From Eggerthellaceae bacterium (lineage in GTDB: Bacteria; Actinomycetota; Coriobacteriia; Coriobacteriales; Eggerthellaceae): 64,000 nucleotides of DNA. Shown here piece by piece: positions 1 to 64,000 of the stretch. The stretch spans positions 1,813 to 65,812 of the forward strand of contig JAFRGA010000081.1 of NCBI GenBank assembly GCA_017434045.1, read 5' to 3'. The translations under genes and the position numbers were made by a program. The notes beneath the pieces were generated by a model. It saw nothing but the letters and a program-made list of their open reading frames with translations, was not told where the DNA came from and searched no databases. Numbering within the stretch: the first letter of the stretch is position 1; the number at the start of each line of letters is the position of its first letter.

Positions 1-554
1 ACGAGTCCGCGTACGGCAAGGGCGAGGCGGCTGACCGCGCGCAGCTCTATCGCGAGTTCGAGGCGGCGGGCGTAGGCGTGTCGGTCATGAAGGCGTTCGC
101 GGGCGGCCAGCTGCTCGACGCCAAGCAATCGCCGTTCGGCCGGGCGCTCACCCGCGAGCAGTGCATCGCCTATGCGCTCGACAAGCCAGGTGTGCTGTGC
201 GTGCTACCCGGCGTGCGGGGGCTCGACGACCTGCGCGGCGCCTTGTCTTACCTGGATGCCGCCCCCGAGCAGCGCGACTACTCGGTCATCGGCGAGTTCG
301 CCCCGCCTTCTGACAAGGGCTCTTGCGTTTACTGCAATCACTGCCAGCCGTGCCCGGTGGGCATTCCCATCGGCCTGGCCAACAAGTACTACGATCTGGC
401 GCGTCTGGGTGACGAGCTCGCGGCTGACCACTACCGCAATCTGGAGCATCACGCTTCCGAATGCGTGCAGTGCGGCCATTGCGACGCGCGCTGCCCTTTC
501 AACTGCGCGCAATCTGGACGCATGGTGGAAATCGCAGGCTATTTCGGCGTTTAA
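1..554 (+). CDS. aldo/keto reductase with C-terminal Fe-S (ferredoxin-like) domain, 5'-truncated by the window edge
   Basis: The reading frame is open from the window edge (ESAYGKGEAADRAQLYREFEAAGVGVSVMKAF...). It has C-terminal Cys clusters CVYCNHCQPC and CVQCGHCDARC. The architecture matches the complete gene at 48319-49425. Confidence 0.7.
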   Translation, partial: ESAYGKGEAADRAQLYREFEAAGVGVSVMKAFAGGQLLDAKQSPFGRALTREQCIAYALDKPGVLCVLPGVRGLDDLRGALSYLDAAPEQRDYSVIGEFAPPSDKGSCVYCNHCQPCPVGIPIGLANKYYDLARLGDELAADHYRNLEHHASECVQCGHCDARCPFNCAQSGRMVEIAGYFGV

Positions 555-615
555 GGAGACTGCCTCGTGGCTTCGTTGCTCAGCGGGAACTATAACAAAC
601 AATGCCTGTTGAGCA

Positions 616-634
616 TATATTGAATTTCAATATA
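616..634. promoter_or_regulatory. perfect 19-bp palindrome TATATTGAA-T-TTCAATATA in an AT-rich promoter region upstream of the molybdoenzyme operon (candidate operator)
   Basis: Read directly from the sequence. It sits in a locally AT-rich stretch about 80 nt upstream of the 713 start and overlaps TTGAAT/TATAAA-like promoter hexamers. Confidence 0.35.
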
Positions 635-712
635 AGCATTAGCTATAAAAATGAATCCTCCCTAAGCTGGTACCAGGCTTTTAATGCAAGGCGAGGGAAA
701 GGGAGGAACACG

Positions 713-3580
713 ATGTCTCTTTTGGACAAGAGCATCAAGCGGCGCAACTTCCTGCGCGTGAGCGCGGGGGCGGCCGCAGCAGCCGCGGCTTTTGGCGTGG
801 TGGGCGCGTCCAAGGCGCACGCTGACGAGGCGCATGCGGGTTACGACGAGGTGGCGCACGACGCGGAAATCGTCGACGGCGCAGGCGAGTGGGTGCCCAT
901 ACATTGCCACCAAAACTGCAACCAGATGTGCCTGAACATGGGCTACGTCGTGGACGGCGTGGTTGTGCGCCAGAAAACCGACGACTGGCACGAGGACAGC
1001 TTCGACTGCCCGCAGCAGCGCAGCTGCCTGCGCGGCCGCAGCTTGCGCCAGCAGGTCTACAACGCCGACCGTATCAAGTACCCGATGAAGCGCAAGAGCT
1101 GGCAGCCGGGCGGCGGCGAGAACGCCCATGGCGAGTTGCGCGGCAAGGATGAATGGGAGCGCATCACGTGGGACGAGGCGCTCACCTACGTCACCGACGA
1201 GCTGAAGCGCGTCTACAAGGAATACGGCGAGACGGCCGTGGTCGTCAACGGCTGGCGCTGGGCGCCTGGCACGGCAATGTTTCCTCATATCGGCGGCGCT
1301 ATTTACAACACCGAGACCGAGAGCTTCGGCAATTGGGCGTTCCAAACCGAAGCGCTCGGCATGTACAGCTGGGGTGACCATCCCGATATCATGATGGCTC
1401 CCGACAAGTATGACCTGCCCAACGCCGACACCATCGTGCTGTACGGCTGCAATCCGGCCTGGGCTACGCACTCGAGCATGTATTGGCTGAAGAATGCCAA
1501 GGACGCCGGCGTCGAGTTCGTGTTCGTCGGGCCTGACTATAACGTGACAGCTGCCACGCTCGATTGCAAGTGGATTCGCGTGCGGCCCGGTACCGATACG
1601 GCATTTTTGCTCGGCGTCATCTACGAGATGATCCGCTTGGATGACGAGGGCGGCAACATCATCGATTGGGATTTTGTGCGCGAACGCACCGTGGGCTTTA
1701 CAGCCGACACCATGCCCAAAGACGCCAAGACTGACGAGAACTACCGCGATTACATTCTGGGCAAATACGACGGCACCCCGAAAACCCCTGAATGGGCGAG
1801 CGAGATCTGCGGTACGCCAGTGGAAGACATCACCTGGTATGCCGAGATGTGCGGCAAGGACCACAAGGTCATTCTGCTGCACAGCTATGCAGCATCCCGC
1901 TACCTGGGCGCCGAGAACCTCTCTCAAGCGTTCATGACTGTAGGCGCCCTTGGTGGCCACTACGGCAAGAGCGGTCACGGCTGCGCAGCTATCTACACGT
2001 GGGATGCGGGCGACTCGGGTTACCGCATCATCCAGCACGCCGGTGGCGATTACGGCTATATCGATGCGTTGGCTGCGGCTCCCGCCAAGCCCAACATTCT
2101 CATCGAGGGTAATTCGTGGTGGAGCTCGCTTGACGAAGGCAAGTATATTTCCACGACAGAGGGCCCTTATGATGCCGGTTCCTCTCCCAAAGACGACCCC
2201 ACGAAGCTGCGCGCGAACACGCCGACCTACCATGCGGCCAAGGAGATGCCGGTTAATCCACGCATTCTTTTCGCCACGTGCTCGAACTTCATGCAGACAC
2301 GCGGTAACCTTTCTACCGCCATCAAGGTCATGCGCGCGGCGGACGCTTGCTTCAGCTTCGAGATCAAGCTTTCGCTCACGGCCCAGTTCGCCGACATCAT
2401 CATGCCGGTGTGCACTCACTGGGAGGGCAACGACGATCCCGAGTGGGGCGAGCTGTCGTGGCCTTCCGCCTTCGGCGACGGCAACGGCCAGAAGCAGCGC
2501 AAGGACGCGCTGCTCGCCTGGAAGCCGCTTGTCAAGCCCATGTACGAGGCGCGTGAAGAGAAGGCCGTGTGCCGCGAGATCATGGAGCGCATGGGCGCCG
2601 ATCCCGATCTGGCCTATCCCAAGTCCAACTACGACCAGTGGCTCGGCTACTTCCTAGGGATGCGCGTTCTTTCCGAGGATGCCAAGACCTGGGAGCCGGT
2701 CATCACGTGGACCAAGGAAGACCAGCAGAAGTACCATTCCACGTATCCCGTTCAAAAGGGCAAGGTCGCTTTCGATGAATTCATGGCGAACGGCTCTTAT
2801 GTCGTCGAGCGCAAGCAGGATGACAAGCGAAACTACGTGGGCTATCGCGATGACAAGCTGGGCATCGGCGAGGATGGCAAGACCGCAGTTGTCGCCGACA
2901 CCGCCTGGCCGCGCCCGTCGCTTTCTGGCAAGCTTGAGATTTACTGCCAGTTCAAGGCCGACAACGTCAACCGTATCGGGCTGAACGACGAGCCCATCAA
3001 GCCCTACGCGAACTATTTCGTGCCGCGCCGCGGCTACCAGGAGACGTTCGTCGACGGCAAGATCGGCGGGGAGCGCGCTGCCTACCCGCTGCAGGCATAC
3101 ACCCCGCATTACATGCGTCGCGCGCATACCTGCTACGACAATATGCCCTGGACTCAGGAGGCGTTCCGCAACCCGGTGTTCATGAACGCGCAGGATGCGG
3201 CCGATCGCGGCATCAAGGCGGGCGATACGGTCATGTGCTACAACGATTTCGGAAAGATGCTGCGCAAAGCTCAGCCCATGCAAGGCATGATGCCAGGCGC
3301 CGTGGCCATCCCGCATGGTGTGCACAGCGTGTTTGACGAGTCGGGTGACGAGATCATCGATCGCGGCGGCTCCGAGCAGATGCTCTCTGACGGCATGCAA
3401 TCGAACTATTTCCCGCAGGTCGACGGCTACAACAGCCTGCTTATCGAGATTAAGAAGTACGACGGCAAGTCGCTCGAGGAAGACTTCGAACGTGGGCCGT
3501 TCTTGGCAAGCGGTGTCGATGCAGCCGGCACGTCGGTATACTACGCTGATTCGGCTGTCATGTACGCGGAGAAGAACTAA
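713..3580 (+). CDS. Tat-exported molybdopterin (bis-MGD) oxidoreductase catalytic subunit, DMSO reductase family, substrate unknown
   Basis: The ATG at 713 is preceded by GGGAGG (701-706). The protein has a twin-arginine signal (MSLLDKSIKRRNFLRVSAGAAAAAAAF..AHA) and an N-terminal Cys cluster (HCHQNCNQMC). It is about 955 aa and is followed by FeS, chaperone and anchor genes. The 602 start in the ORF track is rejected as an upstream extension. Confidence 0.9.
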   Translation: MSLLDKSIKRRNFLRVSAGAAAAAAAFGVVGASKAHADEAHAGYDEVAHDAEIVDGAGEWVPIHCHQNCNQMCLNMGYVVDGVVVRQKTDDWHEDSFDCPQQRSCLRGRSLRQQVYNADRIKYPMKRKSWQPGGGENAHGELRGKDEWERITWDEALTYVTDELKRVYKEYGETAVVVNGWRWAPGTAMFPHIGGAIYNTETESFGNWAFQTEALGMYSWGDHPDIMMAPDKYDLPNADTIVLYGCNPAWATHSSMYWLKNAKDAGVEFVFVGPDYNVTAATLDCKWIRVRPGTDTAFLLGVIYEMIRLDDEGGNIIDWDFVRERTVGFTADTMPKDAKTDENYRDYILGKYDGTPKTPEWASEICGTPVEDITWYAEMCGKDHKVILLHSYAASRYLGAENLSQAFMTVGALGGHYGKSGHGCAAIYTWDAGDSGYRIIQHAGGDYGYIDALAAAPAKPNILIEGNSWWSSLDEGKYISTTEGPYDAGSSPKDDPTKLRANTPTYHAAKEMPVNPRILFATCSNFMQTRGNLSTAIKVMRAADACFSFEIKLSLTAQFADIIMPVCTHWEGNDDPEWGELSWPSAFGDGNGQKQRKDALLAWKPLVKPMYEAREEKAVCREIMERMGADPDLAYPKSNYDQWLGYFLGMRVLSEDAKTWEPVITWTKEDQQKYHSTYPVQKGKVAFDEFMANGSYVVERKQDDKRNYVGYRDDKLGIGEDGKTAVVADTAWPRPSLSGKLEIYCQFKADNVNRIGLNDEPIKPYANYFVPRRGYQETFVDGKIGGERAAYPLQAYTPHYMRRAHTCYDNMPWTQEAFRNPVFMNAQDAADRGIKAGDTVMCYNDFGKMLRKAQPMQGMMPGAVAIPHGVHSVFDESGDEIIDRGGSEQMLSDGMQSNYFPQVDGYNSLLIEIKKYDGKSLEEDFERGPFLASGVDAAGTSVYYADSAVMYAEKN

Positions 3581-3595
3581 GAGGGGGGATTGAAG

Positions 3596-4174
3596 ATGGC
3601 AATGGGATTTTATGTCGACATGACGCGTTGCATTGGGTGTCGCACATGCCAGGTGGCCTGCAAGGATCGCCACGATCTGCACGAAGCCGGCCCGCGGCCG
3701 CGCCGCGTCGACAGCTACGAATGCGGCACCTATCCGGACGTGGCGATGTTCCACCACGTCATGAGCTGCAACCACTGCGATGACCCCGCGTGCGTCAAGG
3801 GCTGCCCAACGGCGGCGTTGCACAAGGACGAAGAAGGCATTGTGGTGCACGATGACACGAAATGCGTCGTCTGCCGCAACTGCATGCTCGTGTGCCCCTA
3901 TGGCGCTCCGCAGTACGACGAGGTCGCGAAGATGATAGTGAAATGTGATTCGTGCAAGGATCTGCGTGCTGCCGGCAAGCCCCCCGTTTGCGTGGCTGCT
4001 TGCCCGATGCGTGCCATCGACTTCGGCGATTTGGACGAGCTTCGCGCAAAATACGGTGATGACCTGGTCAACGAACTGCCTTATCTACCGACTGCGAGCT
4101 GGACGCGTCCGAACGTGTTGTACAAGGCGAGCGCTGGAGCGCTTCGCAAGGACTTCGCTCCCGTTGTGCTGTAG
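3596..4174 (+). CDS. 4Fe-4S ferredoxin-type electron-transfer subunit (DmsB-like)
   Basis: It has multiple CxxCxxCxxxC-type motifs (CIGCRTCQVAC, CNHCDDPACVKGC, CVVCRNCMLVC, CDSCKD...CVAAC). The ATG at 3596 lies 7 nt after GAGGGGGG. Confidence 0.9.
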   Translation: MAMGFYVDMTRCIGCRTCQVACKDRHDLHEAGPRPRRVDSYECGTYPDVAMFHHVMSCNHCDDPACVKGCPTAALHKDEEGIVVHDDTKCVVCRNCMLVCPYGAPQYDEVAKMIVKCDSCKDLRAAGKPPVCVAACPMRAIDFGDLDELRAKYGDDLVNELPYLPTASWTRPNVLYKASAGALRKDFAPVVL

Positions 4175-4207
4175 GCATGTGCCGATTCCGTCCCTTGGCA
4201 CGCTTGA

Positions 4208-5062
4208 ATGGAGATGACGATGGAGAAGAACGACCACATGCAAGATGTCTTGCAGCTCGAGGCACTGTTGCTTTCGCGCGCGTACCTGTATGAGCTGTTT
4301 CACAAGCTTCTCGGCGGCGCGCCCGACGAAGTGTTGCTCGATACGCTGGCGTCCGAAGTGACGGCTGACGTGCTCGACGAGTTCGCTGGCGCGAGTGACG
4401 AGCTGGTGGCTCTCGGAGGCTTCTTGACAGTTCTTCGAGCCGATGACCGCGTGCAGCTGCTCTCCAGAGCGCGCGACGAGTACACGCGCGTTTTCGTGGG
4501 GCCGCTTGCATTACCGGCAAGTCCTTACGAATCGCCCTACACGGGCGCGCATGACATGGCGACGTTTCAGGCCAACACGTTGGCTGTTCGCTCGATTTAC
4601 CATGCGGCGAGCCTGCGCGTGCGCCGGGAGCAAGCGGTCCCGGATGACCATGTGGCACTCATGTGCGCCTTCATGGCCGAGCTCTCCAAACGCTCGCTCG
4701 AAGCGCTTCGCGAGGGGCATTTGGCTGGTCTCGCTTCTCTGCTGCGTGATCAGCGTCGCTTCGCAGAAGGTCATCTGGCCAATTGGTTGGGCGTTTTCGC
4801 AAAGAGCGTCCGTAACTCCAAAGCAGGTGCCGAGGCGGTGCTCTACCCCCAGATGCTCGAAGGCCTCGATGCGTTTGTGCGTGCCGACTTGGACTTCCTG
4901 GCTGAATCGGCCTATTGGGTTGAGGGCGAAGCGGCAAGTGAGATGGCGCTGCTTGTTGCGGGGTCTGCACCCGAACTCGCCTCCGCACAGGCTGCCCTCG
5001 ATTCGCTCGAGGCCCTTCGGCCATTCGGCATCCAGGACAACGAGCTCGTTCCCATTGTTTGA
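4208..5062 (+). CDS. TorD/DmsD-family molybdoenzyme maturation chaperone
   Basis: The gene sits between the FeS and anchor subunits. It has TorD-like segments (RAYLYELFHKLL, YTRVFVGP, SPYES, DDHVALMCAFMAEL). The start is ambiguous between 4208 and 4220. Confidence 0.7.
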   Translation: MEMTMEKNDHMQDVLQLEALLLSRAYLYELFHKLLGGAPDEVLLDTLASEVTADVLDEFAGASDELVALGGFLTVLRADDRVQLLSRARDEYTRVFVGPLALPASPYESPYTGAHDMATFQANTLAVRSIYHAASLRVRREQAVPDDHVALMCAFMAELSKRSLEALREGHLAGLASLLRDQRRFAEGHLANWLGVFAKSVRNSKAGAEAVLYPQMLEGLDAFVRADLDFLAESAYWVEGEAASEMALLVAGSAPELASAQAALDSLEALRPFGIQDNELVPIV

Positions 5063-5177
5063 GGGGCAGCTCTTGGCCCTCGGTGCGACTCTGCGCCTCG
5101 GCGCTCGTCTCCATCGGCTGTGGGGCGGCCCCTTTAGAAGGTTTCCCTTTGAGTAAACGATAGAAAGGTTGTTACCG

Positions 5178-5927
5178 ATGATTTCCGAATTTCCCTTGTT
5201 CGTCTTTACCGTGCTCACCGGCTTGTCCGCCGGCGCGTACGTCGGGGCGGCATTGTTTCCAAAAAAAGATGACGGCCCCAGGCCGTGGCTGTTTCCGCTC
5301 GTAGCGCTTATCTTGGTAGGAGTCGGTTCTCTCGCCGCAATCGGGCACCTGGGGCGCCCGGGCATGGTGATGAACGTGCTCAACAACCCCACCGCGTCTT
5401 TGACGTTGGAGGGCATAACCGCTGGCCTGCTCGCACTTGTCGCGGTCGTCGATCTGGCGTTGTGCGCTTCCAAGAAAAAGGCCAATCGCGCCGTGCGCAT
5501 CGCGGGAGCCATTGCGGGTGTTGTGTGCATGTGCGTTGTGACGTCGGCATATGTCTCATGCTACGGCAACCCGGCTTGGACTGCCGCCTGCACCTGGCCG
5601 CTGTTCGTGCTCGGCGATTTGGCTGCGGGCGCAGCGCTTTGGATGTGCTTTGCGGACATGCCCAACAAGCCGCTCGCCACTCTCGTTGCCGTTGCCGCTC
5701 TGCTTTTCGCCGTCGTTCTAGTCTGGCAAGCCGTGACGTTTGCTGGCCTCGGAAAGCCCTTCGGCTTCATCGTTTGCGGCGCCGTCTTCGCGATTGCGGG
5801 TGCCGTAGGCGGCTGGGCCACTGCGTCCACGCACTTGTGGAACACTGCAGCCAAGGTCGTGTTCGTGCTGCTGGCTGTGGCGCTTGTTGCTTCGCGCTAC
5901 GGCTTCTACCTAGTCAGCATTCTCTAG
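5178..5927 (+). CDS. DmsC-type integral membrane anchor subunit
   Basis: The roughly 250-aa protein is very hydrophobic, with about 8 predicted TM stretches. It is the last gene of the oxidoreductase operon. The ATG at 5178 follows GAAAGG. Confidence 0.7.
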   Translation: MISEFPLFVFTVLTGLSAGAYVGAALFPKKDDGPRPWLFPLVALILVGVGSLAAIGHLGRPGMVMNVLNNPTASLTLEGITAGLLALVAVVDLALCASKKKANRAVRIAGAIAGVVCMCVVTSAYVSCYGNPAWTAACTWPLFVLGDLAAGAALWMCFADMPNKPLATLVAVAALLFAVVLVWQAVTFAGLGKPFGFIVCGAVFAIAGAVGGWATASTHLWNTAAKVVFVLLAVALVASRYGFYLVSIL

Positions 5928-5940
5928 CCCTTTTTTCTCG

Positions 5941-5964
5941 GCGGCGAGGCCGAGGCCTCGCCGC
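5941..5964 (+). terminator. GC-rich hairpin (GCGGCGAGGCC-GA-GGCCTCGCCGC) followed by a T-run; likely operon terminator
   Basis: An 11-bp perfect stem lies 14 nt after the stop codon, followed by TCGCATGTTTTTA. Confidence 0.55.
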
Positions 5965-5984
5965 TCGCATGTTTTTACGAGAGA

Positions 5985-6021
5985 GCTCCGCCGCTGGCTG
6001 CGGGCCGGCCAGCGGCGGAGC
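5985..6021. repeat. second 14-bp-stem hairpin GCTCCGCCGCTGGC...GCCAGCGGCGGAGC
   Basis: Perfect inverted repeat read directly from the sequence. Its function is unknown; it could be a terminator or a REP-like element. Confidence 0.5.
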
Positions 6022-6155
6022 CAACTTATCGGCAGTTCTTTCGCTACACTACGGAATGCGTCACTGGGGGCAAGCCAAATGTCTCTAAGCGAAATGATAG
6101 GGAACATAAGGCTTGTCCCCAGTGACACATTGAACGGAATCAACAGGAGACGCTC

Positions 6156-6761
6156 ATGGCCAAAGGCAACTACGAAGACAGCCCCGAGATGACGCAAGAC
6201 GAGATCGACCGTTTCGTCGCATACATGAACAGCGGAGAAGAGGTCATTGCCGGTTCCGATGTGCATCGCCTCATGACGGCGGCATCAGAGCGCGCGATGC
6301 GCATCACGTCGCGCATGAACGCGCAGTTCGACAGCCTGTCGGACACGCGTGCGCAGCTCGAAGAGCTCTGGAGATGCGAGCTGCCCGAAGGCGTGGGGCT
6401 GTTCCCGCCGTTCACGACCGACTGTGGGCTCAACACCCATCTGGGAGAGGGCGTGTTCATCAACGCAGGGTGCCGGTTCCAGGACCAGGGCGGTATCTAT
6501 ATCGGCGATCGCGCGCTCATCGGGCACAACTGCGTCATCGCCACACTCAACCACAACATGGATCCCGCCAAGCGCGCGAACCTGCTGCCCGCGCCCGTGC
6601 ACATCGGCAGCGATGCATGGCTTGGCGCCAACGTGACCGTCTTGCCCGGCGTGACCATCGGCGACGGCGCGGTCGTTGCGGCGGGCGCGGTCGTGACCAA
6701 GGACGTCGCGCCCAACACGGTTGTCGGCGGCGTGCCTGCGAAGCTGATCAAGGAGCTGTAG
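6156..6761 (+). CDS. sugar O-acetyltransferase (maltose/galactoside acetyltransferase-like, left-handed beta-helix)
   Basis: It has hexapeptide-repeat sequence ([44 protein letters not shown]) and the typical C-terminal [19 protein letters not shown]. Confidence 0.85.
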
Positions 6762-6779
6762 CACACAGGATTGTCTCTG

Positions 6780-7208
6780 TCATTCGATTAGGGCGCCAAG
6801 CGTTCTCCATGCCAGCTCTGCGCACTTCACCCGCGCAGGCATCCGGCTGATGCTTGCGAGTTCGTAGGCCTCGTCAAGCGCTTCCTGCTCGTCATCGTCC
6901 AGCTCGTCGCCTTGGATCATGCGGAAGAACAGCTCTCCGAGGTGCTTCGCCTCCTCGACCGTCTCGCCTGTCACGAGCTCGGCCATGATGTCGGCGCTTG
7001 CCTGCGAGACAGCGCACCCGCTTCCCGTAAAAGCGGCCTCCTCGATAGTCGACCCGTCGGAAGACAGGCGCAGGCGCAGCACCATCTCGTCGCCGCAGCT
7101 GGGATTCACCCCCTCGTGTTCGTGGGTGAAATTCGCCAGCTCGTACTTGTAGTCCGGGTGCGCGTTATGTTCCATGAGTGCCGTCGTGTAAACGCTTCCA
7201 TTAGCCAT
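6780..7208 (-). CDS. sufU: SUF-system Fe-S cluster scaffold SufU (NifU/IscU-like)
   Basis: It has the motifs NPSCGDEMVLRL, GSGCAVSQASADIM and CAELAW. It is the last gene of the suf operon. Confidence 0.9.
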   Translation of the reverse strand: MANGSVYTTALMEHNAHPDYKYELANFTHEHEGVNPSCGDEMVLRLRLSSDGSTIEEAAFTGSGCAVSQASADIMAELVTGETVEEAKHLGELFFRMIQGDELDDDEQEALDEAYELASISRMPARVKCAELAWRTLGALIE

Positions 7209-8511
7209 TGAACATTCTCCAAACGTGTTTGAGCCCTTCTACCAGCTGGTCGATGTCGCCGCTGTCGTTGTAGAACGCAAGCGACGCGCGGCAGCACGAC
7301 CCGATTCCGAGATACGCGAGCAACGGTTGAGCGCAATGATGGCCGGCGCGGATGGCGACGTTGTCCATGTCGAGGATGCTGGCCACGTCATGCGGGTGGA
7401 TGCCGCATACGTTGAAGCTGATGACGCCATGGTGGGCATTCGGGTCGTCGGGGCCGATGAGCCGGACGAAGCCGAGCTCGGAAAGCCTGCGCATGCACAA
7501 TGTCACCAGCGCCCGCTCGCGTGCGCGCATCGCATCGAAGCCGACGCTCTCCACGTAGCCCAGTGCAGCGTCCAGAGCGAAAATGCCCGCCGCATCCTGC
7601 GTGCCCGCCTCGAACTTTTCGGGCACGGCGGCCCACGTGGCGTCTTGCTCGGTAACGAAATCGATCATCTCGCCGCCCGTGAGGAAGGGCGGCATGGCCT
7701 TAAGAAGCTCGTGGCGGCCCCAGAGAACCCCGATGCCCATAGGGCCGAACACCTTGTGCCCGGAAAACGCGAAGAAGTCACAGCCCAGTTCCGTCACGTC
7801 AACGGGGAAGTGCGGCACCGATTGCGCGCCGTCGACGACCATCACGGCACCGAACTCGTGGGCGATGGCTGCCATGCGCTTCACGTTGTTCGCGACGCCC
7901 AGCACGTTGGATACGTGCACGGCGCTCACGATTTTCGTGCGCGCGCCGATCTTCGTCCGCATCTCCTCCTCGGTAATGACGCCTTGCTCGTTGGGGTACA
8001 TGTACACCAACGTGGCCCCAGCGGCTTTACAGGCCTGCTGCCAGGGGATGAGGTTCGAGTGATGCTCCATTATGGTGATGCAGACTTCGTCGCCCGGCCC
8101 GAGGACCATGGGCGCATACGAATGGGCAATCAAGTTGAGGGCCTCGGACGTATTGCGGCAGAACACGATGTCGCATGCGTCGTCTTTGCCCTTCAGCCCG
8201 ATGAACGACGCGATATGCGTGCGCGATGCGTTGATGGCCTCTGTCGCTTCCACCGAAAGCCGGTACAAGCCGCGAAGTGCATTGGCGTTCATGGTTTCGT
8301 AGAAACGCCTTTGCGCTTCGAGCACGGCATTCGGACGTTGGGCGGTTGCGGCGCTGTCGAGAAATGCCAGGTCAGGATTATGAAGCAAGAGCGGGAAATC
8401 CCTCTTGTACTGCGACGTCGCCAAGGCAGATGCCTGCGTGCTGCGGCTGTCCCATTCGATGCGGCCGGCCGCGGTCAACCTCTTTTCGTCGCGAAGCGTC
8501 CTGTACGCCAT
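7201..8511 (-). CDS. sufS: cysteine desulfurase SufS (class V aminotransferase)
   Basis: It has the PLP-lysine motif FSGHKVFGPMGIG and the catalytic-Cys loop RAGHHCAQPL. The start is set at ATG 8511 (MAYRTL) after GAGAGGGGG. The longer track ORF (to 8784) overlaps sufD and is rejected. Confidence 0.9.
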   Translation of the reverse strand: MAYRTLRDEKRLTAAGRIEWDSRSTQASALATSQYKRDFPLLLHNPDLAFLDSAATAQRPNAVLEAQRRFYETMNANALRGLYRLSVEATEAINASRTHIASFIGLKGKDDACDIVFCRNTSEALNLIAHSYAPMVLGPGDEVCITIMEHHSNLIPWQQACKAAGATLVYMYPNEQGVITEEEMRTKIGARTKIVSAVHVSNVLGVANNVKRMAAIAHEFGAVMVVDGAQSVPHFPVDVTELGCDFFAFSGHKVFGPMGIGVLWGRHELLKAMPPFLTGGEMIDFVTEQDATWAAVPEKFEAGTQDAAGIFALDAALGYVESVGFDAMRARERALVTLCMRRLSELGFVRLIGPDDPNAHHGVISFNVCGIHPHDVASILDMDNVAIRAGHHCAQPLLAYLGIGSCCRASLAFYNDSGDIDQLVEGLKHVWRMFNG

Positions 8512-8557
8512 CTTGCCCCCTCTCTTTCTTGCGTCGATGATGTCCGTGGCTTCCAAC

Positions 8558-9853
8558 TCAATCGAAGAGCTCGCCGAAACCGGGCACGAGCTTCTCGCCC
8601 AAACGCAGCACGGCGGTGCGGGCCTCCTCGACGGGCGCGTCGATAGCCGCCTGCTCGAGCGTCGCGCTGACGAACATGGCTTCAGCGTCTTGACGTGAAA
8701 TACCGCGGCTTTCCAGGTAGAACAGCTGGTCTTCGCGGATGTGCCCGATGGTGGCACCGTGGTTGCCCGCAACGTCGTCCTCACTGCAAAGGATCACGGG
8801 CACGGTCTTGTTGCGCACGTCCTCGTCGACGAGCAACACCGTTTCCCTTTCAGAGCCTTCGGAACCTTTGCAGCCGCGAATCAGGTCGATGGTCCCGCGC
8901 AGCGTCTTGCTGCTTCTTCCCGCAAGCACGCCGTTCGCGTTCAGGTTGCATTGGGAACGGGTGCCGTGATGTCGCAGCATGTAGTTGAGATCATGCGATT
9001 GGTCGCCATGGCCCAGGTAGCGCGTCTCGACATCCGCGCGCGCCGAGTCGCCGCGCAAATCTCCCGCAAGGCCCGTGAACGTGGTCGTTGCGCCGAGGAT
9101 GGTCTGGCTCACCTCGATGCGGGCCCGCTCATGGGCGAACAGGCCCATATCGTCAATGTCGGCGAAGCCGTCGTCCAGCGTGTGCATGCGGACGATGCGC
9201 ACGCGGGCATCCTCGTCGGCACACACCCGCAGTGTCGTGCCTGTCAACCCGACGGTCCCGCCGTTCGGCGCGGCGTCCCCTTGCACATTCCTGTTGACGC
9301 CGTCGATGACGAGGGCCACGTCAACCGAGCTGTTGCGCAGGGCGACGACGTCGATGGCCGCCGCGCTGATGACGTCTGGCGCTCCGGTGACGACGACGGT
9401 CGTCGCGACGGTTTCGCGAGGAGCTGCCTGCACGACGATGCGCTTGCCGGCCATCTCGCGCAAGAACGTTGCAACCGCTTCGCCGGTGCCGTGCTCGAAG
9501 GCCGCAACAAGTGAACGTGCTTCCTCGATGGCATCGGCGTTCGCCTGGTAAGTGGACTGTGCTGTGCCGCCATACGTTGCGTCGGATTCAGCTGCGCGGT
9601 AGGCATCCCGCTCGGCTATCTCGTCGGCGGTTGGCGCTGGATGGACGATCTCCCATTGCTCCTGGGTGCGGGCGAGGGCGCGGTCGAGCGCGTCAGCGTC
9701 GTCGCACGTCGCGGGCGTTTTCGATACCCGCACGTCAGGTGCAATTGCGAGCCCTTCGGGAATTTCGATCGTCGCATCGTTTGCGCGGAGGAAATGCCAG
9801 GTGGAAGCTGGCATCGCGCTTGCGTGCTCGAAGGTGTGCGCTTGTGTTGCCAT
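8558..9853 (-). CDS. sufD: Fe-S cluster assembly protein SufD
   Basis: It lies between sufB and sufS. It has the SufB/D beta-helix C-terminal region (GTIDLIRGCKGSEGSERETVLL, HGATIGHIREDQLFYLESRGI). Confidence 0.85.
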   Translation of the reverse strand: MATQAHTFEHASAMPASTWHFLRANDATIEIPEGLAIAPDVRVSKTPATCDDADALDRALARTQEQWEIVHPAPTADEIAERDAYRAAESDATYGGTAQSTYQANADAIEEARSLVAAFEHGTGEAVATFLREMAGKRIVVQAAPRETVATTVVVTGAPDVISAAAIDVVALRNSSVDVALVIDGVNRNVQGDAAPNGGTVGLTGTTLRVCADEDARVRIVRMHTLDDGFADIDDMGLFAHERARIEVSQTILGATTTFTGLAGDLRGDSARADVETRYLGHGDQSHDLNYMLRHHGTRSQCNLNANGVLAGRSSKTLRGTIDLIRGCKGSEGSERETVLLVDEDVRNKTVPVILCSEDDVAGNHGATIGHIREDQLFYLESRGISRQDAEAMFVSATLEQAAIDAPVEEARTAVLRLGEKLVPGFGELFD

Positions 9854-11290
9854 CTATCCGATCGCCCCTTCCATCTCGAGTTTGATCAGGTTGTTCATCT
9901 CGACGGCATACTCCAGGGGCAGCTCCTTCGAGATGGGCTCGGCGAAGCCGTTGACGATCATCGTGCGCGCCTCCTCCTCGGAGACGCCGCGGGTCATGAG
10001 GTAGAAGATCTTGTCGTCGCCGATGCGCCCGATGGTGGCCTCATGGCCGATATCCACGTTCTTGCAGCGGATATCCATCGCGGGAATGGTGTCGGAACGG
10101 CTGCGGTCATCCAGCATGAGCGACTGGCACGACACCGAGCAGCGGGACCCCTCCGCCTTCGGCGTGGCGATGACCGAGCTGCGGAACGTCTGGATGCCGC
10201 CATCCTTCGAGATGCCCTTCGTCTCGACGCTTGCCGACGTCTCGGGTGCGGCGAGTACCACCTTGCAGCCGGTGTCGAGGTTCTGCCCACGGCCGGCGAA
10301 CGTGATGCCCGTGAAACTGGCCCGCGCCTTGCGTCCCGCCAGGATAGACATGGGGTACAGGTAGCCCACATGCGACCCGAACGAGCCCGAGATCCATTCG
10401 ATCTCGCCCTCCTCGTCGCAACGGCAGCGCTTCGTGTTCAGGTTGTACATGTTCTTCGACCAGTTCTCGATGGTCGAGTAGCGCAGGTGCGCGCGTTTGC
10501 CCACGAACAGCTCGACGGCGCCTGCATGCAAATTCGCAACGTTGTATTTCGGTGCGCTGCAGCCTTCGATGAAGTGCAGGCTGGCATCGTCCTCCACGAT
10601 GATGAGCGTGTGCTCGAACTGGCCTGCCCCCTTCGCATTCAGGCGGAAGTAGCTTTGCAGCGGGAAGTCGAGCTTCACGCCCTTGGGCACGTAAACGAAC
10701 GAACCGCCCGACCATATCGCGCCGTGAAGGGCGGCGAACTTGTGGTCGGTCGGCGGGATGAGCGTCATGAACTTGCTTTCGATGAGCTCCGCGTACTCAC
10801 CCTGGAGGGCCTCCTCGATGCCGGAGTAGACGATGCCCATCTCCGATGCCGTTTCCTGCATCGAGTGGTACACGAGCTCGGAGTCGTATTGGGCGCCGAC
10901 TCCCGCCAAGTAGGCGCGCTCGGCCTGCGGGATGCCCAATCGGTCGAAGGTGTCCTTGATGTTCTCGGGGACGCTCTCCCAATCGGATTGCTGCTCGGTT
11001 GGAGGCTTCACGTACGTCACGATGTTGTCCATATCGAGACCGGCGATGGACGGGCCCCAGTCGGACATCGTCATATCGTTGTAAACCTCGAGGGAATGCA
11101 GGCGATGCTCGAGCATCCACGCCGGTTCGTTCTTGCGTTCGGAGATCTCGCGCACGATATCGGGCGTGAGGCCCGCGTCGAGCTTCTCGGCGTCAGCGTC
11201 ATCGTAGCGGAAGTCGTACTTGACGCGATCGACGTCTGCAACCTGCGTGCGCCTTTTGCCCGATGCGGTGATGGTGACTTCGTTTCCCAT
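9854..11290 (-). CDS. sufB: Fe-S cluster assembly protein SufB
   Basis: It has highly conserved SufB sequence (EPAWMLEHRL, HFIEGCSAP, HEATIGRIGDDKIFYLMTRG). The start is taken at ATG 11290, just downstream of the sufC stop. Confidence 0.92.
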   Translation of the reverse strand: MGNEVTITASGKRRTQVADVDRVKYDFRYDDADAEKLDAGLTPDIVREISERKNEPAWMLEHRLHSLEVYNDMTMSDWGPSIAGLDMDNIVTYVKPPTEQQSDWESVPENIKDTFDRLGIPQAERAYLAGVGAQYDSELVYHSMQETASEMGIVYSGIEEALQGEYAELIESKFMTLIPPTDHKFAALHGAIWSGGSFVYVPKGVKLDFPLQSYFRLNAKGAGQFEHTLIIVEDDASLHFIEGCSAPKYNVANLHAGAVELFVGKRAHLRYSTIENWSKNMYNLNTKRCRCDEEGEIEWISGSFGSHVGYLYPMSILAGRKARASFTGITFAGRGQNLDTGCKVVLAAPETSASVETKGISKDGGIQTFRSSVIATPKAEGSRCSVSCQSLMLDDRSRSDTIPAMDIRCKNVDIGHEATIGRIGDDKIFYLMTRGVSEEEARTMIVNGFAEPISKELPLEYAVEMNNLIKLEMEGAIG

Positions 11291-11297
11291 GGCGCAC

Positions 11298-12056
11298 CTA
11301 CCGGGCATCGGCTACGAGCGACTCGTAGCGTTCGAACCCTTGCGCATCGATCTCGTCGATGAGCGAAGCCGGCCCTTCCGCCACCATATGCCCGTCTACC
11401 ATGACATGCGTGCGGTCCACGTGCAGCTGCTCGAGGATGCGCGTGTTGTGCGTGATGATGAGCAGCGTGCCGTCGCATTCCTTGCGATAGAGCTCCATGC
11501 CGCGCGACACGATCGAGAGCGCGTCGACATCGAGCCCCGAATCGGTTTCGTCCAAAATGGCAAGCTTGGGCTGCAGCAAGAGCAGCTGGAGCATCTCGAC
11601 CTTCTTCTTCTCGCCGCCGGAGAAGCCGACCCCGAGCTCACGGTCGAGATAGACCGTATCCATATCGAGCGCCTCGGCCAGCTCCTTCGTGCGGCGCTTG
11701 AATTCCTTGTTCTTCATCGCGATGTCGTGGGCGTCGACCATAGTGCGCAAGAAGCTGCGCAGGGGCACGCCGGGGATTTCGACCGGCGCCTGGAAGCTGA
11801 GGAACAAGCCTGTGCGGCTGCGCTTATCGGGCGAGAGCCCGGTGATGTCGTCGCCGTCGAAAAGAACGGTGCCGCTGGTCAGCTCGTAGGTGGGATCGCC
11901 CATCAGCACATGCCCGAGCGTTGATTTGCCGGCGCCGTTCGGGCCCATCAGCACGTGGACCTCGCCGGCGGCGACGTCGAGGTCAACGTCGTGGAGGATG
12001 GGCTTCTCGTCCACGGAGGCGGAAACATTGCGACAGGATAGAAGGGTGTGGGCCAT
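11298..12056 (-). CDS. sufC: Fe-S cluster assembly ATPase SufC
   Basis: It has Walker A GPNGAGKST, the signature FSGGEKKK and Walker B LAILDETDSGLD. Confidence 0.92.
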   Translation of the reverse strand: MAHTLLSCRNVSASVDEKPILHDVDLDVAAGEVHVLMGPNGAGKSTLGHVLMGDPTYELTSGTVLFDGDDITGLSPDKRSRTGLFLSFQAPVEIPGVPLRSFLRTMVDAHDIAMKNKEFKRRTKELAEALDMDTVYLDRELGVGFSGGEKKKVEMLQLLLLQPKLAILDETDSGLDVDALSIVSRGMELYRKECDGTLLIITHNTRILEQLHVDRTHVMVDGHMVAEGPASLIDEIDAQGFERYESLVADAR

Positions 12057-12149
12057 TGCGCTAGCTCCTTTCAGATGCGAGCAGGGTAAGGGCGGTCAAG
12101 CCCGGCGTCTGCCAGGTTGATAGGTGATGTTGCGTGGGAATGCCGGTGA

Positions 12150-12569
12150 TTAGGAAACGAGGTCGATGGAGCCGTTCGCCAAATCGGCGATGGTGACCCC
12201 TTCGAAGAAGTTCCTTGTCATCGCGTCGAACTTCTGCCACATGGGAAGCGTTTTGCAGGTATCCTGCCGGTCGCAATCCACGGTTTCGCACGCGAGGCAA
12301 GCGACGGGGGCGAGCGTTCCTTCTGCAGCAGCGAGCACTTCGGCCACCGAACAAGCCTCGGGCGCGCGCGTCATAAGATAGCCGCCGCTCTTGCCGCTCG
12401 TTCCGACGAGCAGGTTCTGGTCGACCAGGAGTTTCGCAATGTGCTGCAGGTATTTCTCCGAGATGCCCTGCCGACGGGCGATGTCCTTCAACGGCACGGG
12501 CGATTCGTTGCCTTGTTCTGCCAGGTCTATGAGGACTCGTAACGCGTAACGACCCTTTGTTGAAATCAT
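12150..12569 (-). CDS. Rrf2-family transcriptional regulator with Cys ligands (IscR/SufR/CymR-like)
   Basis: It has the Rrf2 N-terminus MISTKGRYALRVLIDLA and a Cys cluster (ACLACETVDCDRQDTC). It is the first gene of the suf operon. Confidence 0.85.
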   Translation of the reverse strand: MISTKGRYALRVLIDLAEQGNESPVPLKDIARRQGISEKYLQHIAKLLVDQNLLVGTSGKSGGYLMTRAPEACSVAEVLAAAEGTLAPVACLACETVDCDRQDTCKTLPMWQKFDAMTRNFFEGVTIADLANGSIDLVS

Positions 12570-12677
12570 GGTGCTCCTCGAATCGTACCGTGTCCATTAT
12601 ATATCCGTTCCGTCGCCTATCCGTCTCATCGTTCCTCGGTGATCTCTTTTCCCGTTAGCTAGTTCGTAAATCACATA

Positions 12678-12706
12678 TTGACATACTATGTTAGTATGTT
12701 ATTGTA
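12678..12706 (+). promoter_or_regulatory. candidate sigma-70-type promoter (TTGACA ... TATTGT) overlapped by perfect inverted repeat ACATACTA-TGT-TAGTATGT (12681-12699), a candidate operator
   Basis: Hexamers and palindrome were read directly. The site lies in the divergent intergenic region between the Rrf2-suf operon and metY-cysK. Confidence 0.4.
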
Positions 12707-12871
12707 CACAAGCGCAGAACGTTGGCAAGGGGGAAGAAATGACGAGAGCACATCTGGAAAACGAATGCATGGTGTGGTGTCGAATGCCGATCTCCCGAGT
12801 GTGCGGGTGTCGATAGGGCGCAGGTAGCGCCTGCGCTGCCACGAGGCAGGCGTCGACAGCTGACACGTTCG

Positions 12872-12893
12872 GGAGCCATCGGGGCTCCTTTTT
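12872..12893 (+). terminator. intrinsic-terminator-like hairpin (GGAGCC-ATCGG-GGCTCC + TTTTT) inside the metY 5' leader
   Basis: A stem plus T5 run lies 64 nt upstream of the metY ATG. This implies attenuation or riboswitch-type control of a leader about 250 nt long. Confidence 0.45.
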
Positions 12894-12956
12894 CATGCTT
12901 TGGAGAAGGGGCGAAGCGCAACTATCCCGTCACGTTATTCATAAAGGAGACCAGCC

Positions 12957-14249
12957 ATGACGAACTACAGATTTGAAACTCTCCAGCTCCATGTCGGCCA
13001 GGAGCAGGCCGACCCCGTAACCGATTCGCGCGCGGTGCCGATTTACCAAACCACCTCGTACGTGTTCCACAATTCCGAACATGCTGCCGCGCGCTTCGGT
13101 CTCACCGACGCGGGCAATATCTACGGACGTCTGACGAAGTCCACGCAGGACGTGCTCGAGAAGCGCGTTGCGGCCCTCGAGGGCGGTGTGGCCGCGCTGG
13201 CAGTTTCTGCAGGCGCTGCGGCTATCACGTACACTGTTCAGGCGCTCGCGCAGGCCGGTGAACACATCGTGGCCCAGAAGACCATCTACGGCGGAAGCTT
13301 CAACCTGCTCGAGCACACGCTGCCGCTCTACGGCATCGACACCACGTTCGTCGACGCGCACGATCTTGGCGAGGTCGAGGCGGCCATTCAAGACAACACG
13401 AAGGCCATCTTCATCGAGACGCTGGGCAATCCCACATCCGACCTCCCCGACATCGACGCGTTGGCAAGCGTTGCCCATGCGCACGGCATCCCCCTGGTCA
13501 TCGATAACACGTTCGGAGCGGCGTATTGGGTGCGGCCGATCGACCACGGTGCCGACATCGTCGTTCATTCGGCGACCAAGTTCTTCGGAGGACACGGCAC
13601 AACGCTTGGCGGAATCATTGTGGACGCCGGAACGTTCGATTGGAAGGCGAGTGGCAAGTACGCGCCCATCGCCGAGCCGAATCCCAGCTACCATGGCGTG
13701 TCGTTCGTCGACGCAGCGGGCCCGGCGGCATTCGTGACCTACATCCGCGCCATCCTCCTGCGCGATACGGGCGCGTGTATCTCCCCGTTCAACGCGTTTC
13801 TGCTGCTGCAGGGTATCGAGACGCTGTCGCTGCGCCTCGACCGTCACGCGGAGAACACCTCAAACGTTGTGAAATACCTGGTGGAACACCCGCTCGTTGA
13901 GTCCGTGAGCCATCCTTCCCTCGTCTCCCATCCCGACCACGACCTCTACGAGCGGTACTTCCCGAATGGCGGGGCGTCCATCTTCACGTTCGACATCAAG
14001 GGCGGCCAAAGGGAAGCCTGGGCGTTCATCGACGCGCTGGAGATCTTCAGCCTGCTTGCGAACGTGGCTGATGTGAAGAGCCTGATCATCCATCCGGCCT
14101 CGACGACGCATTCGCAGCTGACCGAAGAGGAGCTGCTCGACCAGGGAATCCGCCCGAATACGATCCGCTTGTCCATCGGGTGCGAGCACATCGACGATAT
14201 CATCGCGGATTTGGAAAAAGGCTTCGACGCCGTAAGGGCATTGCAATAA
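12957..14249 (+). CDS. metY: O-acetylhomoserine sulfhydrylase / aminocarboxypropyltransferase (PLP-dependent)
   Basis: The N-terminus reads FETLQLHVGQE..DSRAVPIYQTTSY and the PLP-lysine motif is HSATKFFGGHG. AAAGGAGA RBS. Confidence 0.9.
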   Translation: MTNYRFETLQLHVGQEQADPVTDSRAVPIYQTTSYVFHNSEHAAARFGLTDAGNIYGRLTKSTQDVLEKRVAALEGGVAALAVSAGAAAITYTVQALAQAGEHIVAQKTIYGGSFNLLEHTLPLYGIDTTFVDAHDLGEVEAAIQDNTKAIFIETLGNPTSDLPDIDALASVAHAHGIPLVIDNTFGAAYWVRPIDHGADIVVHSATKFFGGHGTTLGGIIVDAGTFDWKASGKYAPIAEPNPSYHGVSFVDAAGPAAFVTYIRAILLRDTGACISPFNAFLLLQGIETLSLRLDRHAENTSNVVKYLVEHPLVESVSHPSLVSHPDHDLYERYFPNGGASIFTFDIKGGQREAWAFIDALEIFSLLANVADVKSLIIHPASTTHSQLTEEELLDQGIRPNTIRLSIGCEHIDDIIADLEKGFDAVRALQ

Positions 14250-14295
14250 GAAACACGCTTCGTTTTGTGAAGGCACGACATAAAGGAGAACCATC

Positions 14296-15258
14296 ATGAC
14301 TCAGCCGAAGATCCTTGATACGAACATCGCTCAAAATGTTGTCGAGCTTATCGGGAACACGCCGCTCCTGCAACTGAACCGCTACGGTGCAGCGCATGAT
14401 CTGAAAGGGACCGTGCTCGCGAAACTCGAGTACCGCACTCCTGCCGGCTCCGTGAAGGACCGCATCGGCTATTCGCTCATCGCGCAGGCCGAGGCCGACG
14501 GGCGCCTGTTGCCAGGCGGCACCATCATCGAGCCCACCAGCGGCAACACGGGCATCGCCCTTGCCGCGTACGGCGCAGCTCTCGGGTACAAGGTCATCAT
14601 CGTCTTGCCCGAGACGATGTCCGTCGAGCGACGCGCGCTCATCCGCCAATTCGGCGCCGAGCTCGTGTTGACGCCGGCGGAGCAGGGCATCAAGGGCTCC
14701 ATCGCGAAGGCCGAGGAAATCCATGCCGCAACGCCGAACTCCTTCATTCCGCAGCAGTTCGAGAACGCTGCGAACCCGGCGATTCACGAGAGGACGACCG
14801 CAGAGGAGATTTTGCGCGATACCGCAGGCCAGGTGGATATCGTGGTCGGCGGCGTGGGGACGGGCGGCACGATTACCGGCATCGGGCGCGCGCTGAAGCC
14901 ACGCAAGGAAGGCCTGAAGATAGTGGCCGTGCAACCCGCCGAATCGCCCATGCTGGACGGCGGGGCGGCCGGCAAGCATGGAATCCAGGGAATCATGCCC
15001 GGTTTCGTTGCGAAAAACTACGATGCCAGCGTCATCGACGAGGTGATATCCGTGCCGACCGCCGATGCTATCGCCGCCTCGCAGGAGCTCGCGCGCACCG
15101 AGGGCGTGAACACGGGCATCTCCTCGGGCGCCGCGCTTGCGGCCGGGGCCATCTTGGCTGCGCGCCCCGAGAACGCGGGCAAGAACATCGTGGTCATCTT
15201 GCCCGATACGGGCGAGCGCTATCTTTCGACCGCGCTGTTCCCGAAGGTCGACGAGTAA
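14296..15258 (+). CDS. cysK: cysteine synthase A (O-acetylserine sulfhydrylase)
   Basis: It has the motifs GSVKDRIG, EPTSGNTGIALA and GVGTGGTITG. Confidence 0.92.
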   Translation: MTQPKILDTNIAQNVVELIGNTPLLQLNRYGAAHDLKGTVLAKLEYRTPAGSVKDRIGYSLIAQAEADGRLLPGGTIIEPTSGNTGIALAAYGAALGYKVIIVLPETMSVERRALIRQFGAELVLTPAEQGIKGSIAKAEEIHAATPNSFIPQQFENAANPAIHERTTAEEILRDTAGQVDIVVGGVGTGGTITGIGRALKPRKEGLKIVAVQPAESPMLDGGAAGKHGIQGIMPGFVAKNYDASVIDEVISVPTADAIAASQELARTEGVNTGISSGAALAAGAILAARPENAGKNIVVILPDTGERYLSTALFPKVDE

Positions 15259-15426
15259 GTCCTCCCACTTGCGGGTGGAACCCGGCGTGCATTATACTTG
15301 CCTGAGCCGAGTTCCACCCGCGGCTCTTCCGAGCTATCCGTAGTGCAGCGGAACGCGGGTCAAACGTCCTTGCACCGGGCGCACGGGGTGGCTGCCGTCG
15401 CGTCGCCTACGAGAAAGGTGCGAAGG

Positions 15427-16050
15427 ATGAACGCCGATTTTTCCCCAAGCACGAACAATTGCGAGAAAGTCAAATCCAACGAGACGGCTCGAGCGTTGGC
15501 CGAGGACTTGGGAATCGACAACCCGCTTATGGTTTCCGACCAAGGGCCAGCGCCTGTCGAAGGGGATACCGGGATCGTGGTGTCCGTGAACACGTCGCCG
15601 AAGAAGGGAATGCGCAAAGCTCCGGTGGAATCGGGCGTCATCGGGCTTGCGGCAGATTTCGGCGTCGAGGGGGATGCGCATGCGGGAGACTGGCATCGAC
15701 AGGTCTCGTTCTTGGCCGAAGAATCCATCCAGGTTGCAATCGATAACGGCCTTGACGTGGGTTACGGCGATTTCGCCGAGAACATCACGACGAAGGGCAT
15801 CAACATTAAGGAAATGCTGCTCGGAACCATCGTGAAGGTGGGCACGGCCACAGTGGAGATCTCTCAAATTGGCAAGATTTGCCATAATCGCTGCGCGATC
15901 TACTACCTCGCGGGGGACTGCATTTTCCCGCGCGAAGGGGTTTTCGGCTGGGTCGTCGAGCCAGGCGAGGTTCGTGTGGGGGACGAGGTGTGCGTGCTCA
16001 AGCTCGGAGAGGGGGAAGTGCATCGCGCCGTTTCCGACAAACCGCTGTAG
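15427..16050 (+). CDS. MOSC domain-containing protein
   Basis: It has MOSC-like segments (GVEGDAHAGDWHRQVSFLAEESI, GDFAENITTKGI, CHNRCAIY). The start is set at ATG 15427 (MNADF). The upstream extension in the ORF track was not used. Confidence 0.75.
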   Translation: MNADFSPSTNNCEKVKSNETARALAEDLGIDNPLMVSDQGPAPVEGDTGIVVSVNTSPKKGMRKAPVESGVIGLAADFGVEGDAHAGDWHRQVSFLAEESIQVAIDNGLDVGYGDFAENITTKGINIKEMLLGTIVKVGTATVEISQIGKICHNRCAIYYLAGDCIFPREGVFGWVVEPGEVRVGDEVCVLKLGEGEVHRAVSDKPL

Positions 16051-16323
16051 CGTGGGGCCTTCCCCGGGCTCTTTCTGACATATACCAACCCATCGTCCAG
16101 AACCCATCGCGACAGACGCCCCCGTTGATGCGCTCTTTGCATCAAGCCGATTCATTGTAAGGCTGATTTCGCAATCAGTTTTAATCACGACCATGCCGTT
16201 TATGGAAAAACTTTCACAACTTCGATAATGTCCCTTGACTTAAACCATGGTTTAAGTTGCAAGCTGCTCCTAGCCAAGTGCCGAGTAAACAGGTGCTAAG
16301 ATTTCCGAAGAAGGGTGAGGAGC

Positions 16324-17061
16324 ATGGACAACAACATTTCGAGACGCAGGTTCCTGCAGGTGGCTGGCATCTCGGCGCTGGGAGCGGCCGCGGGGCTTGC
16401 CGGGTGCGGGCAAAGCAGGAGCGAGAGTGCCGCTTCGAGCGCATCTGCTTCGGCCAGCTCGATTGCTTCCGCAAGCGCGGCATCAGCTGGGTCAGCTTCG
16501 GCGGACTCGTCGGCAAGTGCAGCATCGTCCCAGGCAGAAGCAAGCAAGAGCGATTCGCTCGTCCTCGTGTTCTCGCGCGCCGATGAGAACTACGTCGTGG
16601 GCACGGTCGAGGTGGGCAACACCATGGTGCTCGCGCAGATGATTGCGGAGAAGACGGGCGCCGACCTGTTCGAAATCGAGCGGGTTGCGGCGTATCCCAC
16701 GGGTTACGACGACTGCTGCGACGAGGCCCTCGAGGAACAGCGTGCAGGCGCACGGTCCGAACTGAAGGCACTGCCCGACATAGCGGGCTACGACACGATC
16801 TACTTCGGTTTCCCGTGCTGGTGGGGCGATCTCCCCATGCCGGTGTACACGGCCATCGAGGCGCTCGATTGGACCGGCAAAACCATTTCGCCGTTCAACA
16901 CCCATGAGGGAAGCGGCGAGTCGGGTATGTTCTCCACGCTGGCAAGCGAGTGCGCTGGCGCAACCGTCACGGAAGGACTCACCATGACGGGCGGCACGGC
17001 GCAGAACGACCGCGGAGAAGCCGAGTCGAAGGTCGACGCCTGGCTGGCGAGCTTGCAATAA
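16324..17061 (+). CDS. flavodoxin-family protein with Tat signal and lipobox (predicted extracytoplasmic lipoprotein)
   Basis: It begins MDNNISRRRFLQVAGISALGAAAGLAGCG, followed by a Ser/Ala-rich linker and a flavodoxin-like domain (LVLVFSRADENY...IYFGFPCWWGDLPMP...FNTHEGSG). GGTGAGGAG RBS before the ATG at 16324. Confidence 0.75.
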   Translation: MDNNISRRRFLQVAGISALGAAAGLAGCGQSRSESAASSASASASSIASASAASAGSASADSSASAASSQAEASKSDSLVLVFSRADENYVVGTVEVGNTMVLAQMIAEKTGADLFEIERVAAYPTGYDDCCDEALEEQRAGARSELKALPDIAGYDTIYFGFPCWWGDLPMPVYTAIEALDWTGKTISPFNTHEGSGESGMFSTLASECAGATVTEGLTMTGGTAQNDRGEAESKVDAWLASLQ

Positions 17062-17121
17062 AGAAAGCGAAGTCTGCGAAACGACGAGAAAGAGGAGTGA
17101 GGCGGTTCCGGATTTCGGAGC

Positions 17122-17667
17122 TTACCTGGCTCGCTCGGCCTTGCGCGCGCCCATCGCCAACGAGGTGTACGAATCGGCGAGCGCACGGGGATCCTCCGCG
17201 AAATCGGTCTCGATCCAGCGAATGACCGTTTCCACCAGCGCGCCCGTGAGGAATCGCGCCTCATAGTCGTCACGCGTGACCTGACGCAGCCTGGCGAACG
17301 CAGCTTCGCGCAGGGCGTCGACGAACTCGGAAGAGCAGCCGCCCATGAGCAGGGCCCTCACGGCATGCCCGTGCTCGGCGACGTGGCGCAGGGCGTGCTC
17401 GATCTGAGCCTCCATGCCCCCGCGTCCGGTGAAGTCGTGGCCGGGCTCTGCGCCCGCCGGGGCGGAGACGTGTTCGATGACGCCCGTGACGAACGCCTCC
17501 ATCACGCCCTCCTTGCCCTGGAAGTGCGCATAGAAGGTGGCGCGACCCACGTTGGCGGTGTCGAGTATGTCCTGCACCGTCATGCGGGCGTAGCCCTTCT
17601 CGTCGAGCAGCCTTTCGAAAGCGCCTATGACCGCCGCCTCGGTGCGGGCGATTCTCCTGTCCGCCAT
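17122..17667 (-). CDS. TetR/AcrR-family transcriptional regulator
   Basis: It has the HTH segment GYARMTVQDILDTANVGRATFYAHF. The start at ATG 17667 (MADRRIART) follows GGGAGG. Confidence 0.85.
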   Translation of the reverse strand: MADRRIARTEAAVIGAFERLLDEKGYARMTVQDILDTANVGRATFYAHFQGKEGVMEAFVTGVIEHVSAPAGAEPGHDFTGRGGMEAQIEHALRHVAEHGHAVRALLMGGCSSEFVDALREAAFARLRQVTRDDYEARFLTGALVETVIRWIETDFAEDPRALADSYTSLAMGARKAERAR

Positions 17668-17960
17668 GCGTGCCTCCCGAACTGTCCCCATTACAGTCTG
17701 AGTCGTAGCTAATCCGAACATTACGACCCTCGTCGTCGACGGATTACGATTGAGCTATGTCCGAATGGACTGCCGATCGGACGCCCGCGGACGGCCTTGT
17801 TCCCCTGCCCCACGAGGGCCCGGGGGGTGTTGCCGACGCGGGCGTCGCTGGCTCAGACGACTGATAGGAACCTGCCGGGCCCCCTTCGAAAGCGCCACGG
17901 CCAAGTAATGTGGGTGTCGCGCGAACCAGCAGCCGATCGACCGAACGATTGGAGGATACC

Positions 17961-19124
17961 ATGGTGAAGCCCGCAATTGTCCGCAAAGCCGTGCTGGGGC
18001 TCGACGTCGGGAAGAGCTCGCATTGGGCCTGCCTCGTCACGAGAGAGGGCGAGATCGCCGCGAATCGGCCCGTCGCGAACTCCGAGAAAGAGCTCGATGA
18101 TCTGTTCGCCCAGGTCGGAGGGGGGACGCTCGTGGTGGTCGACCAGGTGCGCAACATCGGGGCGCTGGCAATCAGGAGGGCCAGGATGGCCGGGCTCGAG
18201 GTCGCGTACCTTCCGGGCCTCGCCGCGCACGGCGCCGCGAGGCTCTTCGCCGGGGACGCGAAGACCGACGAGCGCGACGCACTAGTCATCGCGAAGACGG
18301 CGCTGGGCATCCCCGACGCCCTGCTGCCCGTTCCGCGCGAGGATGCGGAGCTCGAGGCGGCGCGCTCTATGGCTGCCCAGCGCAACCACATGGTGACCTG
18401 TGCGACCAGGGACAAGAACAGGCTGCGGAGCATCCTGCTCGAATCGTGCCCGCCCTTCGAGGCGCTCGCCGACCTCTCGGACCCGCATTGGATCAACATG
18501 CTCGAGAAGCTCGGCGGCCCGTGGGGGATCGCCGACGCGGGGAAGGCCGCCATGGGCGCCGCGACCAGGGGCGCGAACAGGGGGAAGATGAACGACGCAT
18601 GGAAGGCGATAGCGGGCTCGACCAGGCCGCCCGAATGCATGGTCGAAGCGGAGAACCCCCAGGTCATGATGCTGGCCAGGCGCATAAGGGAGGCAGCGGC
18701 GGAAGCCGAGGCCCTCGACGCGCGCATAGCCGAGCTGCTCGCGGGCGACGTCACGTACGAGTGCCTGCTCACCATCCCGGGCATCGGCCCGCGAACCGCA
18801 TCCGAGCTCGTGATCAGCATAGACATCGGCGACTTCCCCGACCATCACCACCTGGCATCATATTGCGGCATCGCCCCGAGGAACCGCCGGTCGGGCACCT
18901 CGATATCGTCGGTAAGCGCATCCAGGCAGGGCAACAAGAGGCTCAAAAACCTGCTCATCTTCTCGTGCAATTCCCTCGCGAGGAGCAAAAACCGTTTTGG
19001 TGACTACTATCGCCGCTGCCGCGATCGCGGCATGTGCCATGGCGAGGCCCTGAAGGCCGTTGCACGTAAAAGGATCAAGGTGATTTACGCGATTATGCGG
19101 GACAAGGTGCCGTACGCGGCATAG
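17961..19124 (+). CDS. IS110-family transposase (DEDD RuvC-like N-domain plus C-terminal HhH/Ser domain)
   Basis: It has the motifs LGLDVGKSSHWACL, KTDERDA, LLTIPGIGPRTASELV, LASYCGIAPRNRRSGTS and KNLLIFS. The ATG at 17961 follows GGAGGA. Confidence 0.9.
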   Translation: MVKPAIVRKAVLGLDVGKSSHWACLVTREGEIAANRPVANSEKELDDLFAQVGGGTLVVVDQVRNIGALAIRRARMAGLEVAYLPGLAAHGAARLFAGDAKTDERDALVIAKTALGIPDALLPVPREDAELEAARSMAAQRNHMVTCATRDKNRLRSILLESCPPFEALADLSDPHWINMLEKLGGPWGIADAGKAAMGAATRGANRGKMNDAWKAIAGSTRPPECMVEAENPQVMMLARRIREAAAEAEALDARIAELLAGDVTYECLLTIPGIGPRTASELVISIDIGDFPDHHHLASYCGIAPRNRRSGTSISSVSASRQGNKRLKNLLIFSCNSLARSKNRFGDYYRRCRDRGMCHGEALKAVARKRIKVIYAIMRDKVPYAA

Positions 19125-19230
19125 CGGACTGTCCGCAGAGAAAAGTGCAGACCCCTTGCGGGGCCCGCGTCAGCGTTGCCGTTCGAAGGGAAATCAACCG
19201 AGAAAACCGGTTGACAAATCCATAGGAACA

Positions 19231-19263
19231 CCCCCCTTCGTTCGGAAGCGAACGGAAGGGGGG
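19231..19263. other. strong hairpin CCCCCCTTCGTTCG-GAAG-CGAACGGAAGGGGGG near the IS right end
   Basis: A 14-15 bp near-perfect stem read directly. It could be a terminator or an IS end structure. Confidence 0.5.
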
Positions 19264-19891
19264 ACTTGTTTGTTGTCCCGTTGGTGTATGTGGCCAATTA
19301 TGGAACAAATAGTTCGGAAATTAAAGGAGGCATGGTGCTCCGAAGAGCGCCCCTTAAATTTTTTGAGTGCTCTTCCAGCGCGAAAAAGGAACACCCCGGC
19401 CGAAGCCGAGGTGTTCATGATGGTAATTTGAACCCAGAATCGAGTTACTTCAGGCGCTCGGTGTAAATCAGGTTGCTGGCCTGATGATAGCCTTCTATGC
19501 GGAGCGGATAGGTGATCGTGCCCGCCAGCTTAGCGTCGCGGATGATCGTCTCGATGAGCTCGTTGAGGGTCATATTGCCGTAGTCGCGAACCTTCTCCAT
19601 GTCACGTTTCCTTTCACTAGGATTTACAACATGTCAAACATAGCGAATGAAAGCGCAAAAGTGCATATAATACTGGAAGAAACATATTGGATGTAGGCTA
19701 TGTGATGCTATAAAATATAATTGAACATATAGAAATACCAGCTAGATACGAAATATTGAGACAATTGCACGAAACGCAACGCGTTGCTTTCTTTGCAATG
19801 CGTGCCCAATGGCTTTTGTGCAATACAAGTGGGAACCAAAAAAATGACGAGAAAATGACACGTGCTGTCGCCCGAGTAGCTGGGAAAGCTT

Positions 19892-20866
19892 GTGGAAATC
19901 AACCATCTTATAGAGTTCATGTACCTCGCTGAAACGCTCAGCTTCAAACGCACGGCCGATTACTTCTACGTCAGCCGGTCCGTTATCAGCAGGCATCTCG
20001 CGGCACTCGAGGACACGCTCGGCGTGAAACTCGTCGAGCGCGGCAGCCATTCGGTACACCTCACCGAGGCGGGGAAGGTGTTTCACCGCGAGGCACAGAA
20101 TGTGCTGAGGGCGTATGCCAATGCGGTTGATCGTGCGCGTGAAGCCGGAAACGTGATGGATCCGATTGTGCATATCGGCTATCTGAAAAACGCTGCGCGT
20201 CCAGTAATCGTGCAGTTCGTGCGTTTCATGCGGCACGAACACCCGAGTCTTCCCCTCGAGATGACGTGCATGGAGTACAGCGAGCTTCGTCGGGCTATGG
20301 ACGAGGGGTCGGTCGACATCGCGTTGGCGGTGAACGTCGACCCGCGCATTTCCCGCAACTATCGGTCGACGCTGATTTACACCGACCGGTTCTATGCGGT
20401 TATGAGCAAGGACCACCCGCTTGCCTCGCATGCAGCCGGCATCGATATCTCGGAGCTACCAGACGAGAAGCTGCTTTTGCCCGATAGTTTTATCTTTGCC
20501 GGGCTCAGCGAGCTCATCGATGAGATTATCGAAAAGAAATCCCAGATCAAAGCACGTGAGTACTACGGCGACATCGATTTGCTGTATTTGAAGGTCCAAG
20601 CCGAGGGATATGTGGCGTTCTCGTCGGGTTTGAACAACTCCATGTTCGGCGATCAATTCGCGGCCGTTCCCGTCACTGGGATTGACACCTCGTTTTCAGT
20701 GAGCGCCTTCTATTCCGACAGCTTGCCTGAAAAGGCCTACCAAGCCTGCCGGGAAGGTTTCGAATCCTGTCGCGACGCCATGAAGGATTGGAACGCCTCG
20801 CAAGGCTCATCTCCCATAGGCTTTTCCCTCGCGAGCTTCGACAAGCTTCCCGACTCGCTCATCTAA
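19892..20866 (+). CDS. LysR-family transcriptional regulator
   Basis: It has the HTH segment LSFKRTADYFYVSRSVISRHLAALEDTLGVKLVER followed by a LysR substrate-binding domain. GTG start. Confidence 0.85.
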   Translation: MEINHLIEFMYLAETLSFKRTADYFYVSRSVISRHLAALEDTLGVKLVERGSHSVHLTEAGKVFHREAQNVLRAYANAVDRAREAGNVMDPIVHIGYLKNAARPVIVQFVRFMRHEHPSLPLEMTCMEYSELRRAMDEGSVDIALAVNVDPRISRNYRSTLIYTDRFYAVMSKDHPLASHAAGIDISELPDEKLLLPDSFIFAGLSELIDEIIEKKSQIKAREYYGDIDLLYLKVQAEGYVAFSSGLNNSMFGDQFAAVPVTGIDTSFSVSAFYSDSLPEKAYQACREGFESCRDAMKDWNASQGSSPIGFSLASFDKLPDSLI

Positions 20867-21009
20867 TGTGGAAAAGGGTCAGACCCTTTTCCACATCCGC
20901 CGCTTGCGGGCAAATGCACCATTTCACTGTTTGAGCTGCGCGAAAGCCACAAGCGTTTCGCTCACAAACGCCGTCACAATGTGGAAAAGGGTCTGACCCT
21001 TTTCCACGT
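20866..21009. repeat. MITE-like element, copy 1 (two mutually inverted 29-31-bp self-palindromic ends flanking an ~83-nt core)
   Basis: The left end is ATGTGGAAAAGGGTCAGACCCTTTTCCACAT (20866-20896). The right end is TGTGGAAAAGGGTCTGACCCTTTTCCACG (20980-21008). The core is nearly identical to those of copies 3 and 4. The element abuts the LysR stop codon. Confidence 0.85.
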
Positions 21010-21023
21010 TACCGGAGATCCGA

Positions 21024-21923
21024 TCACATCATTTGCTCGATATGCTTGCGCACGATTTGCAGGAAGCGGGTCTCTTCGTTTGACGTTGGCTTTCCCTGTT
21101 GACGAATGTAGTGAAGAGAATTGCTCGTATCGATATCGCCGAGCTCGAATGAGCGTAGCGAATCATGCCCCATCAGGTAAGTCGAGGGAACAACGGTGGC
21201 GCCAATCCCGTCCGATACGAGAGCAAGCGCGAGCGAGGCGCTGCAATCGCGCACAATCACGTCAAGTTGGATGCTCCTGGTGTCGATGAGGTAATCGATT
21301 ATCGTGCTGAAGTACCGATCGCACGCAGGAATCACAAGCGGTATGCCCTCGAGTTGCGAGAGGAACACGCGCTTTGCAGTGGGATCAATATGGGGCAGCT
21401 CCAGGTTTTTCGAGATCGCGACAACAAGGCGCTCATGGCAAAGTACTTTCAAATCGTAATGGCCTGAATCGGCGGTTAGAGGTGTGAGCAGCGCGAAATC
21501 CACGCCATCGGTCAGAAACGAGTGTTGTAGTTGCTCGAGAGAGGCTATCTCGACGAACTCTATCGTGCAGCTGTGGAAGGATTCGTGAAACTCTACGATT
21601 GGGCCAGCCAAGAGCGCGTCGGCCCGCGCCATGGGCACGCCCACGCGAAGCCGTCGCCGCTTGTTCCTCACCATGCTGTGAACCTCGCGGTTCATGTCGG
21701 CTTCGATTGCTATTGCGCGTTGTGCGTAGCGAATGACCACTTCGCCAAATTGCGTGGGAACGAGCGGTTGCGACGAGCGGTCGAACAGCTCGCAGCCAAG
21801 TTTTTCTTCAAGGCGCTTCAGGCGTTGCGAGAGCGCAGGCTGAGAGATGCATTCGCTGCGCGCAGCTTTGCTTATGGAGCCGTGGTTCGCGATAGCTGCG
21901 ATATACCTAAAATCTTCGTTCAC
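21024..21923 (-). CDS. LysR-family transcriptional regulator
   Basis: It has the HTH segment GSISKAARSECISQPALSQRLKRLEEKLGCELFDR. It is divergent from the unknown gene at 22100. Confidence 0.88.
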   Translation of the reverse strand: MNEDFRYIAAIANHGSISKAARSECISQPALSQRLKRLEEKLGCELFDRSSQPLVPTQFGEVVIRYAQRAIAIEADMNREVHSMVRNKRRRLRVGVPMARADALLAGPIVEFHESFHSCTIEFVEIASLEQLQHSFLTDGVDFALLTPLTADSGHYDLKVLCHERLVVAISKNLELPHIDPTAKRVFLSQLEGIPLVIPACDRYFSTIIDYLIDTRSIQLDVIVRDCSASLALALVSDGIGATVVPSTYLMGHDSLRSFELGDIDTSNSLHYIRQQGKPTSNEETRFLQIVRKHIEQMM

Positions 21924-22099
21924 GTTGTGTCTCTGCCCGATGTTTGCGCACGTAACATGCTTGGAGCGGCGGGGCGTTTACCGCTTGCAAGCCCATAACA
22001 AAATGCAATATTTATCCTCTAACAAGTATTATACATGAACGCATATACTCATTCGCGGAATCCCTTACGTGGGCAGCTCAACAAGAAAGGGTGAGTTTC

Positions 22100-22720
22100 A
22101 TGGAGAAAATCTACACCGCAATCGGCAACTTCTACAACGAGGATCCGTCAACGCTCATTGACGTGCCTGATGACGAGCAAGAGATATACGCCACCATCGA
22201 GAAGATCATGGAGACTTGCCCTGCAGGCACGGAGCTGACCAACGAGCAGATCCAGATCATTCGCGCTTACCTGCCGGCAGTCGGCTGCGACGAGGCAACG
22301 CAGGATGACAACTACTCCTTGCAAGGCAAGGGCACGGTTACGAAGACCGCCGAGGGTTGCGGCATAAAGGTCGAAGCTACTGGAGAGCTCGACGTCGAGA
22401 GCCGTTGGGAGCAGCATCACGATCGCAAGCAATGGACTGGCTGCATGAATGTGAAGCGCGTCGGCGGCGAGGCAGAGGTGAAAGAGCTTACGTTCGATTT
22501 CTACTACTTCTCCGTCGGTCTCAGCGTTAACAACCGTCCGATCGTTCTGTATAACGAGCATTATCGCCGTTCGTTCAACGACCCGTACCATCTGGCCGAT
22601 TTCAATGGCGGCGGTACTGCGCAGGCTTCCCGTTGCGATATTTCTAAGCACATCCAGTGGGGCTTCTACATGCATGCAAAGTGCTCCGTGCGCACCGACG
22701 AGGGCACGCTGGTTATCTAA
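22100..22720 (+). CDS. hypothetical protein (no recognisable motif)
   Basis: The ORF is 206 aa. The ATG at 22100 follows AAAGGGTGAG. It is divergent from a LysR gene and is followed by a strong hairpin. Confidence 0.6.
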   Translation: MEKIYTAIGNFYNEDPSTLIDVPDDEQEIYATIEKIMETCPAGTELTNEQIQIIRAYLPAVGCDEATQDDNYSLQGKGTVTKTAEGCGIKVEATGELDVESRWEQHHDRKQWTGCMNVKRVGGEAEVKELTFDFYYFSVGLSVNNRPIVLYNEHYRRSFNDPYHLADFNGGGTAQASRCDISKHIQWGFYMHAKCSVRTDEGTLVI

Positions 22721-22789
22721 AGCGACCTGCAGGGTTATGTGCGTGGACGAGAGGTTGGCGCACCGCTCTCGTGTCCATGTAGAAACAAA

Positions 22790-22818
22790 GGGCTGCAGCT
22801 CTTCGCGAGCTGCAGCCC
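22790..22818. terminator. 12-bp-stem hairpin GGGCTGCAGCTC-TTCGC-GAGCTGCAGCCC between convergent genes (bidirectional terminator candidate)
   Basis: Perfect stem read directly, located between the stop codons at 22720 and 22844. Confidence 0.6.
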
Positions 22819-22843
22819 GTTCAGTATTGCTTCGAGACGCGCG

Positions 22844-23191
22844 CTATTCCTTCGCTGCGCTCATCTCGTCGAAGGCAGCAAGAGCCTTTGCGGAATATGC
22901 CCACCCGGGGCCGCCGCACAGCATGATCGTCGGATTGAGGGCGGCAGCCAGCTCCTCGCGCGTCACGCCCAAATCGACGCAAACCTGAACATGAGCCAGC
23001 ATGCAAGGCTCGCACTTCCTTGCGACGCTCACCGCTACGCTGATCAGCTCGATGGTCTTGAAGTCAATGGCCTTGCCGTCCTTGCAGCTTGCGCTGCGTA
23101 CCTGGCCAAAGCCTTCGATAACATCCGGACTCAGCTTCGCGAACTCTCCCCATTGCGCCTTCGCGGCGGCCAGCTCGTCGATATAACCCAT
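22844..23191 (-). CDS. carboxymuconolactone decarboxylase (AhpD-like) family protein
   Basis: It has an AhpD-type CxxC motif (KCEPCMLAH) and is about 115 aa. The ATG at 23191 (MGYIDEL) follows AAAGGAG. Confidence 0.85.
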   Translation of the reverse strand: MGYIDELAAAKAQWGEFAKLSPDVIEGFGQVRSASCKDGKAIDFKTIELISVAVSVARKCEPCMLAHVQVCVDLGVTREELAAALNPTIMLCGGPGWAYSAKALAAFDEMSAAKE

Positions 23192-23635
23192 GACTACTCC
23201 TTTCGTTGAGAGCGGCAATTTAGCTCCGAATTGGAGCTTCCGACGAACGGAGTGTAAATCCGCGAAAGATGTAATTCATCGCAACTAAAAATAATCTATT
23301 GTAAGAATATTAATTACATTTGCGAATAATAATTCGCGGAAAGAATGATTCCTGTTAGCGGACTCATCGCGCAATCGTAAGGCCACACACGCCATCGTTC
23401 GATCGAATCATAAACCTGAAATGCGCGAACAGCCTTCTGCAGTCACGTTATTCAAACTGAAGTTATATCCTTGATTGAAAATCGATTTAAGCAAGGATAA
23501 ACTAATGCTATTGAAGTAGGCTTGTTTAAGAATAATCTTTCTTTGGAAACCTTGTGCAAGCTTGGCGTGGAAACGCTTCTCATGGAAAGCAATCGGGCCG
23601 GTTCAGATCGGCAAACTACAGACAAGGGGTGCACG

Positions 23636-24241
23636 GTGAACGTGAATGCAGAAGCGCCGGTTTGCCCGGGTTGCCATTTCGGATGCTTGGTGAGCGGCTA
23701 CAGATGCGGTCGGGGAAAAGCCTTCCACGACCTATGGGTCGATGGCAAGCCCGTTCCGGAACGTCGCAAGCCGCCGATTATGCGTTCGGGGGGCGCGGAG
23801 AAGGCTCCGCAAGGTGGTCCGATGCCTTCCAGCGACATGCGCATCATGCACGGGCTCAACATCATGGCGAACATCCTGCAGGATCGTCACACCGAGTCGG
23901 CTGAGCGCAAGGTTCTCATGGCCGCCGGTCGCCAGGGAGGGTTCTTCGCCTGCGATATGCTGGCCAAGCGTACGCTCGTGGATGACGAGCGTGTTCTTGA
24001 GGCCGTTTCATTCCTCGTCGAGCGGGGGTTTGCCGAGCGCGTGCTCGAAGAGGTTGCTGGGGAGGTCTTGCGCATCACCCCGACAGGAAAAGAACAGCTG
24101 GCCGAATGGGATGCCGAGCGCGACGCGGCTACAGCCGACTTCCTGTCCCCGCTCGACGGTGACGAGAAGGCGCAACTCGCAGATATGCTGTTTCGGATCA
24201 TACAAGCCGAGTTAGAGAAGAATAAGGGCGGCAGTTGCTAA
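23636..24241 (+). CDS. MarR-like winged-helix regulator with N-terminal 4-Cys module
   Basis: The N-terminus reads CPGCHFGCLVSGYRC. The C-terminal region looks like a wHTH (VLEAVSFLVERGFAERV...RITPTGKEQL). The proposed GTG start at 23636 is 6 nt after AAGGGG; this start is uncertain. Confidence 0.5.
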   Translation: MNVNAEAPVCPGCHFGCLVSGYRCGRGKAFHDLWVDGKPVPERRKPPIMRSGGAEKAPQGGPMPSSDMRIMHGLNIMANILQDRHTESAERKVLMAAGRQGGFFACDMLAKRTLVDDERVLEAVSFLVERGFAERVLEEVAGEVLRITPTGKEQLAEWDAERDAATADFLSPLDGDEKAQLADMLFRIIQAELEKNKGGSC

Positions 24242-24350
24242 TGTGGAAAAGGGTCAGACCCTTTTCCACATCCGCTCCTTGCGGACAAGTGCATCATCCC
24301 ACTGTCGGTGCTATGCAAAAGCCGCGTGAGGTTCGCTTCACAATCGCCGT
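24241..24350. repeat. MITE-like element, copy 2 (partial: one palindromic end plus a degenerate core, second end missing)
   Basis: ATGTGGAAAAGGGTCAGACCCTTTTCCACAT occupies 24241-24271. It is followed by a diverged version of the shared core (CCGCTCCTTGCGGACAAGTGCATCATCCCACTG...). Confidence 0.75.
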
Positions 24351-24463
24351 CCCCGTTCATCACTGTTCGTATAGGCGCTCCTAGATAGACGTAGCGGATT
24401 CGCTGAGCCCGAAAATCTGCTGGCTTGGCAGCAACCTCAGCGGCAAGCGCGTTCTCAAAAACG

Positions 24464-24492
24464 TTGAGGTATGTAGAATACGCTGATATAAT
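24464..24492 (+). promoter_or_regulatory. near-consensus sigma-70-type promoter (TTGAGG - 17 nt - TATAAT) for the toxin-antitoxin operon
   Basis: Hexamers read directly, about 45 nt upstream of the antitoxin ATG. Confidence 0.5.
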
Positions 24493-24536
24493 AACGATAA
24501 AATAACAGATGATAATACGTATAGAAATGAGCGAAT

Positions 24537-24827
24537 ATGGAAGCGATTTATTCGATGACCGCTTTGCAACGCAATACGTCCGAGGTGAAGGAGGCGGCCC
24601 GAGCGGATTTGGTTCGCATAACCGAGCAGGGGGGAACCGGGTTCGTTTTTGCGAGCGAGGAGGCCTTCGAGCGGCGAATCGCGGCTGAGCGCGAAGATGC
24701 TGCGTACGAGGCTCGCCTGCTCGAAGCGGTTGGGCGCGGTGTGGCCGATATCGGGGCAGGACGGTTCACGGAATCCATCGACGATGCTTTCGAAAGGGCC
24801 GATGCTATGCGGAGCCGCTATGCCTAA
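24537..24827 (+). CDS. type II antitoxin (Phd/YefM-like)
   Basis: The protein is 96 aa. Its N-terminus (AIYSMTALQRNTSEVKEAARADLVRITEQGGTGFVFASEEAFE) is typical of Phd/YefM antitoxins. Its stop overlaps the toxin start (ATGCCTAA). Confidence 0.75.
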   Translation: MEAIYSMTALQRNTSEVKEAARADLVRITEQGGTGFVFASEEAFERRIAAEREDAAYEARLLEAVGRGVADIGAGRFTESIDDAFERADAMRSRYA

Positions 24828-25086
24828 GAAGCTCCGTATCGCCGACGAGTTCGTTTATGCGCTCGCTGGAATCTACTCTCAACGTGTGCGCGACCATATC
24901 CGTAACCTGATTTCGTTGCTCCCGGAAAACCCCGAGCTTGGATCGGCGAACGTTAGGCAAAGCCTCTCAGATCGTTATGGGATCGGCATCAGGAAAATTC
25001 CCGTTTCAACGTTCGTGATCGTGTACCGCATCTCTGATGATTTTATCGACGTCCTTGCGCTCGTATACGGGCCATCGATTGTGTGA
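24820..25086 (+). CDS. type II toxin, RelE/ParE family
   Basis: The protein is 88 aa (MPKKLRIADEF...GIRKIPVSTFVIVYRISDDFIDVLALVYG). It has a 4-8 nt overlap with the antitoxin gene. The start at ATG 24820 lies inside the longer track ORF. Confidence 0.75.
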   Translation: MPKKLRIADEFVYALAGIYSQRVRDHIRNLISLLPENPELGSANVRQSLSDRYGIGIRKIPVSTFVIVYRISDDFIDVLALVYGPSIV

Positions 25087-25176
25087 TCATCGCGTAGCTT
25101 GCGAAGCGGCAGCTCTGAGCTTCGCGTCGGTTCGGCTGTGCTCTTGCTGTTTTAGCGTCACGGTACCATGACTTTG

Positions 25177-25340
25177 ATGTGGAAAAGGGTCAGACCCTTT
25201 TCCACATCCGCCGCTTGCGGGCAAATGCGCCATTTCACTGTTTGAGCTGCGCGAAAGCCACAAGCGTTTCGCTCAAAAACGCCGTCACAATGTGGAAAAG
25301 GGTCTGACCCTTTTCCACATCGGTCGCTTGCGGGCAAGCA
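25177..25340. repeat. MITE-like element, copy 3 (complete, plus a ~20-nt restart of the core after the second end)
   Basis: The ends lie at 25177-25207 and 25291-25320. The core differs from copy 1 by only a few substitutions. The element lies between the toxin stop and the modD stop. Confidence 0.85.
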
Positions 25341-25342
25341 TT

Positions 25343-26185
25343 TTATTCCGCTGTCATGCGGACGCTCATGTCGATGGGCTTGGCGGTGAAGGGGGCTGTT
25401 GTGGCAAGGCCGTCGACGCCGGTGGCAGCGTAGGCGGCGGCGTTTTGCGGGTTAACGCCTCCAGCCGCGATGAGCGTGATATGCAAGTTCACGGCGCGTA
25501 GGTCCTTCACAAGGGCAGCTAGCTCCTCAACAGGCACCTTGTCGAATTGGATGCCGTCGATGCCGGCAGCGGCAAGGATGCGCGCCTGATTGGCGGAGGC
25601 TTCCACGAACAGCTTCTTCTCGATGCAGCGGCTGCGGAACTCGGGGATGCGCTTCACAAACTCATCGAAGCCGCCGAGGAACTTCATATGATGGTCGAAC
25701 ACGAGCACGGTCTCCGATAGCCCCAGGCGATGGGGAAAAGCGCCGCCCGCCATGACCGCTTCGACGAGCAGGTCCTTGCAGCCGGGCATGCTCTTGCGGG
25801 TGGTCAGTACCTCGCACTGCGGATTGACTTCGTGGACGGCGTCCACCATTGTGCGTGTTTTCGTGGCGACGGCGCTCAGGTGGTCAAGCAGGTTCAGGCC
25901 AACTTTCCATACCTGATGAAGATTGTCCGCCAATCCACGTACCTGGAGTATCGGCTCGTCAGGCGCAATGCGATTGCCTGTTTTTGCGAACACATCCACC
26001 GTGCAGCCTGCGTTTTTCGCCAAGCGCGCCACCTCGTCGACGCCGGCGACCACGCACGCCTCACGCGAGAAATACTCCATGGTTCCCGAAGCCTCGCTTA
26101 TGCCCAGGATCATGCTTGTCAAGTCAACATAGGGCACGTCTTCGGCCATGAAGTAGTCCAAACGTGCATCTGAAATGCGCAGCAT
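25343..26185 (-). CDS. modD: ModD (molybdenum-transport-associated, quinolinate phosphoribosyltransferase-like)
   Basis: It has the ModD-like N-terminus (LDYFMAEDVPYVDLTS) and a QPRTase-fold C-terminus. It is divergent from modABC. Confidence 0.8.
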   Translation of the reverse strand: MLRISDARLDYFMAEDVPYVDLTSMILGISEASGTMEYFSREACVVAGVDEVARLAKNAGCTVDVFAKTGNRIAPDEPILQVRGLADNLHQVWKVGLNLLDHLSAVATKTRTMVDAVHEVNPQCEVLTTRKSMPGCKDLLVEAVMAGGAFPHRLGLSETVLVFDHHMKFLGGFDEFVKRIPEFRSRCIEKKLFVEASANQARILAAAGIDGIQFDKVPVEELAALVKDLRAVNLHITLIAAGGVNPQNAAAYAATGVDGLATTAPFTAKPIDMSVRMTAE

Positions 26186-26335
26186 GCTTGCCCCCTCTAA
26201 TTATTTTAATCACAGTAATATGCTTGGTTGAAAAGCATCATTAACAAGAATAATCTAACACTGTGAAAGCAAGCTTGTTCGAGAATAATCTGGTTTCGGA
26301 TTACTTACACAGGTTAGGGAAGGAAGCGAGGAACC

Positions 26336-27268
26336 ATGATGGTAAACAAGGCAAATGATCGGCTGTACTCGAGACGCGATATGCTGAAACTCACGGGTAT
26401 TGCGGGCATTACGTTTGCAGGAAGCGCGCTGCTGGCCGGCTGCTCGTCGTCTGGCGGATCGCCGTCTGGCAGCTCGTCGTCGGAGGCGAAAAGCACTTCT
26501 GCAAGTGCCGAAGCCGCCGCCTCTTCAGCGGCTTCACAGGCCAGCTCTTCCGGGGCGGCTGCTAGCAGCGCATCCGCAACTGCCTCATCGCTCAAGGGCG
26601 CTCAGCTCAACATCTATTGCGGTGCGGGCATGACCGATCCGTTCACCGAGATCGCCGAAGCTTTCGAAGCCGAGACTGGCTGCAAGATGAACGTCACGTT
26701 CGCCAACGCCGCCCAGATCCAGACGCAGATTGACACCACGAAAGAAGGTGACTTCTTCATTGCAGGTTCGGCCGAGGAGCTCAAGCCGGTTGAACAGTAC
26801 GTGAAGGAGAGCAAGAGCCTCGTCAAGCACATCCCAGTCATCGCGGTGCCTTCCGACAATCCCAAGGGCATTGCCAGCCTTGCCGACCTGGCCAATGTCG
26901 ATCTGCTTCTCATCGGCGACCCAGAATCGACCCCGATCGGCAAGATTGCCAAGAAGTCGCTCACCGATGCGGGCATTTGGGAAGGCCTCCAGGCGCGAGG
27001 CGCTGTTACCACGACTACGACCGCTCCGCAGATTGCTTCGGCGCTTGCCAGCGGCGAAGGCGATGCAGGCATCGTCTGGAAGGAGAACGTCAAGGCTGAC
27101 GGAGCCACGATCGTTGGTACGCCCGATCTCGACAGCTACGTGAAGGTCGTTCCGGCTGCTCTGCTCACCTCGGTGGCCGACGAAGCTGCTGCAACAGCGT
27201 TCCAAGATTACCTGGGCTCCGCGGCTGCTCAGGAAACTTGGAAAAAGTACGGCTACGAACTGGCATAG
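26336..27268 (+). CDS. modA: molybdate ABC transporter substrate-binding lipoprotein
   Basis: It has a signal plus lipobox (FAGSALLAGCSSS), a Ser/Ala-rich linker and ModA-like sequence (LNIYCGAGMTDPF, VTFANAAQI, DLLLIGDPESTPIGK). It is followed by modB and modC. Confidence 0.88.
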   Translation: MMVNKANDRLYSRRDMLKLTGIAGITFAGSALLAGCSSSGGSPSGSSSSEAKSTSASAEAAASSAASQASSSGAAASSASATASSLKGAQLNIYCGAGMTDPFTEIAEAFEAETGCKMNVTFANAAQIQTQIDTTKEGDFFIAGSAEELKPVEQYVKESKSLVKHIPVIAVPSDNPKGIASLADLANVDLLLIGDPESTPIGKIAKKSLTDAGIWEGLQARGAVTTTTTAPQIASALASGEGDAGIVWKENVKADGATIVGTPDLDSYVKVVPAALLTSVADEAAATAFQDYLGSAAAQETWKKYGYELA

Positions 27269-27334
27269 CGTATTCTTTCCCTTGCGTTGCGGGCGTTGGT
27301 GGAAGCCGGCGCCCGCAACGTAGCTAATGTCTTT

Positions 27335-28234
27335 ATGTCGATTCGTCCGCATTCCCAGAATAAGCATGCAGGCCGCAAACGCGACTTGTTTCCTGCGCTC
27401 TGCATCGTCATCGCATGTGTTCCCTTGCTGTTCATCGGGGGCGCGATTCTGACCATCATCGCAGGTGGCGTCACGCATGTCGGCCAGGCGGTCACATCAG
27501 ACGAGGTCATGTTCTCCCTGCGCATGAGCGTGGTGACGTCGACTATCTCGACGACGCTTTGCCTCCTGTTGGCGTTGCCGACGTCCTATGCGCTCACGCG
27601 AACGAACATGCCGCTCAAGCGTGCGGCGGAAACGCTCATGCAGCTGACGCTCTCGCTGCCCTACATCTTGTTGGGTTTCGCATTGTTGCTCATGTTCTCA
27701 TCTCCAGCGGGAAAGGCCCTAAAAGACATCGGGTTTGCGGTGGTGTTCCAGCCTGTGGGAATCGTGTTCGCTCAGCTTATCGTCAACCTACCGTTTTCGA
27801 TTCGCATGGTACGCACGGCGTTTGGCGATGTGAACCCGCGTATGGAGTTCGTGGCGAAAACGCTCGGCGCGAGCTCGTTTGAGACGTTTCGCACCATCAT
27901 TTTGTCCATTTGCCGCAACTCGATTATCTCGACGTTCGTGCTCACTTGGGCTCGTGGCATGGGGGAGTTCGGCGCGACGCTCATGCTCGTAGGCGTTACG
28001 CGCATGCGCACGGAAACGCTGCCAGGCAGCGTGTATCTCTCCATTTCGACGGGTAATACCGACACGGCGATGGCCACGGCAATGATCATGCTGATCGTCT
28101 CTGCCGTCACGCTTGTGGCGGCTAACGTTTTGAGCAAGCCTGTTGGCGGTAGCCGCGTCGAGCGACGGCGTCGCACACGCAAACAAGAGTTACCAATCAA
28201 CGACCCCGTAGGCGATCAGCCGCTCGCGGGGTAA
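27335..28234 (+). CDS. modB: molybdate ABC transporter permease
   Basis: It is a multi-TM protein with the ABC permease EAA-like loop (KTLGASSFETFRTIILSI). The start at ATG 27335 is uncertain. Confidence 0.82.
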   Translation: MSIRPHSQNKHAGRKRDLFPALCIVIACVPLLFIGGAILTIIAGGVTHVGQAVTSDEVMFSLRMSVVTSTISTTLCLLLALPTSYALTRTNMPLKRAAETLMQLTLSLPYILLGFALLLMFSSPAGKALKDIGFAVVFQPVGIVFAQLIVNLPFSIRMVRTAFGDVNPRMEFVAKTLGASSFETFRTIILSICRNSIISTFVLTWARGMGEFGATLMLVGVTRMRTETLPGSVYLSISTGNTDTAMATAMIMLIVSAVTLVAANVLSKPVGGSRVERRRRTRKQELPINDPVGDQPLAG

Positions 28235-28253
28235 GTGACCATGTGAGAGGGCC

Positions 28254-28973
28254 ATGGCCGGAAGCATAGACATACGCGGTTTGCGGGTGACACGTGGCGA
28301 GTTTACGCTGACAGTCGACGAGCTGTTGGTTGAGGCGGGCGAAATCTTCGCAATATTGGGCACGACCGGATCGGGCAAAACCGTGCTTATGGAAGCGATT
28401 GCCGGCGCGTATCCCATCGACGAGGGTAAGATCCTGCTCGACGGCAAGGACGTAGATACGCTCCCCATCCAGCAGCGCCACCTGGGTGTTCTATACCAGG
28501 ATTACGCGTTGTTCCCTCACATGACCGTGCGCGACAACATAGCCTACGGCTTGAAGCGCGCACGTCCACGTCGTCACGACATCAGCGAGCGCGTGGACGA
28601 GATGCTTGCGTTGTTCGGAATCGGACATCTCGCCGATCGATACCCTGGCGTCATAAGCGGCGGCGAATCACAGCGCGCTGCGTTAGCGCGCGCCCTGGTG
28701 CTCCGTCCCGACATCCTGATTCTCGACGAGCCTTTCTCGGCGCTCGATCCCACGACGAAAGTCGCCATGTACGGCCTGCTCCGTGAGGTGCACGAGGGTT
28801 TTGGCTGCACTATCGTGTTCGTCACGCATGATTTCAACGAAGCCCAGACCCTCGCAGATCGCGTCGGCATCATCCTCGATGGCCAGCTGCGCTGCGTCGT
28901 TGCAGCGAGCGATCTTTTCGACGACGAGCACGCCCCCGAGGTGAAACGATTCCTCGGCATGGTCGAGTGTTAG
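28254..28973 (+). CDS. modC: molybdate ABC transporter ATP-binding protein
   Basis: It has Walker A GTTGSGKT, the signature ISGGESQR and Walker B ILILDEPFSALD. Confidence 0.88.
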   Translation: MAGSIDIRGLRVTRGEFTLTVDELLVEAGEIFAILGTTGSGKTVLMEAIAGAYPIDEGKILLDGKDVDTLPIQQRHLGVLYQDYALFPHMTVRDNIAYGLKRARPRRHDISERVDEMLALFGIGHLADRYPGVISGGESQRAALARALVLRPDILILDEPFSALDPTTKVAMYGLLREVHEGFGCTIVFVTHDFNEAQTLADRVGIILDGQLRCVVAASDLFDDEHAPEVKRFLGMVEC

Positions 28974-28977
28974 CCCT

Positions 28978-29121
28978 ATGTGGAAAAGGGTCAGACCCTT
29001 TTCCACATCCGCCGCTTGCGGGCAAATGCAGCATTTCACCGTCTGAGCTGCGCGAAAGCCGCAAGCGTTTCGCTCACAAACGCCGTCACAATGTGGAAAA
29101 GGGTCTGACCCTTTTCCACAT
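28978..29121. repeat. MITE-like element, copy 4 (complete)
   Basis: The ends lie at 28978-29008 and 29091-29121. It starts 5 nt after the modC stop and ends 15 nt before the PAP2 stop. Confidence 0.85.
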
Positions 29122-29135
29122 TGCTGGAGTTGCGG

Positions 29136-30047
29136 TCATTTGCGAGCGTGCAGCGTCATCACGACGAAGAACGCGGCCACGCTCACGAACGCGCCCACGC
29201 TGACGTCGGACAGGAAGTGGGCGCCCAGGATCATGCGGCAGGCCATGACGGTAAGCGCGAACACGATCTCGATTGCAAGGGCGATACCCAGCCTTTTGCG
29301 CAGGCTGGGGTAGACGAGGCTCAGGCCGTAGAACGCGAGGAGGAAACCGGCCGCCTGCATGGAGTGGCCGCTGGGAAAGGACTTGAAGGCGTCCCTCTCG
29401 ATGTCATAGGCCCCCATGAGCTCCCCGACGCCCGAGGACTTGCAATACCAGGGGCAGAACTCGATGCCCTCGTATCCCGCGAACAGCAGGCGCGGACGCG
29501 GGCGCGCCATGAAGTTTTTCACGATCTCGACCGCCAGGTACGAGACCACCAGCGCCACGACCACAACGAGCACGCGGCGCGCCAGGTCTTTTGCGTCGTT
29601 CGCCTTGCCGGCTTGGAAGCCCAGCGCGCACAGGATGACGCCGATGACGCCGCCGATGCCCAACCCAATAGATGAGGGAAGTTCGGCCCCGACTATTCCG
29701 CTGAAGCCGTCGCGTAACGAAAGAATCGCCATCGTGGCGAGCGCGCCGAAAATCACCGCAAGCACCACGCCCGCAACGGCGCCCGCAATACACAGCACCC
29801 GCGGCTTCTGGCTGACTAAGGAGCGCTGCACAAGCACGCCCAAAAGGATGCAAGCGGGATACGCCAACGGGAAAAGCCCCAAGGTCGAGGCGAAGATGAC
29901 GAGGGGATTGTCGGGCGTATAGATCGCCTGTGCAATCTGGTAGTCCGAAAACGTCCCCACGGCCAGCATCACCACGAGCACGGCGGCGAAAATCCCCATG
30001 CCGCGCATCAAGAGGGTGCGTTGCCCTTGATCCAATGCAATCACCAC
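29136..30047 (-). CDS. PAP2-family membrane phosphatase
   Basis: It is a multi-TM protein with the PAP2 motifs KSFPSGHS and GAHFLSDV. GTG start. Confidence 0.8.
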   Translation of the reverse strand: MVIALDQGQRTLLMRGMGIFAAVLVVMLAVGTFSDYQIAQAIYTPDNPLVIFASTLGLFPLAYPACILLGVLVQRSLVSQKPRVLCIAGAVAGVVLAVIFGALATMAILSLRDGFSGIVGAELPSSIGLGIGGVIGVILCALGFQAGKANDAKDLARRVLVVVVALVVSYLAVEIVKNFMARPRPRLLFAGYEGIEFCPWYCKSSGVGELMGAYDIERDAFKSFPSGHSMQAAGFLLAFYGLSLVYPSLRKRLGIALAIEIVFALTVMACRMILGAHFLSDVSVGAFVSVAAFFVVMTLHARK

Positions 30048-30050
30048 CCT

Positions 30051-30560
30051 TTAATGATGCTGAGGTCGAGCTATGAAACGCCGAATTGCATGCGCGCGGG
30101 GACGGCATGTTCGCCCGTATGCGCGCATTGCAATCGGCATGCGTTCAATGGAGTCTGTAATTCCTGCTCCCAATAGTATATAGGCGTTGCGCTCCATGAG
30201 CATGTCGGCCAGGTACCAGGGCCAGAAAGACGTCGATCCGTTGGCAACTGCAATTCGCCGTGATTGATCGATGTCGTCTGCCGTCACGCCGAACGGCGCC
30301 AGCTTAGGTGCCAATACATTGATGCTTGTACCGTATTCTTCTTCGAAATAATGAAAAATGTTAGCAAGATCTTCTTTTGAGTAGCCCGAGATGTCCACGC
30401 CGCCGCTTATGGCTTCCAGCACCTCTTCGGGAACTTTCTTGAACTCTTTCGGTACGCCAGGGTTGTTCTCTATTTGCTGCCTCCTTGGTCGTAGTTCTCC
30501 TTGCTGGCCATGATACAACACGCAAGGTTCGCTCGAGCCGGGCGCGGGGAACAGTTCCAT
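30051..30560 (-). CDS. hypothetical protein carrying a double-glycine leader-like motif (VPEEVLEAISGG); start codon unresolved
   Basis: The frame is open with an ATG at 30560. However, a strong AAGGAGG (30481-30487) sits 7 nt upstream of an in-frame ATA at 30473, and no canonical start follows it. Confidence 0.4.
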   Translation of the reverse strand: MELFPAPGSSEPCVLYHGQQGELRPRRQQIENNPGVPKEFKKVPEEVLEAISGGVDISGYSKEDLANIFHYFEEEYGTSINVLAPKLAPFGVTADDIDQSRRIAVANGSTSFWPWYLADMLMERNAYILLGAGITDSIERMPIAMRAYGRTCRPRAHAIRRFIARPQHH

Positions 30561-30811
30561 GTGTTCTCCCTGCGCTTCCCCTCCCTTCGCGTCCCGAGCG
30601 CGATGAGCTTCCCCTATTCTTCCCGTGTTCTCCCCCTGCGTTCGCACTGCCCCCGGTGTTCCTCTTCCCCAACTGTCACCTGTACTCCCTCCCGTGCTTG
30701 TCAGACACCGAAATGCAGCGATGCCCGCCCTTCCCGTCTGCCGTATGGCGTAAAATGCAAAAAACGACCAAGCCTTCGCTTCGTCTAGCTCGATCAACAA
30801 AGGGAGAAGAA

Positions 30812-32395
30812 ATGGCAGACTGGAGAAACCTCGATCAACTGGATGCATATAAGGCGCTCGTGGCTGACCCCACGCGGGTTGACCTGCGCGTGGCCCTGGC
30901 AGGGGAAGAGGGCGCCGAGCGGGTGAGGCGCTACATCGTGCCCATGGCGTGCGGGCTTTCGTACAGCTATGGCGCCAAGCGGGTAGACGACTCCCTCTTG
31001 GAAAAGCTGGCAAACCTGGCGAAGGAAGCGCAGTTGAGCGAAAAGTTTGCCGAGCTGTATAACGGAGCCATGGTCAACACCGGGGAAAAGCGCCTGGTTC
31101 TCCACCACCTAACCCGTGGGCAGCTGGGCGATCCCGTCGTGGCGGACGGGGTCGACAAGCGAGAGTTCTACGTGGAGCAGCAAAGGCGAATCGACGAGTT
31201 CGCGGGCAAAGTGCATGCCGGCGAGATAACCAACGCATCCGGCGAGGCTTTCACGACCGTCGTGCAAATCGGCATCGGCGGAAGCGACTTGGGTCCCCGG
31301 GCCGTGTACCTGGCGCTGGAGAACTGGGCTCGCGCCGAAGGCGCCCTGAAGATGGAGGCCCGCTTCATCAGCAACGTCGACCCCGATGACGCGGTGAACG
31401 TGCTGAGCACCATAGATGTGGCCCATTCCCTTTTCATCCTCGTCTCGAAATCCGGCACCACGCTCGAGACGCTGACCAACGAGGCGTTCGTGAAAGACGC
31501 CCTTGTGAAAGCGGGGCTCGATCCGGCCGACCATATGGTCGCCGTCACCAGCCAGACTTCGCCTCTGGCTCAAGATAGCGGCTATCTGGAAGCGTTCTTC
31601 ATGGACGACCACATCGGAGGCCGGTATTCCTCCTCCTCGGCGGTGGGCGGCGCAGTGCTGTCCTTGGCCTTCGGTCCCGAGGTCTTCGCGCAGTTCCTCG
31701 CAGGCGCCGCCGCAACGGACCGCCTTTCCGCAGACGCGGAACCGCTCGAGAATCCGGCGATGCTGGACGCCCTTATCGGGGTGTACGAGCGGAATATCCT
31801 GGGATACGAGAGCACGGCGGTCCTGCCTTATTCGCAGGCGCTCTCCCGTTTCCCGGCCCACCTGCAGCAGGCGGACATGGAATCCAACGGCAAGTCCGTC
31901 AACCGCTTCGGCGAGCCGGTGGACTACCCCACCGGGCCGGTGCTGTTCGGCGAGCCCGGAACCAACGGCCAGCACTCCTTCTATCAGCTGCTTCACCAGG
32001 GCAAGGACATCGTCCCCTTGCAATTCGTCGGGTTCAGGGAGAACCAGGGCAAGACGGACGTCCTGATCCAGGGCAGCTACAGCAAGCAGAAGCTGGGCGC
32101 CAACGTGGCTGCGCAGATCGTCGCCTTCGCATGCGGCAAAGACGACGAGGACCTGAACAAGAAATTCGACGGCGGGCGGCCGTCGAGCATCATCATCGGA
32201 GAGAGGCTCACGCCGGAATCCATGGGAGCGCTGCTCGCGCATTTCGAGAACAAGATCATGTTCCAGGGCTTCCTCTGGAACCTGAACAGCTTCGACCAGG
32301 AAGGCGTGCAGCTAGGCAAGGTCCTGGCCAAGCGCGTGCTCGCCCATGAAACCGATGGCGCGCTGGCCGTGTACAGCGAGATGCTGGGAATTTAG
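30812..32395 (+). CDS. pgi: glucose-6-phosphate isomerase
   Basis: It has PGI signatures (IGIGGSDLGPR, VSKSGTTLET, GEPGTNGQHSFYQLLHQG). The ATG at 30812 follows AAAGGGAGA. The upstream track extension is rejected. Confidence 0.92.
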   Translation: MADWRNLDQLDAYKALVADPTRVDLRVALAGEEGAERVRRYIVPMACGLSYSYGAKRVDDSLLEKLANLAKEAQLSEKFAELYNGAMVNTGEKRLVLHHLTRGQLGDPVVADGVDKREFYVEQQRRIDEFAGKVHAGEITNASGEAFTTVVQIGIGGSDLGPRAVYLALENWARAEGALKMEARFISNVDPDDAVNVLSTIDVAHSLFILVSKSGTTLETLTNEAFVKDALVKAGLDPADHMVAVTSQTSPLAQDSGYLEAFFMDDHIGGRYSSSSAVGGAVLSLAFGPEVFAQFLAGAAATDRLSADAEPLENPAMLDALIGVYERNILGYESTAVLPYSQALSRFPAHLQQADMESNGKSVNRFGEPVDYPTGPVLFGEPGTNGQHSFYQLLHQGKDIVPLQFVGFRENQGKTDVLIQGSYSKQKLGANVAAQIVAFACGKDDEDLNKKFDGGRPSSIIIGERLTPESMGALLAHFENKIMFQGFLWNLNSFDQEGVQLGKVLAKRVLAHETDGALAVYSEMLGI

Positions 32396-32490
32396 CCGAT
32401 TTCGCAGCCGTTTCGCGGCGAACGGCAACGAGGGGAAGGGGCGAACGGAGGCGAGCTTTTCGTTCGCGGCGCTTGTTTGTTGATGAATGG

Positions 32491-32613
32491 GGGACGTGCT
32501 TATCGGTCGCGCGTTCCTGTTCGTCGATGAACAGGGCGTGCTTTTCGCTCGCGCGTTCTTGTTGGTCGATGAGCGGGGCGTGCTATTCGCTCGCGGTTCC
32601 TGTTCGATTGGGG
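32491..32613. repeat. three tandem ~42-bp degenerate repeats upstream of the M13 peptidase gene
   Basis: The unit GGGCGTGCTTTTCGCTCGCGCGTTCTTGTTGGTCGATGAGCG and two variants were read directly. Confidence 0.8.
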
Positions 32614-32627
32614 AGGAAGGGAGTCAT

Positions 32628-34868
32628 ATGAAACACGTAAGCAAGTTGGCTGCATTTGCCCTCGCATTGGCGATGGCGTTGGTGCTTGTCGCCTGCGGCG
32701 GCAATGCGGTGAGCTCTTCCGCCTCATCGGGAGGCGGTTCCGAGGCGTCTGCGAGCGCGTCGGCTGCCAGCTCCGTGGCATCTGAGGCCAGCTCAGCGGG
32801 CAGCGCCGCAGCATCCGAGGCCAGCGCCGCAGCATCCGAGGCCAGCGCCGCAGCATCTGACGCCAGCGCATCGTCCGAGGGGCCGGGAGAGCTTGCGGGC
32901 AAGCCCTGGGTCACATCGGTTCTCTCGGGTAACTTGCCAGCAGAGCGACCCGAGGCCAAGGACGACCTGTACACGCACTACAACTACGAATACCTCGCGG
33001 CTCACCAGGGTCAGAATACCGGGGTGGCAATTGAACGCGCTGGCGAGATGAAGGCTGCAATCTCGGCAATCATCAAGGACGAGTCCAAGACCGGCCATGA
33101 CCTGGATCAGCTGCGCATTTTCTACAGCCAGGCAGCCGACACCGAGAAGCTGAAGGCCACGGGGCTCTCCGAGCTGCAGCCTTACCTCGACCGCATCGAT
33201 GCGGTCAGCTCACTCGACGAGATGAACGCGTTGCTCGCGGCGGATGACTTCCCGTTCAGCCCATTCATACTGGCGTGCTTGACGAACAACGACACGCGTG
33301 CCAAGAACATCGTGGGAATCAACCCCGATTTTGTGCTCTGCGACGCGCTGCTCGTGGGCGGCACGTACTATCAGGAGTCCGATGACCCCCAGGTCAACCA
33401 GAACATAGCAGCTGTGTTGCAGAATATGACGATGTACCCGATCATTGATTTCATGTCCGCGGGCATGAGTCAAAAAGAGGCGCAAGGCGTTGCAGCGCAG
33501 CTCATCGAGTTCGAGAAGGCGCACGGTAAGCACCTCACCGCCTCAGGTACGTATCTGAATGCCGATTACGGCTTTATGGCGGAGACCGCACGCGAGAGTT
33601 ATTTCACGCTTGATGAACTGCGCGCCATGGCTCCCAACTTCCCGCTGAAGGAGACGCTCGGCAAGATGGGAAAGGCCGGCGCCGAGACGTATACCACCGA
33701 AAAGGGCTGGCTCAAGGCTTTCGGCGAGCTGTGGACCGAGGACAACCTGGATGCGATCAAGCTCGTAGCTAAAGCCAATGTGCTCAGCGAGACGCGCCCG
33801 TACCGCGACCCGTCGTTCATGAACTCCATATTCGAGTCGTATGGCCAACCCGCAACCGACGCGGATAGCTTCGCCTACACCGCCTGCACGAGCCTCGACA
33901 CGCTGGGCAATGTCGTCTCCAAGACGTACGTCGACGACGTGTTGGGGCCGAACGCCAAGGCGCGCATCGAGACCCTTTCCAAGAACCTCGTCGACGCGTA
34001 CAAGGATCTCGTCGACAACACCCCGTGGATGGGCGAGGAATCCCAGCAGCGCATCATCGAGAAGCTCGACCACATGACGCTCAACATATTGGAACCTGTG
34101 GGCGGGTACTTCGACTACAGCGATCTCGAGCTGACGCCAACCGAGAAGGGCGGTACGCTCCTGTCCAACTACCTGAAGCTCAAGCAATACCGCTACGACT
34201 GCGAGAGCAAGCTGATCAACCAGCCCGCCGTAGCTGCAGCGCCGTGGTTCTACTACAGCCCGGCCATGGCAAACGCCTTCTACGACCCGACGTCGAACTC
34301 CATCAACATCCTTCCCGGTTACGTGACGAGCGCCGTCTATGCCGAGGACATGACTGACGCCGACTTGCTTGCAGGCCTCGGTTGGACAGTCGGCCACGAG
34401 ATCAGCCACGGCTTCGACTACACGGGGTCGCAGCTCGATGCGTACGGCACGCCCAATCCCGTGTTCACCGACGCCGACGTGGACTCCTTCGTCTTGAAGT
34501 GCTCCACCCTTGCCTCGTACTACAACACGATCGAAGTTGCGCCTGAACAGAAGGTTGACGGGCGGCTCGTCATCGGCGAGGCTGCTGCGGACCTCTGCGG
34601 CTTGCAGGCCTGCTTCGAGCTGGCGGCGAAGACCGACGGCTTCGACTACAAAGACTACATCGGGAAGATCGCGAACGAGTGGGCGGTCGTGATGACTCCG
34701 GACCAACTGCCGAGCGTGCTTCTGGACACCCATCCGATCAGCAACTTGCGCGTCAACGTGAATGTGCAGATGCTCGACCCGATTTACGACGTGCTCGGCG
34801 TGGCCGAGGGCGATGGCATGTACCTCGCGCCCGAACAGCGCATCGTCATCTGGGGCCCGAACGCGTAG
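32628..34868 (+). CDS. M13-family zinc metallopeptidase (PepO/neprilysin-like) lipoprotein
   Basis: It has a signal plus lipobox (LALAMALVLVACGG), a Ser/Ala-rich linker, the zinc motif GHEISHGFD and the downstream GEAAADLCG. The ATG at 32628 follows GGGAGGAAGGGAG. Confidence 0.9.
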   Translation: MKHVSKLAAFALALAMALVLVACGGNAVSSSASSGGGSEASASASAASSVASEASSAGSAAASEASAAASEASAAASDASASSEGPGELAGKPWVTSVLSGNLPAERPEAKDDLYTHYNYEYLAAHQGQNTGVAIERAGEMKAAISAIIKDESKTGHDLDQLRIFYSQAADTEKLKATGLSELQPYLDRIDAVSSLDEMNALLAADDFPFSPFILACLTNNDTRAKNIVGINPDFVLCDALLVGGTYYQESDDPQVNQNIAAVLQNMTMYPIIDFMSAGMSQKEAQGVAAQLIEFEKAHGKHLTASGTYLNADYGFMAETARESYFTLDELRAMAPNFPLKETLGKMGKAGAETYTTEKGWLKAFGELWTEDNLDAIKLVAKANVLSETRPYRDPSFMNSIFESYGQPATDADSFAYTACTSLDTLGNVVSKTYVDDVLGPNAKARIETLSKNLVDAYKDLVDNTPWMGEESQQRIIEKLDHMTLNILEPVGGYFDYSDLELTPTEKGGTLLSNYLKLKQYRYDCESKLINQPAVAAAPWFYYSPAMANAFYDPTSNSINILPGYVTSAVYAEDMTDADLLAGLGWTVGHEISHGFDYTGSQLDAYGTPNPVFTDADVDSFVLKCSTLASYYNTIEVAPEQKVDGRLVIGEAAADLCGLQACFELAAKTDGFDYKDYIGKIANEWAVVMTPDQLPSVLLDTHPISNLRVNVNVQMLDPIYDVLGVAEGDGMYLAPEQRIVIWGPNA

Positions 34869-34916
34869 GCACGCGAGCGGGGACGTGTTTTTCGCTTGGG
34901 TAAATCTGCCGTCCGC

Positions 34917-35016
34917 GGGGCGCGTTCCCCGAGTGCAAGGCGCGCCTCCCAGTGAAGGGCGTGCCCCCGGCGAAGGACGCGCCACCAGGCGAAAGGCGCG
35001 TCCCGCTCATTGAAAG
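34917..35016. repeat. five tandem ~19-22-bp degenerate repeats (GGCGCG-N-CCC-N-G-GAAG type)
   Basis: Read directly in the intergenic region between the M13 peptidase and the radical SAM gene. Confidence 0.7.
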
Positions 35017-35060
35017 TCTGCAACCTGGTGTGTCCAGGCATTCTGAGACTAGGAGGCACA

Positions 35061-35957
35061 ATGCATTACTCCGGCACGACCTTCCGCCCACCGTACGAGG
35101 CTAACTCGCTGCTGCTCCAAGTGACGAAGGGCTGCAGCCACAACAAGTGCGCCTTCTGCAGCATGTACCGCGACGTACCTTTCGAAGTGTCGCCCTTGCA
35201 CGAGGTCGAGGCCGATGTGGCCGAGGCGGCGTCGATGCGCCCGGGCGCGACGCGCGTCTTTCTGGAAAACGGCGATGCGTTCTGCCTGCCCGCCGAGCGC
35301 CTGCTCGAAATTGCGCGTATCATCAGGACGGGGCTTCCGCAGGTGAGGGAGATCACCGGCTACGCCCGCGTCCAGAACATCGCCACGAAGACCGACGAGG
35401 AGCTGCGCGCCCTTGCCCAGGCTGGCTTCACGGAGTGGAACATCGGGCTCGAGTCAGGCTTGGACGACGTGCTTTCCTTCATGAACAAGGGCTACGACGC
35501 CGCAACGGCACGCACGCAGCTGCTGCGCCTGGGTGATGCCGGGCTGCGCTTCAGCGTGAACATCATCAACGCGGCTGCGGGACCTGCGCGTATGGAGGAA
35601 CACGCCGCGGCAAACGCCCGCATCGTCAACGAGGTCAAGCCGTACCTGATCTTCGTCTCGCCCCTTCACGTGGATCCGGGCACGCCCCTCGAGGGCATGC
35701 TCGAGCGCGGCGAGTTCGTCGAGTCGACCATGGGCCAGTACATCGACGAGGAGGTTGCGTTCCTCGAGGCGCTCGATCTAGACGACTGCGTGTTCTTCGG
35801 TTCGCACATCAGCAACCCGGTGTCCGTGTTGGGCCGCCTGCCTCAGGACAAGCAGGCCCTGCTCGATGAGCTCGCGGAAGGAAAGGCCGAGTATCCGCAG
35901 GAAATGCTCGACGCGCATCCAAGAAAGGGCGCCGAGGGCATGATCATCGGCTGGTAG
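35061..35957 (+). CDS. radical SAM protein, function unknown
   Basis: It has the CX3CX2C motif CSHNKCAFC near the N-terminus. The ATG at 35061 follows AGGAGG. Confidence 0.8.
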   Translation: MHYSGTTFRPPYEANSLLLQVTKGCSHNKCAFCSMYRDVPFEVSPLHEVEADVAEAASMRPGATRVFLENGDAFCLPAERLLEIARIIRTGLPQVREITGYARVQNIATKTDEELRALAQAGFTEWNIGLESGLDDVLSFMNKGYDAATARTQLLRLGDAGLRFSVNIINAAAGPARMEEHAAANARIVNEVKPYLIFVSPLHVDPGTPLEGMLERGEFVESTMGQYIDEEVAFLEALDLDDCVFFGSHISNPVSVLGRLPQDKQALLDELAEGKAEYPQEMLDAHPRKGAEGMIIGW

Positions 35958-36030
35958 CGGCATGCGCGCGTTGCCTTTCGCAATCGTGCGGTAGGGCATG
36001 TGCGAAAACGGCTCATAGGGGTCGGGCTCT

Positions 36031-36192
36031 GAGCAGGCGTCCTAGAATAAAAGGGGTCTTCGGGGCCAGATCTAGGGCATGCGTCCTAGGTCAGAAGAGG
36101 CCTTTAAGCGCAAGGTCCAAAGCGGGCATACTAGATCGAACGAGGCTCTTAAGGCGTAAGGTCCAAAGCAGGCGTCCTAGATTGAACGGGGG
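36031..36192. repeat. tandem ~45-bp degenerate repeats (…AAGGTCCAAAGCRGGCRTVCTAGAT…)
   Basis: There are two clear units (36101-36145 and 36146-36192) plus more degenerate upstream copies. Confidence 0.7.
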
Positions 36193-36196
36193 TATC

Positions 36197-36889
36197 ATGG
36201 CCCGCTATTTCGAATACGGTGACGAGGCGGTCGCCCACCTCAAGGCGCGCGACCCGAAGCTCGCGCAGGCCATCGACGTGATAGGCCATGTGAACCGCGA
36301 GATGATGGAGGAGGGCGACCTGTTCGCCGCCGTCGTGCACCACATCATCGGCCAGCAGATCTCGTCAGCCGCGCAGGCGACCGTGTGGGCGCGCCTGCAG
36401 GAAACCCTTGGCGCGATCACGCCCGCAACCGTCAACGCGGCAACCCTCGAGCAGCTGCAATCGTGCGGCACGACGTTCAAGAAGGCCGGCTATATCAAGG
36501 GCTTCGCCGAGAAGGTGGAATCGGGGGAGTTCGACCTGGACGCCGTCGCGCACATGTCGGATGCCGAGGCCATCGCCGCCCTCAGCTCGCTTTCCGGCAT
36601 CGGCGAGTGGACGGCCGAGATGCTGCTCTTGTTCTGCTTGGGCCGTCCAGACATCCTCAGCTTCGGCGACCTCGCCATCCACCGCGGCATGCGCATGGTC
36701 TACCACCATCGCAAGGTCACGCGCCAAATGTTCGAGAAATACCGCCGCCGCTACAGCCCATACGGCAGCGTGGCGAGCCTGTACTTGTGGGCCGTCTCGC
36801 ACATGGACGCCCCCGGGTACGACCGCGACTACGCCCCCATGACCGAGGCGCAGAAGAAAGCCGCCCGCAAGAAGCGGACGGCAAAGTAG
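36197..36889 (+). CDS. DNA-3-methyladenine glycosylase II family (AlkA-like, HhH-GPD)
   Basis: It has the HhH-GPD segment LSSLSGIGEWTAEMLLLFCLGRPDILSFGDLAIHRG. Confidence 0.85.
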   Translation: MARYFEYGDEAVAHLKARDPKLAQAIDVIGHVNREMMEEGDLFAAVVHHIIGQQISSAAQATVWARLQETLGAITPATVNAATLEQLQSCGTTFKKAGYIKGFAEKVESGEFDLDAVAHMSDAEAIAALSSLSGIGEWTAEMLLLFCLGRPDILSFGDLAIHRGMRMVYHHRKVTRQMFEKYRRRYSPYGSVASLYLWAVSHMDAPGYDRDYAPMTEAQKKAARKKRTAK

Positions 36890-36898
36890 CCCGGACCG

Positions 36899-38056
36899 TT
36901 AATCAGACAACGACTTATGCAGCCTCTCGAGCGGGGTGGGTCCGTCTTCGGGAAGCTGCTCGCGGCGGCTGATGTCGGATTCCACGATGCGGAAGATGGT
37001 GGCGGTGAGGGGCACGCCGACGAAGGCGCCAACGAAGCCGAACAGCGCGACGCCCAGCGTGACGCCGATGAGCGGCCACAAGCCGTTAAGGCCCACGTGC
37101 TTGCCGACGACACGCGGGTAGATGAAGTTCGCCTCGATCTGCTGCACGGCGAAGAACAAGATCAGGAAGACGATAGCTTGCTGCCATGAGGTCGCCAAAA
37201 TGATGATGGCGCCGAGAATGGCGCCGATGAGCGCGCCGATCATGGGGATGAGCGACATGACGGCGATGAGCGCACCCAGCATCAGCGCGCTGGGCATGCC
37301 GGCTATCGTGCAGGCGACAGTAACGAGGCTGCCGAAGATGACAGCCTCGAGCGCTGCGCCCACGAAGTACCCGCGGAAGCACTCGTCGGCGACCTTGGTT
37401 GCGCGCGAGAAGTTCTCGTCGGCGGATTTGCTGATGTAGGACCTGATCAGGAAATGGACTCCCTCCGAGAGCTTGTCTTTCTCGCCCAGGAACCAGAACG
37501 CGAGGATGATGCCCATGAACCAGGCGCCAATTGCGCCGACGAGGGATACGATCTGCGGCAGCGATTGCACGACGCCTGACTGCAGCCAGCCTGCGACGTC
37601 GTTCACGACCTGCTTCCAGTCGATGGATTTCAGCTGGCCGAGGAGCTGGGCGGGGATGAACGAGGCGATGACCTCGTTGCTCGTGACCGAATCGACGAAT
37701 CTCGGGGCTTCCTGCGCCAGCGTGATGATTGCCTCGACGAGGTGCGGGATCACCAGGATTCCCACGAACAGCAAGACGGCTACGGCGCATATGACGGACA
37801 GCGCGAGCGACAGCGCGCGATTGCGGGTGCCGTCGCCCGTGGGGCCGGGCAGCTTCCGCTCGAAGAAACGCAGGGGGATGTTGATGATGTAAGCGATGAC
37901 GAGCCCGGCGAAGATGGCGAGCATGCCGCCGAGCAGCAGGCCCACGAAGCCCTCGACCGCGCCCCAGTAATGGATGACCAGGAACACCACCAGCACGCTG
38001 ATTGCCAGCTTCATGCAAGTTTTCCAGCTTAGGTTGAAGTCGTGCTTGTCTCCCAT
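36899..38056 (-). CDS. AI-2E family transporter (PerM/UPF0118)
   Basis: It has about 8 TM segments and a typical C-terminal region (NFIYPRVVGKHVGLNGLWPLIGV). The start at ATG 38056 follows GAGAGAGG. Confidence 0.85.
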   Translation of the reverse strand: MGDKHDFNLSWKTCMKLAISVLVVFLVIHYWGAVEGFVGLLLGGMLAIFAGLVIAYIINIPLRFFERKLPGPTGDGTRNRALSLALSVICAVAVLLFVGILVIPHLVEAIITLAQEAPRFVDSVTSNEVIASFIPAQLLGQLKSIDWKQVVNDVAGWLQSGVVQSLPQIVSLVGAIGAWFMGIILAFWFLGEKDKLSEGVHFLIRSYISKSADENFSRATKVADECFRGYFVGAALEAVIFGSLVTVACTIAGMPSALMLGALIAVMSLIPMIGALIGAILGAIIILATSWQQAIVFLILFFAVQQIEANFIYPRVVGKHVGLNGLWPLIGVTLGVALFGFVGAFVGVPLTATIFRIVESDISRREQLPEDGPTPLERLHKSLSD

Positions 38057-38358
38057 GGGGCCTCTCTCGTTGTGGTCGGCACTCATTATATGGCTTAATG
38101 GCGGGCCAAGCTTGCAAGAACACGGATCCCAGCGTTTTGCGCAACCCAGAACCACTGGCTGGAAAACATGACATCGGGCGATTCAGGGCGTTCTTGGAGT
38201 CGATCGAAGGGGACTGTCCCCTTCGATTCGATTTAGGCGCACGCCCATGACAAACCACCGATGCTCCACCGTCATGCAGCCCGCGTATCCGCCAGGACAG
38301 CAGCCAGCGGTATTGCGTAAAATAGGTCGGAGCATGAAAACCGATCAAAGGAACCCAC

Positions 38359-39378
38359 ATGATGAAGGTCCCTTCATACCCCGATTCTTTCGAGGTGCTC
38401 TGCTTGCAGGCGGCCGACGACGGGCGCGGAGACGTGCTCTTCGGCGAGAGTCTCGCCCGCGCGCGCAAGGTGGCGCGGCCTTTCATGATCGGCGAGGAGT
38501 TTCCCAGCGTTTACCTGGAGTTCCCGCTCATAGGCAAGCCGTTTCTCGACGTTACATTGCTCTACGGAAAGCTGAAGCCCGGCATGCGCGTCGAGTCGGA
38601 GGCGGCCGAGGGCACCGGGGAGATGATCGATTGGTTTGCGGGCGCTTGCTCGGATATCGGCGGCATTTGCTGCGGGTTCGAGCTCGACGTGAAGGACCCG
38701 GCGCTCCCTCGCGCGGCTGTCCATTTCCAACCGCGCGGAAGGCTGGAGCTGGTGGAGCCGTTCTGTGCGGCAATCGGCGAGCCGGAGCGCGCCAAGCTTT
38801 ACCTCGACATGGCGGCACGCATGCCGGATGAATGGCAGCTGTCGTTTTTCGGCCTGTTCAGAGGGCGGCCAGGATCGCCCTTGCGCGTCTGCGGCTACCT
38901 CGGAGAAGTGAAGCAAGCATGCGTGGAAGATCCGGCCTACCTCGCCGGCGTGTTCGACCAGATCGGTTTCAAGGCTTACGACGACGTGATGCTTGCGCAA
39001 GTGCGGGAAATCATGGCAACTGCCTCCGGCGCAATCGATTTCCAGTTCGACGTGTATGACGACGGGCATCTCGGCGACACGTTCGCCCTCGACATCCAGT
39101 TCGGCATCGAGCAGCCCGCCGCCGTGTTCGCGTCCTTCACGGACGGCCCCGCCGCGCGAGCGATGGGAAAGCTTGAGGAGCTGGGTGCGGCCGACGGACG
39201 CTGGAAGCTCGGCGGAGACGCTGCGTTCGCACGCTCGATGAATGTGGAGCTCGAGGACGGGAGCACAGGCCGCTATGCGTTCACGCTCATGCCCCAGTGG
39301 GTGAAGGCGCGCTGGACCGCAGGAGCCCTGCAGCCCTCGAAGCTCTATCATTTCGCCAACGCCTGCCTGTTAGAATAA
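38359..39378 (+). CDS. hypothetical 339-aa protein, first gene of the RiPP operon; five evenly spaced strand-turn-strand segments (possible ABBA/PT-barrel-like fold)
   Basis: The ATG follows AAAGGA. No catalytic motif was recognised. Repeated beta-hairpin-like segments are listed in the findings. Confidence 0.65.
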   Translation: MMKVPSYPDSFEVLCLQAADDGRGDVLFGESLARARKVARPFMIGEEFPSVYLEFPLIGKPFLDVTLLYGKLKPGMRVESEAAEGTGEMIDWFAGACSDIGGICCGFELDVKDPALPRAAVHFQPRGRLELVEPFCAAIGEPERAKLYLDMAARMPDEWQLSFFGLFRGRPGSPLRVCGYLGEVKQACVEDPAYLAGVFDQIGFKAYDDVMLAQVREIMATASGAIDFQFDVYDDGHLGDTFALDIQFGIEQPAAVFASFTDGPAARAMGKLEELGAADGRWKLGGDAAFARSMNVELEDGSTGRYAFTLMPQWVKARWTAGALQPSKLYHFANACLLE

Positions 39379-39380
39379 TT

Positions 39381-39440
39381 GCAACAACAGCAACAACCGC
39401 AGCAGCTGCAACAACCGCAGCAGCTGCAACAACCGCAACT
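39381..39440. repeat. 18-bp tandem repeat, ~3.3 units (two perfect copies of GCAGCAGCTGCAACAACC at 39399-39416 and 39417-39434)
   Basis: Read directly. It lies between the stop of the 339-aa gene and the rSAM start. Confidence 0.9.
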
Positions 39441-39499
39441 CGAGAGGCAATTCATGCGAACGCGGCCCCGTGGCGATGACCAAACGAAAGGGACAGAAG

Positions 39500-40894
39500 A
39501 TGACTGCAGAAGAGAGCAAGACGACTGAGCGGGCTGAATCCAGAACCGCCGGCGAGGCGGGCTGGCATGTCTCGCGCTACAACCTCTGCGCGAAGGTGCC
39601 CGACACGAAGATGGTCGCAATCGCCAACCTGTTCAAGGGCAACTGCGCCGAGTACACCCCCATCGAAATGTACCTGCTGAGCGTGCTGGAAGAGCTCGAC
39701 GAGAACCATCCCGTCATCGAGCGCTTCGCCAAGCGAGGCATCATCTGCAAATTCGACGAGCTGGCGGCCCTCGACACGATAGGCCGGGCCGGCTGCGGGG
39801 TTGCAGGCGGAGTCGGCCTCACCATCTGCCCGACGATGGGCTGCAATTTCGATTGCCCCTACTGCTTCGAAGACCATGGCCGCGGGAAGATGAGCCCCGA
39901 GGTGCAGGACGATATCGTGGCGCTCGCCGAGCGCATGCTCGAGACAAGCGGATCCAAGAACCTGTCCGTGACATGGTTCGGCGGCGAGCCGCTACTTGCG
40001 CCTAACGTCATCGACTCGCTTTCAAAGAGGCTTATGGCCCTTGTCGAAGAACGCGGCGGGGAGTATTCGGCGGGCATTATCACGAACGGGTACTTGTTCA
40101 CTCAAGAGATCGTCGACATGCTGGAACGCAACAAAGTCAACAGCTGCCAAGTGACTATCGACGGGCTCGGCGCCACTCACGACGCAACGCGCCGGCTCGC
40201 CAACGGCGGGCCCACTTTCGAGCGCATCACGGGCAACCTGCGCAATCTCAAGCTTCCGTTCAACGTGCACATCCGCCATAACGTGCATGAGGGGAATATG
40301 GCCGAGATAGACGAGCTCAAGGCATTCATCGAGAAGCTGGCGGAAGAATCGGGCAACGACCTCATGTACTACCCTGCACCGGTAACCGGCAGCCAGACCG
40401 CCGACGAGCGCGGCGAGCAGGTCGGGCTTCTGTGCGGCGCGGATGCGAGCGATGTGGGGATACGTCAAGAGGCAAGGCGGTTCCATGTCGGCCGCGGCAC
40501 CTATTGCGGGGCGCATCACCTCTGGGCCGTTGGCATAGATGACCAGGGGCGGCTCCAGAAATGCTGGGAAGCCGTCGACAAGCCGGACATCTCCTTCGGC
40601 ACCGCGCACGATTGGGACCCCAAGAACCCCCTCGAGACCGCGTCGAACCCCGACAACCTCACCATGTACCTGAACACGGCCTCGCCCGTGCCCGACGAGG
40701 AATGCCGTGAGTGCATATGGCTGCCCATGTGCGTGGGCGGCTGCCCCCATAAGCGCCTGTTCGGGGGGAGGCAATGCGTTGCGTTCAAGGACGAGCCCGA
40801 GAAGTACGTGCTTGCGCTGCATGCCCGCATCGGCGAGGACAAGGAGTCCGAAGAGCCCGAGGAGCCTGAGGGGTCCGAAGGGTCCGAGGCGTAG
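39500..40894 (+). CDS. radical SAM/SPASM-domain peptide maturase
   Basis: It has the SAM cluster motif CNFDCPYC and the C-terminal SPASM Cys motif CRECIWLPMCVGGCPHKR, plus additional Cys (YCGAHH, KCWE). The ATG at 39500 lies 6 nt after GAAAGGGA. Alternative starts are at 39470 and 39476. Confidence 0.88.
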   Translation: MTAEESKTTERAESRTAGEAGWHVSRYNLCAKVPDTKMVAIANLFKGNCAEYTPIEMYLLSVLEELDENHPVIERFAKRGIICKFDELAALDTIGRAGCGVAGGVGLTICPTMGCNFDCPYCFEDHGRGKMSPEVQDDIVALAERMLETSGSKNLSVTWFGGEPLLAPNVIDSLSKRLMALVEERGGEYSAGIITNGYLFTQEIVDMLERNKVNSCQVTIDGLGATHDATRRLANGGPTFERITGNLRNLKLPFNVHIRHNVHEGNMAEIDELKAFIEKLAEESGNDLMYYPAPVTGSQTADERGEQVGLLCGADASDVGIRQEARRFHVGRGTYCGAHHLWAVGIDDQGRLQKCWEAVDKPDISFGTAHDWDPKNPLETASNPDNLTMYLNTASPVPDEECRECIWLPMCVGGCPHKRLFGGRQCVAFKDEPEKYVLALHARIGEDKESEEPEEPEGSEGSEA

Positions 40895-41058
40895 CTGCCC
40901 CTTCGTTCGAGAGCGGCTTTTGCCAGAAATTTCCCCTTCCTGCAATTTGAGCGGAAGATGCTCGAAGTCATGCCTGTTCGTTGTATGATGGCAGGTAGCG
41001 TGCGAACAGGCAATTTGCGTGCACTCGCGGATACGCGAGGATTTCGAGAGGAACAACG

Positions 41059-41568
41059 ATGGCAGACGCCTCTAGCTCGATATTCAACAAGAAGGCCACG
41101 GAGAAGCTACGCAGCCCCGATGACCTCGACAAGTACGTACGCGTGACAAACCCAAGCGTGTGGGTGGTGCTCGCCGCATGCCTTTGCCTGATCTTCGCCC
41201 TGCTTGCTTGGGGCTTCTTCGGGGCCGTGACCACCAACGTCGCGAAAACCGGCGTGGCGATTGACGGGAAGGTGATGTGCTTCTTGTCGTCCGACGAAAT
41301 CGCCGGGGTCGACCCGGGCGATATCGGCAATGTGAGCGGGGAGCGCATGCATGTCGCAGAAGTCTCCGCCGTCCCGGTTTCACCTGGTGAAGCGAAAAAG
41401 ATCTTGAAGGACGACTACCTGGTGAGCGCGCTTGTGAGCGGCGATTGGGCGTATGTCGTCACGTTCGAGGGCGACACGTCGGAGCTTTCCGAGGGCGTCC
41501 CGCTCAAAGTCAACATCACGACGAGCCGCGTATCGCCCATTTCGCTGATACTGAGGAACTGGGGCTAG
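41059..41568 (+). CDS. NHLM-type bacteriocin system secretion protein (short HlyD-like, single TM)
   Basis: The N-terminus (FNKKATEKLRSPDDLDKYVRVTNPSVWVVLAACLCLIFALLAWGFFG) matches the conserved start of this family. The gene sits immediately upstream of the paired ABC exporters. Confidence 0.72.
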   Translation: MADASSSIFNKKATEKLRSPDDLDKYVRVTNPSVWVVLAACLCLIFALLAWGFFGAVTTNVAKTGVAIDGKVMCFLSSDEIAGVDPGDIGNVSGERMHVAEVSAVPVSPGEAKKILKDDYLVSALVSGDWAYVVTFEGDTSELSEGVPLKVNITTSRVSPISLILRNWG

Positions 41569-41571
41569 TGG

Positions 41572-43731
41572 ATGGGCAAGGTCGCTAAGGTCCCACAAGT
41601 CATGCAGATGGAGGCGCTCGAATGCGGCGCCGCCTGCCTGACGATGATCCTGGCTTACTACGGGCGGTGGGTGCCGCTCGAGAAGGTGCGGGCCGACTGC
41701 GGTGTGTCGCGCGATGGCTCGAAGGCGTCCAACGTGCTCAAGGCCGCGCGCAGCTACGGGCTGGCCGCCAAGGGCATGACGTATTCCGCCTCGGCCATAC
41801 GCAGGAAGGGCAAGTTCCCCTGCATCATTTTCTGGAACTTCAACCACTTCGTGGTGCTCGCCGGGTTCAAGGGCAAAAACGCCGTGATCAACGATCCCGC
41901 CCGCGGCGAGATCAAAGTGCCCATGAAGGAGTTCGAGGAAAGCTTCACGGGCGTCGCCCTCACGTTCGAGAAGACCGACGCCTTCGAAGAGGGCGGAACC
42001 AAGCCCAGCACGATAAAGTATGCGAAGAAGCGCCTCGAAGGGTTGGGGGCGGCTATCGCGTTCGTCATGCTGACGGCTGCCATCACCTCGTTCGTGACGG
42101 TGATCGACACCTCGATGGGCCAGGTGTTCCTCGACCAGATTCTCAGCGGCAACAACCGTGACTGGCTTATGCCGCTCTTAGGCCTCATGGTTGTGCTCGC
42201 GTCCATCATCGGGCTCGTCTCGGTGCTCAACGCCGTGTACCTCGTGCGCATCCAGGGCAAGATCGCGGTGGTGAGCTCGTCGCGCTTCATGCGCCACCTG
42301 CTCCACTTGCCGGTGGAGTTCTATTCGCAGCGCATGGTAGGCGACCTGCAGCAGCGCCAATCGGCGAACGAGACCATCGCCTTCGCGCTCGTGGGCCAGC
42401 TCGCGCCAATCCTCATTAACGGGGTCATGCTGATCATCTACCTCGTGATCATGGTGCAGTACAGCTTGCTGCTCACGGTCGTAGGCCTGTTCACGGTGGT
42501 CATAAACGCCCTGCTCGCGCGCTACATCTCGAAGAAGCGCGTGAACATCTCGCGCTCTGCGACGGCAACTGCCGGCAAGCTCTACGCCACCACCGTGAGC
42601 GGCATCGAGATGATCGAGACCATCAAGGCTTCCGGCGCCGAGGTCGGCTACTTCGGACGCTGGGCCGGCTACCAGGCGTCGGTGAACGAGTCCACCGCAC
42701 GCACGACGCTGTTGAACGAGTACCTCGGCGCCGTGCCGGCCGCCCTCACGCAGCTCACCAACGTTATCGTGCTCGTGCTGGGCATCTGGCTGATCGTCGA
42801 GGGCAGGTTCACCCCTGGTGCACTGCTCGTGTTCACGGGCTTCCTCGCTTCGTTCATGATGCCGGTCACGCAGATCATCAACCTGGGGCAGACCGTCCAG
42901 GAGATGCAGACGCAGATGGAGCGCGTGGAAGACGTCATGCGCTACGAGGTGGACGTTCCGGAGGAGCCGGAGGACACGCAGGGCGTGCGGACTTCTGCGG
43001 GGCGCGAGAAACTGTACGGGCAAGTTGACCTGGAAGGCGTGACCTTCGGCTACTCGCCGTTGGAGCCGCCGCTCATCAAGGACTTCAACCTGCACCTGGA
43101 GCCGGGTAGCTGGGTCGCGCTCGTGGGCAGCTCGGGCTGCGGGAAATCCACCATCGCGAAGCTGGTCTCGGGGCTCTACAAGCCTTGGGAAGGCGAGGTC
43201 CGCTTCGACGACACGCCCTTGAGCGAGATACCGCGGCCGATTTTGCGCGGGTCGCTGGCCGTCGTGGACCAGGACATCATCACGTTCGACGACTCGGTTT
43301 CCGACAACGTGAAGCTGTGGGACCGCTCGGTCGAGGACTTCGAAGTCATCCTGGCCTGCCGCGATGCGGAAATCAGCGATATCATCAACGAGCGCGAGGG
43401 CGGTTACTCGAGCCGTATCCTGCCTGGCGGGCGCAACTACTCGGGCGGGCAGCTGCAGCGCCTCGAGATCGCACGCGCGCTTGCGCAGGACCCCACGATC
43501 ATCATTTTGGACGAGGCCACGAGCGCGCTCGACGCGCAGACTGAGGACGCGGTCATTCGCCGCATCCGCGACAGGGGTATCACCTGCATAGTGGTGGCGC
43601 ACCGCCTTTCGACCATCCGCGACTGCGACGAGATCATCGTGCTCGAGGATGGCCAGGTGGTCGAGCGCGGCACGCACGACGAGCTGATTGCCGCCGACGG
43701 CGCTTACGCAGACCTTGTGAGGAACGACTAG
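41572..43731 (+). CDS. bacteriocin export ABC transporter with N-terminal C39 peptidase domain (peptidase/permease/ATPase)
   Basis: It has the C39 catalytic Cys context QMEALECGAACLTMILAYYG, six TM segments, Walker A GSSGCGKST and the signature YSGGQLQR. Confidence 0.92.
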   Translation: MGKVAKVPQVMQMEALECGAACLTMILAYYGRWVPLEKVRADCGVSRDGSKASNVLKAARSYGLAAKGMTYSASAIRRKGKFPCIIFWNFNHFVVLAGFKGKNAVINDPARGEIKVPMKEFEESFTGVALTFEKTDAFEEGGTKPSTIKYAKKRLEGLGAAIAFVMLTAAITSFVTVIDTSMGQVFLDQILSGNNRDWLMPLLGLMVVLASIIGLVSVLNAVYLVRIQGKIAVVSSSRFMRHLLHLPVEFYSQRMVGDLQQRQSANETIAFALVGQLAPILINGVMLIIYLVIMVQYSLLLTVVGLFTVVINALLARYISKKRVNISRSATATAGKLYATTVSGIEMIETIKASGAEVGYFGRWAGYQASVNESTARTTLLNEYLGAVPAALTQLTNVIVLVLGIWLIVEGRFTPGALLVFTGFLASFMMPVTQIINLGQTVQEMQTQMERVEDVMRYEVDVPEEPEDTQGVRTSAGREKLYGQVDLEGVTFGYSPLEPPLIKDFNLHLEPGSWVALVGSSGCGKSTIAKLVSGLYKPWEGEVRFDDTPLSEIPRPILRGSLAVVDQDIITFDDSVSDNVKLWDRSVEDFEVILACRDAEISDIINEREGGYSSRILPGGRNYSGGQLQRLEIARALAQDPTIIILDEATSALDAQTEDAVIRRIRDRGITCIVVAHRLSTIRDCDEIIVLEDGQVVERGTHDELIAADGAYADLVRND

Positions 43732-43732
43732 C

Positions 43733-45916
43733 ATGAGTTGGATGGAATCGCAAATAGACGAGCGCGCGCGGCTAGACTCCGCGATGATCGAGCGTGCGTA
43801 CGCGGAGCTTGCATCCAGCGTCATCAACTCCAACAGCGCTCCGCAGATCGGGTTGGACGACATCGAGCAGAACGACGGCGCCGTGAAGGCCTGCCTGAAG
43901 TTCATCCGGGTGGAGCCCGGGGAGGTGCCCGAGGGCATCACGGACAAGAACGAGCGCATCGACTGGCTCTGCCGGCCCTCGGGGACGATGCACCGTATAG
44001 TTCAGCTCGACGAGGGATGGTACAAGCGCGCGTTCGGCGCCCTGCTCGGCCATCTCGACACCGGCGATGCGGTGGCCCTCTTGCCCCGTGGCATGGGCGG
44101 TTACTACTTCCTGGAGCCGGGAAGCGGTCGGAAGGTGAGGGTGGACGAGAAAGTGGCGTCGCACATAGCCTCCGATGCCGTGTTCTTCTACAAGCCCTTG
44201 CCCGCGCGTCCGCTCAAGGTCCGGGACCTGGCCTTATTCATCCACGGCGCCTTCGAGAAAACCGATTACCTGCTCGTGATCGCGGCGGCGCTCGCCGTCA
44301 CGCTCATCGGGCTGTTCCCCGCGTGGGCGAACGAGATCGCGTTCGGTATCGTGGCGCCCTCCAAGCAGGCCAGCCTCATCGCGCCGATTGGCGCGCTGCT
44401 CGCAGGCGTGGCGATTTCGACCGCCCTCATCAGCGCGTGCCGCAATATCGTGATGGCGCGTGTGTCCATGAAGCTCGACGTCACGTGCGAGGCGGCTGCC
44501 TTTGCGCGCGTCCTCTCGCTTCCCACGTCGGTGTTCAAGCAGTATGCGGCGGGCGATTTGGCCAACCGCGTGGCGAACATCACGCTGCTTTCGCGGACGC
44601 TCACCTCGATCTCGCTGGGGTCGGGGTTGACCTCGCTCTTCTCGCTTGTGTACATCATCCAGATCGGCTGCTATGCGCCGCCTCTGGCGGTTCCCGCATT
44701 TGTGATCATCGCCGTGGAGGCCGCGCTGACCATCGTCGTCACGAACCTCACGGCGCGTTACGCGAAAGCCACGATGGAGGCTTCCGCGAAGCTCTCCGGT
44801 ACGGTCACCGCGCTTCTGAACGGCATCCAGAAGATCAAGCTCGCCGGCGCGGAGGAGCGCGCTTTCGCGAAGTGGGCGCACGGTTATGCGCCGTACGCGC
44901 GCGCCACCTACAACAGGCCTATTATCGTCCGCGCCCTGCCGGCGTTCGTGACGCTCGTAAGCCTGTTCGGTACCATCGTCATCTACTACTTTGCCGGAAC
45001 AGCCCAGATCTCCGTCGCGAACTACATGGCCTTCAACGTCGCGTTCGGCCAGGCGACGGCCGCCATCATGGCGCTTTCCCAAGTTGCAAGCGAAGCGGCC
45101 GAGATCAGGCCCATGATCGAGCTGGCCGCGCCCATCTTGGAAGCCGAGCCCGAGATCGCCGAGGACAAGCCGAGCGTCGAGGACCTGACGGGCTCCATCG
45201 AGGTCACGGGCCTCACGTTCCGCTACAGCGAGAACAGCCCCTACATCGTGAAGGACCTCTCGTTCACCGTGCGTCCTGGCGAGTACGTGGCGCTCGTGGG
45301 CAAGAGCGGTTGCGGCAAGTCCACCATCATGCGCCTACTGCTTGGGTTTGAGCAGCCCGAACGAGGCACCGTGTTCTATGGACAGTATGACGTGAGCAAG
45401 GTTGACCTTCGGTCGCTGCGGCAGCGCATCGGCGTGGTCATGCAGGACGGCAAGCTGTTCATGGGCGACATCGCGTCCAACATCACCATCTCGACGCCGA
45501 CGGCCACCCTCGACGATGCATGGGCAGCTGCCGAGCTGGCAGGCATTGCGGACGACATCCGCAAGATGCCCATGGGCATGCAGACGCTCGTGACGGAAGG
45601 TTCGGGCGGCATCTCCGGCGGGCAGAGGCAGCGTATCATGATTGCCCGCGCCATCTGCGGGAATCGCAAGATCTTGATGTTCGACGAGGCCACGAGCGCG
45701 CTCGACAACAAGACGCAGAAGCATGTGTCCGATTCGCTCGACTCGCTGGATTGCACGCGCGTCGTGGTGGCCCACCGGCTCTCCACCGTGCGCCATTGCG
45801 ACCGCATCCTGGTCGTGGACGGCGGGCGCATCGCCGAGGAAGGCACCTACGACGAGCTCATTGCCATGGATGGCCTGTTCGCCGAGCTCGTTGCTCGCCA
45901 GCGGCTGGATACGTAG
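43733..45916 (+). CDS. partner bacteriocin export ABC transporter permease/ATPase (no peptidase Cys; N-terminal accessory domain)
   Basis: It has Walker A GKSGCGKST and the signature ISGGQRQR. The start is 1 nt after the upstream stop. The N-terminal ~150 aa lack the C39 Cys. Confidence 0.9.
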   Translation: MSWMESQIDERARLDSAMIERAYAELASSVINSNSAPQIGLDDIEQNDGAVKACLKFIRVEPGEVPEGITDKNERIDWLCRPSGTMHRIVQLDEGWYKRAFGALLGHLDTGDAVALLPRGMGGYYFLEPGSGRKVRVDEKVASHIASDAVFFYKPLPARPLKVRDLALFIHGAFEKTDYLLVIAAALAVTLIGLFPAWANEIAFGIVAPSKQASLIAPIGALLAGVAISTALISACRNIVMARVSMKLDVTCEAAAFARVLSLPTSVFKQYAAGDLANRVANITLLSRTLTSISLGSGLTSLFSLVYIIQIGCYAPPLAVPAFVIIAVEAALTIVVTNLTARYAKATMEASAKLSGTVTALLNGIQKIKLAGAEERAFAKWAHGYAPYARATYNRPIIVRALPAFVTLVSLFGTIVIYYFAGTAQISVANYMAFNVAFGQATAAIMALSQVASEAAEIRPMIELAAPILEAEPEIAEDKPSVEDLTGSIEVTGLTFRYSENSPYIVKDLSFTVRPGEYVALVGKSGCGKSTIMRLLLGFEQPERGTVFYGQYDVSKVDLRSLRQRIGVVMQDGKLFMGDIASNITISTPTATLDDAWAAAELAGIADDIRKMPMGMQTLVTEGSGGISGGQRQRIMIARAICGNRKILMFDEATSALDNKTQKHVSDSLDSLDCTRVVVAHRLSTVRHCDRILVVDGGRIAEEGTYDELIAMDGLFAELVARQRLDT

Positions 45917-45934
45917 GGACGTACTTGAGTTTTC

Positions 45935-46504
45935 CTATCGGCTGCTTGCCAAGTGGGACATCGTCATCGTGAACACGATGGGCGCCCAAGCGGCGTACTT
46001 GCGTGGCTCGGCCTGGAGCTCTGCGGCAAGCGTTTCGAAATCAATCCAGCGGACTTCGCTCGCCTCGGCGGGGTCGGGGTCTATCGTTCCTTCGCAGCGG
46101 CCGACGATCACGTGGTCGTATTCGTATTCGCACAGCCCGTTGTCGAACTCGGCGCGGTAGACGAACGCGCAGATCTCGTGCAGATCAATCGCCTCGCACC
46201 TGAGCTCTTCGTGCACACGCCGATAGGCGGCCTCTATGGTCTCCTCGCCCAGGCGCGGGTGGGAGCAGCACGAGTTGGCCCAAAGCCCGCCCGAGTGGTA
46301 TTTCATCATCGAGCGCAACGCGAGCAGCAGCTCCGGCCCGTTCTCCCCTTCGCGTACGAGCACGACCGAGAACGCGCGGTGGAGGAGCCCTTCCACGTGC
46401 GCCTGCAGTTTCGTGGCGGCGCCGGTTTCGCGGTCGAGTCCATCGACGAGAATCAACATGTCATCGCGAGCGGGATCAGCCGCCATTTTCTCGTCAAGTT
46501 CCAT
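45935..46504 (-). CDS. idi: isopentenyl-diphosphate delta-isomerase, type 1 (Nudix fold)
   Basis: Its motifs align with those of E. coli Idi: LHRAFSV, KYHSGGLWANSCCSHPRLGE and CEYEYDHV. GGAGG RBS. Confidence 0.85.
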   Translation of the reverse strand: MELDEKMAADPARDDMLILVDGLDRETGAATKLQAHVEGLLHRAFSVVLVREGENGPELLLALRSMMKYHSGGLWANSCCSHPRLGEETIEAAYRRVHEELRCEAIDLHEICAFVYRAEFDNGLCEYEYDHVIVGRCEGTIDPDPAEASEVRWIDFETLAAELQAEPRKYAAWAPIVFTMTMSHLASSR

Positions 46505-46586
46505 GATTACCTCCGGTTTTAACCGCGCAAGGCGGTGCGTTTTGCTGTGCGAACGATGCTAGTTACTGTTGGAGAGGGGAGCCAGG

Positions 46587-46781
46587 CTACTTTAGACTGA
46601 GGCAAGGAAGATAGTCTTCACAAAAGCCTTTACACCAGCCACCTCCACCGCCCGATACGGCCTCCAGCTCAGCGTCGGAGAGGCTGTATCCCTCCTCCTT
46701 GGCGAGTGTCAGGATGTCTTTCGACGTCTTGCAGGCTTTCACTTTCTCTTGCAGTTCAGGTGAGAGGTCCTCGAAGTTCAT
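46587..46781 (-). CDS. Nif11-like leader peptide RiPP precursor (64 aa), core GGGWCKGFCEDYLPCLSLK
   Basis: The protein reads MNFEDLSPELQEKVKACKTSKDILTLAKEEGYSLSDAELEAVSGG|GGGWCKGFCEDYLPCLSLK. The ATG at 46781 follows GGAGG. It has a double-Gly cleavage motif and a 3-Cys core. Confidence 0.8.
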   Translation of the reverse strand: MNFEDLSPELQEKVKACKTSKDILTLAKEEGYSLSDAELEAVSGGGGGWCKGFCEDYLPCLSLK

Positions 46782-47186
46782 TTCCGCCTCCGTTCCATGC
46801 GTTGACGCTTCCCTCATGTTTCATTGTACGAGAGAACATGCGCTGTCATTTCAAAAGACTTGCTTTTATGCAGTCGATTTGGCGTTTTTTGATAGGCTGA
46901 GGCTCGACGAATAGCGCTGGGTGGGGCTTCGCCTGTTTGGCAGAGATCGAAAGAGTGCCAGCAGGCGAGGGGCAACAGAAGATGGCAAAAATTTGCGGAA
47001 CGGTACGATTTTGGGGATGCGGACGTTTTTGGACCAGTGGCCTTTGCCACTTAGCCCAGCCGCAATTAGCGCGATTCTCGACGGCCCCTTCTCGGAATCG
47101 GCCGATGACGGTATTCTGAGCATAGACCGACGGATACGTGTCCTAGAAACAAGCGGTTGAGGTCGGGCTTGATGATGTTGGGACAG

Positions 47187-47336
47187 GTTTCGAACGGTTT
47201 CGGCCACTTGCCGAGTGCGTTTCCGAAGGTTGAAGCGGTTTCGTATGGCTTGGCCGCTTGCCGAGTGTGTTCGAAGGCAAGGCGGATTACGGATTGTTTC
47301 GACCGCGTGCCGCACGTGTTTCGCAGGTCGGGCAAG
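47187..47336. repeat. ~50-58-bp degenerate tandem repeats (GTTTCG..GGCC.CTTGCCGAGTG.GTT..CGAAGG)
   Basis: Two full units plus one partial unit were read directly in the 607-bp divergent intergenic region between the precursor and the hydrolase genes. Confidence 0.7.
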
Positions 47337-47388
47337 ATGTCGCCTTCGCGTCGTGAGAGTAAGAACAAGAACCGAAAGAGGCCTGTTC

Positions 47389-48198
47389 ATGAACGAGAGA
47401 CGCTACACCACCGACAAAGGGACCATCCGCTATTGGATAAGCGATCCCATGCCCGGGGCGAAGACGCTCGTGTTCCTGCCAGGGCTGACGGCCGATCACC
47501 ATCTGTTCGACAAGCAGGTCGAGTACTTCGAGCCGCGCTGCAACATGTTCGTGTGGGACGCGCCGGGCCATGCGGCGTCGAGGCCGTTCGAGCTGTCGTT
47601 CTCGCTTGCCGACAAAGCGCGCTGGCTTCATGAAATCCTTGCAGTCGAAGGCGTTGAGCAGCCCGTTCTCGTCGGTCAGTCCATGGGCGGCTACGTGAGC
47701 CAGGCTTTCATGCAGTGCTTTCCCGGTGAGACAAAGGGATTCGTCTGCATCGACTCGGCGCCGCTGCAGCGCGAGTACTACACTGCCGCAGAGCTCTGGC
47801 TGCTGAAGCGAATGACCCCGGTGTATAGGCTTTATCCTCACAAGGCGCTCGTGCGCGATGGCGTGAAAGGTTGCGCCACCACGGAGTACGGGCAGGCGCT
47901 GATGAAGGCCACCTGGGATGAGTCCGTGTATGACCACGAGTATTTCTGCGCGCTCGCAGGGCACGGGTTTGGCATTCTTGCGGAGGCGATCGAGCTCGAG
48001 CTTCCGTATGAAATCGATTGTCCTACGCTGCTCATCTGCGGGGAGAAGGATGCTGCGGGTTCAACGCGTCGCTACAACCGCGAGTGGACGAAGAAGACCG
48101 GGCTTCCGCTTGTGTGGATTGAGGGCGCGGGACACAACTCGAACACTGACCGACCCGACGAGGTGAACGCGCTCATCGCCGAATTCGCTGGTGTGTGA
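47389..48198 (+). CDS. alpha/beta-fold hydrolase
   Basis: It has the nucleophile elbow GQSMGG, the N-terminal LVFLPGLTADHHLF and a C-terminal GAGHNSN. The ATG at 47389 follows GAAAGAGG. Confidence 0.85.
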   Translation: MNERRYTTDKGTIRYWISDPMPGAKTLVFLPGLTADHHLFDKQVEYFEPRCNMFVWDAPGHAASRPFELSFSLADKARWLHEILAVEGVEQPVLVGQSMGGYVSQAFMQCFPGETKGFVCIDSAPLQREYYTAAELWLLKRMTPVYRLYPHKALVRDGVKGCATTEYGQALMKATWDESVYDHEYFCALAGHGFGILAEAIELELPYEIDCPTLLICGEKDAAGSTRRYNREWTKKTGLPLVWIEGAGHNSNTDRPDEVNALIAEFAGV

Positions 48199-48318
48199 TG
48201 CGTCGGCACTGGATGGTTTCAAGCTTTCCAGCATCTCCTTGAGCAACGGAGACGGTTGCGGGATGGCGGGGCGGGTATACAATACGGTTACTATTTCACC
48301 AACAGATCGGGGGATCCC

Positions 48319-49425
48319 ATGACGTATTTGGGCGAGGAAATCGGGAAGCTGGGCTTTGGACTCATGCGGTTGCCGCGACTGGAGGACGGCAGCTTCGACC
48401 ACGAGCTGATCTGCCAGATGGTCGATCGCTTCCTGGAGGCGGGCTTCACATACTTCGACACCGCCTGGATTTACAGCGGAAGCGAAGAGGAAATCGCGAA
48501 GGCGCTCGTGCAGCGCCATCCGCGGGAGAGCTATCAGCTGGCCACGAAGGGCATCTCGTGGATCGGCTGCAAGACGCCCGAAGACGCGCAGGCGCATTTC
48601 CACCAGTCGCTCGAGCGCACGGGCGCGGGTTACTTTGACTTCTACCTGCTGCACATGACGGGCGGCCAGCGCACGCAAGTGTTCGAGCAGTTCGGTATGT
48701 GGGATTTCGTCGCGCAGAAGAAAGCGGAGGGCCTCATCCGCCACGTGGGCTTCTCGCATCACGGGACGGCCGAAGAGCTCGACGAGATCCTGACCGCCCA
48801 TCCCGAGGTCGAGTTCGTGCAGCTGCAGGTGAACTACCTCGATTGGGAGAATCCCCTCAACCAGAGCCGCGCCTGCATGGAGGCGGCAGCCAAACATAAC
48901 GTGCCCGTCGTGGTCATGGAGCCCCTGCGGGGCGGCCTTCTGGCCGATCCCCCTGCAAGCGTGGCCAAAGTGTTCGCCGAGGCCGAGCCCAAGCAATCGC
49001 CTGCCGCATGGGGCCTTCAGTTCGTGGCGAACCAGCCGAACATCATCACGGTGCTGTCGGGCATGAACGCGATGGAGCAGCTGGAAGACAACATCGCCGC
49101 GCTGAGCGGCTTCAAGGGTTTTGCGCCTGGGCAAGCCGAGGTCATCGAAGCGGCGCTCGCCGAGTTTGACAAGTTCGATCTCGTTCCGTGCACCGGCTGC
49201 GATTACTGCGCGAAGGTTTGCCCGGAGAACATCGGCATCCGCGGGTCGTTCATAGCCATGAACGCTGACATCATGTTCGGGCGCCACGTGCAGGAGTGGC
49301 TCAACTGGGGCGGCGGCAAGAACCCGCCGAGCGCCTGCATCGAATGCCACGCCTGCGAAGAGGCCTGCCCGCAGGGTATCTCCATCGTCGAGGAGCTGAA
49401 GCGCGCCGTGCCCCTCATCGGGTAG
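48319..49425 (+). CDS. aldo/keto reductase with C-terminal 4Fe-4S ferredoxin-like domain
   Basis: It has the AKR N-terminus (LGFGLMRLP, FTYFDTAWIY) and C-terminal Cys clusters CTGCDYCAKVCP and CIECHACEEACP. Confidence 0.85.
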   Translation: MTYLGEEIGKLGFGLMRLPRLEDGSFDHELICQMVDRFLEAGFTYFDTAWIYSGSEEEIAKALVQRHPRESYQLATKGISWIGCKTPEDAQAHFHQSLERTGAGYFDFYLLHMTGGQRTQVFEQFGMWDFVAQKKAEGLIRHVGFSHHGTAEELDEILTAHPEVEFVQLQVNYLDWENPLNQSRACMEAAAKHNVPVVVMEPLRGGLLADPPASVAKVFAEAEPKQSPAAWGLQFVANQPNIITVLSGMNAMEQLEDNIAALSGFKGFAPGQAEVIEAALAEFDKFDLVPCTGCDYCAKVCPENIGIRGSFIAMNADIMFGRHVQEWLNWGGGKNPPSACIECHACEEACPQGISIVEELKRAVPLIG

Positions 49426-49524
49426 CGCCTTGCGAACGAGGCGGGCTCGACGGGGTTTCAGACGACGACGAAGAAGACCCTGATGCTAGGGATTGCCGCA
49501 AGGAACAGGGCATACCAGTCAAGC

Positions 49525-49765
49525 CGCCTCGTTCTGACGATGAATCGGCCAAACCGCTATCCCGCGTTGATGACCCGGCCGAGCCTTCTCGCGTCGATGA
49601 ACCAGCCGAACTGCTCGCTTCGACGAAAAGCTAGCTGTTCCTCCTCGTGACGATGGGCCGACCGAGCCTATTCGTCTCGACGTAAAACCAGTTGAGCCGC
49701 CATCTTATTGCGATGATTCGAGAGAGTTGCTTGCCTCTTGTCGATAACACGGGGCAAGCAACCGA
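49525..49765. repeat. about eight tandem ~30-bp degenerate repeats (…TCG-N-TGACGATGR..CGGCCRA.C…)
   Basis: Read directly. They lie in the non-coding gap between the AKR and MFS genes. Confidence 0.65.
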
Positions 49766-49840
49766 CCTCAAGTTTTTCAAAAGGCTTTTCGGCCGGAAGT
49801 GAGAGGGACAAGCTAATCCAGCCACGATTTCGCGGTAGGT

Positions 49841-50032
49841 GAAATGTTTTCAAGTAAAAATGCCATAATTTCAATGATATCTGAAGGTTGCAAATTATCC
49901 ATATAGAGAATAGTAATGTGACACCCCTTTTGAACTGGTAAAACGTCGGTGTCTTATTTCCTGGGCTGCGAAAAATGACCCCAAATCTTCAGATATCATT
50001 GAAATTATGGCAGAATTACTTGAAAACATTTC
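49841..50032. repeat. low-GC element bounded by ~46-bp imperfect inverted repeats (26 bp perfect core TGCCATAATTTCAATGATATCTGAAG)
   Basis: The left arm is 49841-49886 and the right arm is 49987-50032. They flank a 100-nt AT-rich centre with its own short hairpin (GACACC...GGTGTC). Confidence 0.8.
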
Positions 50033-50214
50033 AATCGGAGCCGATTTCGAAGCCCGGAGCCATTTTTTGCGGTTCGGTATCGAAGCAGTGGTATTCAATC
50101 ACGGAAGCAATACGAAAAGAGGCTAGGGTTAGCCAGATTTTGGTTAGCCGCCCTGAAGCCATCAATCGTGCCTGGGGGCAAGATATCGCCCAGAAGCGAT
50201 TAGTCATCCCTGCG

Positions 50215-50334
50215 ACAAAGCACCCGACCCCGTCACATCGGGTGATGTAACAAAGCACCCGACCCCGTCACAGGGCGCGGTGGCGCTCGTGCGGGCGGGT
50301 GTGGGTGACGTGACAAAGCACCCGACCCCGTCAC
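50215..50334. repeat. three direct copies of ACAAAGCACCCGACCCCGTCACA with irregular spacing
   Basis: The copies start at about 50215, 50249 and 50312. The adjacent GGCGGCGCTCATTTCAGGCG is also duplicated and includes the MFS gene 3' end. Confidence 0.8.
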
Positions 50335-50394
50335 AGGGCGCGGCGGCGCTCATTTCAGGCGGACGAGCGCGGACGCCGGCCTCCCGGGCGGCGC

Positions 50395-51807
50395 TCATTT
50401 CAGGCGAGCGAACATGAATGTCAGCAGGCCGATTGCCAGCAAGGCCGAGAACGCTAGCGACACCTGATAGGGCAAGGCGGGGTTCGCTAGCAAACCGCCC
50501 GTGGGGCCGTCGGCAGGGGCGGGCAGGATTGCGGTGGCCAGAAACACCATGACGGCAGTTCCGAACGAGCCGGCAGCCTGTCGCAGAAGCGCCACGCTCG
50601 CACTGCCGTCGGGACCGATGCGGGGCTCCAAACCCGAAAGCGCGTATGCGAGGATGGGGCCGATGAGGCCCGAAACGCCAATGGACCTTACGGTTTGGAA
50701 GAGCGTGAGCTGGGCGAGCGAGGTCGTCTCGCCCACGAACGAGCAGCCGACTGACCCCACGACGAGCATCGTGCCCGTGACCATCACGACCTTGCGCACG
50801 CCGTACTTGTCTGCCAGCATGCCGGCAAGCGGGTTCACCGCGATGGCCGTGAACGTCGAGGGGAACGCCACCAGCCCGGCGTCGAGCGGGGTGCCGCCCA
50901 TCAGGTCGACGACGTATAAGGGGATGACCAGCGTCGGGCCAAGATACGATGCGAACAGCACGCACATCGAGATCAGGCCGACGCGGAATACCTTCGAATC
51001 GAAAATCTCCAGGTGGATGAGGGGTTGGTCGACGGTGCGCTGGCGCCTCACGAACAGCACGAGGAAAACGGCGCCCACGGCAAGGGGGCCCCAAACCCAC
51101 GGGCTCGCGAGGCCGAAGCTGCTCGCCTGCGAAAGGCCCAGCAAGACGCCGCCGAACCCAACCGTCGAGTAGACGAACGACAAGCGCTCGAAACGCGCGG
51201 ACGTGTCGCCCTCATTCACGTTCCTCGCAAACACCAACGTCAGCACGATGAGCGCAACGGCCAGGGCGGCCATCAGCACGAAGAAGCTGCGCCAGCCAAA
51301 CGCTGCCTCCATGGCGCCTCCGACGGCAGGGCCCACGTTGGGCGCCAAACCCAGCCCGATGCCTCCGACGCCCGTTGCGGTGGCGCGGCGGTTCTCGGGA
51401 AAGCGCGTCATGGCGATGGTCTGCAGCTGCGGGATGAGCAGGCCACCCGAGATGGCCTGCATGATGCGGCCGACCAGCATCACGGGAAAGTTCGTTGCGA
51501 TGATGCAGACAAGCGACCCGAGAGCAAACGCCGCCAGCGAGCCGATTGCGAAAGCGCGGTCGCTGATGCGCCGCTGCAGGTATGCTGCAACGGGCACCGC
51601 CACGCCCAGCACCAGGATGTAGGCCGACGTTAGCCACTGGCCCGTATCGACATCGATGCCCAGCTCGTCCATGACAGGCGAGATCATCGCGTTCAGGCCG
51701 GTCTGAGAGAGGTTGCAAAGCGACGCCCCAATCACGACCAGCGCGAACAGTATGATGGCGTCACGCAATCCAGGGGCAGGGCGTGTCGTCTCCGTGATTT
51801 TCGGCAT
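50395..51807 (-). CDS. MFS transporter, 14-TM drug:H+ antiporter (DHA2/EmrB-like)
   Basis: The protein is 470 aa with about 14 hydrophobic segments and MFS motifs (LVGRIMQAISGG). Its start lies 21 nt downstream of the kinase gene stop. Confidence 0.85.
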   Translation of the reverse strand: MPKITETTRPAPGLRDAIILFALVVIGASLCNLSQTGLNAMISPVMDELGIDVDTGQWLTSAYILVLGVAVPVAAYLQRRISDRAFAIGSLAAFALGSLVCIIATNFPVMLVGRIMQAISGGLLIPQLQTIAMTRFPENRRATATGVGGIGLGLAPNVGPAVGGAMEAAFGWRSFFVLMAALAVALIVLTLVFARNVNEGDTSARFERLSFVYSTVGFGGVLLGLSQASSFGLASPWVWGPLAVGAVFLVLFVRRQRTVDQPLIHLEIFDSKVFRVGLISMCVLFASYLGPTLVIPLYVVDLMGGTPLDAGLVAFPSTFTAIAVNPLAGMLADKYGVRKVVMVTGTMLVVGSVGCSFVGETTSLAQLTLFQTVRSIGVSGLIGPILAYALSGLEPRIGPDGSASVALLRQAAGSFGTAVMVFLATAILPAPADGPTGGLLANPALPYQVSLAFSALLAIGLLTFMFARLK

Positions 51808-51828
51808 GCCGGCCCTTTCCGCGTGCGT

Positions 51829-54210
<2,382 letters not shown>

Positions 54211-54405
54211 CCCAATACCTTTAGTTAACCCGTGCTATTCAAAACGCGCAACCTGCCGTGCCGCCCTAACGCTCAGTACGTAGATTCCAATTGTGACGAG
54301 TATAGCCCACTATCAGGTGGTGTTCCTAGCTAAATCAGCGCACCGGTGCTCCTTGATTGGGGATACCGCTCAACCAAGGCTTCTGCGGTCTGTTGCCATT
54401 CATAT

Positions 54406-54528
54406 CCAAACATTCCAGAACAGCGGCGGGGTGCGTAGCCGCTTGCGCAGCTACAAACTTCATTTATTCCAAAATGCGAGCAGCTGTAGGCCTAGCGCCC
54501 CGCCGCTGTCTTGGGATGGTATGTTTGG
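54406..54528. other. ~123-nt imperfect long hairpin in the gap between the two kinase genes
   Basis: CCAAACATTCCAGAACAGCGGCGGGGTGCG pairs with CGCCCCGCCGCTGTCTTGGGATGGTATGTTTGG. An inner GCTACA/TGTAGG pairing is also present. Confidence 0.55.
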
Positions 54529-54605
54529 GTCTAGCGCGAAAGGCAAATCGCACGGGGCATCGGGAGCGAAAAAGCTTCGGAAAAGAGGCTACCCCCGCCC
54601 AACAA

Positions 54606-56657
<2,052 letters not shown>

Positions 56658-56805
56658 GAGTTGTCCCCTCGCATCGGCCTGTGCAATATCGTAGTGTTTA
56701 GTCGAGATTCTTGCTAGTGCCGATACGAATAAAAGCAATCATGCAGCCATGAAAAAACCGGGCTGCGCGCTCTTCGCACAACCCGGCTCCCTTCCGCGAG
56801 AAAGG

Positions 56806-56942
56806 AAAGGCCAGGCCTTTCGTGAAAAGACCCGGCTTTTCGTGAAGAGACTCGGCCTCCCGAAAAAAGCCCAACCTCTCGAAAAAGGCGCAGTCTTCCG
56901 AAAAGCCCAGCCCTCCGAAAAAGCCCCGGCCTCCCGAAAGAC
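56806..56942. repeat. seven to eight tandem ~19-bp degenerate repeats (CGAAAAAGCCCNGCCTCC type)
   Basis: Read directly between the kinase start and the stop of the 122-aa gene. Confidence 0.75.
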
Positions 56943-56944
56943 GG

Positions 56945-57313
56945 TTACAGCTCGATGCGGCCGAACTTTCCCAGAAGCTCCGCAGCAGCAACATGGGCCT
57001 CGCAGATGCAGTACTTCCAACCCTCGGCCTTGCGTGCCTTCGCGGCTTCGAGCATGCCAGCTGCGGCTTCCGCGCCCATGATGCCGGCGGCCGGACCCTC
57101 GGCGAACGCGATGAGGTCGTCGATGCCGAGCATGCGGCCCTCCAGGAAATCGAGCAGGGCGTTGGTGGCAGCCTCAACTGCGGCATCGCTGCCATCGGCG
57201 GCAACGGCGTCCTTCCAAGCCTGTGCAGCGTCCTTGGTGTCCTGCTTGCTCGTACCCGACGCCGCGAGAATGTCAGCGCGCTCCGCCACGAAATCGAACA
57301 GTTCCTTCTCCAT
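56945..57313 (-). CDS. hypothetical 122-aa alanine-rich helical protein
   Basis: A strong GAAGGAGG RBS precedes the ATG at 57313. No motif was recognised. Confidence 0.6.
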   Translation of the reverse strand: MEKELFDFVAERADILAASGTSKQDTKDAAQAWKDAVAADGSDAAVEAATNALLDFLEGRMLGIDDLIAFAEGPAAGIMGAEAAAGMLEAAKARKAEGWKYCICEAHVAAAELLGKFGRIEL

Positions 57314-57571
57314 GATGTGCCTCCTTCAGCTCTAACGCATGTGCGGCAACAATCGCCGCAATCTTCTGACGACATTATAAGGTCGATGAACGCATTCGGG
57401 CGCTACGACCGACCGAAGGCATGCTGTGACGATGTAAAATGATACCCGCACGCTATGATTGACCGCACATGTTGCTATGCTTAACAAGCGGTTGAATCAT
57501 TCGCTTGATTTGGACAATTGAACGATTTGGGCGCCAGGGATCACGGGTTGGCTTTCGAGGAAGACCAGGGC

Positions 57572-60169
57572 ATGAAAAAAGTAGCCATAATCATCGCCAA
57601 CGTGGTCATCATTGCCGCCATTTTGATCTTCGTCTTCCTCTACACCAGATACGAGAGCGGGGAGTCTTACAAGAGGCAGGTGGAGCACTTCGAGAACACC
57701 ACGACCTCCTTGGAGCAGGTGACGGAGAATTACCTGGAAGGCGAGCAGAGGATTTGCGACGTCTGGGCTCGCTATATCAACAACGAGGCCATGACCATGG
57801 AAGAGGCCGTCGATTACATCCGCGCCTCGCATGTGCTCGAGAATACGTCGGCGCACCTGGTTTCCCTCGACACGCTCACGGGGCTCTCCACGCGCCCACA
57901 GCAGGGCACGACCGACGACTACGCCGTTTCCTATGAGCGGATGGGCCTTCTGGAGGACGTGGATTGGATCGACGACATCGGGAAGTCGATCAACATCTCC
58001 CGTGCTTTCACCAACCCGATGAACGGCGAGCAGTCGCTGGCTTTCTGCAACAAGGTCACGCTGAAAGACCCGGAAAGCGGAAAGCCCGAAGAGGCGGTCC
58101 TTCTGCGGATAATCCCCATCTCGGAGCTTGAGCAGAAATGGATTTTCCCGCAGGAGACCTTTGCGGACGCCGAGCTCTCCATGATCGACGCCAACGGCGA
58201 CTACATCCTCAAGGGACGCAGCTTCAAGAACTCCAGCTTCTTCGAGTTCTACAACTCTTACAATCCGTCGGATCCCGCGTCGTCGAAGGAGCTGTTCGAC
58301 AGGATTACCTCGTCGACAGGTTCCGTCACGATGTCCGACTCGCAAGGGCAGGAGTGCGTACTCGCTTATACTCCCGTTGCCGCCACTGCCGGGTGGACGT
58401 TGCTGGGCTTCGTGCCGGCGAAGGACCTTCATGTGGATGCCGAAAACTGGCTGCTGGTCGGCGTCGTTTCCGCCGGCTTGCTCATACTGTTCCTCTGCGA
58501 TTTGTTCTACATGCTCTACTTGAACAAGCGCTTCCAGCTCGCAGCCAAGGAAGCGGAATCCGCGAACAAGGCGAAGACCGACTTCCTCTCCACCATGTCC
58601 CACGACATCCGCACGCCGATGAACGCCATCATCGGCCTCACGACGATCGCCGAGAAGAACCTCGGGGACGTGGAGTCGACGAGGGAAAGCCTGCGGAAAA
58701 TCGGCCTTGCCAGCAACCACCTGCTGACGCTAATCAACGACATCCTCGATATATCCAAGGTGGAAAGCGGGAAACTCAAGCTGAGCCCCGTGACGTTCTC
58801 CATCGTGGAGACGGTCGAGAACCTCGTCAACATCTCCCAGCCGATGATCAAGGAAAAGAACATCGAGTTCAGCTTCCATATCAACCCGATAGAGAAGGAA
58901 TACCTGTACACGGACCAGCTGCGTCTGAACCAGGTTTACATCAACATCCTCTCCAACGCCATCAAGTACACGGAGCCCGGCGGGCGCGTCAGCGTGGACA
59001 TGCGCGAGGAAGCAAGCGCCGAACCCGGCTGCGTGCAGATGACGTATGTCGTATCCGACACGGGCATCGGCATGACCCCGGAATTCATGGCGAACATGTA
59101 CCAACCCTTCTCGCGTCAGATAGACAGCCGCGTCAACAGCATTCAGGGAACGGGCCTTGGTCTGGCCATCACGAAGCAGATGGTCGACCTGATGGGCGGA
59201 ACGATCGACTGCCAAAGCGAGCAAGGCAAGGGAACGACCTTCACCGTCGTGCTGGACATCCCCGTGGCCGACAGGCAGCGCGACGATATGGAGCTCGAGC
59301 CCATCGACGTCCTGATCGTCGACGACGACGAGACCATGCTCGAGACGGCGACCGATTCCCTTGAGTCCCTTGGCGCCACGGTGGAGCAGGCGCGAAGCGG
59401 GCTGGAAGCCCTTGGCATGATCGAGCACAGGCATCTTGCCGGGCGTGATTACGGCGTTGTCATCGTCGACTGGAGAATGCCCGACGTCGATGGCATCGAG
59501 ACCATCAACCGGATCCGCTCGGATGTGGGCACGGAGATCCCGATCCTGCTCATTTCCGCATACGACTGGGCGGACATCGAGGACAAGGCGAAAGAGGCGG
59601 GCGCGAACGGTTTCGTCAGCAAGCCGCTGTTCCGCTCCACGCTCTACGACAAGATCAACGACCTGATCGGCAAGGAGTCCAGCTCCCAGGAGCCGGAGGA
59701 CGATTACTCCGACCTGCAGGGGATGCGCATCCTCATTGCCGAGGACAACGACATCAACTGGGAGATCATTTCCGCCATGCTCGCCATGTTCGGGGTCGAC
59801 ACCGACCGTGCGGAAAACGGGCGGATTTGCGTGGACATGATGCGCGAGGCCGAAGAAGGCAGCTACCAGCTGATCTTCATGGACGTGCAGATGCCGGAGA
59901 TGAACGGCCTCGATGCAACGAGGGCGATTCGGAGCATGGAGGATCCCTGGGCGTCCTCTATCCCGATTGTCGCGATGACGGCAGACGCGTTCTCCGAGAA
60001 CGTCACGGAATGCCTGAACGCGGGTATGAACGGGCATATTGCAAAGCCCGTTGATATGAAGTTGGTCATCAAGGAAATCCGGAGAACAACGGAAGAAAGG
60101 GGCGGTCATGAAAAGGATGCTGATCGTGCTCTTAGCAGCGCTGACGGTTCTGGCTCTGACGGCATGTAG
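57572..60169 (+). CDS. hybrid sensor histidine kinase / response regulator with extracytoplasmic Cache-like sensor and two receiver domains
   Basis: It has TM1 (VAIIIANVVIIAAILIFVFLY), a periplasmic domain of about 270 aa and TM2. It also has the H-box SHDIRTPMNAIIGL, an HATPase region (GTGLGLAITK) and two REC domains. Confidence 0.9.
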   Translation: MKKVAIIIANVVIIAAILIFVFLYTRYESGESYKRQVEHFENTTTSLEQVTENYLEGEQRICDVWARYINNEAMTMEEAVDYIRASHVLENTSAHLVSLDTLTGLSTRPQQGTTDDYAVSYERMGLLEDVDWIDDIGKSINISRAFTNPMNGEQSLAFCNKVTLKDPESGKPEEAVLLRIIPISELEQKWIFPQETFADAELSMIDANGDYILKGRSFKNSSFFEFYNSYNPSDPASSKELFDRITSSTGSVTMSDSQGQECVLAYTPVAATAGWTLLGFVPAKDLHVDAENWLLVGVVSAGLLILFLCDLFYMLYLNKRFQLAAKEAESANKAKTDFLSTMSHDIRTPMNAIIGLTTIAEKNLGDVESTRESLRKIGLASNHLLTLINDILDISKVESGKLKLSPVTFSIVETVENLVNISQPMIKEKNIEFSFHINPIEKEYLYTDQLRLNQVYINILSNAIKYTEPGGRVSVDMREEASAEPGCVQMTYVVSDTGIGMTPEFMANMYQPFSRQIDSRVNSIQGTGLGLAITKQMVDLMGGTIDCQSEQGKGTTFTVVLDIPVADRQRDDMELEPIDVLIVDDDETMLETATDSLESLGATVEQARSGLEALGMIEHRHLAGRDYGVVIVDWRMPDVDGIETINRIRSDVGTEIPILLISAYDWADIEDKAKEAGANGFVSKPLFRSTLYDKINDLIGKESSSQEPEDDYSDLQGMRILIAEDNDINWEIISAMLAMFGVDTDRAENGRICVDMMREAEEGSYQLIFMDVQMPEMNGLDATRAIRSMEDPWASSIPIVAMTADAFSENVTECLNAGMNGHIAKPVDMKLVIKEIRRTTEERGGHEKDADRALSSADGSGSDGM

Positions 60170-61406
60170 CTCGCAGAAGCAGGAGTCAGCGGCACCTGAG
60201 AAAGGCTTCCAGCCGGCTCTGGACACTAACACCACGTGCCATATCAGCGTTGCCGGCGGCTACGATAACTTCGAGGCGTTGGAAGCTGAGTTCAACCGTT
60301 TCAACGAAACCTATCCCAACGTGGAGCTGGTGTTCACGAAGGTCGATGACTACAACAACATGATCGGCACGGTCCTCAACGGAAACGATGCCCCCGACAT
60401 CTACGTCAACTACTCCTGGATGTATGGCCGGGACCAGTACAAGTCCTCCATCGATCATGCCGAGAACCTGGCCGATTCCGCGCTGGGTCTTGACCTGGAC
60501 TGCATCCGCAGCAACATCATCCTGAAAACGGATGACGGCACGCTTCCGATGGTCCCGGTGTTCGCGAACACCTACGGCATGCTCGTGAACAAAGACCTCT
60601 TCGAAAAAGAAGGCCTGAAAGTTCCCACGACCTACAAGGAACTGGTCGAGGTTTGCAAGGCGTTTCGCGAGAAGGGCTATAAGAGCCCGCTGATGGGCTT
60701 CACGAAAGAGGAGACGACGTCGCTGTTCAGCTTGACGATGTACCCGTTCTTCTGCGATACCGTGGCAAGCGATGCAGAGGCCGTCAAGAAGCTCAACTCC
60801 CTCGATGCCTCGGCCGGCGAGTACATGCGGCCCTCGCTTGAAAAGCTCACGCAGTTCCTGAACGACGGCTGCGTTGACTTGAGCGCCTGTGCGGATATCG
60901 AAAACAACTACGATGCCGTGATCATGCGCTTCTTCGAAGGCGACGTGCCCATGATGGCCTGCTCGGGAGATACCGTCTCGGGAACGAAGAAGCGCGAGAG
61001 CCGCTCCGAGGCGTTCATCGCCAATCCCTTCGCCTACACGTTTGTCCCCGTTCCCATCACGGATGATGGCGCGTACTTCCTCGACATGCCGAATCTGCAG
61101 TTCTCCGTCAACAAGGAAAGCAAGAATCTGGACATGGCCAACGAGTTCATGCGTTTCCTGGTCACGTCGGGCGAGCTGAACGAGATGGCGCAGAACAAGG
61201 GGCTTATGTCGCCGACCAAGGATCTGTCTTTCAACAGCGTGTATGCCGCATTCGGGGACGTTCCGGAATCCCGGATCCTGTCGCCGGAAGTCATCGGCTT
61301 GACGGACGATGCGGTCTTGCAGTTCAGGCAGGCGGACTTTGGGGTTGGAACCGGCGCGATGACCATCGACGAGGCTATTGCCAAGTACGGCTCTTATACC
61401 AAGTAA
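60108..61406 (+). CDS. ABC-type extracellular solute-binding lipoprotein (family 1, sugar-type)
   Basis: It has a signal plus lipobox (LLAALTVLALTACSS). The ATG at 60108 follows GAAAGGGG. The start overlaps the last 62 nt of the kinase gene. No permease or ATPase genes follow. Confidence 0.85.
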   Translation: MKRMLIVLLAALTVLALTACSSQKQESAAPEKGFQPALDTNTTCHISVAGGYDNFEALEAEFNRFNETYPNVELVFTKVDDYNNMIGTVLNGNDAPDIYVNYSWMYGRDQYKSSIDHAENLADSALGLDLDCIRSNIILKTDDGTLPMVPVFANTYGMLVNKDLFEKEGLKVPTTYKELVEVCKAFREKGYKSPLMGFTKEETTSLFSLTMYPFFCDTVASDAEAVKKLNSLDASAGEYMRPSLEKLTQFLNDGCVDLSACADIENNYDAVIMRFFEGDVPMMACSGDTVSGTKKRESRSEAFIANPFAYTFVPVPITDDGAYFLDMPNLQFSVNKESKNLDMANEFMRFLVTSGELNEMAQNKGLMSPTKDLSFNSVYAAFGDVPESRILSPEVIGLTDDAVLQFRQADFGVGTGAMTIDEAIAKYGSYTK

Positions 61407-61437
61407 CCGCCCTGAATCGCCACTAGTACCAAAGGAA

Positions 61438-61464
61438 GGGACAAAGGGGTCACCCCTTTGTCCC
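61438..61464. terminator. bidirectional terminator hairpin GGGACAAAGGGG-TCA-CCCCTTTGTCCC
   Basis: A perfect 12-bp stem lies between convergent stop codons (61406 and 61500), with a T-rich tail on the plus strand. Confidence 0.65.
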
Positions 61465-61499
61465 TTCTTCTATTCTTGCTTGTAATGTCATTGACAGAG

Positions 61500-61805
61500 T
61501 TACCAGCCGTTGTCCACCATTTTCTCCAGTATTTTCTTTGCTTCGTATTCTCTTCGCAAGTCAAACACGTATGACGTATACACTAACCTGTCTTCTACTC
61601 CAATCTCCCTTGCATATTTTTGGGCGCCTTCCAGATCGTCGTAATCAAACGTGCCCAGGACATCGCCGGTTTCATCGTCGATGACTTCAAATTTGTAGGT
61701 GCCATGATACAGGTGGACGACGCCGCCGCTGACGCTGCTCAGCTCTTCGTCGCTTAACGGTGTTATATTCGGATCTTCCTGTCCTTTATTCACGTGAATT
61801 GCCAT
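61500..61805 (-). CDS. 101-aa protein with N-terminal double-glycine leader-like peptide (LSDEELSSVSGG)
   Basis: The protein reads MAIHVNKGQEDPNITPLSDEELSSVSGG|VVHLYHGTYKFEV.... AAGGGGG RBS. The leader motif closely matches that of the precursor at 46587-46781. Confidence 0.65.
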   Translation of the reverse strand: MAIHVNKGQEDPNITPLSDEELSSVSGGVVHLYHGTYKFEVIDDETGDVLGTFDYDDLEGAQKYAREIGVEDRLVYTSYVFDLRREYEAKKILEKMVDNGW

Positions 61806-62065
61806 CTTTGCGCGCCCCCTTTTTTGGCTGCGTCATTCCCCCTCATGCCATTTCGCGCGTCTAGTTGAATGCTATGAAACATATTACCCTTTGAACGTAT
61901 ACAGCCTTTCTCTAAGTAAAACTCTATACGATAGACCGTTAATGCACCTCGAAATCGCCGCCCCTCGTTGATCGTTTTCATGAACAGCTCGTCTGACGCG
62001 CTCTGCTACTGGTCGACGGTCGATGGTGGGGATTTGGCCGATGCGTCTGGGCGGGCACGGGTTTA

Positions 62066-62545
62066 TCAGCTTGAGGGGGCTGAGAGCTCGCGCAGGTGGC
62101 CGAGGTGGATGCCGATGTGGCCGACGCCCAGGACTGCGGAGGCGACGAGCGTGATCGGCGACTGGCACCAGATGCCGAGCAGGGCGAAGGCGGCTACGGG
62201 CAGGGACGCCAGCGGTATGGGGATGGGGCCGAGGGGCGCGTACATGTCGATGAGCCTTCCCCCGCCCTTGAAGTAGCGCGCCCAGGCGGCCTCGTACAGG
62301 AGCATGAGGGCGAAGGCCGCGACCAACCACAGCAGCCACGGCATCGAGAAGCCCCGCGGGCACACGAAGATGACGGCCGCGCACGTGGTGGCGACTTGGC
62401 CTGCGCGCTCGAGCGCGAGCAGGACGCGGTTCTCGTTTCTCGAGACCTCCGCGTAGCCTTCGGGCTGGTGCCTTCCCCAGGCGATGTTCGGGATGAACAG
62501 CATCGCCAGGAGGATGACGCCGGGTATCGAGAATCCGAATTGCAT
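62066..62545 (-). CDS. hypothetical integral membrane protein (~5 TM, 159 aa)
   Basis: The start is at ATG 62545 (MQFGFSIPGVILLAMLF) after AGGTGA. The protein is hydrophobic throughout. The gene is upstream of, and co-oriented with, the GG-leader protein gene. Confidence 0.6.
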   Translation of the reverse strand: MQFGFSIPGVILLAMLFIPNIAWGRHQPEGYAEVSRNENRVLLALERAGQVATTCAAVIFVCPRGFSMPWLLWLVAAFALMLLYEAAWARYFKGGGRLIDMYAPLGPIPIPLASLPVAAFALLGIWCQSPITLVASAVLGVGHIGIHLGHLRELSAPSS

Positions 62546-62892
62546 GGTTGCGGTCACCTGAGTCTTTGTTGTGGGCGGTAGTTTGTCGTGAAGCATTGTA
62601 AGGCAAGGGGTTTCGAGGGCAAGCAAAAGCAATGAGATCGATGGTCTGATTAACTTGCATACCACACGGCATAAAGCGCAAGATAGATTGATAGAGCAAC
62701 TAAACTCTGTTTCCGTTCGTTAATCATGACAAACAGGAACATATTGAACTTCAGTTAGTTGACCATGCGATTTTCACTGATGATGAACGGTTTATGGGAC
62801 ACGCATTGCGATTTCTGTATGCGACACTATACGCAATCGGTTCTAATTGGCACGGGGATAGACGGAGCAAGTAGGTTGTAGGAGAGGGTCCT

Positions 62893-63228
62893 ATGCGTTT
62901 TGAAGATGCGGAAAACAAGGTGATTGCATTTCGCGATGATCGCGATTGGCTCCAGTTTCACAACCCAAAAGATCTGGCAATCTCGATAAGCTTGGAAGCA
63001 GCAGAGCTGCTTGAAGTGTTTCAGTGGTCTGGAACTGATCTATCTGCCTGCGACAAGAAAGACCGGATGGTTGAAGAGCTAGCCGACGTTTTGATTTACT
63101 GCGTACTTCTTGCTGATCGATTGGGAGTTGACGTTCCGCAAATCATTAGCGACAAAGTTGATACGAATGCTGAAAAATACCCTGTCGAAAAAGCGAAGGG
63201 TAATTCGCAGAAATACTCCGCCTTGTAG
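62893..63228 (+). CDS. MazG-like nucleotide pyrophosphohydrolase
   Basis: It has FRDDRDWLQFHNPKDLAISISLEAAELLEVFQW and EELADVLIYCVLLADRLG, the EExxE/D metal motifs of the all-alpha NTP-PPase fold. Confidence 0.85.
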   Translation: MRFEDAENKVIAFRDDRDWLQFHNPKDLAISISLEAAELLEVFQWSGTDLSACDKKDRMVEELADVLIYCVLLADRLGVDVPQIISDKVDTNAEKYPVEKAKGNSQKYSAL

Positions 63229-63342
63229 TCTTCGCAAACAAAAACTGCAGGCGCAAGAAGCGTAGATGCGCAAATCATCGACAATCTTGTAAAGTGATTT
63301 GGTGAGGTAGTTAGCTCTGCATTACGTTGAAAGGCCAGAATC

Positions 63343-64000
63343 ATGCTCGTGTACGATGGCTTGAAAGAGGATTTTTTAACGGATGTCGTAAACGACGAAA
63401 TCGCCCAAAAGATTTACAACAGTGTGCTTGAAAAACTTGGGCGCCATACCGGACGAGCCGAATTCGAATCTTGGAATAATTCGATGCAGTACATGTACAA
63501 GGTGCTCATCGACCAAGACATTCCTTCTGATTGTGGTATTGCGATTGAATATAACTTACCCCAAACATCAAAGCGAATCGATTTCATAGTCTCGGGTTAT
63601 GACGAGAAGGGGAATGGTCACGCGAATATTATCGAGCTCAAGCAATGGCAAGAGCTGGATGCGATTCTTCAAAGCGATGGGCTGGTCCGAACGTTTACTG
63701 GCGGGGCAATGCGAACTGTCAGTCACCCCTCGTATCAAGCTTGGTCGTATGCTCAGGTTTTATACGATTACAGCGAGATATTGCAGAACGATTCGATAAA
63801 GCTGCATCCATGCGCTTACCTGCATAATTATGTGAGAAAGGGAGACGATGACCCTCTGTTTAACTCGCATTACCGTCAATACCTCGATGCTGCACCAGCT
63901 TTTATAGCGGGCGATGTTCCAAAGCTTCGCAGTTTTATCAAAGCGGACATAGTTGCTGGCGACAAGACGGAAGTGGTTCATGCCATCGATTCAGGAAAGA
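63343..64000 (+). CDS. DUF2075-type ATPase/helicase-like protein, 3'-truncated by the window edge
   Basis: It is not in the ORF track because no stop occurs inside the window. Manual translation gives MLVYDGLKEDFLTDVVNDEIAQKIYNSVLEKLGRHTGRAEFESWNNSMQYMYKVLIDQDIPSDCGIAIEYNLPQTSKRIDFIVSGYD...IIELKQW..., the characteristic N-terminus of this family. Confidence 0.75.
   Translation, partial: MLVYDGLKEDFLTDVVNDEIAQKIYNSVLEKLGRHTGRAEFESWNNSMQYMYKVLIDQDIPSDCGIAIEYNLPQTSKRIDFIVSGYDEKGNGHANIIELKQWQELDAILQSDGLVRTFTGGAMRTVSHPSYQAWSYAQVLYDYSEILQNDSIKLHPCAYLHNYVRKGDDDPLFNSHYRQYLDAAPAFIAGDVPKLRSFIKADIVAGDKTEVVHAIDSGK

Follow-up and report, generated by a model that had tools for sequence, protein, structure and literature searches.

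Systems in which NHLP or Nif11 precursor peptides are encoded with an NHLM export trio were reportedly defined by Haft, Basu and Mitchell in 2010 (TIGR03794, TIGR03796, TIGR03797 and TIGR03798). The MppC/MppE/MppM system of Moorena producens carries out the leader-dependent C5-geranylation of a Trp residue in a Nif11-leader class II lanthipeptide (PMC12715784, 2025); MppC is an ABBA prenyltransferase, and its leader dependence uses an L-x4-L motif (PMC12715784). Owing to this precedent, the concept of a prenylated Nif11-leader RiPP has a parallel. Among the other peptide prenyltransferases, PalQ prefers a Gly residue before a terminal Trp (PMC13290415).

Within the window analysed here, a stretch of 64,000 nucleotides from an Eggerthellaceae bacterium, an actinobacterium of gut or rumen, positions 38359-46781 hold what we propose, with a probability of about 0.6, to be the gene cluster for a small lipidated and cross-linked RiPP, in which Cys residues are cross-linked and a Trp residue is prenylated. 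The 64-aa precursor would be bound through its Nif11 leader, a radical SAM/SPASM enzyme (rSAM) would cross-link the three-Cys core (WCKGFCEDYLPC), probably through Cys-derived thioethers by analogy with its nearest relatives, and a 339-aa prenyltransferase (PT) would move a prenyl group, probably the C5 unit of DMAPP, onto the conserved Trp49 just past the double-glycine site. The type-1 IPP isomerase of the cluster would raise the supply of DMAPP. A C39-peptidase ABC transporter would cut after the GG motif and, joined by its peptidase-less partner and a short HlyD-like protein, export the mature peptide. We infer the kind of cross-link and the sequence of the steps, the leader dependence and the prenyl donor, as well as a biological role as a bacteriocin or a signal.

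ORF translation recovered all seven genes that the initial annotation had listed, each where it had been placed. The flanking genes, which encode an HhH-GPD glycosylase, an AI-2E transporter, an alpha/beta hydrolase and an aldo-keto reductase, are all unrelated, and the cluster boundaries drawn there therefore hold. Searches against NCBIfam and Pfam bore out its family assignments, namely a radical SAM/SPASM enzyme, a Nif11-like leader peptide of 64 aa, a short HlyD-like protein with an NHLM-like N-terminus, a C39-peptidase ABC exporter and a peptidase-less partner, and these profile matches support the reading of the locus as a putative RiPP cluster of the Nif11/NHLM type that contains a single rSAM/SPASM enzyme together with idi. 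The Coriobacteriia-type host that it had suggested agrees with the source of two proteins that share 90% identity clusters with proteins of the locus (MBQ6391460.1 and MBQ6391465.1), both labelled 'MAG: Eggerthellaceae bacterium'.

The export genes lie on the plus strand. The first ABC transporter (ABC1; 719 aa, 41572-43731) matches the NHLP/Nif11-family bacteriocin exporter profile TIGR03796 at 937.6 bits (cut-off 853.3) and contains a Peptidase_C39 domain (120.8 bits), while the best match of the partner permease/ATPase (ABC2; 727 aa, 43733-45916), in which the profile search found no C39 domain, is TIGR03797, whose cut-off of 709.4 bits it narrowly misses with 702.0. The NHLM-type HlyD-family secretion protein (169 aa, 41059-41568) matches TIGR03794 at profile positions 1-60 of 421 only (49.7 bits; cut-off 156); this short form is conserved, with 167-194 aa in 11-13 related loci and always directly upstream of ABC1. 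Converging on these genes from the minus strand are the precursor gene (46587-46781) and idi (45935-46504), which encodes a type-1 isopentenyl-diphosphate Delta-isomerase of the Nudix type (NF002995, 148.5 bits; cut-off 127). A short GC-rich hairpin between the two (46522..46536, minus strand) might conceivably act as a partial terminator or attenuator; its match is no better than the shuffled-sequence background.

The 339-aa protein encoded on the plus strand at 38359-39378 has no match among Pfam, NCBIfam or PDB sequences, nor could sequence similarity to a known PT family be detected. Its AlphaFold2 model (pLDDT 95.3, pTM 0.92) is built from repeated alpha-beta-beta-alpha elements, and in a Foldseek search of the PDB all of the top 47 matches were aromatic prenyltransferases, the best being the 5-DMATS 6zs0 (E 1.3e-6, TM 0.56). 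Bacterial Trp DMATS enzymes (6zs0, 6zrz, IptA, PriB and CymD) occupy the first ranks and the small-molecule prenyltransferases CloQ and FamD1 are also among the closest folds; the peptide prenyltransferases PirF (E 1e-3) and KgpF (E 0.03) match more weakly, and the TM-scores against known prenyltransferases are moderate throughout (0.40-0.57). In family members at 21-51% identity, E54, D64, D110, R170, D279, R281 and Y330 are invariant, and R176, Q229, K316 and K328 nearly so. Nine of these residues (E54, D64, D110, R170, R176, Q229, K316, K328 and Y330) are located in or beside predicted barrel strands in i/i+2 patterns, a conservation that resembles that of an active site in the model. Judged by its modelled fold, the protein is an ABBA-barrel prenyltransferase of a family that lacks existing annotation, probably with catalytic activity; prenyl transfer, its acceptor and its donor are suggested by the fold together with the genomic context.

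The family comprises 523 clusters at 90% identity, with hosts that are mostly rumen and gut Coriobacteriia and some Clostridia. Among 80 PT loci, counted in the retrieved sequence only, the sole gene families present in more than seven are Nif11 precursors, NHLM-type ABC transporters, the orthologous rSAM and the short HlyD. Nif11 ORFs are found in 30 of the loci, the rSAM orthologue in 16 and the ABC pair or export trio in 13, and the arrangement of PT, rSAM, Nif11 and exporter occurs again in another phylum, in the cultured Lachnospiraceae bacterium AC2029 (locus L062). The initial annotation had raised the co-occurrence of all seven genes in relatives, and this was confirmed in part: PT, Nif11, rSAM, exporters and idi recur together, but not as a fixed syntenic unit, since none of the 80 relatives carries all seven genes in one 20-kb locus. 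One contig, the source of both L030 and L088, encodes PTs, Nif11 precursors, the two ABC transporters, the rSAM and idi; no short HlyD was detected on it. The PT family is thus genomically coupled to Nif11 precursors, rSAM, exporters and idi, and the components of the cluster are modular rather than strictly syntenic.

The isomerase is found near the PT in a few loci only. Its orthologues adjoin PT or Nif11 genes in three loci (L020, L033 and L058), and two of the four contexts seeded with idi (L086 and L088) are also PT/Nif11 loci, the former with the order ECF sigma-HlyD-ABC1-ABC2-...-idi-DUF7005-Nif11-PT. The hint of a prenyl modification that the initial annotation had drawn from idi is strengthened by the PT fold of the protein that it had called unknown and by the proximity of this family to Nif11 precursors. 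The idi link also bears on the most improbable of the readings considered here, that the 339-aa protein is a non-catalytic PT barrel acting as a leader-binding scaffold, chaperone or immunity protein. Such a role would fit the lack of sequence similarity to active PT families and the tandem divergent paralogues seen in 31 of the 80 loci, one of each pair being a potential non-catalytic partner. On the other hand, charged and Tyr residues on the barrel strands stay unchanged even in members with only 21% identity, and the recurrent link to idi makes sense only if a prenyl diphosphate is consumed.

A small-molecule substrate for the protein, for instance free tryptophan, indole or a quinone-type aromatic compound, with a prenylated product unrelated to the peptide, is also very unlikely. 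Its closest folds are indeed enzymes acting on free Trp or other small molecules, and 32 of the 80 PT loci contain none of the other cluster parts in the retrieved sequence. Against this stand the concentration of Nif11 ORFs near PT genes (24 of 55 within 500 nt), the conserved Trp in the adjacent cores, and the finding that no other family of small-molecule biosynthetic genes is recurrent beside the PT in the 80 loci.

The predicted substrate is the precursor, which scores above the cut-offs of both TIGR03798 (32.7 bits; cut-off 32.3) and Pfam Nif11 (38.3 bits; cut-off 23.8) and is preceded by a GGAGG ribosome-binding site 6 nt upstream of its ATG. The leader (residues 1-45, 46647..46781, minus strand) carries an L-x4-L motif and ends in ...LSDAELEAVSGG; of 54 related leaders, 53 contain the motif L-x4-L-x2-h-[SAVT]-GG. 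The core (residues 46-64, GGGWCKGFCEDYLPCLSLK) is encoded with the stop codon at 46587..46646. Of 30 related short cores, 25 have a Trp among the first six residues after the GG site, against an expectation of about 7.5% per core (binomial p of about 1e-23); W-x0-3-C is found in 23 and two or more Cys residues in 21 of them. We infer that W49 is the prenyl acceptor, and C50, C54 and C60 are predicted to serve as donors for the cross-links.

The cluster and the enzyme might be as proposed with a different acceptor, either the thiol of a neighbouring Cys, a Tyr or Phe residue, or the new N-terminus, a possibility that is unlikely yet carries some weight. S-prenylation has to be considered because Cys equals Trp in its conservation within the core motif; the few PT-adjacent cores without an early Trp have Tyr or Phe in its place and keep Cys (for example AYIYCEVKQCESF and YGTSVLSCFFAMYC), and known ABBA peptide prenyltransferases act on Ser, Thr, His, Arg, Tyr, Trp and peptide termini (PMC12715784, PMC13290415). 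Trp nevertheless appears to be the better candidate: indole prenyltransferases are the best structural matches, Trp is extremely enriched where the core begins, and characterized Cys prenylation is the work of Zn-dependent CaaX-type enzymes of a different fold (2026 review, PMC13290415).

The second putative maturase is encoded on the plus strand at 39500-40894, separated from the PT gene by a spacer that contains a perfect 18-nt tandem repeat (GCAACAACCGCAGCAGCT x2.7, 39381..39439). The ATG at 39500 is the likelier start, since it has a GGGA-type ribosome-binding site and the alternative GTG at 39470 has none. The protein matches Radical_SAM (64.8 bits) and SPASM TIGR04085 (42.2 bits; cut-off 27), both above cut-off, and includes CNFDCPYC and CRECIWLPMCVGGCPHKR; C115, C119 and C122 are invariant, as are eight further Cys residues in the C-terminal half, and a full SPASM Cys set is present. 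The roughly 100 N-terminal residues may be a leader-recognition domain, as the initial annotation suggested; the AlphaFold2 model was of low confidence (pLDDT 51.6). No NCBIfam equivalog cut-off is reached, the best being TIGR04463 at 202 bits against 525, and the best full-length relatives are the RiPP maturase families TIGR04463, Clo7bot, CefB and PapB, with CteB (5wgg, E 3e-9) as the closest solved structure. By analogy with these enzymes, the rSAM is most likely to cross-link the Cys-rich core through thioethers.

The rSAM and the PT may, however, belong to separate pathways and be neighbours by chance, the PT alone modifying the Nif11 peptide and the rSAM another substrate, or the reverse, which we regard as quite unlikely. 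The rSAM orthologues are often solitary: around each of the four examined on long contigs (73-78% identity), the nearest 10 kb contain neither PT nor Nif11 nor exporter genes, implying that the two enzymes may not always, or at all, share one peptide. Many loci with PT and Nif11 lack the rSAM (for example L066, L067, L071 and L073), and the rSAM is the more conserved of the two: its 30 aligned homologues show identities of at least 72%, compared with 61-86% for the PT. Conversely, in the 16 loci with both genes they lie close together, mostly with no gene between them, these loci span Coriobacteriia and Clostridia in several gene orders, and Nif11 ORFs with W/C-rich cores lie directly beside the rSAM in L030/L088, L062 and L068. 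A shared peptide, cross-linked by the rSAM and prenylated by the PT, is the reading retained here.

The literature search returned no paper describing this gene combination or this PT family, in agreement with the initial view that the combination is not a recognized pathway. With NHLP/Nif11 systems the locus shares the leader family, the GG cleavage motif, the C39 ABC transporter with its peptidase-less partner and an HlyD-family protein; it differs in the short form of the latter and in its putative maturases, rSAM/SPASM and ABBA PT instead of LanM or cyclodehydratase types. The full SPASM Cys set, a short Cys-rich core and the best HMM and PDB similarity link the rSAM to thioether-forming rSAM/SPASM RiPP systems (sactipeptides and ranthipeptides, with CteB/SCIFF and PapB) and to the uncharacterized Cys-rich TIGR04463, Clo7bot and CefB families, from which it is set apart by the missed equivalog cut-off. 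Even after the literature search, we know of no CteB/SCIFF, PapB, TIGR04463, Clo7bot or CefB member paired with a PT.

Bacterial tryptophan dimethylallyltransferases (5-DMATS of S. coelicolor, IptA, PriB and CymD) are the best PT-barrel matches (E 1e-6 to 1e-4, TM up to 0.57) and use an indole acceptor and DMAPP, both of which are likely here; their substrates are free Trp or small molecules, their genes do not adjoin those of precursor peptides, and their Pfam family is Trp_DMAT, to which none of 44 members of the present family shows a match. ComX/ComQ, PalQ and the cyanobactin prenyltransferases (PagF, KgpF, PirF and LimF) likewise involve a short ribosomal peptide with a prenylated residue, Trp for ComX, PalQ and KgpF, and the Gly-Trp preference of PalQ resembles the GG-W junction. 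ComQ and PalQ are trans-IDS-like Trp prenyltransferases with an isoprenoid-synthase rather than an ABBA fold, while the cyanobactin F-family enzymes, weaker fold matches to the 339-aa model, act leader-free after PatA/PatG proteolysis and macrocyclization, and no such proteases are encoded here. With the Mpp system, the locus has in common a soluble alpha-beta-beta-alpha PT encoded with a Nif11-type precursor, the L-x4-L leader motif, a short-core Trp acceptor, predicted here, and macrocyclization before or alongside prenylation, as proposed here. The presumed macrocyclase is a radical SAM/SPASM enzyme instead of LanM, the hosts are anaerobic Coriobacteriia and Clostridia from gut and rumen instead of a cyanobacterium, and the PT, compared with MppC by description only, lacks a Pfam match and has a fold nearer to bacterial DMATS than to cyanobactin-type enzymes; here, moreover, idi belongs to the cluster.

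The 339-aa protein encoded at 38359–39378 on the plus strand (PT), which was initially listed as unknown, is assigned here by its fold to a probable prenyltransferase family that is abundant, lacks annotation and is linked to Nif11 peptides rich in Trp and Cys. The AF2 model of PT, computed from an input alignment of 38 homologues, reached a pLDDT of 95.3 and a pTM of 0.92 and displays helix pairs alternating with strand pairs. Members of the ABBA (PT-barrel) superfamily possess a barrel of about ten antiparallel β-strands built from repeated α-β-β-α units, and PT shares this arrangement, as seen both in the model and in a Foldseek comparison with the PDB, where ABBA aromatic prenyltransferases filled all of the top 47 places, most of them with a probability of 1.00. 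The leading matches were bacterial tryptophan dimethylallyltransferases, namely 5-DMATS (6zs0; E 1.3e-6, TM 0.56) followed by IptA, PriB and CymD, with CloQ, FamD1, fungal DMATS-type enzymes and the peptide prenyltransferases PirF and KgpF ranking lower.

Only the fold comparison was informative about the identity of PT, whereas sequence-level annotation gave nothing. PT itself matched no entry in Pfam, in NCBIfam or in a phmmer search of the PDB, profiles of two alignments of its homologues (A1 and A2) retrieved no prenyltransferase from the PDB sequences, and 44 diverse family members matched no prenyltransferase family in Pfam at E ≤ 1. The proteins that share the 90% identity clusters of PT and of idi are filed at NCBI under 'MAG: Eggerthellaceae bacterium', and the counterpart of PT is named 'hypothetical protein' there. 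Since no curated prenyltransferase family, including Trp_DMAT, PTase_Orf2 and the cyanobactin prenyltransferases, matches its sequence, PT is considered to be fold-level kin of the ABBA enzymes only and to constitute a sequence family of its own.

In ABBA barrels, basic and tyrosine residues lining the barrel bind the prenyl diphosphate and an acidic residue positions or deprotonates the acceptor. Glu54, Asp64, Asp110, Arg170, Asp279, Arg281 and Tyr330 (E54, D64, D110, R170, D279, R281 and Y330) are invariant in members of the PT family down to 21% identity, and R176, Q229, K316 and K328 are nearly so. With the exception of D279 and R281, the conserved residues are located in or beside strands predicted in the AF2 model, with i/i+2 spacing; these strand residues would fit a barrel interior that binds diphosphate and acceptor. 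PT is probably a prenyltransferase acting on Nif11 peptides, and a non-catalytic role for a barrel with this set of conserved residues is considered to be highly improbable.

All seven ORFs of the initial annotation are present in the window. On the plus strand, PT is followed by a radical SAM/SPASM enzyme (rSAM; 39500–40894), for which the ATG at 39500 has a ribosome-binding site and the upstream GTG at 39470 has none, a short HlyD-like protein of 169 aa (41059–41568), a C39-peptidase ABC exporter of 719 aa (ABC1; 41572–43731) and its peptidase-less partner of 727 aa (ABC2; 43733–45916), with intergenic gaps of 121, 164, 3 and 1 nt, respectively. The gene for the 64-aa precursor (46587–46781, with GGAGG 6 nt 5' of the ATG) and, 82 nt downstream of it, idi (45935–46504) converge on this series from the minus strand, with 18 nt between the ABC2 and idi stop codons. 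The cluster boundaries proposed initially also hold, since the flanking genes (an HhH-GPD glycosylase, an AI-2E transporter, an α/β hydrolase and an aldo-keto reductase) are unrelated. No Rfam family was found at the locus, and promoter- and terminator-like matches were at background level only. A perfect 18-nt tandem repeat (GCAACAACCGCAGCAGCT × 2.7, CAG/CAA-rich; 39381–39439) occupies most of the spacer between PT and rSAM and may have a regulatory role or be prone to slippage. A radical SAM protein of 315 aa that lacks a SPASM domain is encoded 2.4 kb upstream of the cluster (35010–35957, plus strand), from which it is separated by the glycosylase and the AI-2E transporter; it is probably unrelated to the cluster, since no homologue was detected in 80 related PT loci.

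Profile searches bore out the family assignments that had been made for the export genes and idi. ABC1 matches TIGR03796 with 937.6 bits (cut-off 853.3) and contains a C39 domain, and ABC2, which has no C39 domain, scores 702.0 bits against TIGR03797, marginally below the cut-off of 709.4 and by far its best match, in agreement with an NHLM-type C39 exporter and a peptidase-less partner. The proposed likeness of the short HlyD to the N-terminus of the NHLM secretion protein corresponds to a match to the first 60 of the 421 positions of TIGR03794 (49.7 bits, cut-off 156). It is thus not the full-length secretion protein of about 420 aa, and the 169-aa short form is conserved, with equal length in 11–13 related loci. 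The idi product scores 148.5 bits against NF002995 (cut-off 127). Elsewhere in the window, a second ORF with a double-glycine leader (61500–61805, minus strand; 101 aa, ...LSDEELSSVSGG/VVHLYHGTYKFEVIDD...) has a C-terminal domain of about 70 aa without a Pfam match; similar ORFs, with GG followed by [FY][IL]YH[DQ], occur in three loci of PT relatives (L027, L033 and L049), and the product may be a further cargo of the same C39 exporter.

At 90% identity the PT family falls into 523 clusters, and at 50% identity it has 358 representatives. A genome scan yielded 80 loci, nearly all from rumen/gut Coriobacteriia MAGs with a few from Clostridia. Two of the 80 loci come from strains in culture, Olsenella intestinalis KCTC 25379 and Lachnospiraceae bacterium AC2029. 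Neighbouring ORFs were called with a codon-usage score, which is weaker on low-GC Clostridia loci, as calling by the longest ORF was confounded by the antisense ORFs that are often long in high-GC sequence. Clustering of these ORFs revealed four recurrent neighbour families, namely Nif11-leader peptides (23 of the 80 loci), NHLM-type ABC transporters (19), orthologous rSAM (17) and the short HlyD (11), every other family being present at seven loci or fewer. A direct count gave Nif11 at 30 loci, rSAM at 16, the ABC pair at 13 and idi at three. Co-occurrence in relatives was observed in part: at least one partner is present at 48 of the 80 loci and none in the retrieved sequence at 32, and the system of PT, Nif11, rSAM, exporters and idi is modular. 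Almost half of the Nif11 ORFs (24/55) are located within 500 nt of a PT gene; a small molecule as the substrate of PT is very unlikely, and Nif11 peptides are the preferred candidates.

The module extends to another phylum. In Lachnospiraceae bacterium AC2029 (L062) it consists of a PT paralogue, PT, rSAM, a Nif11 precursor, a second rSAM, ABC2, ABC1 and HlyD. A search seeded with idi likewise led to PT/Nif11 loci in two of the four contexts on long contigs. One of these (L086) has the order ECF sigma–HlyD–ABC1–ABC2–...–idi–DUF7005–Nif11–PT, and the other (L088) extends L030, the two jointly holding PTs, four Nif11 genes, ABC transporter genes, rSAM and idi. The cluster copy of idi looks dedicated, since one genome has a second idi elsewhere (L087).

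The window has one PT copy, and 31 of the 80 loci have at least two (including L014, L015, L017, L021, L022, L039, L041, L042, L048, L055–L057, L060, L072, L073, L075 and L076). Where both were called full-length they are divergent paralogues, mostly in tandem and with 25–31% identity to the window enzyme, pointing to a heteromeric enzyme or to prenylation at two sites. A simple rule by which the number of PT genes follows the number of core Trp residues is unsupported, as L071 and L078 have WW cores and one PT.

Other genes were observed beside PT or its partners in relatives. A DUF7005 protein of about 295 aa (PF22541; for example L086:8569–9462) directly adjoins PT in L012, L023, L027, L033, L041, L044, L045 and L086, with the order idi–DUF7005–Nif11–PT in L033 and L086, and could be an accessory or additional tailoring component of the system. 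Regulatory genes, for an ECF sigma factor accompanied by a small protein of 81 aa and for a STAS and SpoIIE/HATPase partner-switching module, adjoin the export trio or idi in L003, L007, L010, L015, L039, L041, L085 and L086. An unannotated protein of about 400 aa without a Pfam match (for example L076:5757–6956) directly follows the SWY[ND]CMNETW precursor in L070, L072, L076 and L059, which are loci of a 41%-identity PT subfamily. None of these proteins is encoded in the window.

The precursor had been described as a Nif11-like leader peptide, and it scores above the cut-offs of both TIGR03798 (32.7 bits, cut-off 32.3) and Pfam Nif11 (38.3 bits, cut-off 23.8). Its leader ends in the Gly-Gly cleavage motif LSDAELEAVSGG, the window version of the L-x4-L-x2-h-[SAVT]-GG motif that terminates 53 of 54 distinct related leaders, and is followed by the core GGGWCKGFCEDYLPCLSLK. 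Related short cores, of 10–33 aa, are composed of 10.8% Cys and 7.7% Trp. A Trp is found within six residues of GG in 25 of 30 cores, compared with an expectation of about 7.5% per core (binomial p ~1e-23), and the few cores lacking this early Trp carry Tyr or Phe in its place. W-x0-3-C is present in 23 of the 30 cores and at least two Cys in 21, and the W-C motif is kept at loci that have PT and a precursor and no rSAM (DSFWCPTATSCPNYEVMR, SWYNCMNETW). The core motif, together with the DMATS-like fold of PT, points to the N-proximal Trp, which is W49 in the window core, as the predicted prenyl acceptor. Prenylation of the Cys adjacent to this Trp, or of another residue, is a less probable assignment than W49 by some distance.

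The rSAM enzyme, assigned initially to the radical SAM/SPASM type, matches Radical_SAM with 64.8 bits (cut-off 29.5) and the SPASM profile TIGR04085 with 42.2 bits (cut-off 27), and displays the CxxxCxxC motif as CNFDCPYC. It shares this motif and a SPASM domain with auxiliary-cluster Cys with the maturases of sactipeptide/ranthipeptide-type thioether RiPPs. Its N-terminal stretch of about 100 residues is a putative leader-recognition domain, as suggested initially. In an alignment of 31 orthologues, C312, C336, C355, C402, C405, C411, C415 and C426 are invariant in addition to the CxxxCxxC triad; as these eight C-terminal-half Cys suffice, there is room for two auxiliary clusters. No NCBIfam maturase equivalog reaches its cut-off (TIGR04463 202/525, PapB 113/340 and SCIFF 65/425 bits), placing rSAM far from characterized equivalogs such as CteB/SCIFF and PapB. 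Its closest full-length relatives are uncharacterized or thioether-type RiPP maturases (TIGR04463, then Clo7bot, CefB and PapB), and among solved structures CteB is the closest to it. Its AF2 model, computed from a shallow alignment of 72–78% identity, is poor, with a pLDDT of 51.6. A literature search for the NCBIfam names OhkG, FlmE, Clo7bot and CefB returned nothing relevant. At the 3' end of the gene (40842–40889), a 9-nt repeat encodes an acidic low-complexity tail, ESEEPEEPEGSEGSEA, which is not conserved in orthologues.

An obligate linkage between rSAM and PT was rejected. In all four long contigs retrieved with rSAM as the seed (L081–L084; 73–78% identity, rSAM at 10001–11400 in each), neither PT, a Nif11 precursor nor an exporter is present within 10 kb, and the small ORFs beside these solitary enzymes were rejected as precursors; in L081, two tandem rSAM paralogues adjoin NRPS genes. 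Since these orthologues are solitary, rSAM and PT may act independently, which is nevertheless viewed as unlikely, and the action of both on one precursor is preferred. That rSAM is more conserved than PT may indicate a further role or a system whose parts are dispersed.

The observed gene content, fold, genomic coupling and core motif are consistent with a pathway to which we assign a probability of about 0.6. The precursor would be bound via its Nif11 leader, on which processing presumably depends, rSAM would cross-link the core Cys residues, most likely as thioethers by analogy, and the ABBA enzyme would prenylate W49, with the putative donor DMAPP topped up by IDI. The C39 ABC transporter would then cut at the double-glycine site, and ABC2 and the short HlyD would help to export the product, the order of the steps being tentative. 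The initial interpretation of the locus is supported. A bolder and unlikely proposal is that an unrecognized, diversified PT family of rumen/gut anaerobes (hundreds of clusters, often tandem divergent paralogues) makes Trp-prenylated, ComX-like intercellular signals of 10–25 aa and not bacteriocins, with rSAM setting an unprecedented W-x-C link, for example Trp-Cys (tryptathionine-like) or a Trp-centred cyclophane, and not an ordinary sactionine or ranthionine.

Prenylation alters the interaction of peptides with membranes and their activity, and lipidated RiPPs are sought after for this reason. If the proposed pathway is correct, PT would represent a fifth, sequence-distinct family of peptide prenyltransferases, abundant in the rumen/gut microbiome and annotated only as 'hypothetical protein', and its partnership with rSAM would be the first case in which prenylation is combined with cross-linking by a radical SAM enzyme. 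Efforts to engineer Trp-selective peptide lipidation would gain dozens of precursor/enzyme pairs from nature, genome mining would gain a new handle for BGCs, for which the profile of alignment A2 would be suitable, and the product could be sought in the cultured Lachnospiraceae bacterium AC2029 and Olsenella intestinalis KCTC 25379.

Searches of a full-text collection with few subscription-journal papers found no description of the combination of genes, which had not been recognized initially as a characterized pathway. The leader and export part is the same as in the NHLP/Nif11 RiPP system with NHLM export reportedly defined by Haft, Basu and Mitchell in 2010, except for the truncated HlyD. 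Cyanobactins rely on PatA/PatG-type subtilisin proteases and N–C macrocyclization, and no PatA/PatG-type genes are located at 35–49.4 kb of the window. ComX-type pheromones involve the ComQ prenyltransferase, of trans-IDS fold, and the ComP/ComA sensor pair; PT has the ABBA and not the isoprenoid-synthase fold, and the locus contains no ComQ-like gene. The known peptide prenyltransferases comprise the eukaryotic CaaX enzymes, the cyanobactin F-family, the trans-IDS-like ComQ, PalQ and ChrPC, and NctPC (2026 review, PMC13290415); none of these classes has a radical SAM maturase as its partner, and none comes from Coriobacteriia. The one published precedent for ABBA prenylation of a Nif11-leader RiPP is MppC, a leader-dependent Trp C5 geranyltransferase whose substrate is a class II lanthipeptide of cyanobacterial origin (PMC12715784).

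Follow-up and report, generated by a model that had tools for sequence, protein, structure and literature searches.

The window, that is, the whole stretch of 64,000 nucleotides analyzed here, which stems from an Eggerthellaceae bacterium of the gut, contains two convergent operons, one headed by a gene for a predicted ABBA-fold protein (PT) and the other carrying idi and a Nif11-type precursor gene. The features of this locus are as follows.

38294..38323, plus strand: weak sigma-70-like promoter match (AGGACA-18-TAAAAT, consensus match only)
38359..39378, plus strand: PT gene, 339 aa, predicted ABBA (PT-barrel) peptide prenyltransferase (open reading frame and translation, AlphaFold2 model, Foldseek, hhalign)
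39390..39437, no strand: 18-bp tandem repeat (GCAACAACCGCAGCAGCT, 2.7 copies) in the 91-nt spacer between the PT and radical SAM genes
39470..40894, plus strand: radical SAM (rSAM)/SPASM peptide maturase, with CNFDCPYC at residues 125-132
41059..41568, plus strand: short HlyD-like membrane protein, 169 aa, matching TIGR03794 positions 1-60 only
41572..43731, plus strand: NHLM-type ABC transporter for bacteriocin export, carrying a C39 peptidase domain at its N-terminus (TIGR03796, 937.6 bits, cut-off 853.3)
43733..45916, plus strand: second NHLM export ABC permease/ATPase subunit (TIGR03797, 702 bits, just below the cut-off of 709.4)
45935..46504, minus strand: idi, type 1 isopentenyl-diphosphate delta-isomerase (NF002995, 148.5 bits, cut-off 127)
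46587..46817, minus strand: Nif11-type precursor (PF07862; TIGR03798, 32.7 bits, cut-off 32.3)

The open reading frame of PT is real, and its translation is the 339-aa protein quoted in the initial annotation. That annotation had also placed the gene first in an operon and noted idi in the same locus, and both statements hold: the upstream AI-2E transporter gene (36899-38155) is divergent from PT, a spacer of 91 nt that has no plus-strand terminator-like site separates PT from the downstream rSAM gene, which is likewise on the plus strand, and idi scores above its family cut-off. The operon order is PT, the rSAM/SPASM maturase, the short HlyD-like protein, and the two NHLM ABC exporters. Two sigma-70-like sites were seen in the region against 1.6 expected, which is not significant alone. 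The rSAM protein resembles the TIGR04463, Clo7bot, CefB, and PapB families but stays below every cut-off, and the short HlyD-like form is kept in relatives (10 loci, median length of 169 aa). Judging by its domains, the product of 41572..43731 is expected to serve as both double-glycine leader peptidase and exporter. The precursor gene is followed after 82 nt by idi, which shares its strand and whose predicted product supplies DMAPP. No second PT-family member and no DUF7005 gene were found elsewhere in the window.

The true start of the precursor is probably the ATG at 46781, which has GGAGG 5 nt upstream. Read from this codon, the peptide has 64 residues and consists of the leader MNFEDLSPELQEKVKACKTSKDILTLAKEEGYSLSDAELEAVSGG and the core GGGWCKGFCEDYLPCLSLK. 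The end of the Nif11 leader is marked by an L(X)4L motif plus a double glycine (LSDAELEAVSGG, followed by GGGWC...), and the core also contains Tyr, Phe, and three Cys residues as possible acceptors.

The fold of PT had been proposed from five hairpin-like segments read by eye. No chance level can be assigned to such a pattern; a fold search provides an independent test. In an AlphaFold2 model built from 31 homologues (mean pLDDT 95.2, pTM 0.92, every residue at least 70), strands are found at residues 50-56/64-69, 104-110/120-124, 161-166/175-181, 226-232/238-247, and 303-320/328-337, with one to three helices between successive pairs. An extra short strand (290-297) precedes the last pair. 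The five hairpins listed earlier (VYLEFPL..LDVTLLYG, ICCGFELDV..AAVHFQP, WQLSFFGLF..LRVCGYL, AIDFQFDVY..FALDIQFG, and RYAFTLMPQWVKARW..KLYHFA) coincide with the five modeled strand pairs. When the model was searched against the PDB by Foldseek, ranks 1-42 were occupied without exception by ABBA/DMATS-type prenyltransferases, ranks 1-40 with probabilities of 0.97-1.00 and E-values of 3e-6 to 7.5e-3, and ranks 41-42 (KgpF and CdpNPT) with probabilities of 0.84-0.89. From rank 43 onward, non-prenyltransferase matches reached at most 0.16, and a second KgpF chain appeared at rank 48 with 0.35. The TM scores of the prenyltransferase matches were about 0.42-0.56, at sequence identities of 7-16%. The predicted structure, with its five strand pairs, intervening helices, and 42 leading prenyltransferase matches, supports the ABBA (PT-barrel) fold suggested for this protein. 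A fold search of BFVD returned only a few uncharacterized cyanophage proteins and was uninformative.

At the level of curated libraries, the initial annotation was right to recognize no catalytic motif: neither Pfam, NCBIfam, nor PDB sequences gave a match, profiles included. Scans of Pfam and NCBIfam at E<=10 with PT and nine distant relatives yielded no family match, including DMATS (Trp_DMAT) and Orf2-type (PTase_Orf2) prenyltransferases; the sole listed match, of the relative P0255 to DUF7889 (Pfam, E 0.22), is due to chance. Sequence searches of the PDB with PT (phmmer and two profile searches) produced chance matches only, namely USP18, GST, and TonB. The PT family comprises 355 clusters at 50% identity and has no Pfam or NCBIfam model.

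Among 83 members of this family with identities down to 21%, the positions kept in at least 90% of sequences form a basic/Tyr/acidic set on predicted strands or adjoining loops; the conserved residues of PT are E54, D64, E108/D110, R170, R176, Q229/D231, D245, D279/R281, K316, K328, and Y330. Of these, R170, R176, K316, K328, and Y330 (and R281) are at least 96% conserved and lie on or beside strands, and the alternation of conserved residues along the modeled strands suggests that they face the barrel lumen. The (N/D)DxxD motif is absent from PT. In ABBA enzymes, diphosphate is bound via basic residues and tyrosines and not by DDxxD (PMC7973389), a rule with which the conserved basic/Tyr set and the missing motif agree.

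The nearest folds to PT are DMATS-type enzymes, while its nearest sequence family is MppC-like. By hhalign, the PT-family profile matched a 375-aa protein of Moorena alone with 90.3% probability (E 1.5e-6) and the family of this protein with 98.15% (E 6.5e-14, 301 columns, approximately 15% identity). With the Moorena protein as query, a phmmer-type search retrieved 38 proteins, each with a best-BLASTP identity of at least 29%, as against approximately 15% for the window family, so that the kinship is visible at the profile level only. The invariant residues of the Moorena family correspond to those of PT as E60 to E54, D71 to D64, E130 to E108, D132 to D110, R206 to R170, R212 to R176, E269 to D245, K342 to K316, K354 to K328, and Y356 to Y330, and the Moorena family is likewise modeled as an ABBA barrel, its PDB neighbors being those of PT. 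The 375-aa protein, which belongs to an unannotated family, adjoins an MppE-like Nif11 precursor and a LanM; its family co-localizes with LanM/LanBC and Nif11 precursors, and the same co-localization has been described for MppC-like enzymes (PMC12715784). We infer that the Moorena protein is a member of the MppC family. The published Trp336/Phe340 of MppC match W321/F325 in the closest orthologues only if an unexplained shift of 15 positions is allowed, and no upstream alternative start that would explain this shift was found in L076. No sequence or accession of MppC was found in the supplement of PMC12715784, and the exact MppE sequence was not found in the protein collection searched. The other candidates of the Moorena locus, proteins of 289 and 354 aa, were without match to the PT-family profile.

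MppC has been shown by experiment to be a Nif11-leader-dependent Trp-C5 geranyltransferase, assayed with Mg2+; free L-Trp is not a substrate, and MppC-like enzymes bind the entire Nif11 leader (PMC12715784). Judged by profile similarity, PT is most likely a very distant relative of this recently characterized cyanobacterial peptide prenyltransferase. Both families have a predicted ABBA barrel and no Pfam model, DUF7005 genes occur near both, and their precursors share a Nif11-type leader ending in L(X)4L...GG and a short core containing Trp and/or Cys (the MppE leader ends in LSDSELEAVAGG, followed by the core ACWRWSG). On the other hand, the leader has 45 aa in the window and 77 aa in the MppE type, the partner macrocyclase is an rSAM/SPASM enzyme for PT and LanM/LanBC for the MppC-like family, and the donor context is idi in the former and longer-chain in the latter. 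The PT family, unlike the MppC-like one, often has 2-3 tandem paralogues, and it occurs in anaerobic gut/rumen Coriobacteriia and some Clostridia, whereas MppC-like proteins are from Cyanobacteria, Myxococcota, and Pseudomonadota. No LanM/LanBC was detected in the window cluster or in those related loci that had scanned neighbors or precomputed Pfam calls.

The gene neighborhood of PT relatives down to approximately 23% identity includes Nif11 precursors, rSAM/SPASM maturases, NHLM exporters, and sometimes idi. Distant members (23-30% identity) lie in compact clusters of Nif11 precursors, two to three paralogues, one to two rSAM/SPASM enzymes, and exporters, and the persistence of the RiPP association at such identities makes synteny by descent an unlikely explanation. 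Linkage of idi to the PT gene was observed in 4 of 65 loci; apart from the window, idi was verified beside the PT gene in L023 (48-nt gap, shared strand), in L058, and in L035, where idi, DUF7005, precursor, and PT are all on one strand. Of the 28 loci flanked by 5 kb or more on both sides, 14 have an rSAM, C39-ABC, or GG-precursor gene within 10 kb, and in 8 nothing recognizable was nearby. No hidden precursors were found within 2.5 kb of orphan PT copies or of rSAM-paralogue-PT triads; one triad of this composition (L049) belongs to Olsenella intestinalis KCTC 25379.

These loci also bear on the possibility that PT is a genuine ABBA prenyltransferase for a small aromatic compound, such as free tryptophan, indole, or a quinone-type gut metabolite, and that the RiPP genes are only loosely linked to it. 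Half of the well-flanked loci are without RiPP genes within 10 kb, and in L067 the PT gene lies amid unrelated genes. In addition, the best structural neighbors are enzymes of free Trp or Tyr (DMATS1, 5-DMATS SCO7467, IptA, CymD, and PriB), idi would be equally useful for any prenylation, and the very high conservation of PT across Coriobacteriia families (60-70% identity) fits a housekeeping enzyme better than a tailoring enzyme. However, the gene in the window heads an rSAM/exporter operon, in L035, L059, L070, and L073-75 the PT gene comes directly after a Nif11 precursor gene of the same orientation, in L071/L072 it is within a few genes of one, and this association holds at 23-30% identity. 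Moreover, the sole family related in sequence, the MppC-like one, is peptide-specific and leader-dependent and does not accept free L-Trp, and the neighboring cores are strongly enriched in Trp. With these observations combined, a small-molecule role appears distinctly improbable.

The enrichment was seen in 31 GG-precursor cores encoded near PT-family genes. Trp is present in 28 of them, and in 25 it is among core residues 1-7, against an expectation of approximately 9%. Cys is likewise present in 28 of the 31, and 17 contain W-x(0-2)-C.

The initial annotation had suggested a peptide prenyltransferase, which is supported by the remote homology to the MppC-like family, the RiPP gene neighbors down to approximately 23% identity, and the presence of idi within or adjoining the operon at four loci. 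PT is probably a soluble, cytoplasmic ABBA-fold prenyltransferase, itself likely to be Mg2+-dependent, for lipidation of the Nif11-type precursor, whose gene lies at a distance of 7 kb. The best reading is that of a leader-dependent enzyme, probably acting on Trp, with donor, acceptor atom, and order of steps assigned by inference, and of a family that forms a new branch, linked with radical-SAM chemistry, in anaerobic bacteria of the gut. In the proposed mechanism, the precursor would be synthesized together with its leader, which PT would recognize as MppC does. The enzyme would then move a prenyl cation from DMAPP onto a side chain of the core, the likeliest acceptor being the indole of Trp49, at core position 4 behind the cleavage site, and the co-transcribed idi would raise the supply of DMAPP. 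Within the barrel lumen, R170, R176, K316, K328, and Y330 would hold the diphosphate, E54 on the first strand would be the base, and D64/D110 would bind Mg2+. Either prior to or following prenylation, the neighboring rSAM/SPASM enzyme may cross-link Cys residues by thioether-type chemistry, and the C39-ABC exporter would finally cleave behind the double glycine and secrete the lipidated peptide. Where relatives have two or three paralogues in tandem, the copies probably differ in the position or precursor that they serve.

A different chemistry within the same barrel, such as S-prenylation of Cys followed by an rSAM-driven cyclization of the prenyl group, or the transfer of another diphosphate-activated group, would be compatible with the equal conservation of Cys and Trp in the cores and with the frequent W-x(0-2)-C pattern. 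It was also reported that ABBA enzymes carry out C-, O-, N-, and S-prenylation (PMC7973389), and no reaction is assigned to the rSAM partner, which does not reach the cut-off of any curated rSAM family. We consider such chemistry highly improbable, as nothing points to it specifically, the solved structural neighbors are all prenyltransferases, the characterized homologue modifies Trp, and idi indicates ordinary C5 chemistry. PatF of the patellamide pathway is an inactive ABBA homologue. A catalytically dead PT that, like PatF (4bg2, among the relatives of cyanobactin prenyltransferases), occurs in a RiPP cluster and acts as a leader-binding chaperone or scaffold presenting the precursor to the rSAM enzyme or exporter would accord with the binding of the entire leader by MppC-like enzymes and with the family scans of the rSAM enzyme, which reported no RiPP recognition element, but is hardly credible given that the residues kept in at least 90% of the 83 members are charged or Tyr residues on barrel strands rather than surface patches, that these positions do not vary in the active MppC-like family and are kept even in a tandem paralogue, and that linkage to idi is sensible only if a prenyl donor is consumed.

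With regard to other known prenyltransferases, the DMATS-type/indole ABBA enzymes (DMATS1 8day, 5-DMATS SCO7467 6zs0, IptA, PriB, CymD, and AtaPT) are the best structural matches to PT (E 3e-6 to 1e-3, TM 0.42-0.56). They share with it the five alpha-beta-beta-alpha units and the lack of DDxxD, and they use indole and Tyr acceptors. However, a sequence relationship is undetectable (no Pfam match at E<=10), the substrates of these enzymes are free amino acids or small molecules, and their genes do not accompany those for precursors, rSAM enzymes, or peptide exporters. The cyanobactin F family (PagF/PirF/LimF/KgpF), which the initial annotation had named as an example, shares the fold predicted here and acts on ribosomal peptides, and Glu51 on the first strand of PagF, which binds Mg2+ (PMC7973389), is comparable with E54. 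As a close relative of PT, this family does not stand: hhalign against PagF/PirF/LimF gave a probability of 0.2 (with a shallow template of 3 sequences), KgpF appeared at rank 41 of the fold search, and membership is rejected on this hhalign probability and the missing Pfam match. The F-family enzymes are cyanobacterial and leader-independent and act after PatA/PatG proteolysis and macrocyclization, whereas no PatA/PatG-type proteases were found among the scanned genes of the window cluster, in which cleavage and export would be assigned to the C39-ABC transporter. In the ComQ/ComX and PalQ systems (pheromones of Bacillus and Paenibacillus), Gram-positive bacteria export a small ribosomal peptide that is prenylated on Trp, and a functional analogy as signaling peptides is possible; these systems have no rSAM partner. 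ComQ and PalQ are all-helical, isoprenyl-diphosphate-synthase-like proteins and not beta-barrels. PalQ is reported as different from cyanobactin-type prenyltransferases (PMC10853753).

The characterized prenylation of RiPP peptides has so far comprised cyanobactins, a few lanthipeptides and lasso peptides, and ComX-type pheromones, and in a literature search that included few subscription papers, an ABBA prenyltransferase associated with rSAM/SPASM enzymes, ranthipeptides, or Coriobacteriia was unreported. A bolder extension of the peptide prenyltransferase reading, unlikely in our estimate, is that an undescribed RiPP class exists, consisting of short peptides that are cross-linked by radical SAM enzymes, prenylated on Trp (or Cys), and secreted by rumen/gut Coriobacteriia and Clostridia. 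PT would then act largely in trans on precursors scattered over the genome, which would account for the many stand-alone, highly conserved PT copies. Such peptides could be lipidated signaling pheromones resembling ComX; in another version, the prenylated residue could itself be the target of the rSAM enzyme, with a new type of cross-link as the result.

If the peptide prenyltransferase reading is true, leader-dependent ABBA prenylation would be extended to radical-SAM-modified peptides and to strictly anaerobic Actinobacteria and Clostridia of the gut and rumen, in which lipidated peptides are essentially unexplored, and the MppC-like and window families would form one superfamily with a common catalytic constellation. 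Hundreds of 'hypothetical proteins' would receive a name and a testable function, the biocatalysis of peptide lipidation would gain natural pairs of enzyme and precursor from clusters with as many as three paralogues, and Olsenella intestinalis KCTC 25379 would offer a cultured entry point.

The open reading frame at 38359-39378 on the forward strand encodes a protein of 339 aa, in agreement with the sequence quoted in the initial annotation; the database entry MBQ6391460.1, a 'hypothetical protein' of an Eggerthellaceae MAG, is identical to it. Among its 523 homologues (E≤1e-3), the best 120 share 61-99% identity with it, and none of them carries a Pfam domain or a name other than 'hypothetical'. 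A Pfam and NCBIfam scan of the protein matched no family, nine distant relatives scanned at E≤10 matched no prenyltransferase family, and phmmer and two family profiles found no related chain among PDB sequences. The AlphaFold2 model, built from 31 homologues (mean pLDDT 95.2, pTM 0.92, every residue ≥70), comprises five strand pairs (50-56/64-69, 104-110/120-124, 161-166/175-181, 226-232/238-247, and 303-320/328-337) with helices between them and an additional short strand at 290-297. These pairs coincide with the five hairpins listed previously, which confirms the descriptive part of that finding.

The ABBA (PT-barrel) fold proposed from these hairpins was also recovered by Foldseek comparison of the model with the PDB. 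Ranks 1-42 are ABBA/DMATS-type prenyltransferases only, including DMATS1, 5-DMATS SCO7467, AnaPT, AtaPT, PriB, FunA, AmbP1, CymD, CloQ, IptA, MpnD, NotF, and KgpF, at 7-16% identity and TM scores mostly of 0.42-0.56 (KgpF 0.33). Ranks 1-40 have probabilities of 0.97-1.00 (E 3e-6 to 7.5e-3), and the non-prenyltransferase matches from rank 43 onward reach at most 0.16. The PT-barrel is the defining architecture of ABBA enzymes, in which the diphosphate is bound by basic residues and tyrosines and not by DDxxD (PMC7973389); a search of the window protein for an (N/D)DxxD motif found none. Since only prenyltransferases occupy the top ranks and no family is matched at the sequence level, the predicted structure indicates a PT-barrel family without existing annotation.

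In an alignment of 83 members, D110, R170, D279, and R281 are invariant, and E54, D64, R176, Q229, K316, K328, and Y330 are kept in at least 93%. Except for R170, D279, and R281, the conserved residues lie on predicted strands, with at least one from each strand pair, and they would point into the barrel. This set (a basic cluster, one tyrosine, and several carboxylates) would meet the needs of an ABBA active site, with residues to bind the diphosphate and Mg2+, to shield the carbocation, and, on strand 1, to act as the general base, comparable with Glu51 of PagF.

Leader-dependent prenylation of Trp in Nif11 precursors entered the literature in late 2025: MppC, an ABBA-type prenyltransferase of Moorena producens, was reported to geranylate Trp82 (C5) of the lanthipeptide precursor MppE and to require its Nif11-type leader (PMC12715784). 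Via MppE homologues, a relative of the window family was reached at a Moorena producens locus with LanM and a precursor 87% identical to MppE (core LCWRWST), which is adjoined by a 375-aa protein without Pfam domain. In hhalign, profile A2 of the window family, which covers 83 members with identity down to 21%, matched this protein (probability 90.3%, E 1.5e-6), and two further proteins of the locus gave no match to A2. The probability rose to 98.15% (E 6.5e-14, 301 columns) when A2 was compared with the 38 aligned members, each annotated as 'hypothetical', of the family to which the 375-aa protein belongs. The invariant Moorena residues E60, D71, E130, D132, R206, R212, E269, K342, K354, and Y356 align to window E54, D64, E108, D110, R170, R176, D245, K316, K328, and Y330, respectively. 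The Moorena family model is likewise an ABBA barrel (pLDDT 90.2) with PDB neighbours shared with the window family, and its members adjoin LanM or LanB/C and Nif11 genes, as described for MppC-like enzymes (PMC12715784). We infer that the 375-aa protein is the MppC orthologue. In the closest orthologues, W321-x3-F325 lies on a helix predicted to be at the surface; an unexplained offset of 15 has to be allowed for this pair to fit the leader-binding residues Trp336/Phe340 of MppC (PMC12715784). With regard to the cyanobactin F family, which the initial annotation had named among the ABBA enzymes, no match (probability 0.2) was obtained between the window family and a PagF/PirF/LimF profile, and a close relationship was thus rejected; the peptide prenyltransferase reading itself gains from the MppC-like homology and the gene neighbourhood.

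As proposed, the gene (PT) is the first of a RiPP operon and heads the following run.

Features of the window operon
38359-39378, +: PT gene, first in the same-strand run
39390-39437: perfect 18-bp tandem repeat GCAACAACCGCAGCAGCT x2.7, most of the 91-nt spacer from PT stop to rSAM start
After the spacer, same strand as PT: rSAM/SPASM maturase, nearest to TIGR04463, Clo7bot, CefB, and PapB, below every cut-off
41059-41568, same strand as PT: short HlyD-like protein (~169 aa), matching the first 60 positions only of the NHLM HlyD model
End of run, same strand as PT: NHLM C39-peptidase ABC exporter, then partner ABC subunit

The spacer repeat overlaps a minus-strand hairpin-like match. The short HlyD form is conserved in the window and 10 related loci and is therefore no truncation artefact. 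On the opposite strand, a Nif11-type precursor gene and, 82 nt further, the type 1 idi already noticed in the locus converge on this operon. The ATG at 46781, with GGAGG 5 nt upstream, is the most likely start of the precursor, MNFEDLSPELQEKVKACKTSKDILTLAKEEGYSLSDAELEAVSGG/GGGWCKGFCEDYLPCLSLK. The end of its leader has the L(X)4L...GG arrangement in common with MppE, whose leader ends in LSDSELEAVAGG before the core ACWRWSG. Just past the precursor gene lie an alpha/beta hydrolase (47215-48198), 47% identical to a hydrolase near PT and idi in locus L058 (5615-6148), and an aldo-keto reductase-4Fe-4S ferredoxin fusion (48256-49425). Two hybrid histidine kinase/response-regulator proteins (51829-54210 and 54606-56738, both -) are located 5-10 kb past the cluster. 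Another type of double-glycine peptide of ~95-101 aa (window 61500-61805, -; L030 6737-7018; L035 5445-5732) has a long, non-Cys/Trp C-terminal part (...SGG/VVHLYHGTYKF..., ...GG/FIYHDEGD...); it may be an unrelated protein of bacteriocin-like or immunity type.

A scan of GTDB species genomes yielded 66 family loci, nearly all from rumen or gut Coriobacteriia MAGs, with a few Clostridia and one cultured organism, Olsenella intestinalis KCTC 25379.

Features within 10 kb of PT at 65 loci with a full main copy
Homologous rSAM: 13/65
C39-ABC exporter: 12/65
Short HlyD-like gene: 10/65
GG-leader precursors: 14/65
idi: 4/65
Tandem paralogue, 25-31% identical: 24/65

Where at least 5 kb is present on both sides, 14/28 loci have at least one RiPP feature and 8/28 (e.g., L067) nothing recognisable. 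The idi genes, which score above the NCBIfam cut-off, lie 48 nt upstream of PT on the same strand (L023), 0.8 kb downstream (L058), or on one strand with DUF7005, precursor, and PT (L035). A divergent second copy adjoins the main one in L014 (8922-10004), L049 (8967-10001), L019 (1620-2606), L055 (11022-12062), and ~20 others; distant clusters (L071, L073-75) have up to three copies and the window one. Because the tandem paralogue retains the conserved catalytic Glu/Asp/Arg/Lys/Tyr set, it is probably active as well. The RiPP association persists in distant members (L070-L075, 23-30% identity), as follows.

L070: Nif11 precursor, PT, PT
L071, L072: rSAM, precursor, and two or three PTs
L073-75: HlyD-like, C39-ABC, ABC, rSAM/SPASM, two Nif11 precursors, PT, PT, second rSAM/SPASM, PT

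In Olsenella intestinalis KCTC 25379 (L049, scaffold1 1041188-1062207), neither a precursor nor an exporter lies within 10 kb of a triad of rSAM, paralogue, and PT, which suggests that pathway genes are scattered in such genomes. In 8 loci (L045 3147-4031, L012, L026, L030, L033, L035, L043, and L046), PT is adjoined by a DUF7005 protein that carries an HExxH-like motif (YHECAHV/LEHECTHY). The mpp-like lanthipeptide cluster of Moorena encodes one as well (L076 18364-19533), with 30% identity between the two over 227 aa. DUF7005 may be an additional component of prenylated-peptide pathways; the window has no DUF7005 gene.

The likely substrates were assessed from 31 GG-leader precursors adjoining family members. 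Trp and Cys each occur in 28/31 cores (composition: Cys 9.4%, Trp 5.9%), and 25/31 have Trp within residues 1-7 against ~9% expected by chance, an enrichment that is not a formal probability because the sequences are related. W-x(0-2)-C is found in 17/31 cores, examples of which are WCAMVCNDD..., WGCNEQNFNC..., SSWSCDSNIC..., KVKWGCVVKL, RCWDVCISTWA, and GGGWCWSDYWC.... Trp, the sole aromatic residue conserved across the cores, is also the acceptor of the characterised relative and the nearest structural neighbours, and Cys is the natural target for the rSAM/SPASM partner.

Fold prediction, homology, gene neighbourhood, and precursor features are the observed parts of the mechanism, and the window protein is probably a peptide prenyltransferase. 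The enzyme would bind the Nif11 leader, DMAPP supplied through idi would be ionised within the barrel, and the indole of the Trp directly after the cleavage site would be alkylated; the rSAM enzyme would cross-link the cysteines, and the C39-ABC exporter would cleave at the double glycine to remove the leader, and would secrete the product. The main alternative, a small-molecule Trp/indole prenyltransferase, is favoured by the stand-alone copies and high conservation of the family, but it is rather unlikely given the homology with a peptide-specific enzyme and the fact that PT follows precursor genes within operons of close as well as remote relatives. Chemistry of a less usual kind, for example S-prenylation or a reaction of the rSAM enzyme at the prenyl group, appears improbable. 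An inactive PatF-like scaffold is very unlikely, since the residues conserved are the catalytic ones.

ABBA prenyltransferases are known in RiPP pathways from cyanobactins, MppC-type lanthipeptides, and lasso peptides. The window family (355 clusters at 50% identity) is a separate, large, unannotated branch, detectable from the MppC side by profile-profile comparison only. MppC-like systems have lanthionine synthetases as partners, whereas this branch has rSAM/SPASM maturases; the searchable literature, whose coverage is incomplete, yielded no account of an ABBA prenyltransferase combined with rSAM/SPASM. What is new in the branch is this coupling, the frequent presence of two to three paralogues, and the anaerobic gut and rumen hosts.

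Follow-up and report, generated by a model that had tools for sequence, protein, structure and literature searches.

Enzymes known to prenylate peptides comprise the eukaryotic CaaX enzymes, the ABBA enzymes of the cyanobactin pathways, ComQ-like enzymes and the recent MppC (PMC13290415, a 2026 review; PMC12715784). The ABBA prenyltransferase MppC, from Moorena producens, requires the leader and attaches a geranyl group to a Trp of the Nif11-leader lanthipeptide MppE, and the cyanobactin prenyltransferases work after leader removal and N-C macrocyclization (PMC12715784); ComQ is a trans-isoprenyl-diphosphate-synthase-like enzyme (PMC13290415). Our survey of the literature found no description of a system in which a Nif11-leader peptide, an ABBA prenyltransferase and a radical SAM (rSAM)/SPASM enzyme occur together. 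Here we describe such a locus in a 64-kb stretch of DNA (64,000 nucleotides, hereafter the window); since an unannotated prenyltransferase of a new family is encoded in the cluster, its probable product is a cross-linked peptide that carries a lipid tag.

The 64-residue open reading frame at 46587..46781 (minus strand, stop codon included) is a genuine precursor of a modified, secreted peptide, as assessed from its translation, curated HMMs, 66 metagenome-assembly blocks and 90 homologues. Minus-strand translation of window positions 46587-46817 ends in MNFEDLSPELQEKVKACKTSKDILTLAKEEGYSLSDAELEAVSGGGGGWCKGFCEDYLPCLSLK followed by a stop; residues 1-45 (46647-46781, minus) form the leader, residues 46-64 (46590-46646, minus) form the core, GGGWCKGFCEDYLPCLSLK, and the stop codon occupies 46587-46589 (minus). 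The ATG of the 64-residue form (46779-46781) is preceded at a distance of 5 nt by a GGAGG Shine-Dalgarno site read off the sequence (46787..46791, minus), and no comparable site was found in the sequence upstream of a longer, 76-residue form. In all 66 metagenome blocks the same peptide is called as a gene, with unchanged neighbors, and diverged copies (L004, L007, L008) differ by one synonymous base change in the 195-nt CDS, with flanks that differ widely in an ungapped comparison.

The original prediction of a Nif11-like leader was borne out by HMM scoring, in which the leader passed the cutoffs of both NCBIfam TIGR03798 (leader_Nif11; 33.2 bits against 32.3, a narrow margin, E 4.6e-8) and Pfam Nif11 (PF07862; 38.6 bits against 23.8, E 1.3e-9); both matches are confined to the C-terminal two thirds of the model, which marks this Nif11 leader as a short one. 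Likewise, the five-glycine run (residues 44-48) and the aromatic, three-Cys core that had been described are all present, with single Trp, Tyr and Phe residues and three Cys, and a leader HMM built from the 90 homologues found this one precursor only in the 64-kb window, as had been stated. The Cys residues lie at core positions 5, 9 and 15, so that their spacing is C-x3-C-x5-C and the Cx4C/Cx6C spacing given earlier has to be corrected. The glycine run had also been taken to leave the cleavage point ambiguous, an ambiguity that is largely removed by the alignment of approximately 100 homologues; across these the leader end is fixed as ...[AV]SGG, and residues 39-45 of the present leader read LEAVSGG, a Gly-Gly type cleavage motif, which leads us to predict C39 cleavage after G45.

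Examination of 102 distinct homologous cores showed that 92 contain a Trp within the first six residues after the Gly-Gly motif, usually followed by a Cys, as compared to a mean of 40 and a maximum of 56 in 2000 shuffles. This early Trp is the sole conserved feature across cores that are otherwise hypervariable, and in cores lacking Trp a Tyr is often found in its place. A W-x(0-4)-C pair occurs in 83 of the 102 cores; Cys is present in 96 and absent from six, four of which still contain Trp (within the first six residues in three). The smallest core, found in Clostridia, is WEIHGCSG.

The prenyltransferase gene (38359..39378, plus strand) is the first of the operon facing the precursor and encodes a 339-residue protein, formerly “hypothetical” or unannotated, which according to AF2 and Foldseek is an ABBA-fold aromatic prenyltransferase. 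Its sequence family is new, neither Pfam nor NCBIfam having a model for it. By sequence the protein matches nothing in Pfam, NCBIfam or the PDB, where a single-sequence search and two profile searches returned chance matches only, and it was identified solely through the predicted structure. Furthermore, none of 73 diverse members of the family matches any Pfam prenyltransferase family, NCBIfam yielded nothing for the protein of the window or for two distant members, and a PDB sequence search with the family profile likewise gave no match. The AF2 model (pLDDT 96.3, pTM 0.93) displays an ABBA barrel, and its best 40 Foldseek matches in the PDB are all ABBA prenyltransferases, mostly indole prenyltransferases, with E-values from 2.5e-6 (the 5-DMATS 6zrz, the top match) to 9e-3; after the 40th match E-values leap to approximately 0.1 and the folds are unrelated. 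TM-scores are moderate (0.43-0.57) at 7-14% identity, and the 50 matches listed were of the DMATS/CloQ type, with no cyanobactin prenyltransferase among them. D110, R170, D279, R281, K316 and Y330 are invariant across the 73 members; the family-conserved residues are basic, Tyr and acidic and alternate along predicted strands (R176/C178/Y180, Q229/D231, K316/R318 and K328/Y330). The family comprises approximately 260 clusters at 50% identity, and the member nearest to the present protein among GTDB species representatives shares 68% identity with it.

Two observations on this protein count against the assignment or the role given to it. The structurally nearest relatives use free Trp or small molecules and not peptides, and the assignment as a prenyltransferase is drawn from a predicted structure whose matches combine moderate TM-scores with low identity.

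The precursor and idi on the minus strand, and the genes for the prenyltransferase, the rSAM enzyme, a short HlyD-like protein, ABC1 and ABC2 on the plus strand, form two convergent operons, with the stops of ABC2 and idi 18 bp apart. The idi gene (45935..46504, minus) encodes a type 1 isopentenyl-diphosphate delta-isomerase of 189 residues, which matches Pfam NUDIX, passes the cutoff of NF002995 (148.5 bits against 127) and falls slightly under that of TIGR02150 (97.7 against 105.8); its motifs NSCCSHP and CEYEYD presumably correspond to the catalytic Cys67 and Glu114/Glu116 of the E. coli enzyme. It lies 82 bp 3' of the precursor on the shared strand, and every metagenome copy retains the pairing. 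No terminator-like site was found on the minus strand of the precursor-idi interval, no sigma-70-like promoter around the precursor and no attenuator, the intergenic RNA being less structured than shuffled sequence (z +1.65). The precursor had been said to head its own operon with idi; the common strand, the short gap, the kept pairing and the lack of a terminator make co-transcription of the two genes plausible, and to that extent the claim stands. IDI is the probable supplier of DMAPP to the prenyltransferase.

The short HlyD-like accessory protein (169 residues; 41059..41568, plus) matches TIGR03794 (E 2.5e-13) at profile positions 1-60 of 421 and hence corresponds only to the N-terminal segment of an NHLM secretion protein; its homologues sit 5' of the ABC pair in many related loci. 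The C39 peptidase-ABC exporter NHLM ABC1 (41572..43731, plus) scores 937.6 bits against a cutoff of 853.3 with TIGR03796, matches Pfam Peptidase_C39, ABC_membrane and ABC_tran, and contains the motifs ECGAAC, NHFVVL and NDPA, which we take to be its catalytic triad. From these sequence features ABC1 is predicted to cut the leader after the Gly-Gly motif and to export the core. The second exporter subunit, NHLM ABC2 (43733..45916, plus), scores just under the cutoff of TIGR03797 (702 bits against 709.4).

Several neighboring genes were considered as parts of the system and rejected, as their association with the cluster is limited to this species or one very close to it: an alpha/beta hydrolase (47215-48198), an aldo-keto reductase with an Fe-S domain (48256-49425), a second rSAM gene (35010-35957), an MFS transporter, an AI-2E transporter, an HhH-GPD gene and an M13 peptidase.

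The rSAM gene (39476..40894, plus, with a GTG at 39470 as an alternative start) encodes a 472-residue RRE-radical SAM-SPASM peptide maturase according to Pfam, NCBIfam and AF2. It matches Pfam Radical_SAM and passes the TIGR04085 SPASM cutoff (42.2 bits against 27), and the N-terminal domain of its AF2 model consists of three strands and three helices. The curated families nearest to it (TIGR04463, Clo7bot, CefB, PapB and SCIFF) are maturases acting on Cys-rich peptides, and its best PDB sequence match is CteB (5wgg, E 3e-9). The SPASM domain, the Cys-directed nearest families and the match to CteB make a thioether, ranthipeptide-like product a plausible and reasonable reading; the original prediction of a sacti- or ranthipeptide-type substrate for the SPASM enzyme is thus credible as far as it goes and incomplete, since the prenyltransferase was missing from it. 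The enzyme reaches no equivalog cutoff of a characterized thioether-forming family, all scores being far below: 202 bits against 525 for the best family, TIGR04463, 113 against 340 for PapB, and 65 against 425 for SCIFF. A Foldseek search placed TigE first, with CteB and anSME also at the top and SkfB and SuiB matching as well, and does not settle the chemistry. TigE carries out a chemistry other than thioether synthesis, and SuiB forms a Lys-Trp link.

It is therefore conceivable, if unlikely in our judgment, that the rSAM enzyme does not form thioethers and instead makes a Trp-Cys or other C-C or C-S bridge in which the indole, presumably prenylated, takes part, or alters a side chain in some unrelated way. 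The scores far under every equivalog cutoff, the presence of TigE, SuiB and anSME beside CteB among the fold neighbors, and the minimal core WEIHGCSG, which has little beyond its Trp and Cys, all speak for this possibility, whereas the preference of the nearest curated families for Cys-rich peptides and the presence of Cys in nearly all cores (96/102) favor thioethers. The combination of TigE as best fold match with sub-cutoff family scores counts against thioether chemistry, and so do the Zn-ribbon-like CxxC...CxxC patterns that some homologous cores carry instead of obvious thioether motifs.

From the gene content, folds, HMM memberships, synteny and conservation pattern seen at this locus, we infer the product's formation in each of its chemical steps and their sequence, along with the donor of the prenyl group, the atom that accepts it and what the peptide does biologically. 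With moderate confidence, we propose that the ORF encodes the precursor of a doubly modified RiPP (a ribosomally synthesized peptide altered after translation), whose core acquires a prenyl group at Trp4 from DMAPP made by IDI and Cys cross-links from the rSAM enzyme, and whose leader is cut off after G45 on export. The 45-residue Nif11-type leader would dock the peptide on the tailoring enzymes, with the rSAM enzyme probably binding it through the N-terminal RRE-like domain, and the prenyltransferase may depend on the leader too, as MppC does. The rSAM/SPASM enzyme would cross-link the core at least at one of Cys5, Cys9 and Cys15, sulfur-to-carbon thioethers being the likeliest form, and the ABBA prenyltransferase would transfer the prenyl group to the family-conserved aromatic residue at the core start, here Trp4. 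The donor would most simply be DMAPP (dimethylallyl), made from IPP by the IDI whose gene is apparently co-transcribed with the precursor; the C39 domain of ABC1 would then cleave the leader and the ABC pair export the product. For the predicted 19-mer, the computed shifts are +68.06 Da per prenyl group and -2.02 Da per cross-link, and one prenyl group with three cross-links gives a computed [M] of 2136.95 and an [M+2H]2+ of 1069.481.

Such a product could be antimicrobial or serve in signaling. That it acts as a ComX-like, strain-specific signaling pheromone and not as an antimicrobial is a possibility we consider doubtful. Short hypervariable cores built around one conserved, presumably prenylated Trp mirror ComX (PMC13290415), no immunity gene is evident, and orphan precursors in other genomes adjoin GGDEF genes. 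Three hybrid histidine kinases also lie 5-13 kb from the cluster; they are non-adjacent, and matches at other loci reflect generic kinase similarity only. Against the pheromone reading, no ComP-like receptor appears to be adjacent or co-conserved, the prenyltransferase is of the ABBA type and not the ComQ type, and C39-ABC export together with several precursors per genome in related loci (five in L046) resembles bacteriocin- or prochlorosin-style diversity. In the orphan loci P0054, P0065 and P0029, precursors are scattered in the genome away from tailoring genes.

The linkage of precursor, rSAM and prenyltransferase genes persists from ruminant-gut Coriobacteriia to Clostridia. The precursor lies immediately 5' of the prenyltransferase in five other lineages (L045, L049, L071, L073 and L077), and a three-gene Christensenella/Clostridia cassette has the order precursor-rSAM-prenyltransferase at 30% prenyltransferase identity, with the core WEIHGCSG. 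Several species have idi next to the precursor or the prenyltransferase, and in other species it recurs near the latter (L036, L049/L091, L072 and L011/L046). Among 32 well-flanked prenyltransferase loci, defined as having at least 5 kb on each side, 12 have a Nif11-like precursor, 11 an rSAM gene and two an idi gene, the latter two counts speaking against our reading; nine, such as L090, have no other system genes in reach, which also counts against it.

This last group is one reason to weigh whether the product could be a ranthipeptide-type peptide bearing thioethers only, with the prenyltransferase and idi as mere neighbors serving some other substrate, for instance a small aromatic molecule such as a free indole. 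The nearest structural matches of the prenyltransferase are indeed small-molecule indole prenyltransferases, and an rSAM gene and three Cys residues would suffice for a ranthipeptide-like product. We nevertheless find this account quite improbable: the rSAM-exporter operon begins with the prenyltransferase gene, the arrangements in the five lineages and in the clostridial cassette repeat the association, idi adjoins the precursor itself, and the sole invariant of the hypervariable cores is an aromatic residue and not Cys.

Prenylation at another site, as S-prenyl Cys5 beside the Trp or O- or C-prenyl Tyr12 with the conserved Trp as a recognition element or rSAM target, draws on the W-x(0-4)-C pairing and on the substitution of Tyr for Trp in some cores and is highly doubtful, given that Trp persists in most Cys-free cores, three times near the core start, that the precursor directly 5' of the L045 prenyltransferase is Cys-free and contains Trp, and that the structural neighbors are indole prenyltransferases.

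Prenylation of Trp4 with rSAM cross-linking remains our preferred reading. Trp, Tyr and Cys side chains had earlier been offered for “other tailoring”; the side chains are present, and the statement was too generic in that it overlooked the prenyltransferase, which explains idi and points to Trp as the family-conserved residue. If the reading is true, a large prenyltransferase family would be gained, peptide prenylation would be paired, for the first time to our knowledge, with rSAM/SPASM cross-linking, and hypervariable prenylated peptides would be made by ruminant-gut Coriobacteriia and Clostridia. Lipidation is among the most useful modifications for peptide drugs. The idea of a prenylated peptide is directly testable, since cultured carriers exist in Lachnospiraceae bacterium AC3007 and Olsenella intestinalis KCTC 25379.

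A bolder and, as we see it, unlikely extension would make the locus the founding example of an undescribed RiPP class of the anaerobic gut, in which a new-family ABBA enzyme lipidates the core-start Trp, the rSAM/SPASM enzyme joins the neighboring Cys to the indole or prenyl group, and one enzyme set serves many hypervariable, dispersed precursors. The joining of Cys to indole or prenyl, imposed by the conserved W-x(0-4)-C pair, would then be chemically novel, and the processed precursors would represent a natural combinatorial library or a pherotype-like signaling code in the rumen and gut.

Compared with the described systems, the locus shares features with several and coincides with none. 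The SCIFF and other ranthipeptide systems (CteB, PapB-freyrasin) and the TIGR04463, Clo7bot and CefB families likewise pair an RRE-rSAM-SPASM maturase with a short Cys-containing core; here, in contrast, the scores are far under the family cutoffs, the leader is of the Nif11 type, a prenyltransferase and idi are added, and the conserved core feature is Trp and not a Cys pattern. ComX of Bacillus is also a short, highly polymorphic ribosomal peptide with Trp as its one conserved residue, isoprenylation being demonstrated for ComX only; ComQ, however, is not an ABBA enzyme, ComX systems are without an rSAM enzyme, C39 exporter or Nif11 leader, and no gene of the cluster from 38359 to 46781 matches the polyprenyl-synthase/ComQ models of Pfam and NCBIfam. 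Cyanobactin enzymes such as PagF, KgpF and LimF resemble the enzyme of this locus in their ABBA fold and use DMAPP or GPP to prenylate ribosomal peptides on aromatic and further kinds of side chain, whereas the cyanobactin protease and macrocyclase are absent from this locus.

Prochlorosins and other Nif11/NHLP systems (Haft et al. 2010, cited in PMC12715784) likewise show a highly conserved Nif11-type leader before hypervariable cores, a single enzyme set that serves several dispersed or orphan precursors in each genome, and a pair of NHLM-type C39 ABC exporters; prochlorosins are lanthipeptides of marine cyanobacteria, whereas tailoring here would fall to an rSAM enzyme and a prenyltransferase. 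By analogy, the nearest precedent for the precursor and prenyltransferase appears to be the MppC system. Common to the two are a leader of the Nif11 type and a cluster-encoded, soluble prenyltransferase of the ABBA type, together with a short core whose Trp is the acceptor and macrocyclization with the leader still attached, both proposed in the present case. The macrocycle there is formed by a class II lanthionine synthetase, whereas the present locus has an rSAM/SPASM enzyme and no LanM, as well as a short, 45-residue leader and an idi gene beside the precursor. The prenyltransferase described here is set beside MppC by description and not by sequence, having no Pfam or NCBIfam match, and its hosts are anaerobic gut Coriobacteriia and Clostridia where those of MppC are cyanobacteria.

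The precursor gene was confirmed on the minus strand at 46587-46781, where translation gave a 64-aa reading from an ATG at 46779-46781, with GGAGG 5 bases upstream, and the peptide MNFEDLSPELQEKVKACKTSKDILTLAKEEGYSLSDAELEAVSGG-GGGWCKGFCEDYLPCLSLK (leader-core). The gene is genuine: 66 public metagenome assembly blocks hold the identical peptide as a called gene with the same neighbours, and diverged copies carry one synonymous change in the coding sequence and widely different flanks. The precursor scored above the cutoff of two curated models, with 33.2 bits against 32.3 for NCBIfam TIGR03798 and 38.6 against 23.8 for Pfam Nif11, and, as judged from sequence, is a member of the Nif11-leader family, as had been proposed; since both matches leave out the N-terminal third of the model, the leader is a short one of Nif11 type. 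When the 64-kb window was searched with an HMM of the leader (90 homologues), this was the only precursor returned, in agreement with the original prediction of a single gene. The translation likewise shows the five consecutive glycines and one each of Trp, Tyr and Phe, while the predicted Cx4C and Cx6C spacings had to be corrected, each gap being one residue shorter: the core cysteines lie at positions 5, 9, and 15 (C-x3-C-x5-C), with Cys5 directly after Trp4.

Homologues share a nearly invariant leader, followed by hypervariable cores. The ...SGG motif stands at a fixed position in the leader alignment, and the C39 cut is therefore placed after G45, a predicted site that largely settles the ambiguity attributed to the glycine run. 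Trp falls within six residues after the GG in 92 of 102 distinct cores, compared with a mean of 40 and a maximum of 56 when each core was shuffled (2000 trials), and W-x(0-4)-C occurs in 83. Tyr takes the early position in several of the cores that depart from this rule, and four of the six Cys-free cores keep Trp, three of them near the core start.

The 339-aa protein encoded at 38359-39378 (plus strand) found no match by phmmer against the PDB, by two family profiles against the PDB, or by Pfam searches with 73 diverse members, and NCBIfam release 20 holds no model for it. An AlphaFold2 model built on a 121-sequence alignment (pLDDT 96.3, pTM 0.93) consists of repeated helix-strand-strand-helix units. 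The first 40 Foldseek matches to this model in the PDB were ABBA aromatic prenyltransferases only (E 2.5e-6 to 9e-3, TM-scores 0.41-0.57), including 5-DMATS, PriB, DMATS1, IptA, FamD1, AtaPT, CloQ, CymD, MpnD, and NotF, after which E jumped to ~0.1 with unrelated folds. On its predicted fold, the protein is an ABBA aromatic prenyltransferase. D110, R170, D279, R281, K316, and Y330 are invariant in 73 family members (down to ~23% identity), with E54, D64, R176, Q229, D231, and K328 nearly so; many conserved residues occupy alternating positions of predicted strands and may line a barrel binding prenyl diphosphate, as the alternation would predict. The family is sizeable, with 523 clusters when grouped at 90% identity and 257 representatives when grouped at 50%, and its named database entries read "hypothetical protein." The window carries a single copy. 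Tandem pairs are frequent among loci fetched from other genomes and metagenomes (L numbers; L058 8973-11017, also L063, L028, L033, L052, and L078), where a distant paralogue (E ~1e-30 to the window protein), itself with no Pfam match, lies directly upstream of the close one.

These genes belong to two converging operons, precursor-idi on the minus strand and five genes on the plus strand. The idi gene, encoding a type 1 isopentenyl-diphosphate isomerase (NF002995 148.5 bits, cutoff 127), lies 82 bp downstream of the precursor on the same strand, with neither a minus-strand terminator-like site nor a stable RNA structure between them; their proposed pairing stands. The prenyltransferase gene is accompanied by those for an rSAM/SPASM enzyme (39476-40894), a short HlyD of 169 aa (41059-41568), an NHLM C39-peptidase ABC exporter (937.6 bits, cutoff 853.3), and its partner ABC2 (702 bits, cutoff 709.4), all on the plus strand. 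Of the 421 positions of the NHLM HlyD model, the short HlyD aligns with the first 60 alone; because its homologues stand before the ABC pair in many related loci, it is probably a true accessory protein of small size rather than a truncated pseudogene. The stops of ABC2 and idi converge 18 bp apart (45916-45935), leaving no space for separate terminators, so that transcription from both operons may collide or overlap.

Several nearby genes (a second rSAM gene, a hydrolase, an aldo-keto reductase, and transporters) were rejected as parts of the cluster, since they do not accompany it outside the same species and very close ones. The second rSAM gene (315 aa, 35010-35957, plus strand), 2.4 kb upstream of the cluster, showed only weak B12-rSAM and MnmL-type matches and did not co-occur with the prenyltransferase at other loci. 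A 169-aa ORF at 30051-30560 (minus strand), with an ATG and Shine-Dalgarno, includes a segment resembling a double-glycine leader (KKVPEEVLEAISGG/VDISGYSKEDL...); it had no Pfam or NCBIfam match and no homologue among the fetched loci, and could be either a second C39-exporter substrate or a chance ORF. At a distance of 5-13 kb from the precursor there are three genes for hybrid histidine kinase/receiver proteins (51829-54210 and 54606-56738, minus strand; 57518-60169, plus strand), and orphan Nif11 precursors adjoin GGDEF genes in other genomes (L009, L013, L014), which together hint at a signalling role for the peptide.

The rSAM enzyme has both the CxxxCxxC motif and a complete SPASM domain (42.2 bits with TIGR04085, against a cutoff of 27). 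The curated families that it matches best (TIGR04463, Clo7bot, CefB, FlmE/OhkG, geopeptide, PapB) are all Cys-directed peptide maturases, and it scores far under the cutoff of each; among PDB sequences it comes closest to CteB, a thioether synthase. The AlphaFold2 model is moderate overall (pLDDT 75.8) with a well predicted N-terminal RRE-type domain of three strands and three helices, and its fold matches are TigE, CteB, anSME, SkfB, SuiB, and ChlB. The architecture of the enzyme is thus clear; for its chemistry, the most economical guess would be that it forms thioethers at Cys. The prediction of a thioether substrate for a SPASM enzyme held as regards a SPASM maturase and probable Cys cross-linking; by sequence, the enzyme falls outside the known thioether families.

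Scanning a single genome of each GTDB species for the prenyltransferase gave 75 loci, most in Coriobacteriia of ruminant and other guts (Eggerthellaceae, Atopobiaceae, Olsenella intestinalis, Denitrobacterium detoxificans) and a few in Clostridia (Lachnospiraceae bacterium AC3007, Christensenella sp. UBA4263). Thirty-two loci offered 5 kb or more on each side of the prenyltransferase, and a scan of their ORFs showed a Nif11-like precursor in 12, the partner rSAM gene in 11, a second prenyltransferase paralogue in 11, the C39-ABC pair in 7, and idi in 2; nine loci had none of these. In L045, L049, L071, L073, and L077 a precursor gene directly precedes that of the prenyltransferase, and further precursors are orphans dispersed in the genome. 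Clostridia keep a compact precursor-rSAM-prenyltransferase cassette at 30% prenyltransferase identity; in Christensenella sp. UBA4263 and Clostridia MAGs (L087, L088, L089; about 8100-10980) this minimal three-gene set encodes a precursor with an eight-residue core (WEIHGCSG), a 512-aa rSAM/SPASM enzyme, and a 334-aa prenyltransferase, with no dedicated exporter nearby. Two cultured strains also carry such genes: Lachnospiraceae bacterium AC3007 (L079, KK211272.1) has a precursor (core INWLCEQDLNCLTR), rSAM, prenyltransferase, short HlyD, and ABC pair, and Olsenella intestinalis KCTC 25379 (L063, NZ_JALGRK010000001.1) has rSAM followed by two prenyltransferase genes. An rSAM-less variant (L091 393-11032, also L049) runs short HlyD, C39-ABC, ABC2, ..., NUDIX/idi, DUF7005, precursor, and prenyltransferase; its 87-aa precursor has a Zn-ribbon-like CxxC...CxxC core. 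Close to the prenyltransferases of L043, L049, and L085 lies a second class of GG-leader peptides with long, conserved, Cys-free cores (GG[FY][IL]YHDEGD..HR.E.FYV.D..G.VVMRLDS.AKAEHWA.NLRT), unlike the hypervariable short cores.

Taken as a whole, we lean towards a prenylated, Cys-cross-linked, C39-exported peptide, and we infer all chemical steps of the route. The leader would dock the peptide onto the tailoring enzymes, the rSAM enzyme would cross-link the core Cys, the ABBA enzyme would prenylate Trp4, and the C39-ABC pair would cut after G45 and export the 19-mer. DMAPP would be the simplest donor because the isoprenoid gene of the cluster encodes an isomerase, without a chain-elongating synthase. 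Of the original prediction, the leader type (Nif11), the pairing with idi, and probable cross-linking at Cys all stand; it had missed the prenyltransferase, whose presence makes sense of both idi and the conserved Trp.

In the classification of a 2026 review, the prenyltransferases of peptides and proteins are eukaryotic CaaX, cyanobactin ABBA, or trans-IDS-like (ComQ, ChrPC, PalQ) enzymes (PMC13290415). MppC is a leader-dependent ABBA prenyltransferase whose substrate is a Nif11-leader lanthipeptide, macrocyclisation coming first and the prenyltransferase requiring the leader (PMC12715784). The system was placed neither with the ranthipeptides nor with the prenylated peptides of cyanobactin type, as sequence-membership tests fail for both enzymes; it would work like a hybrid of the two. 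A full-text literature search on Nif11, prenylation, rSAM/SPASM, ranthipeptide, and ABBA, whose incomplete coverage makes earlier publication possible, found no description of it. The system resembles MppC in leader type and predicted prenyltransferase fold, SCIFF/ranthipeptides in maturase architecture, ComX in a conserved Trp within a variable peptide, and prochlorosins in serving many precursors, including dispersed orphans, with one enzyme set. It differs from these known systems in the predicted combination of rSAM/SPASM chemistry with prenylation, in the recruitment of idi, in a prenyltransferase family without a curated model, and in its hosts, which are anaerobic gut bacteria.
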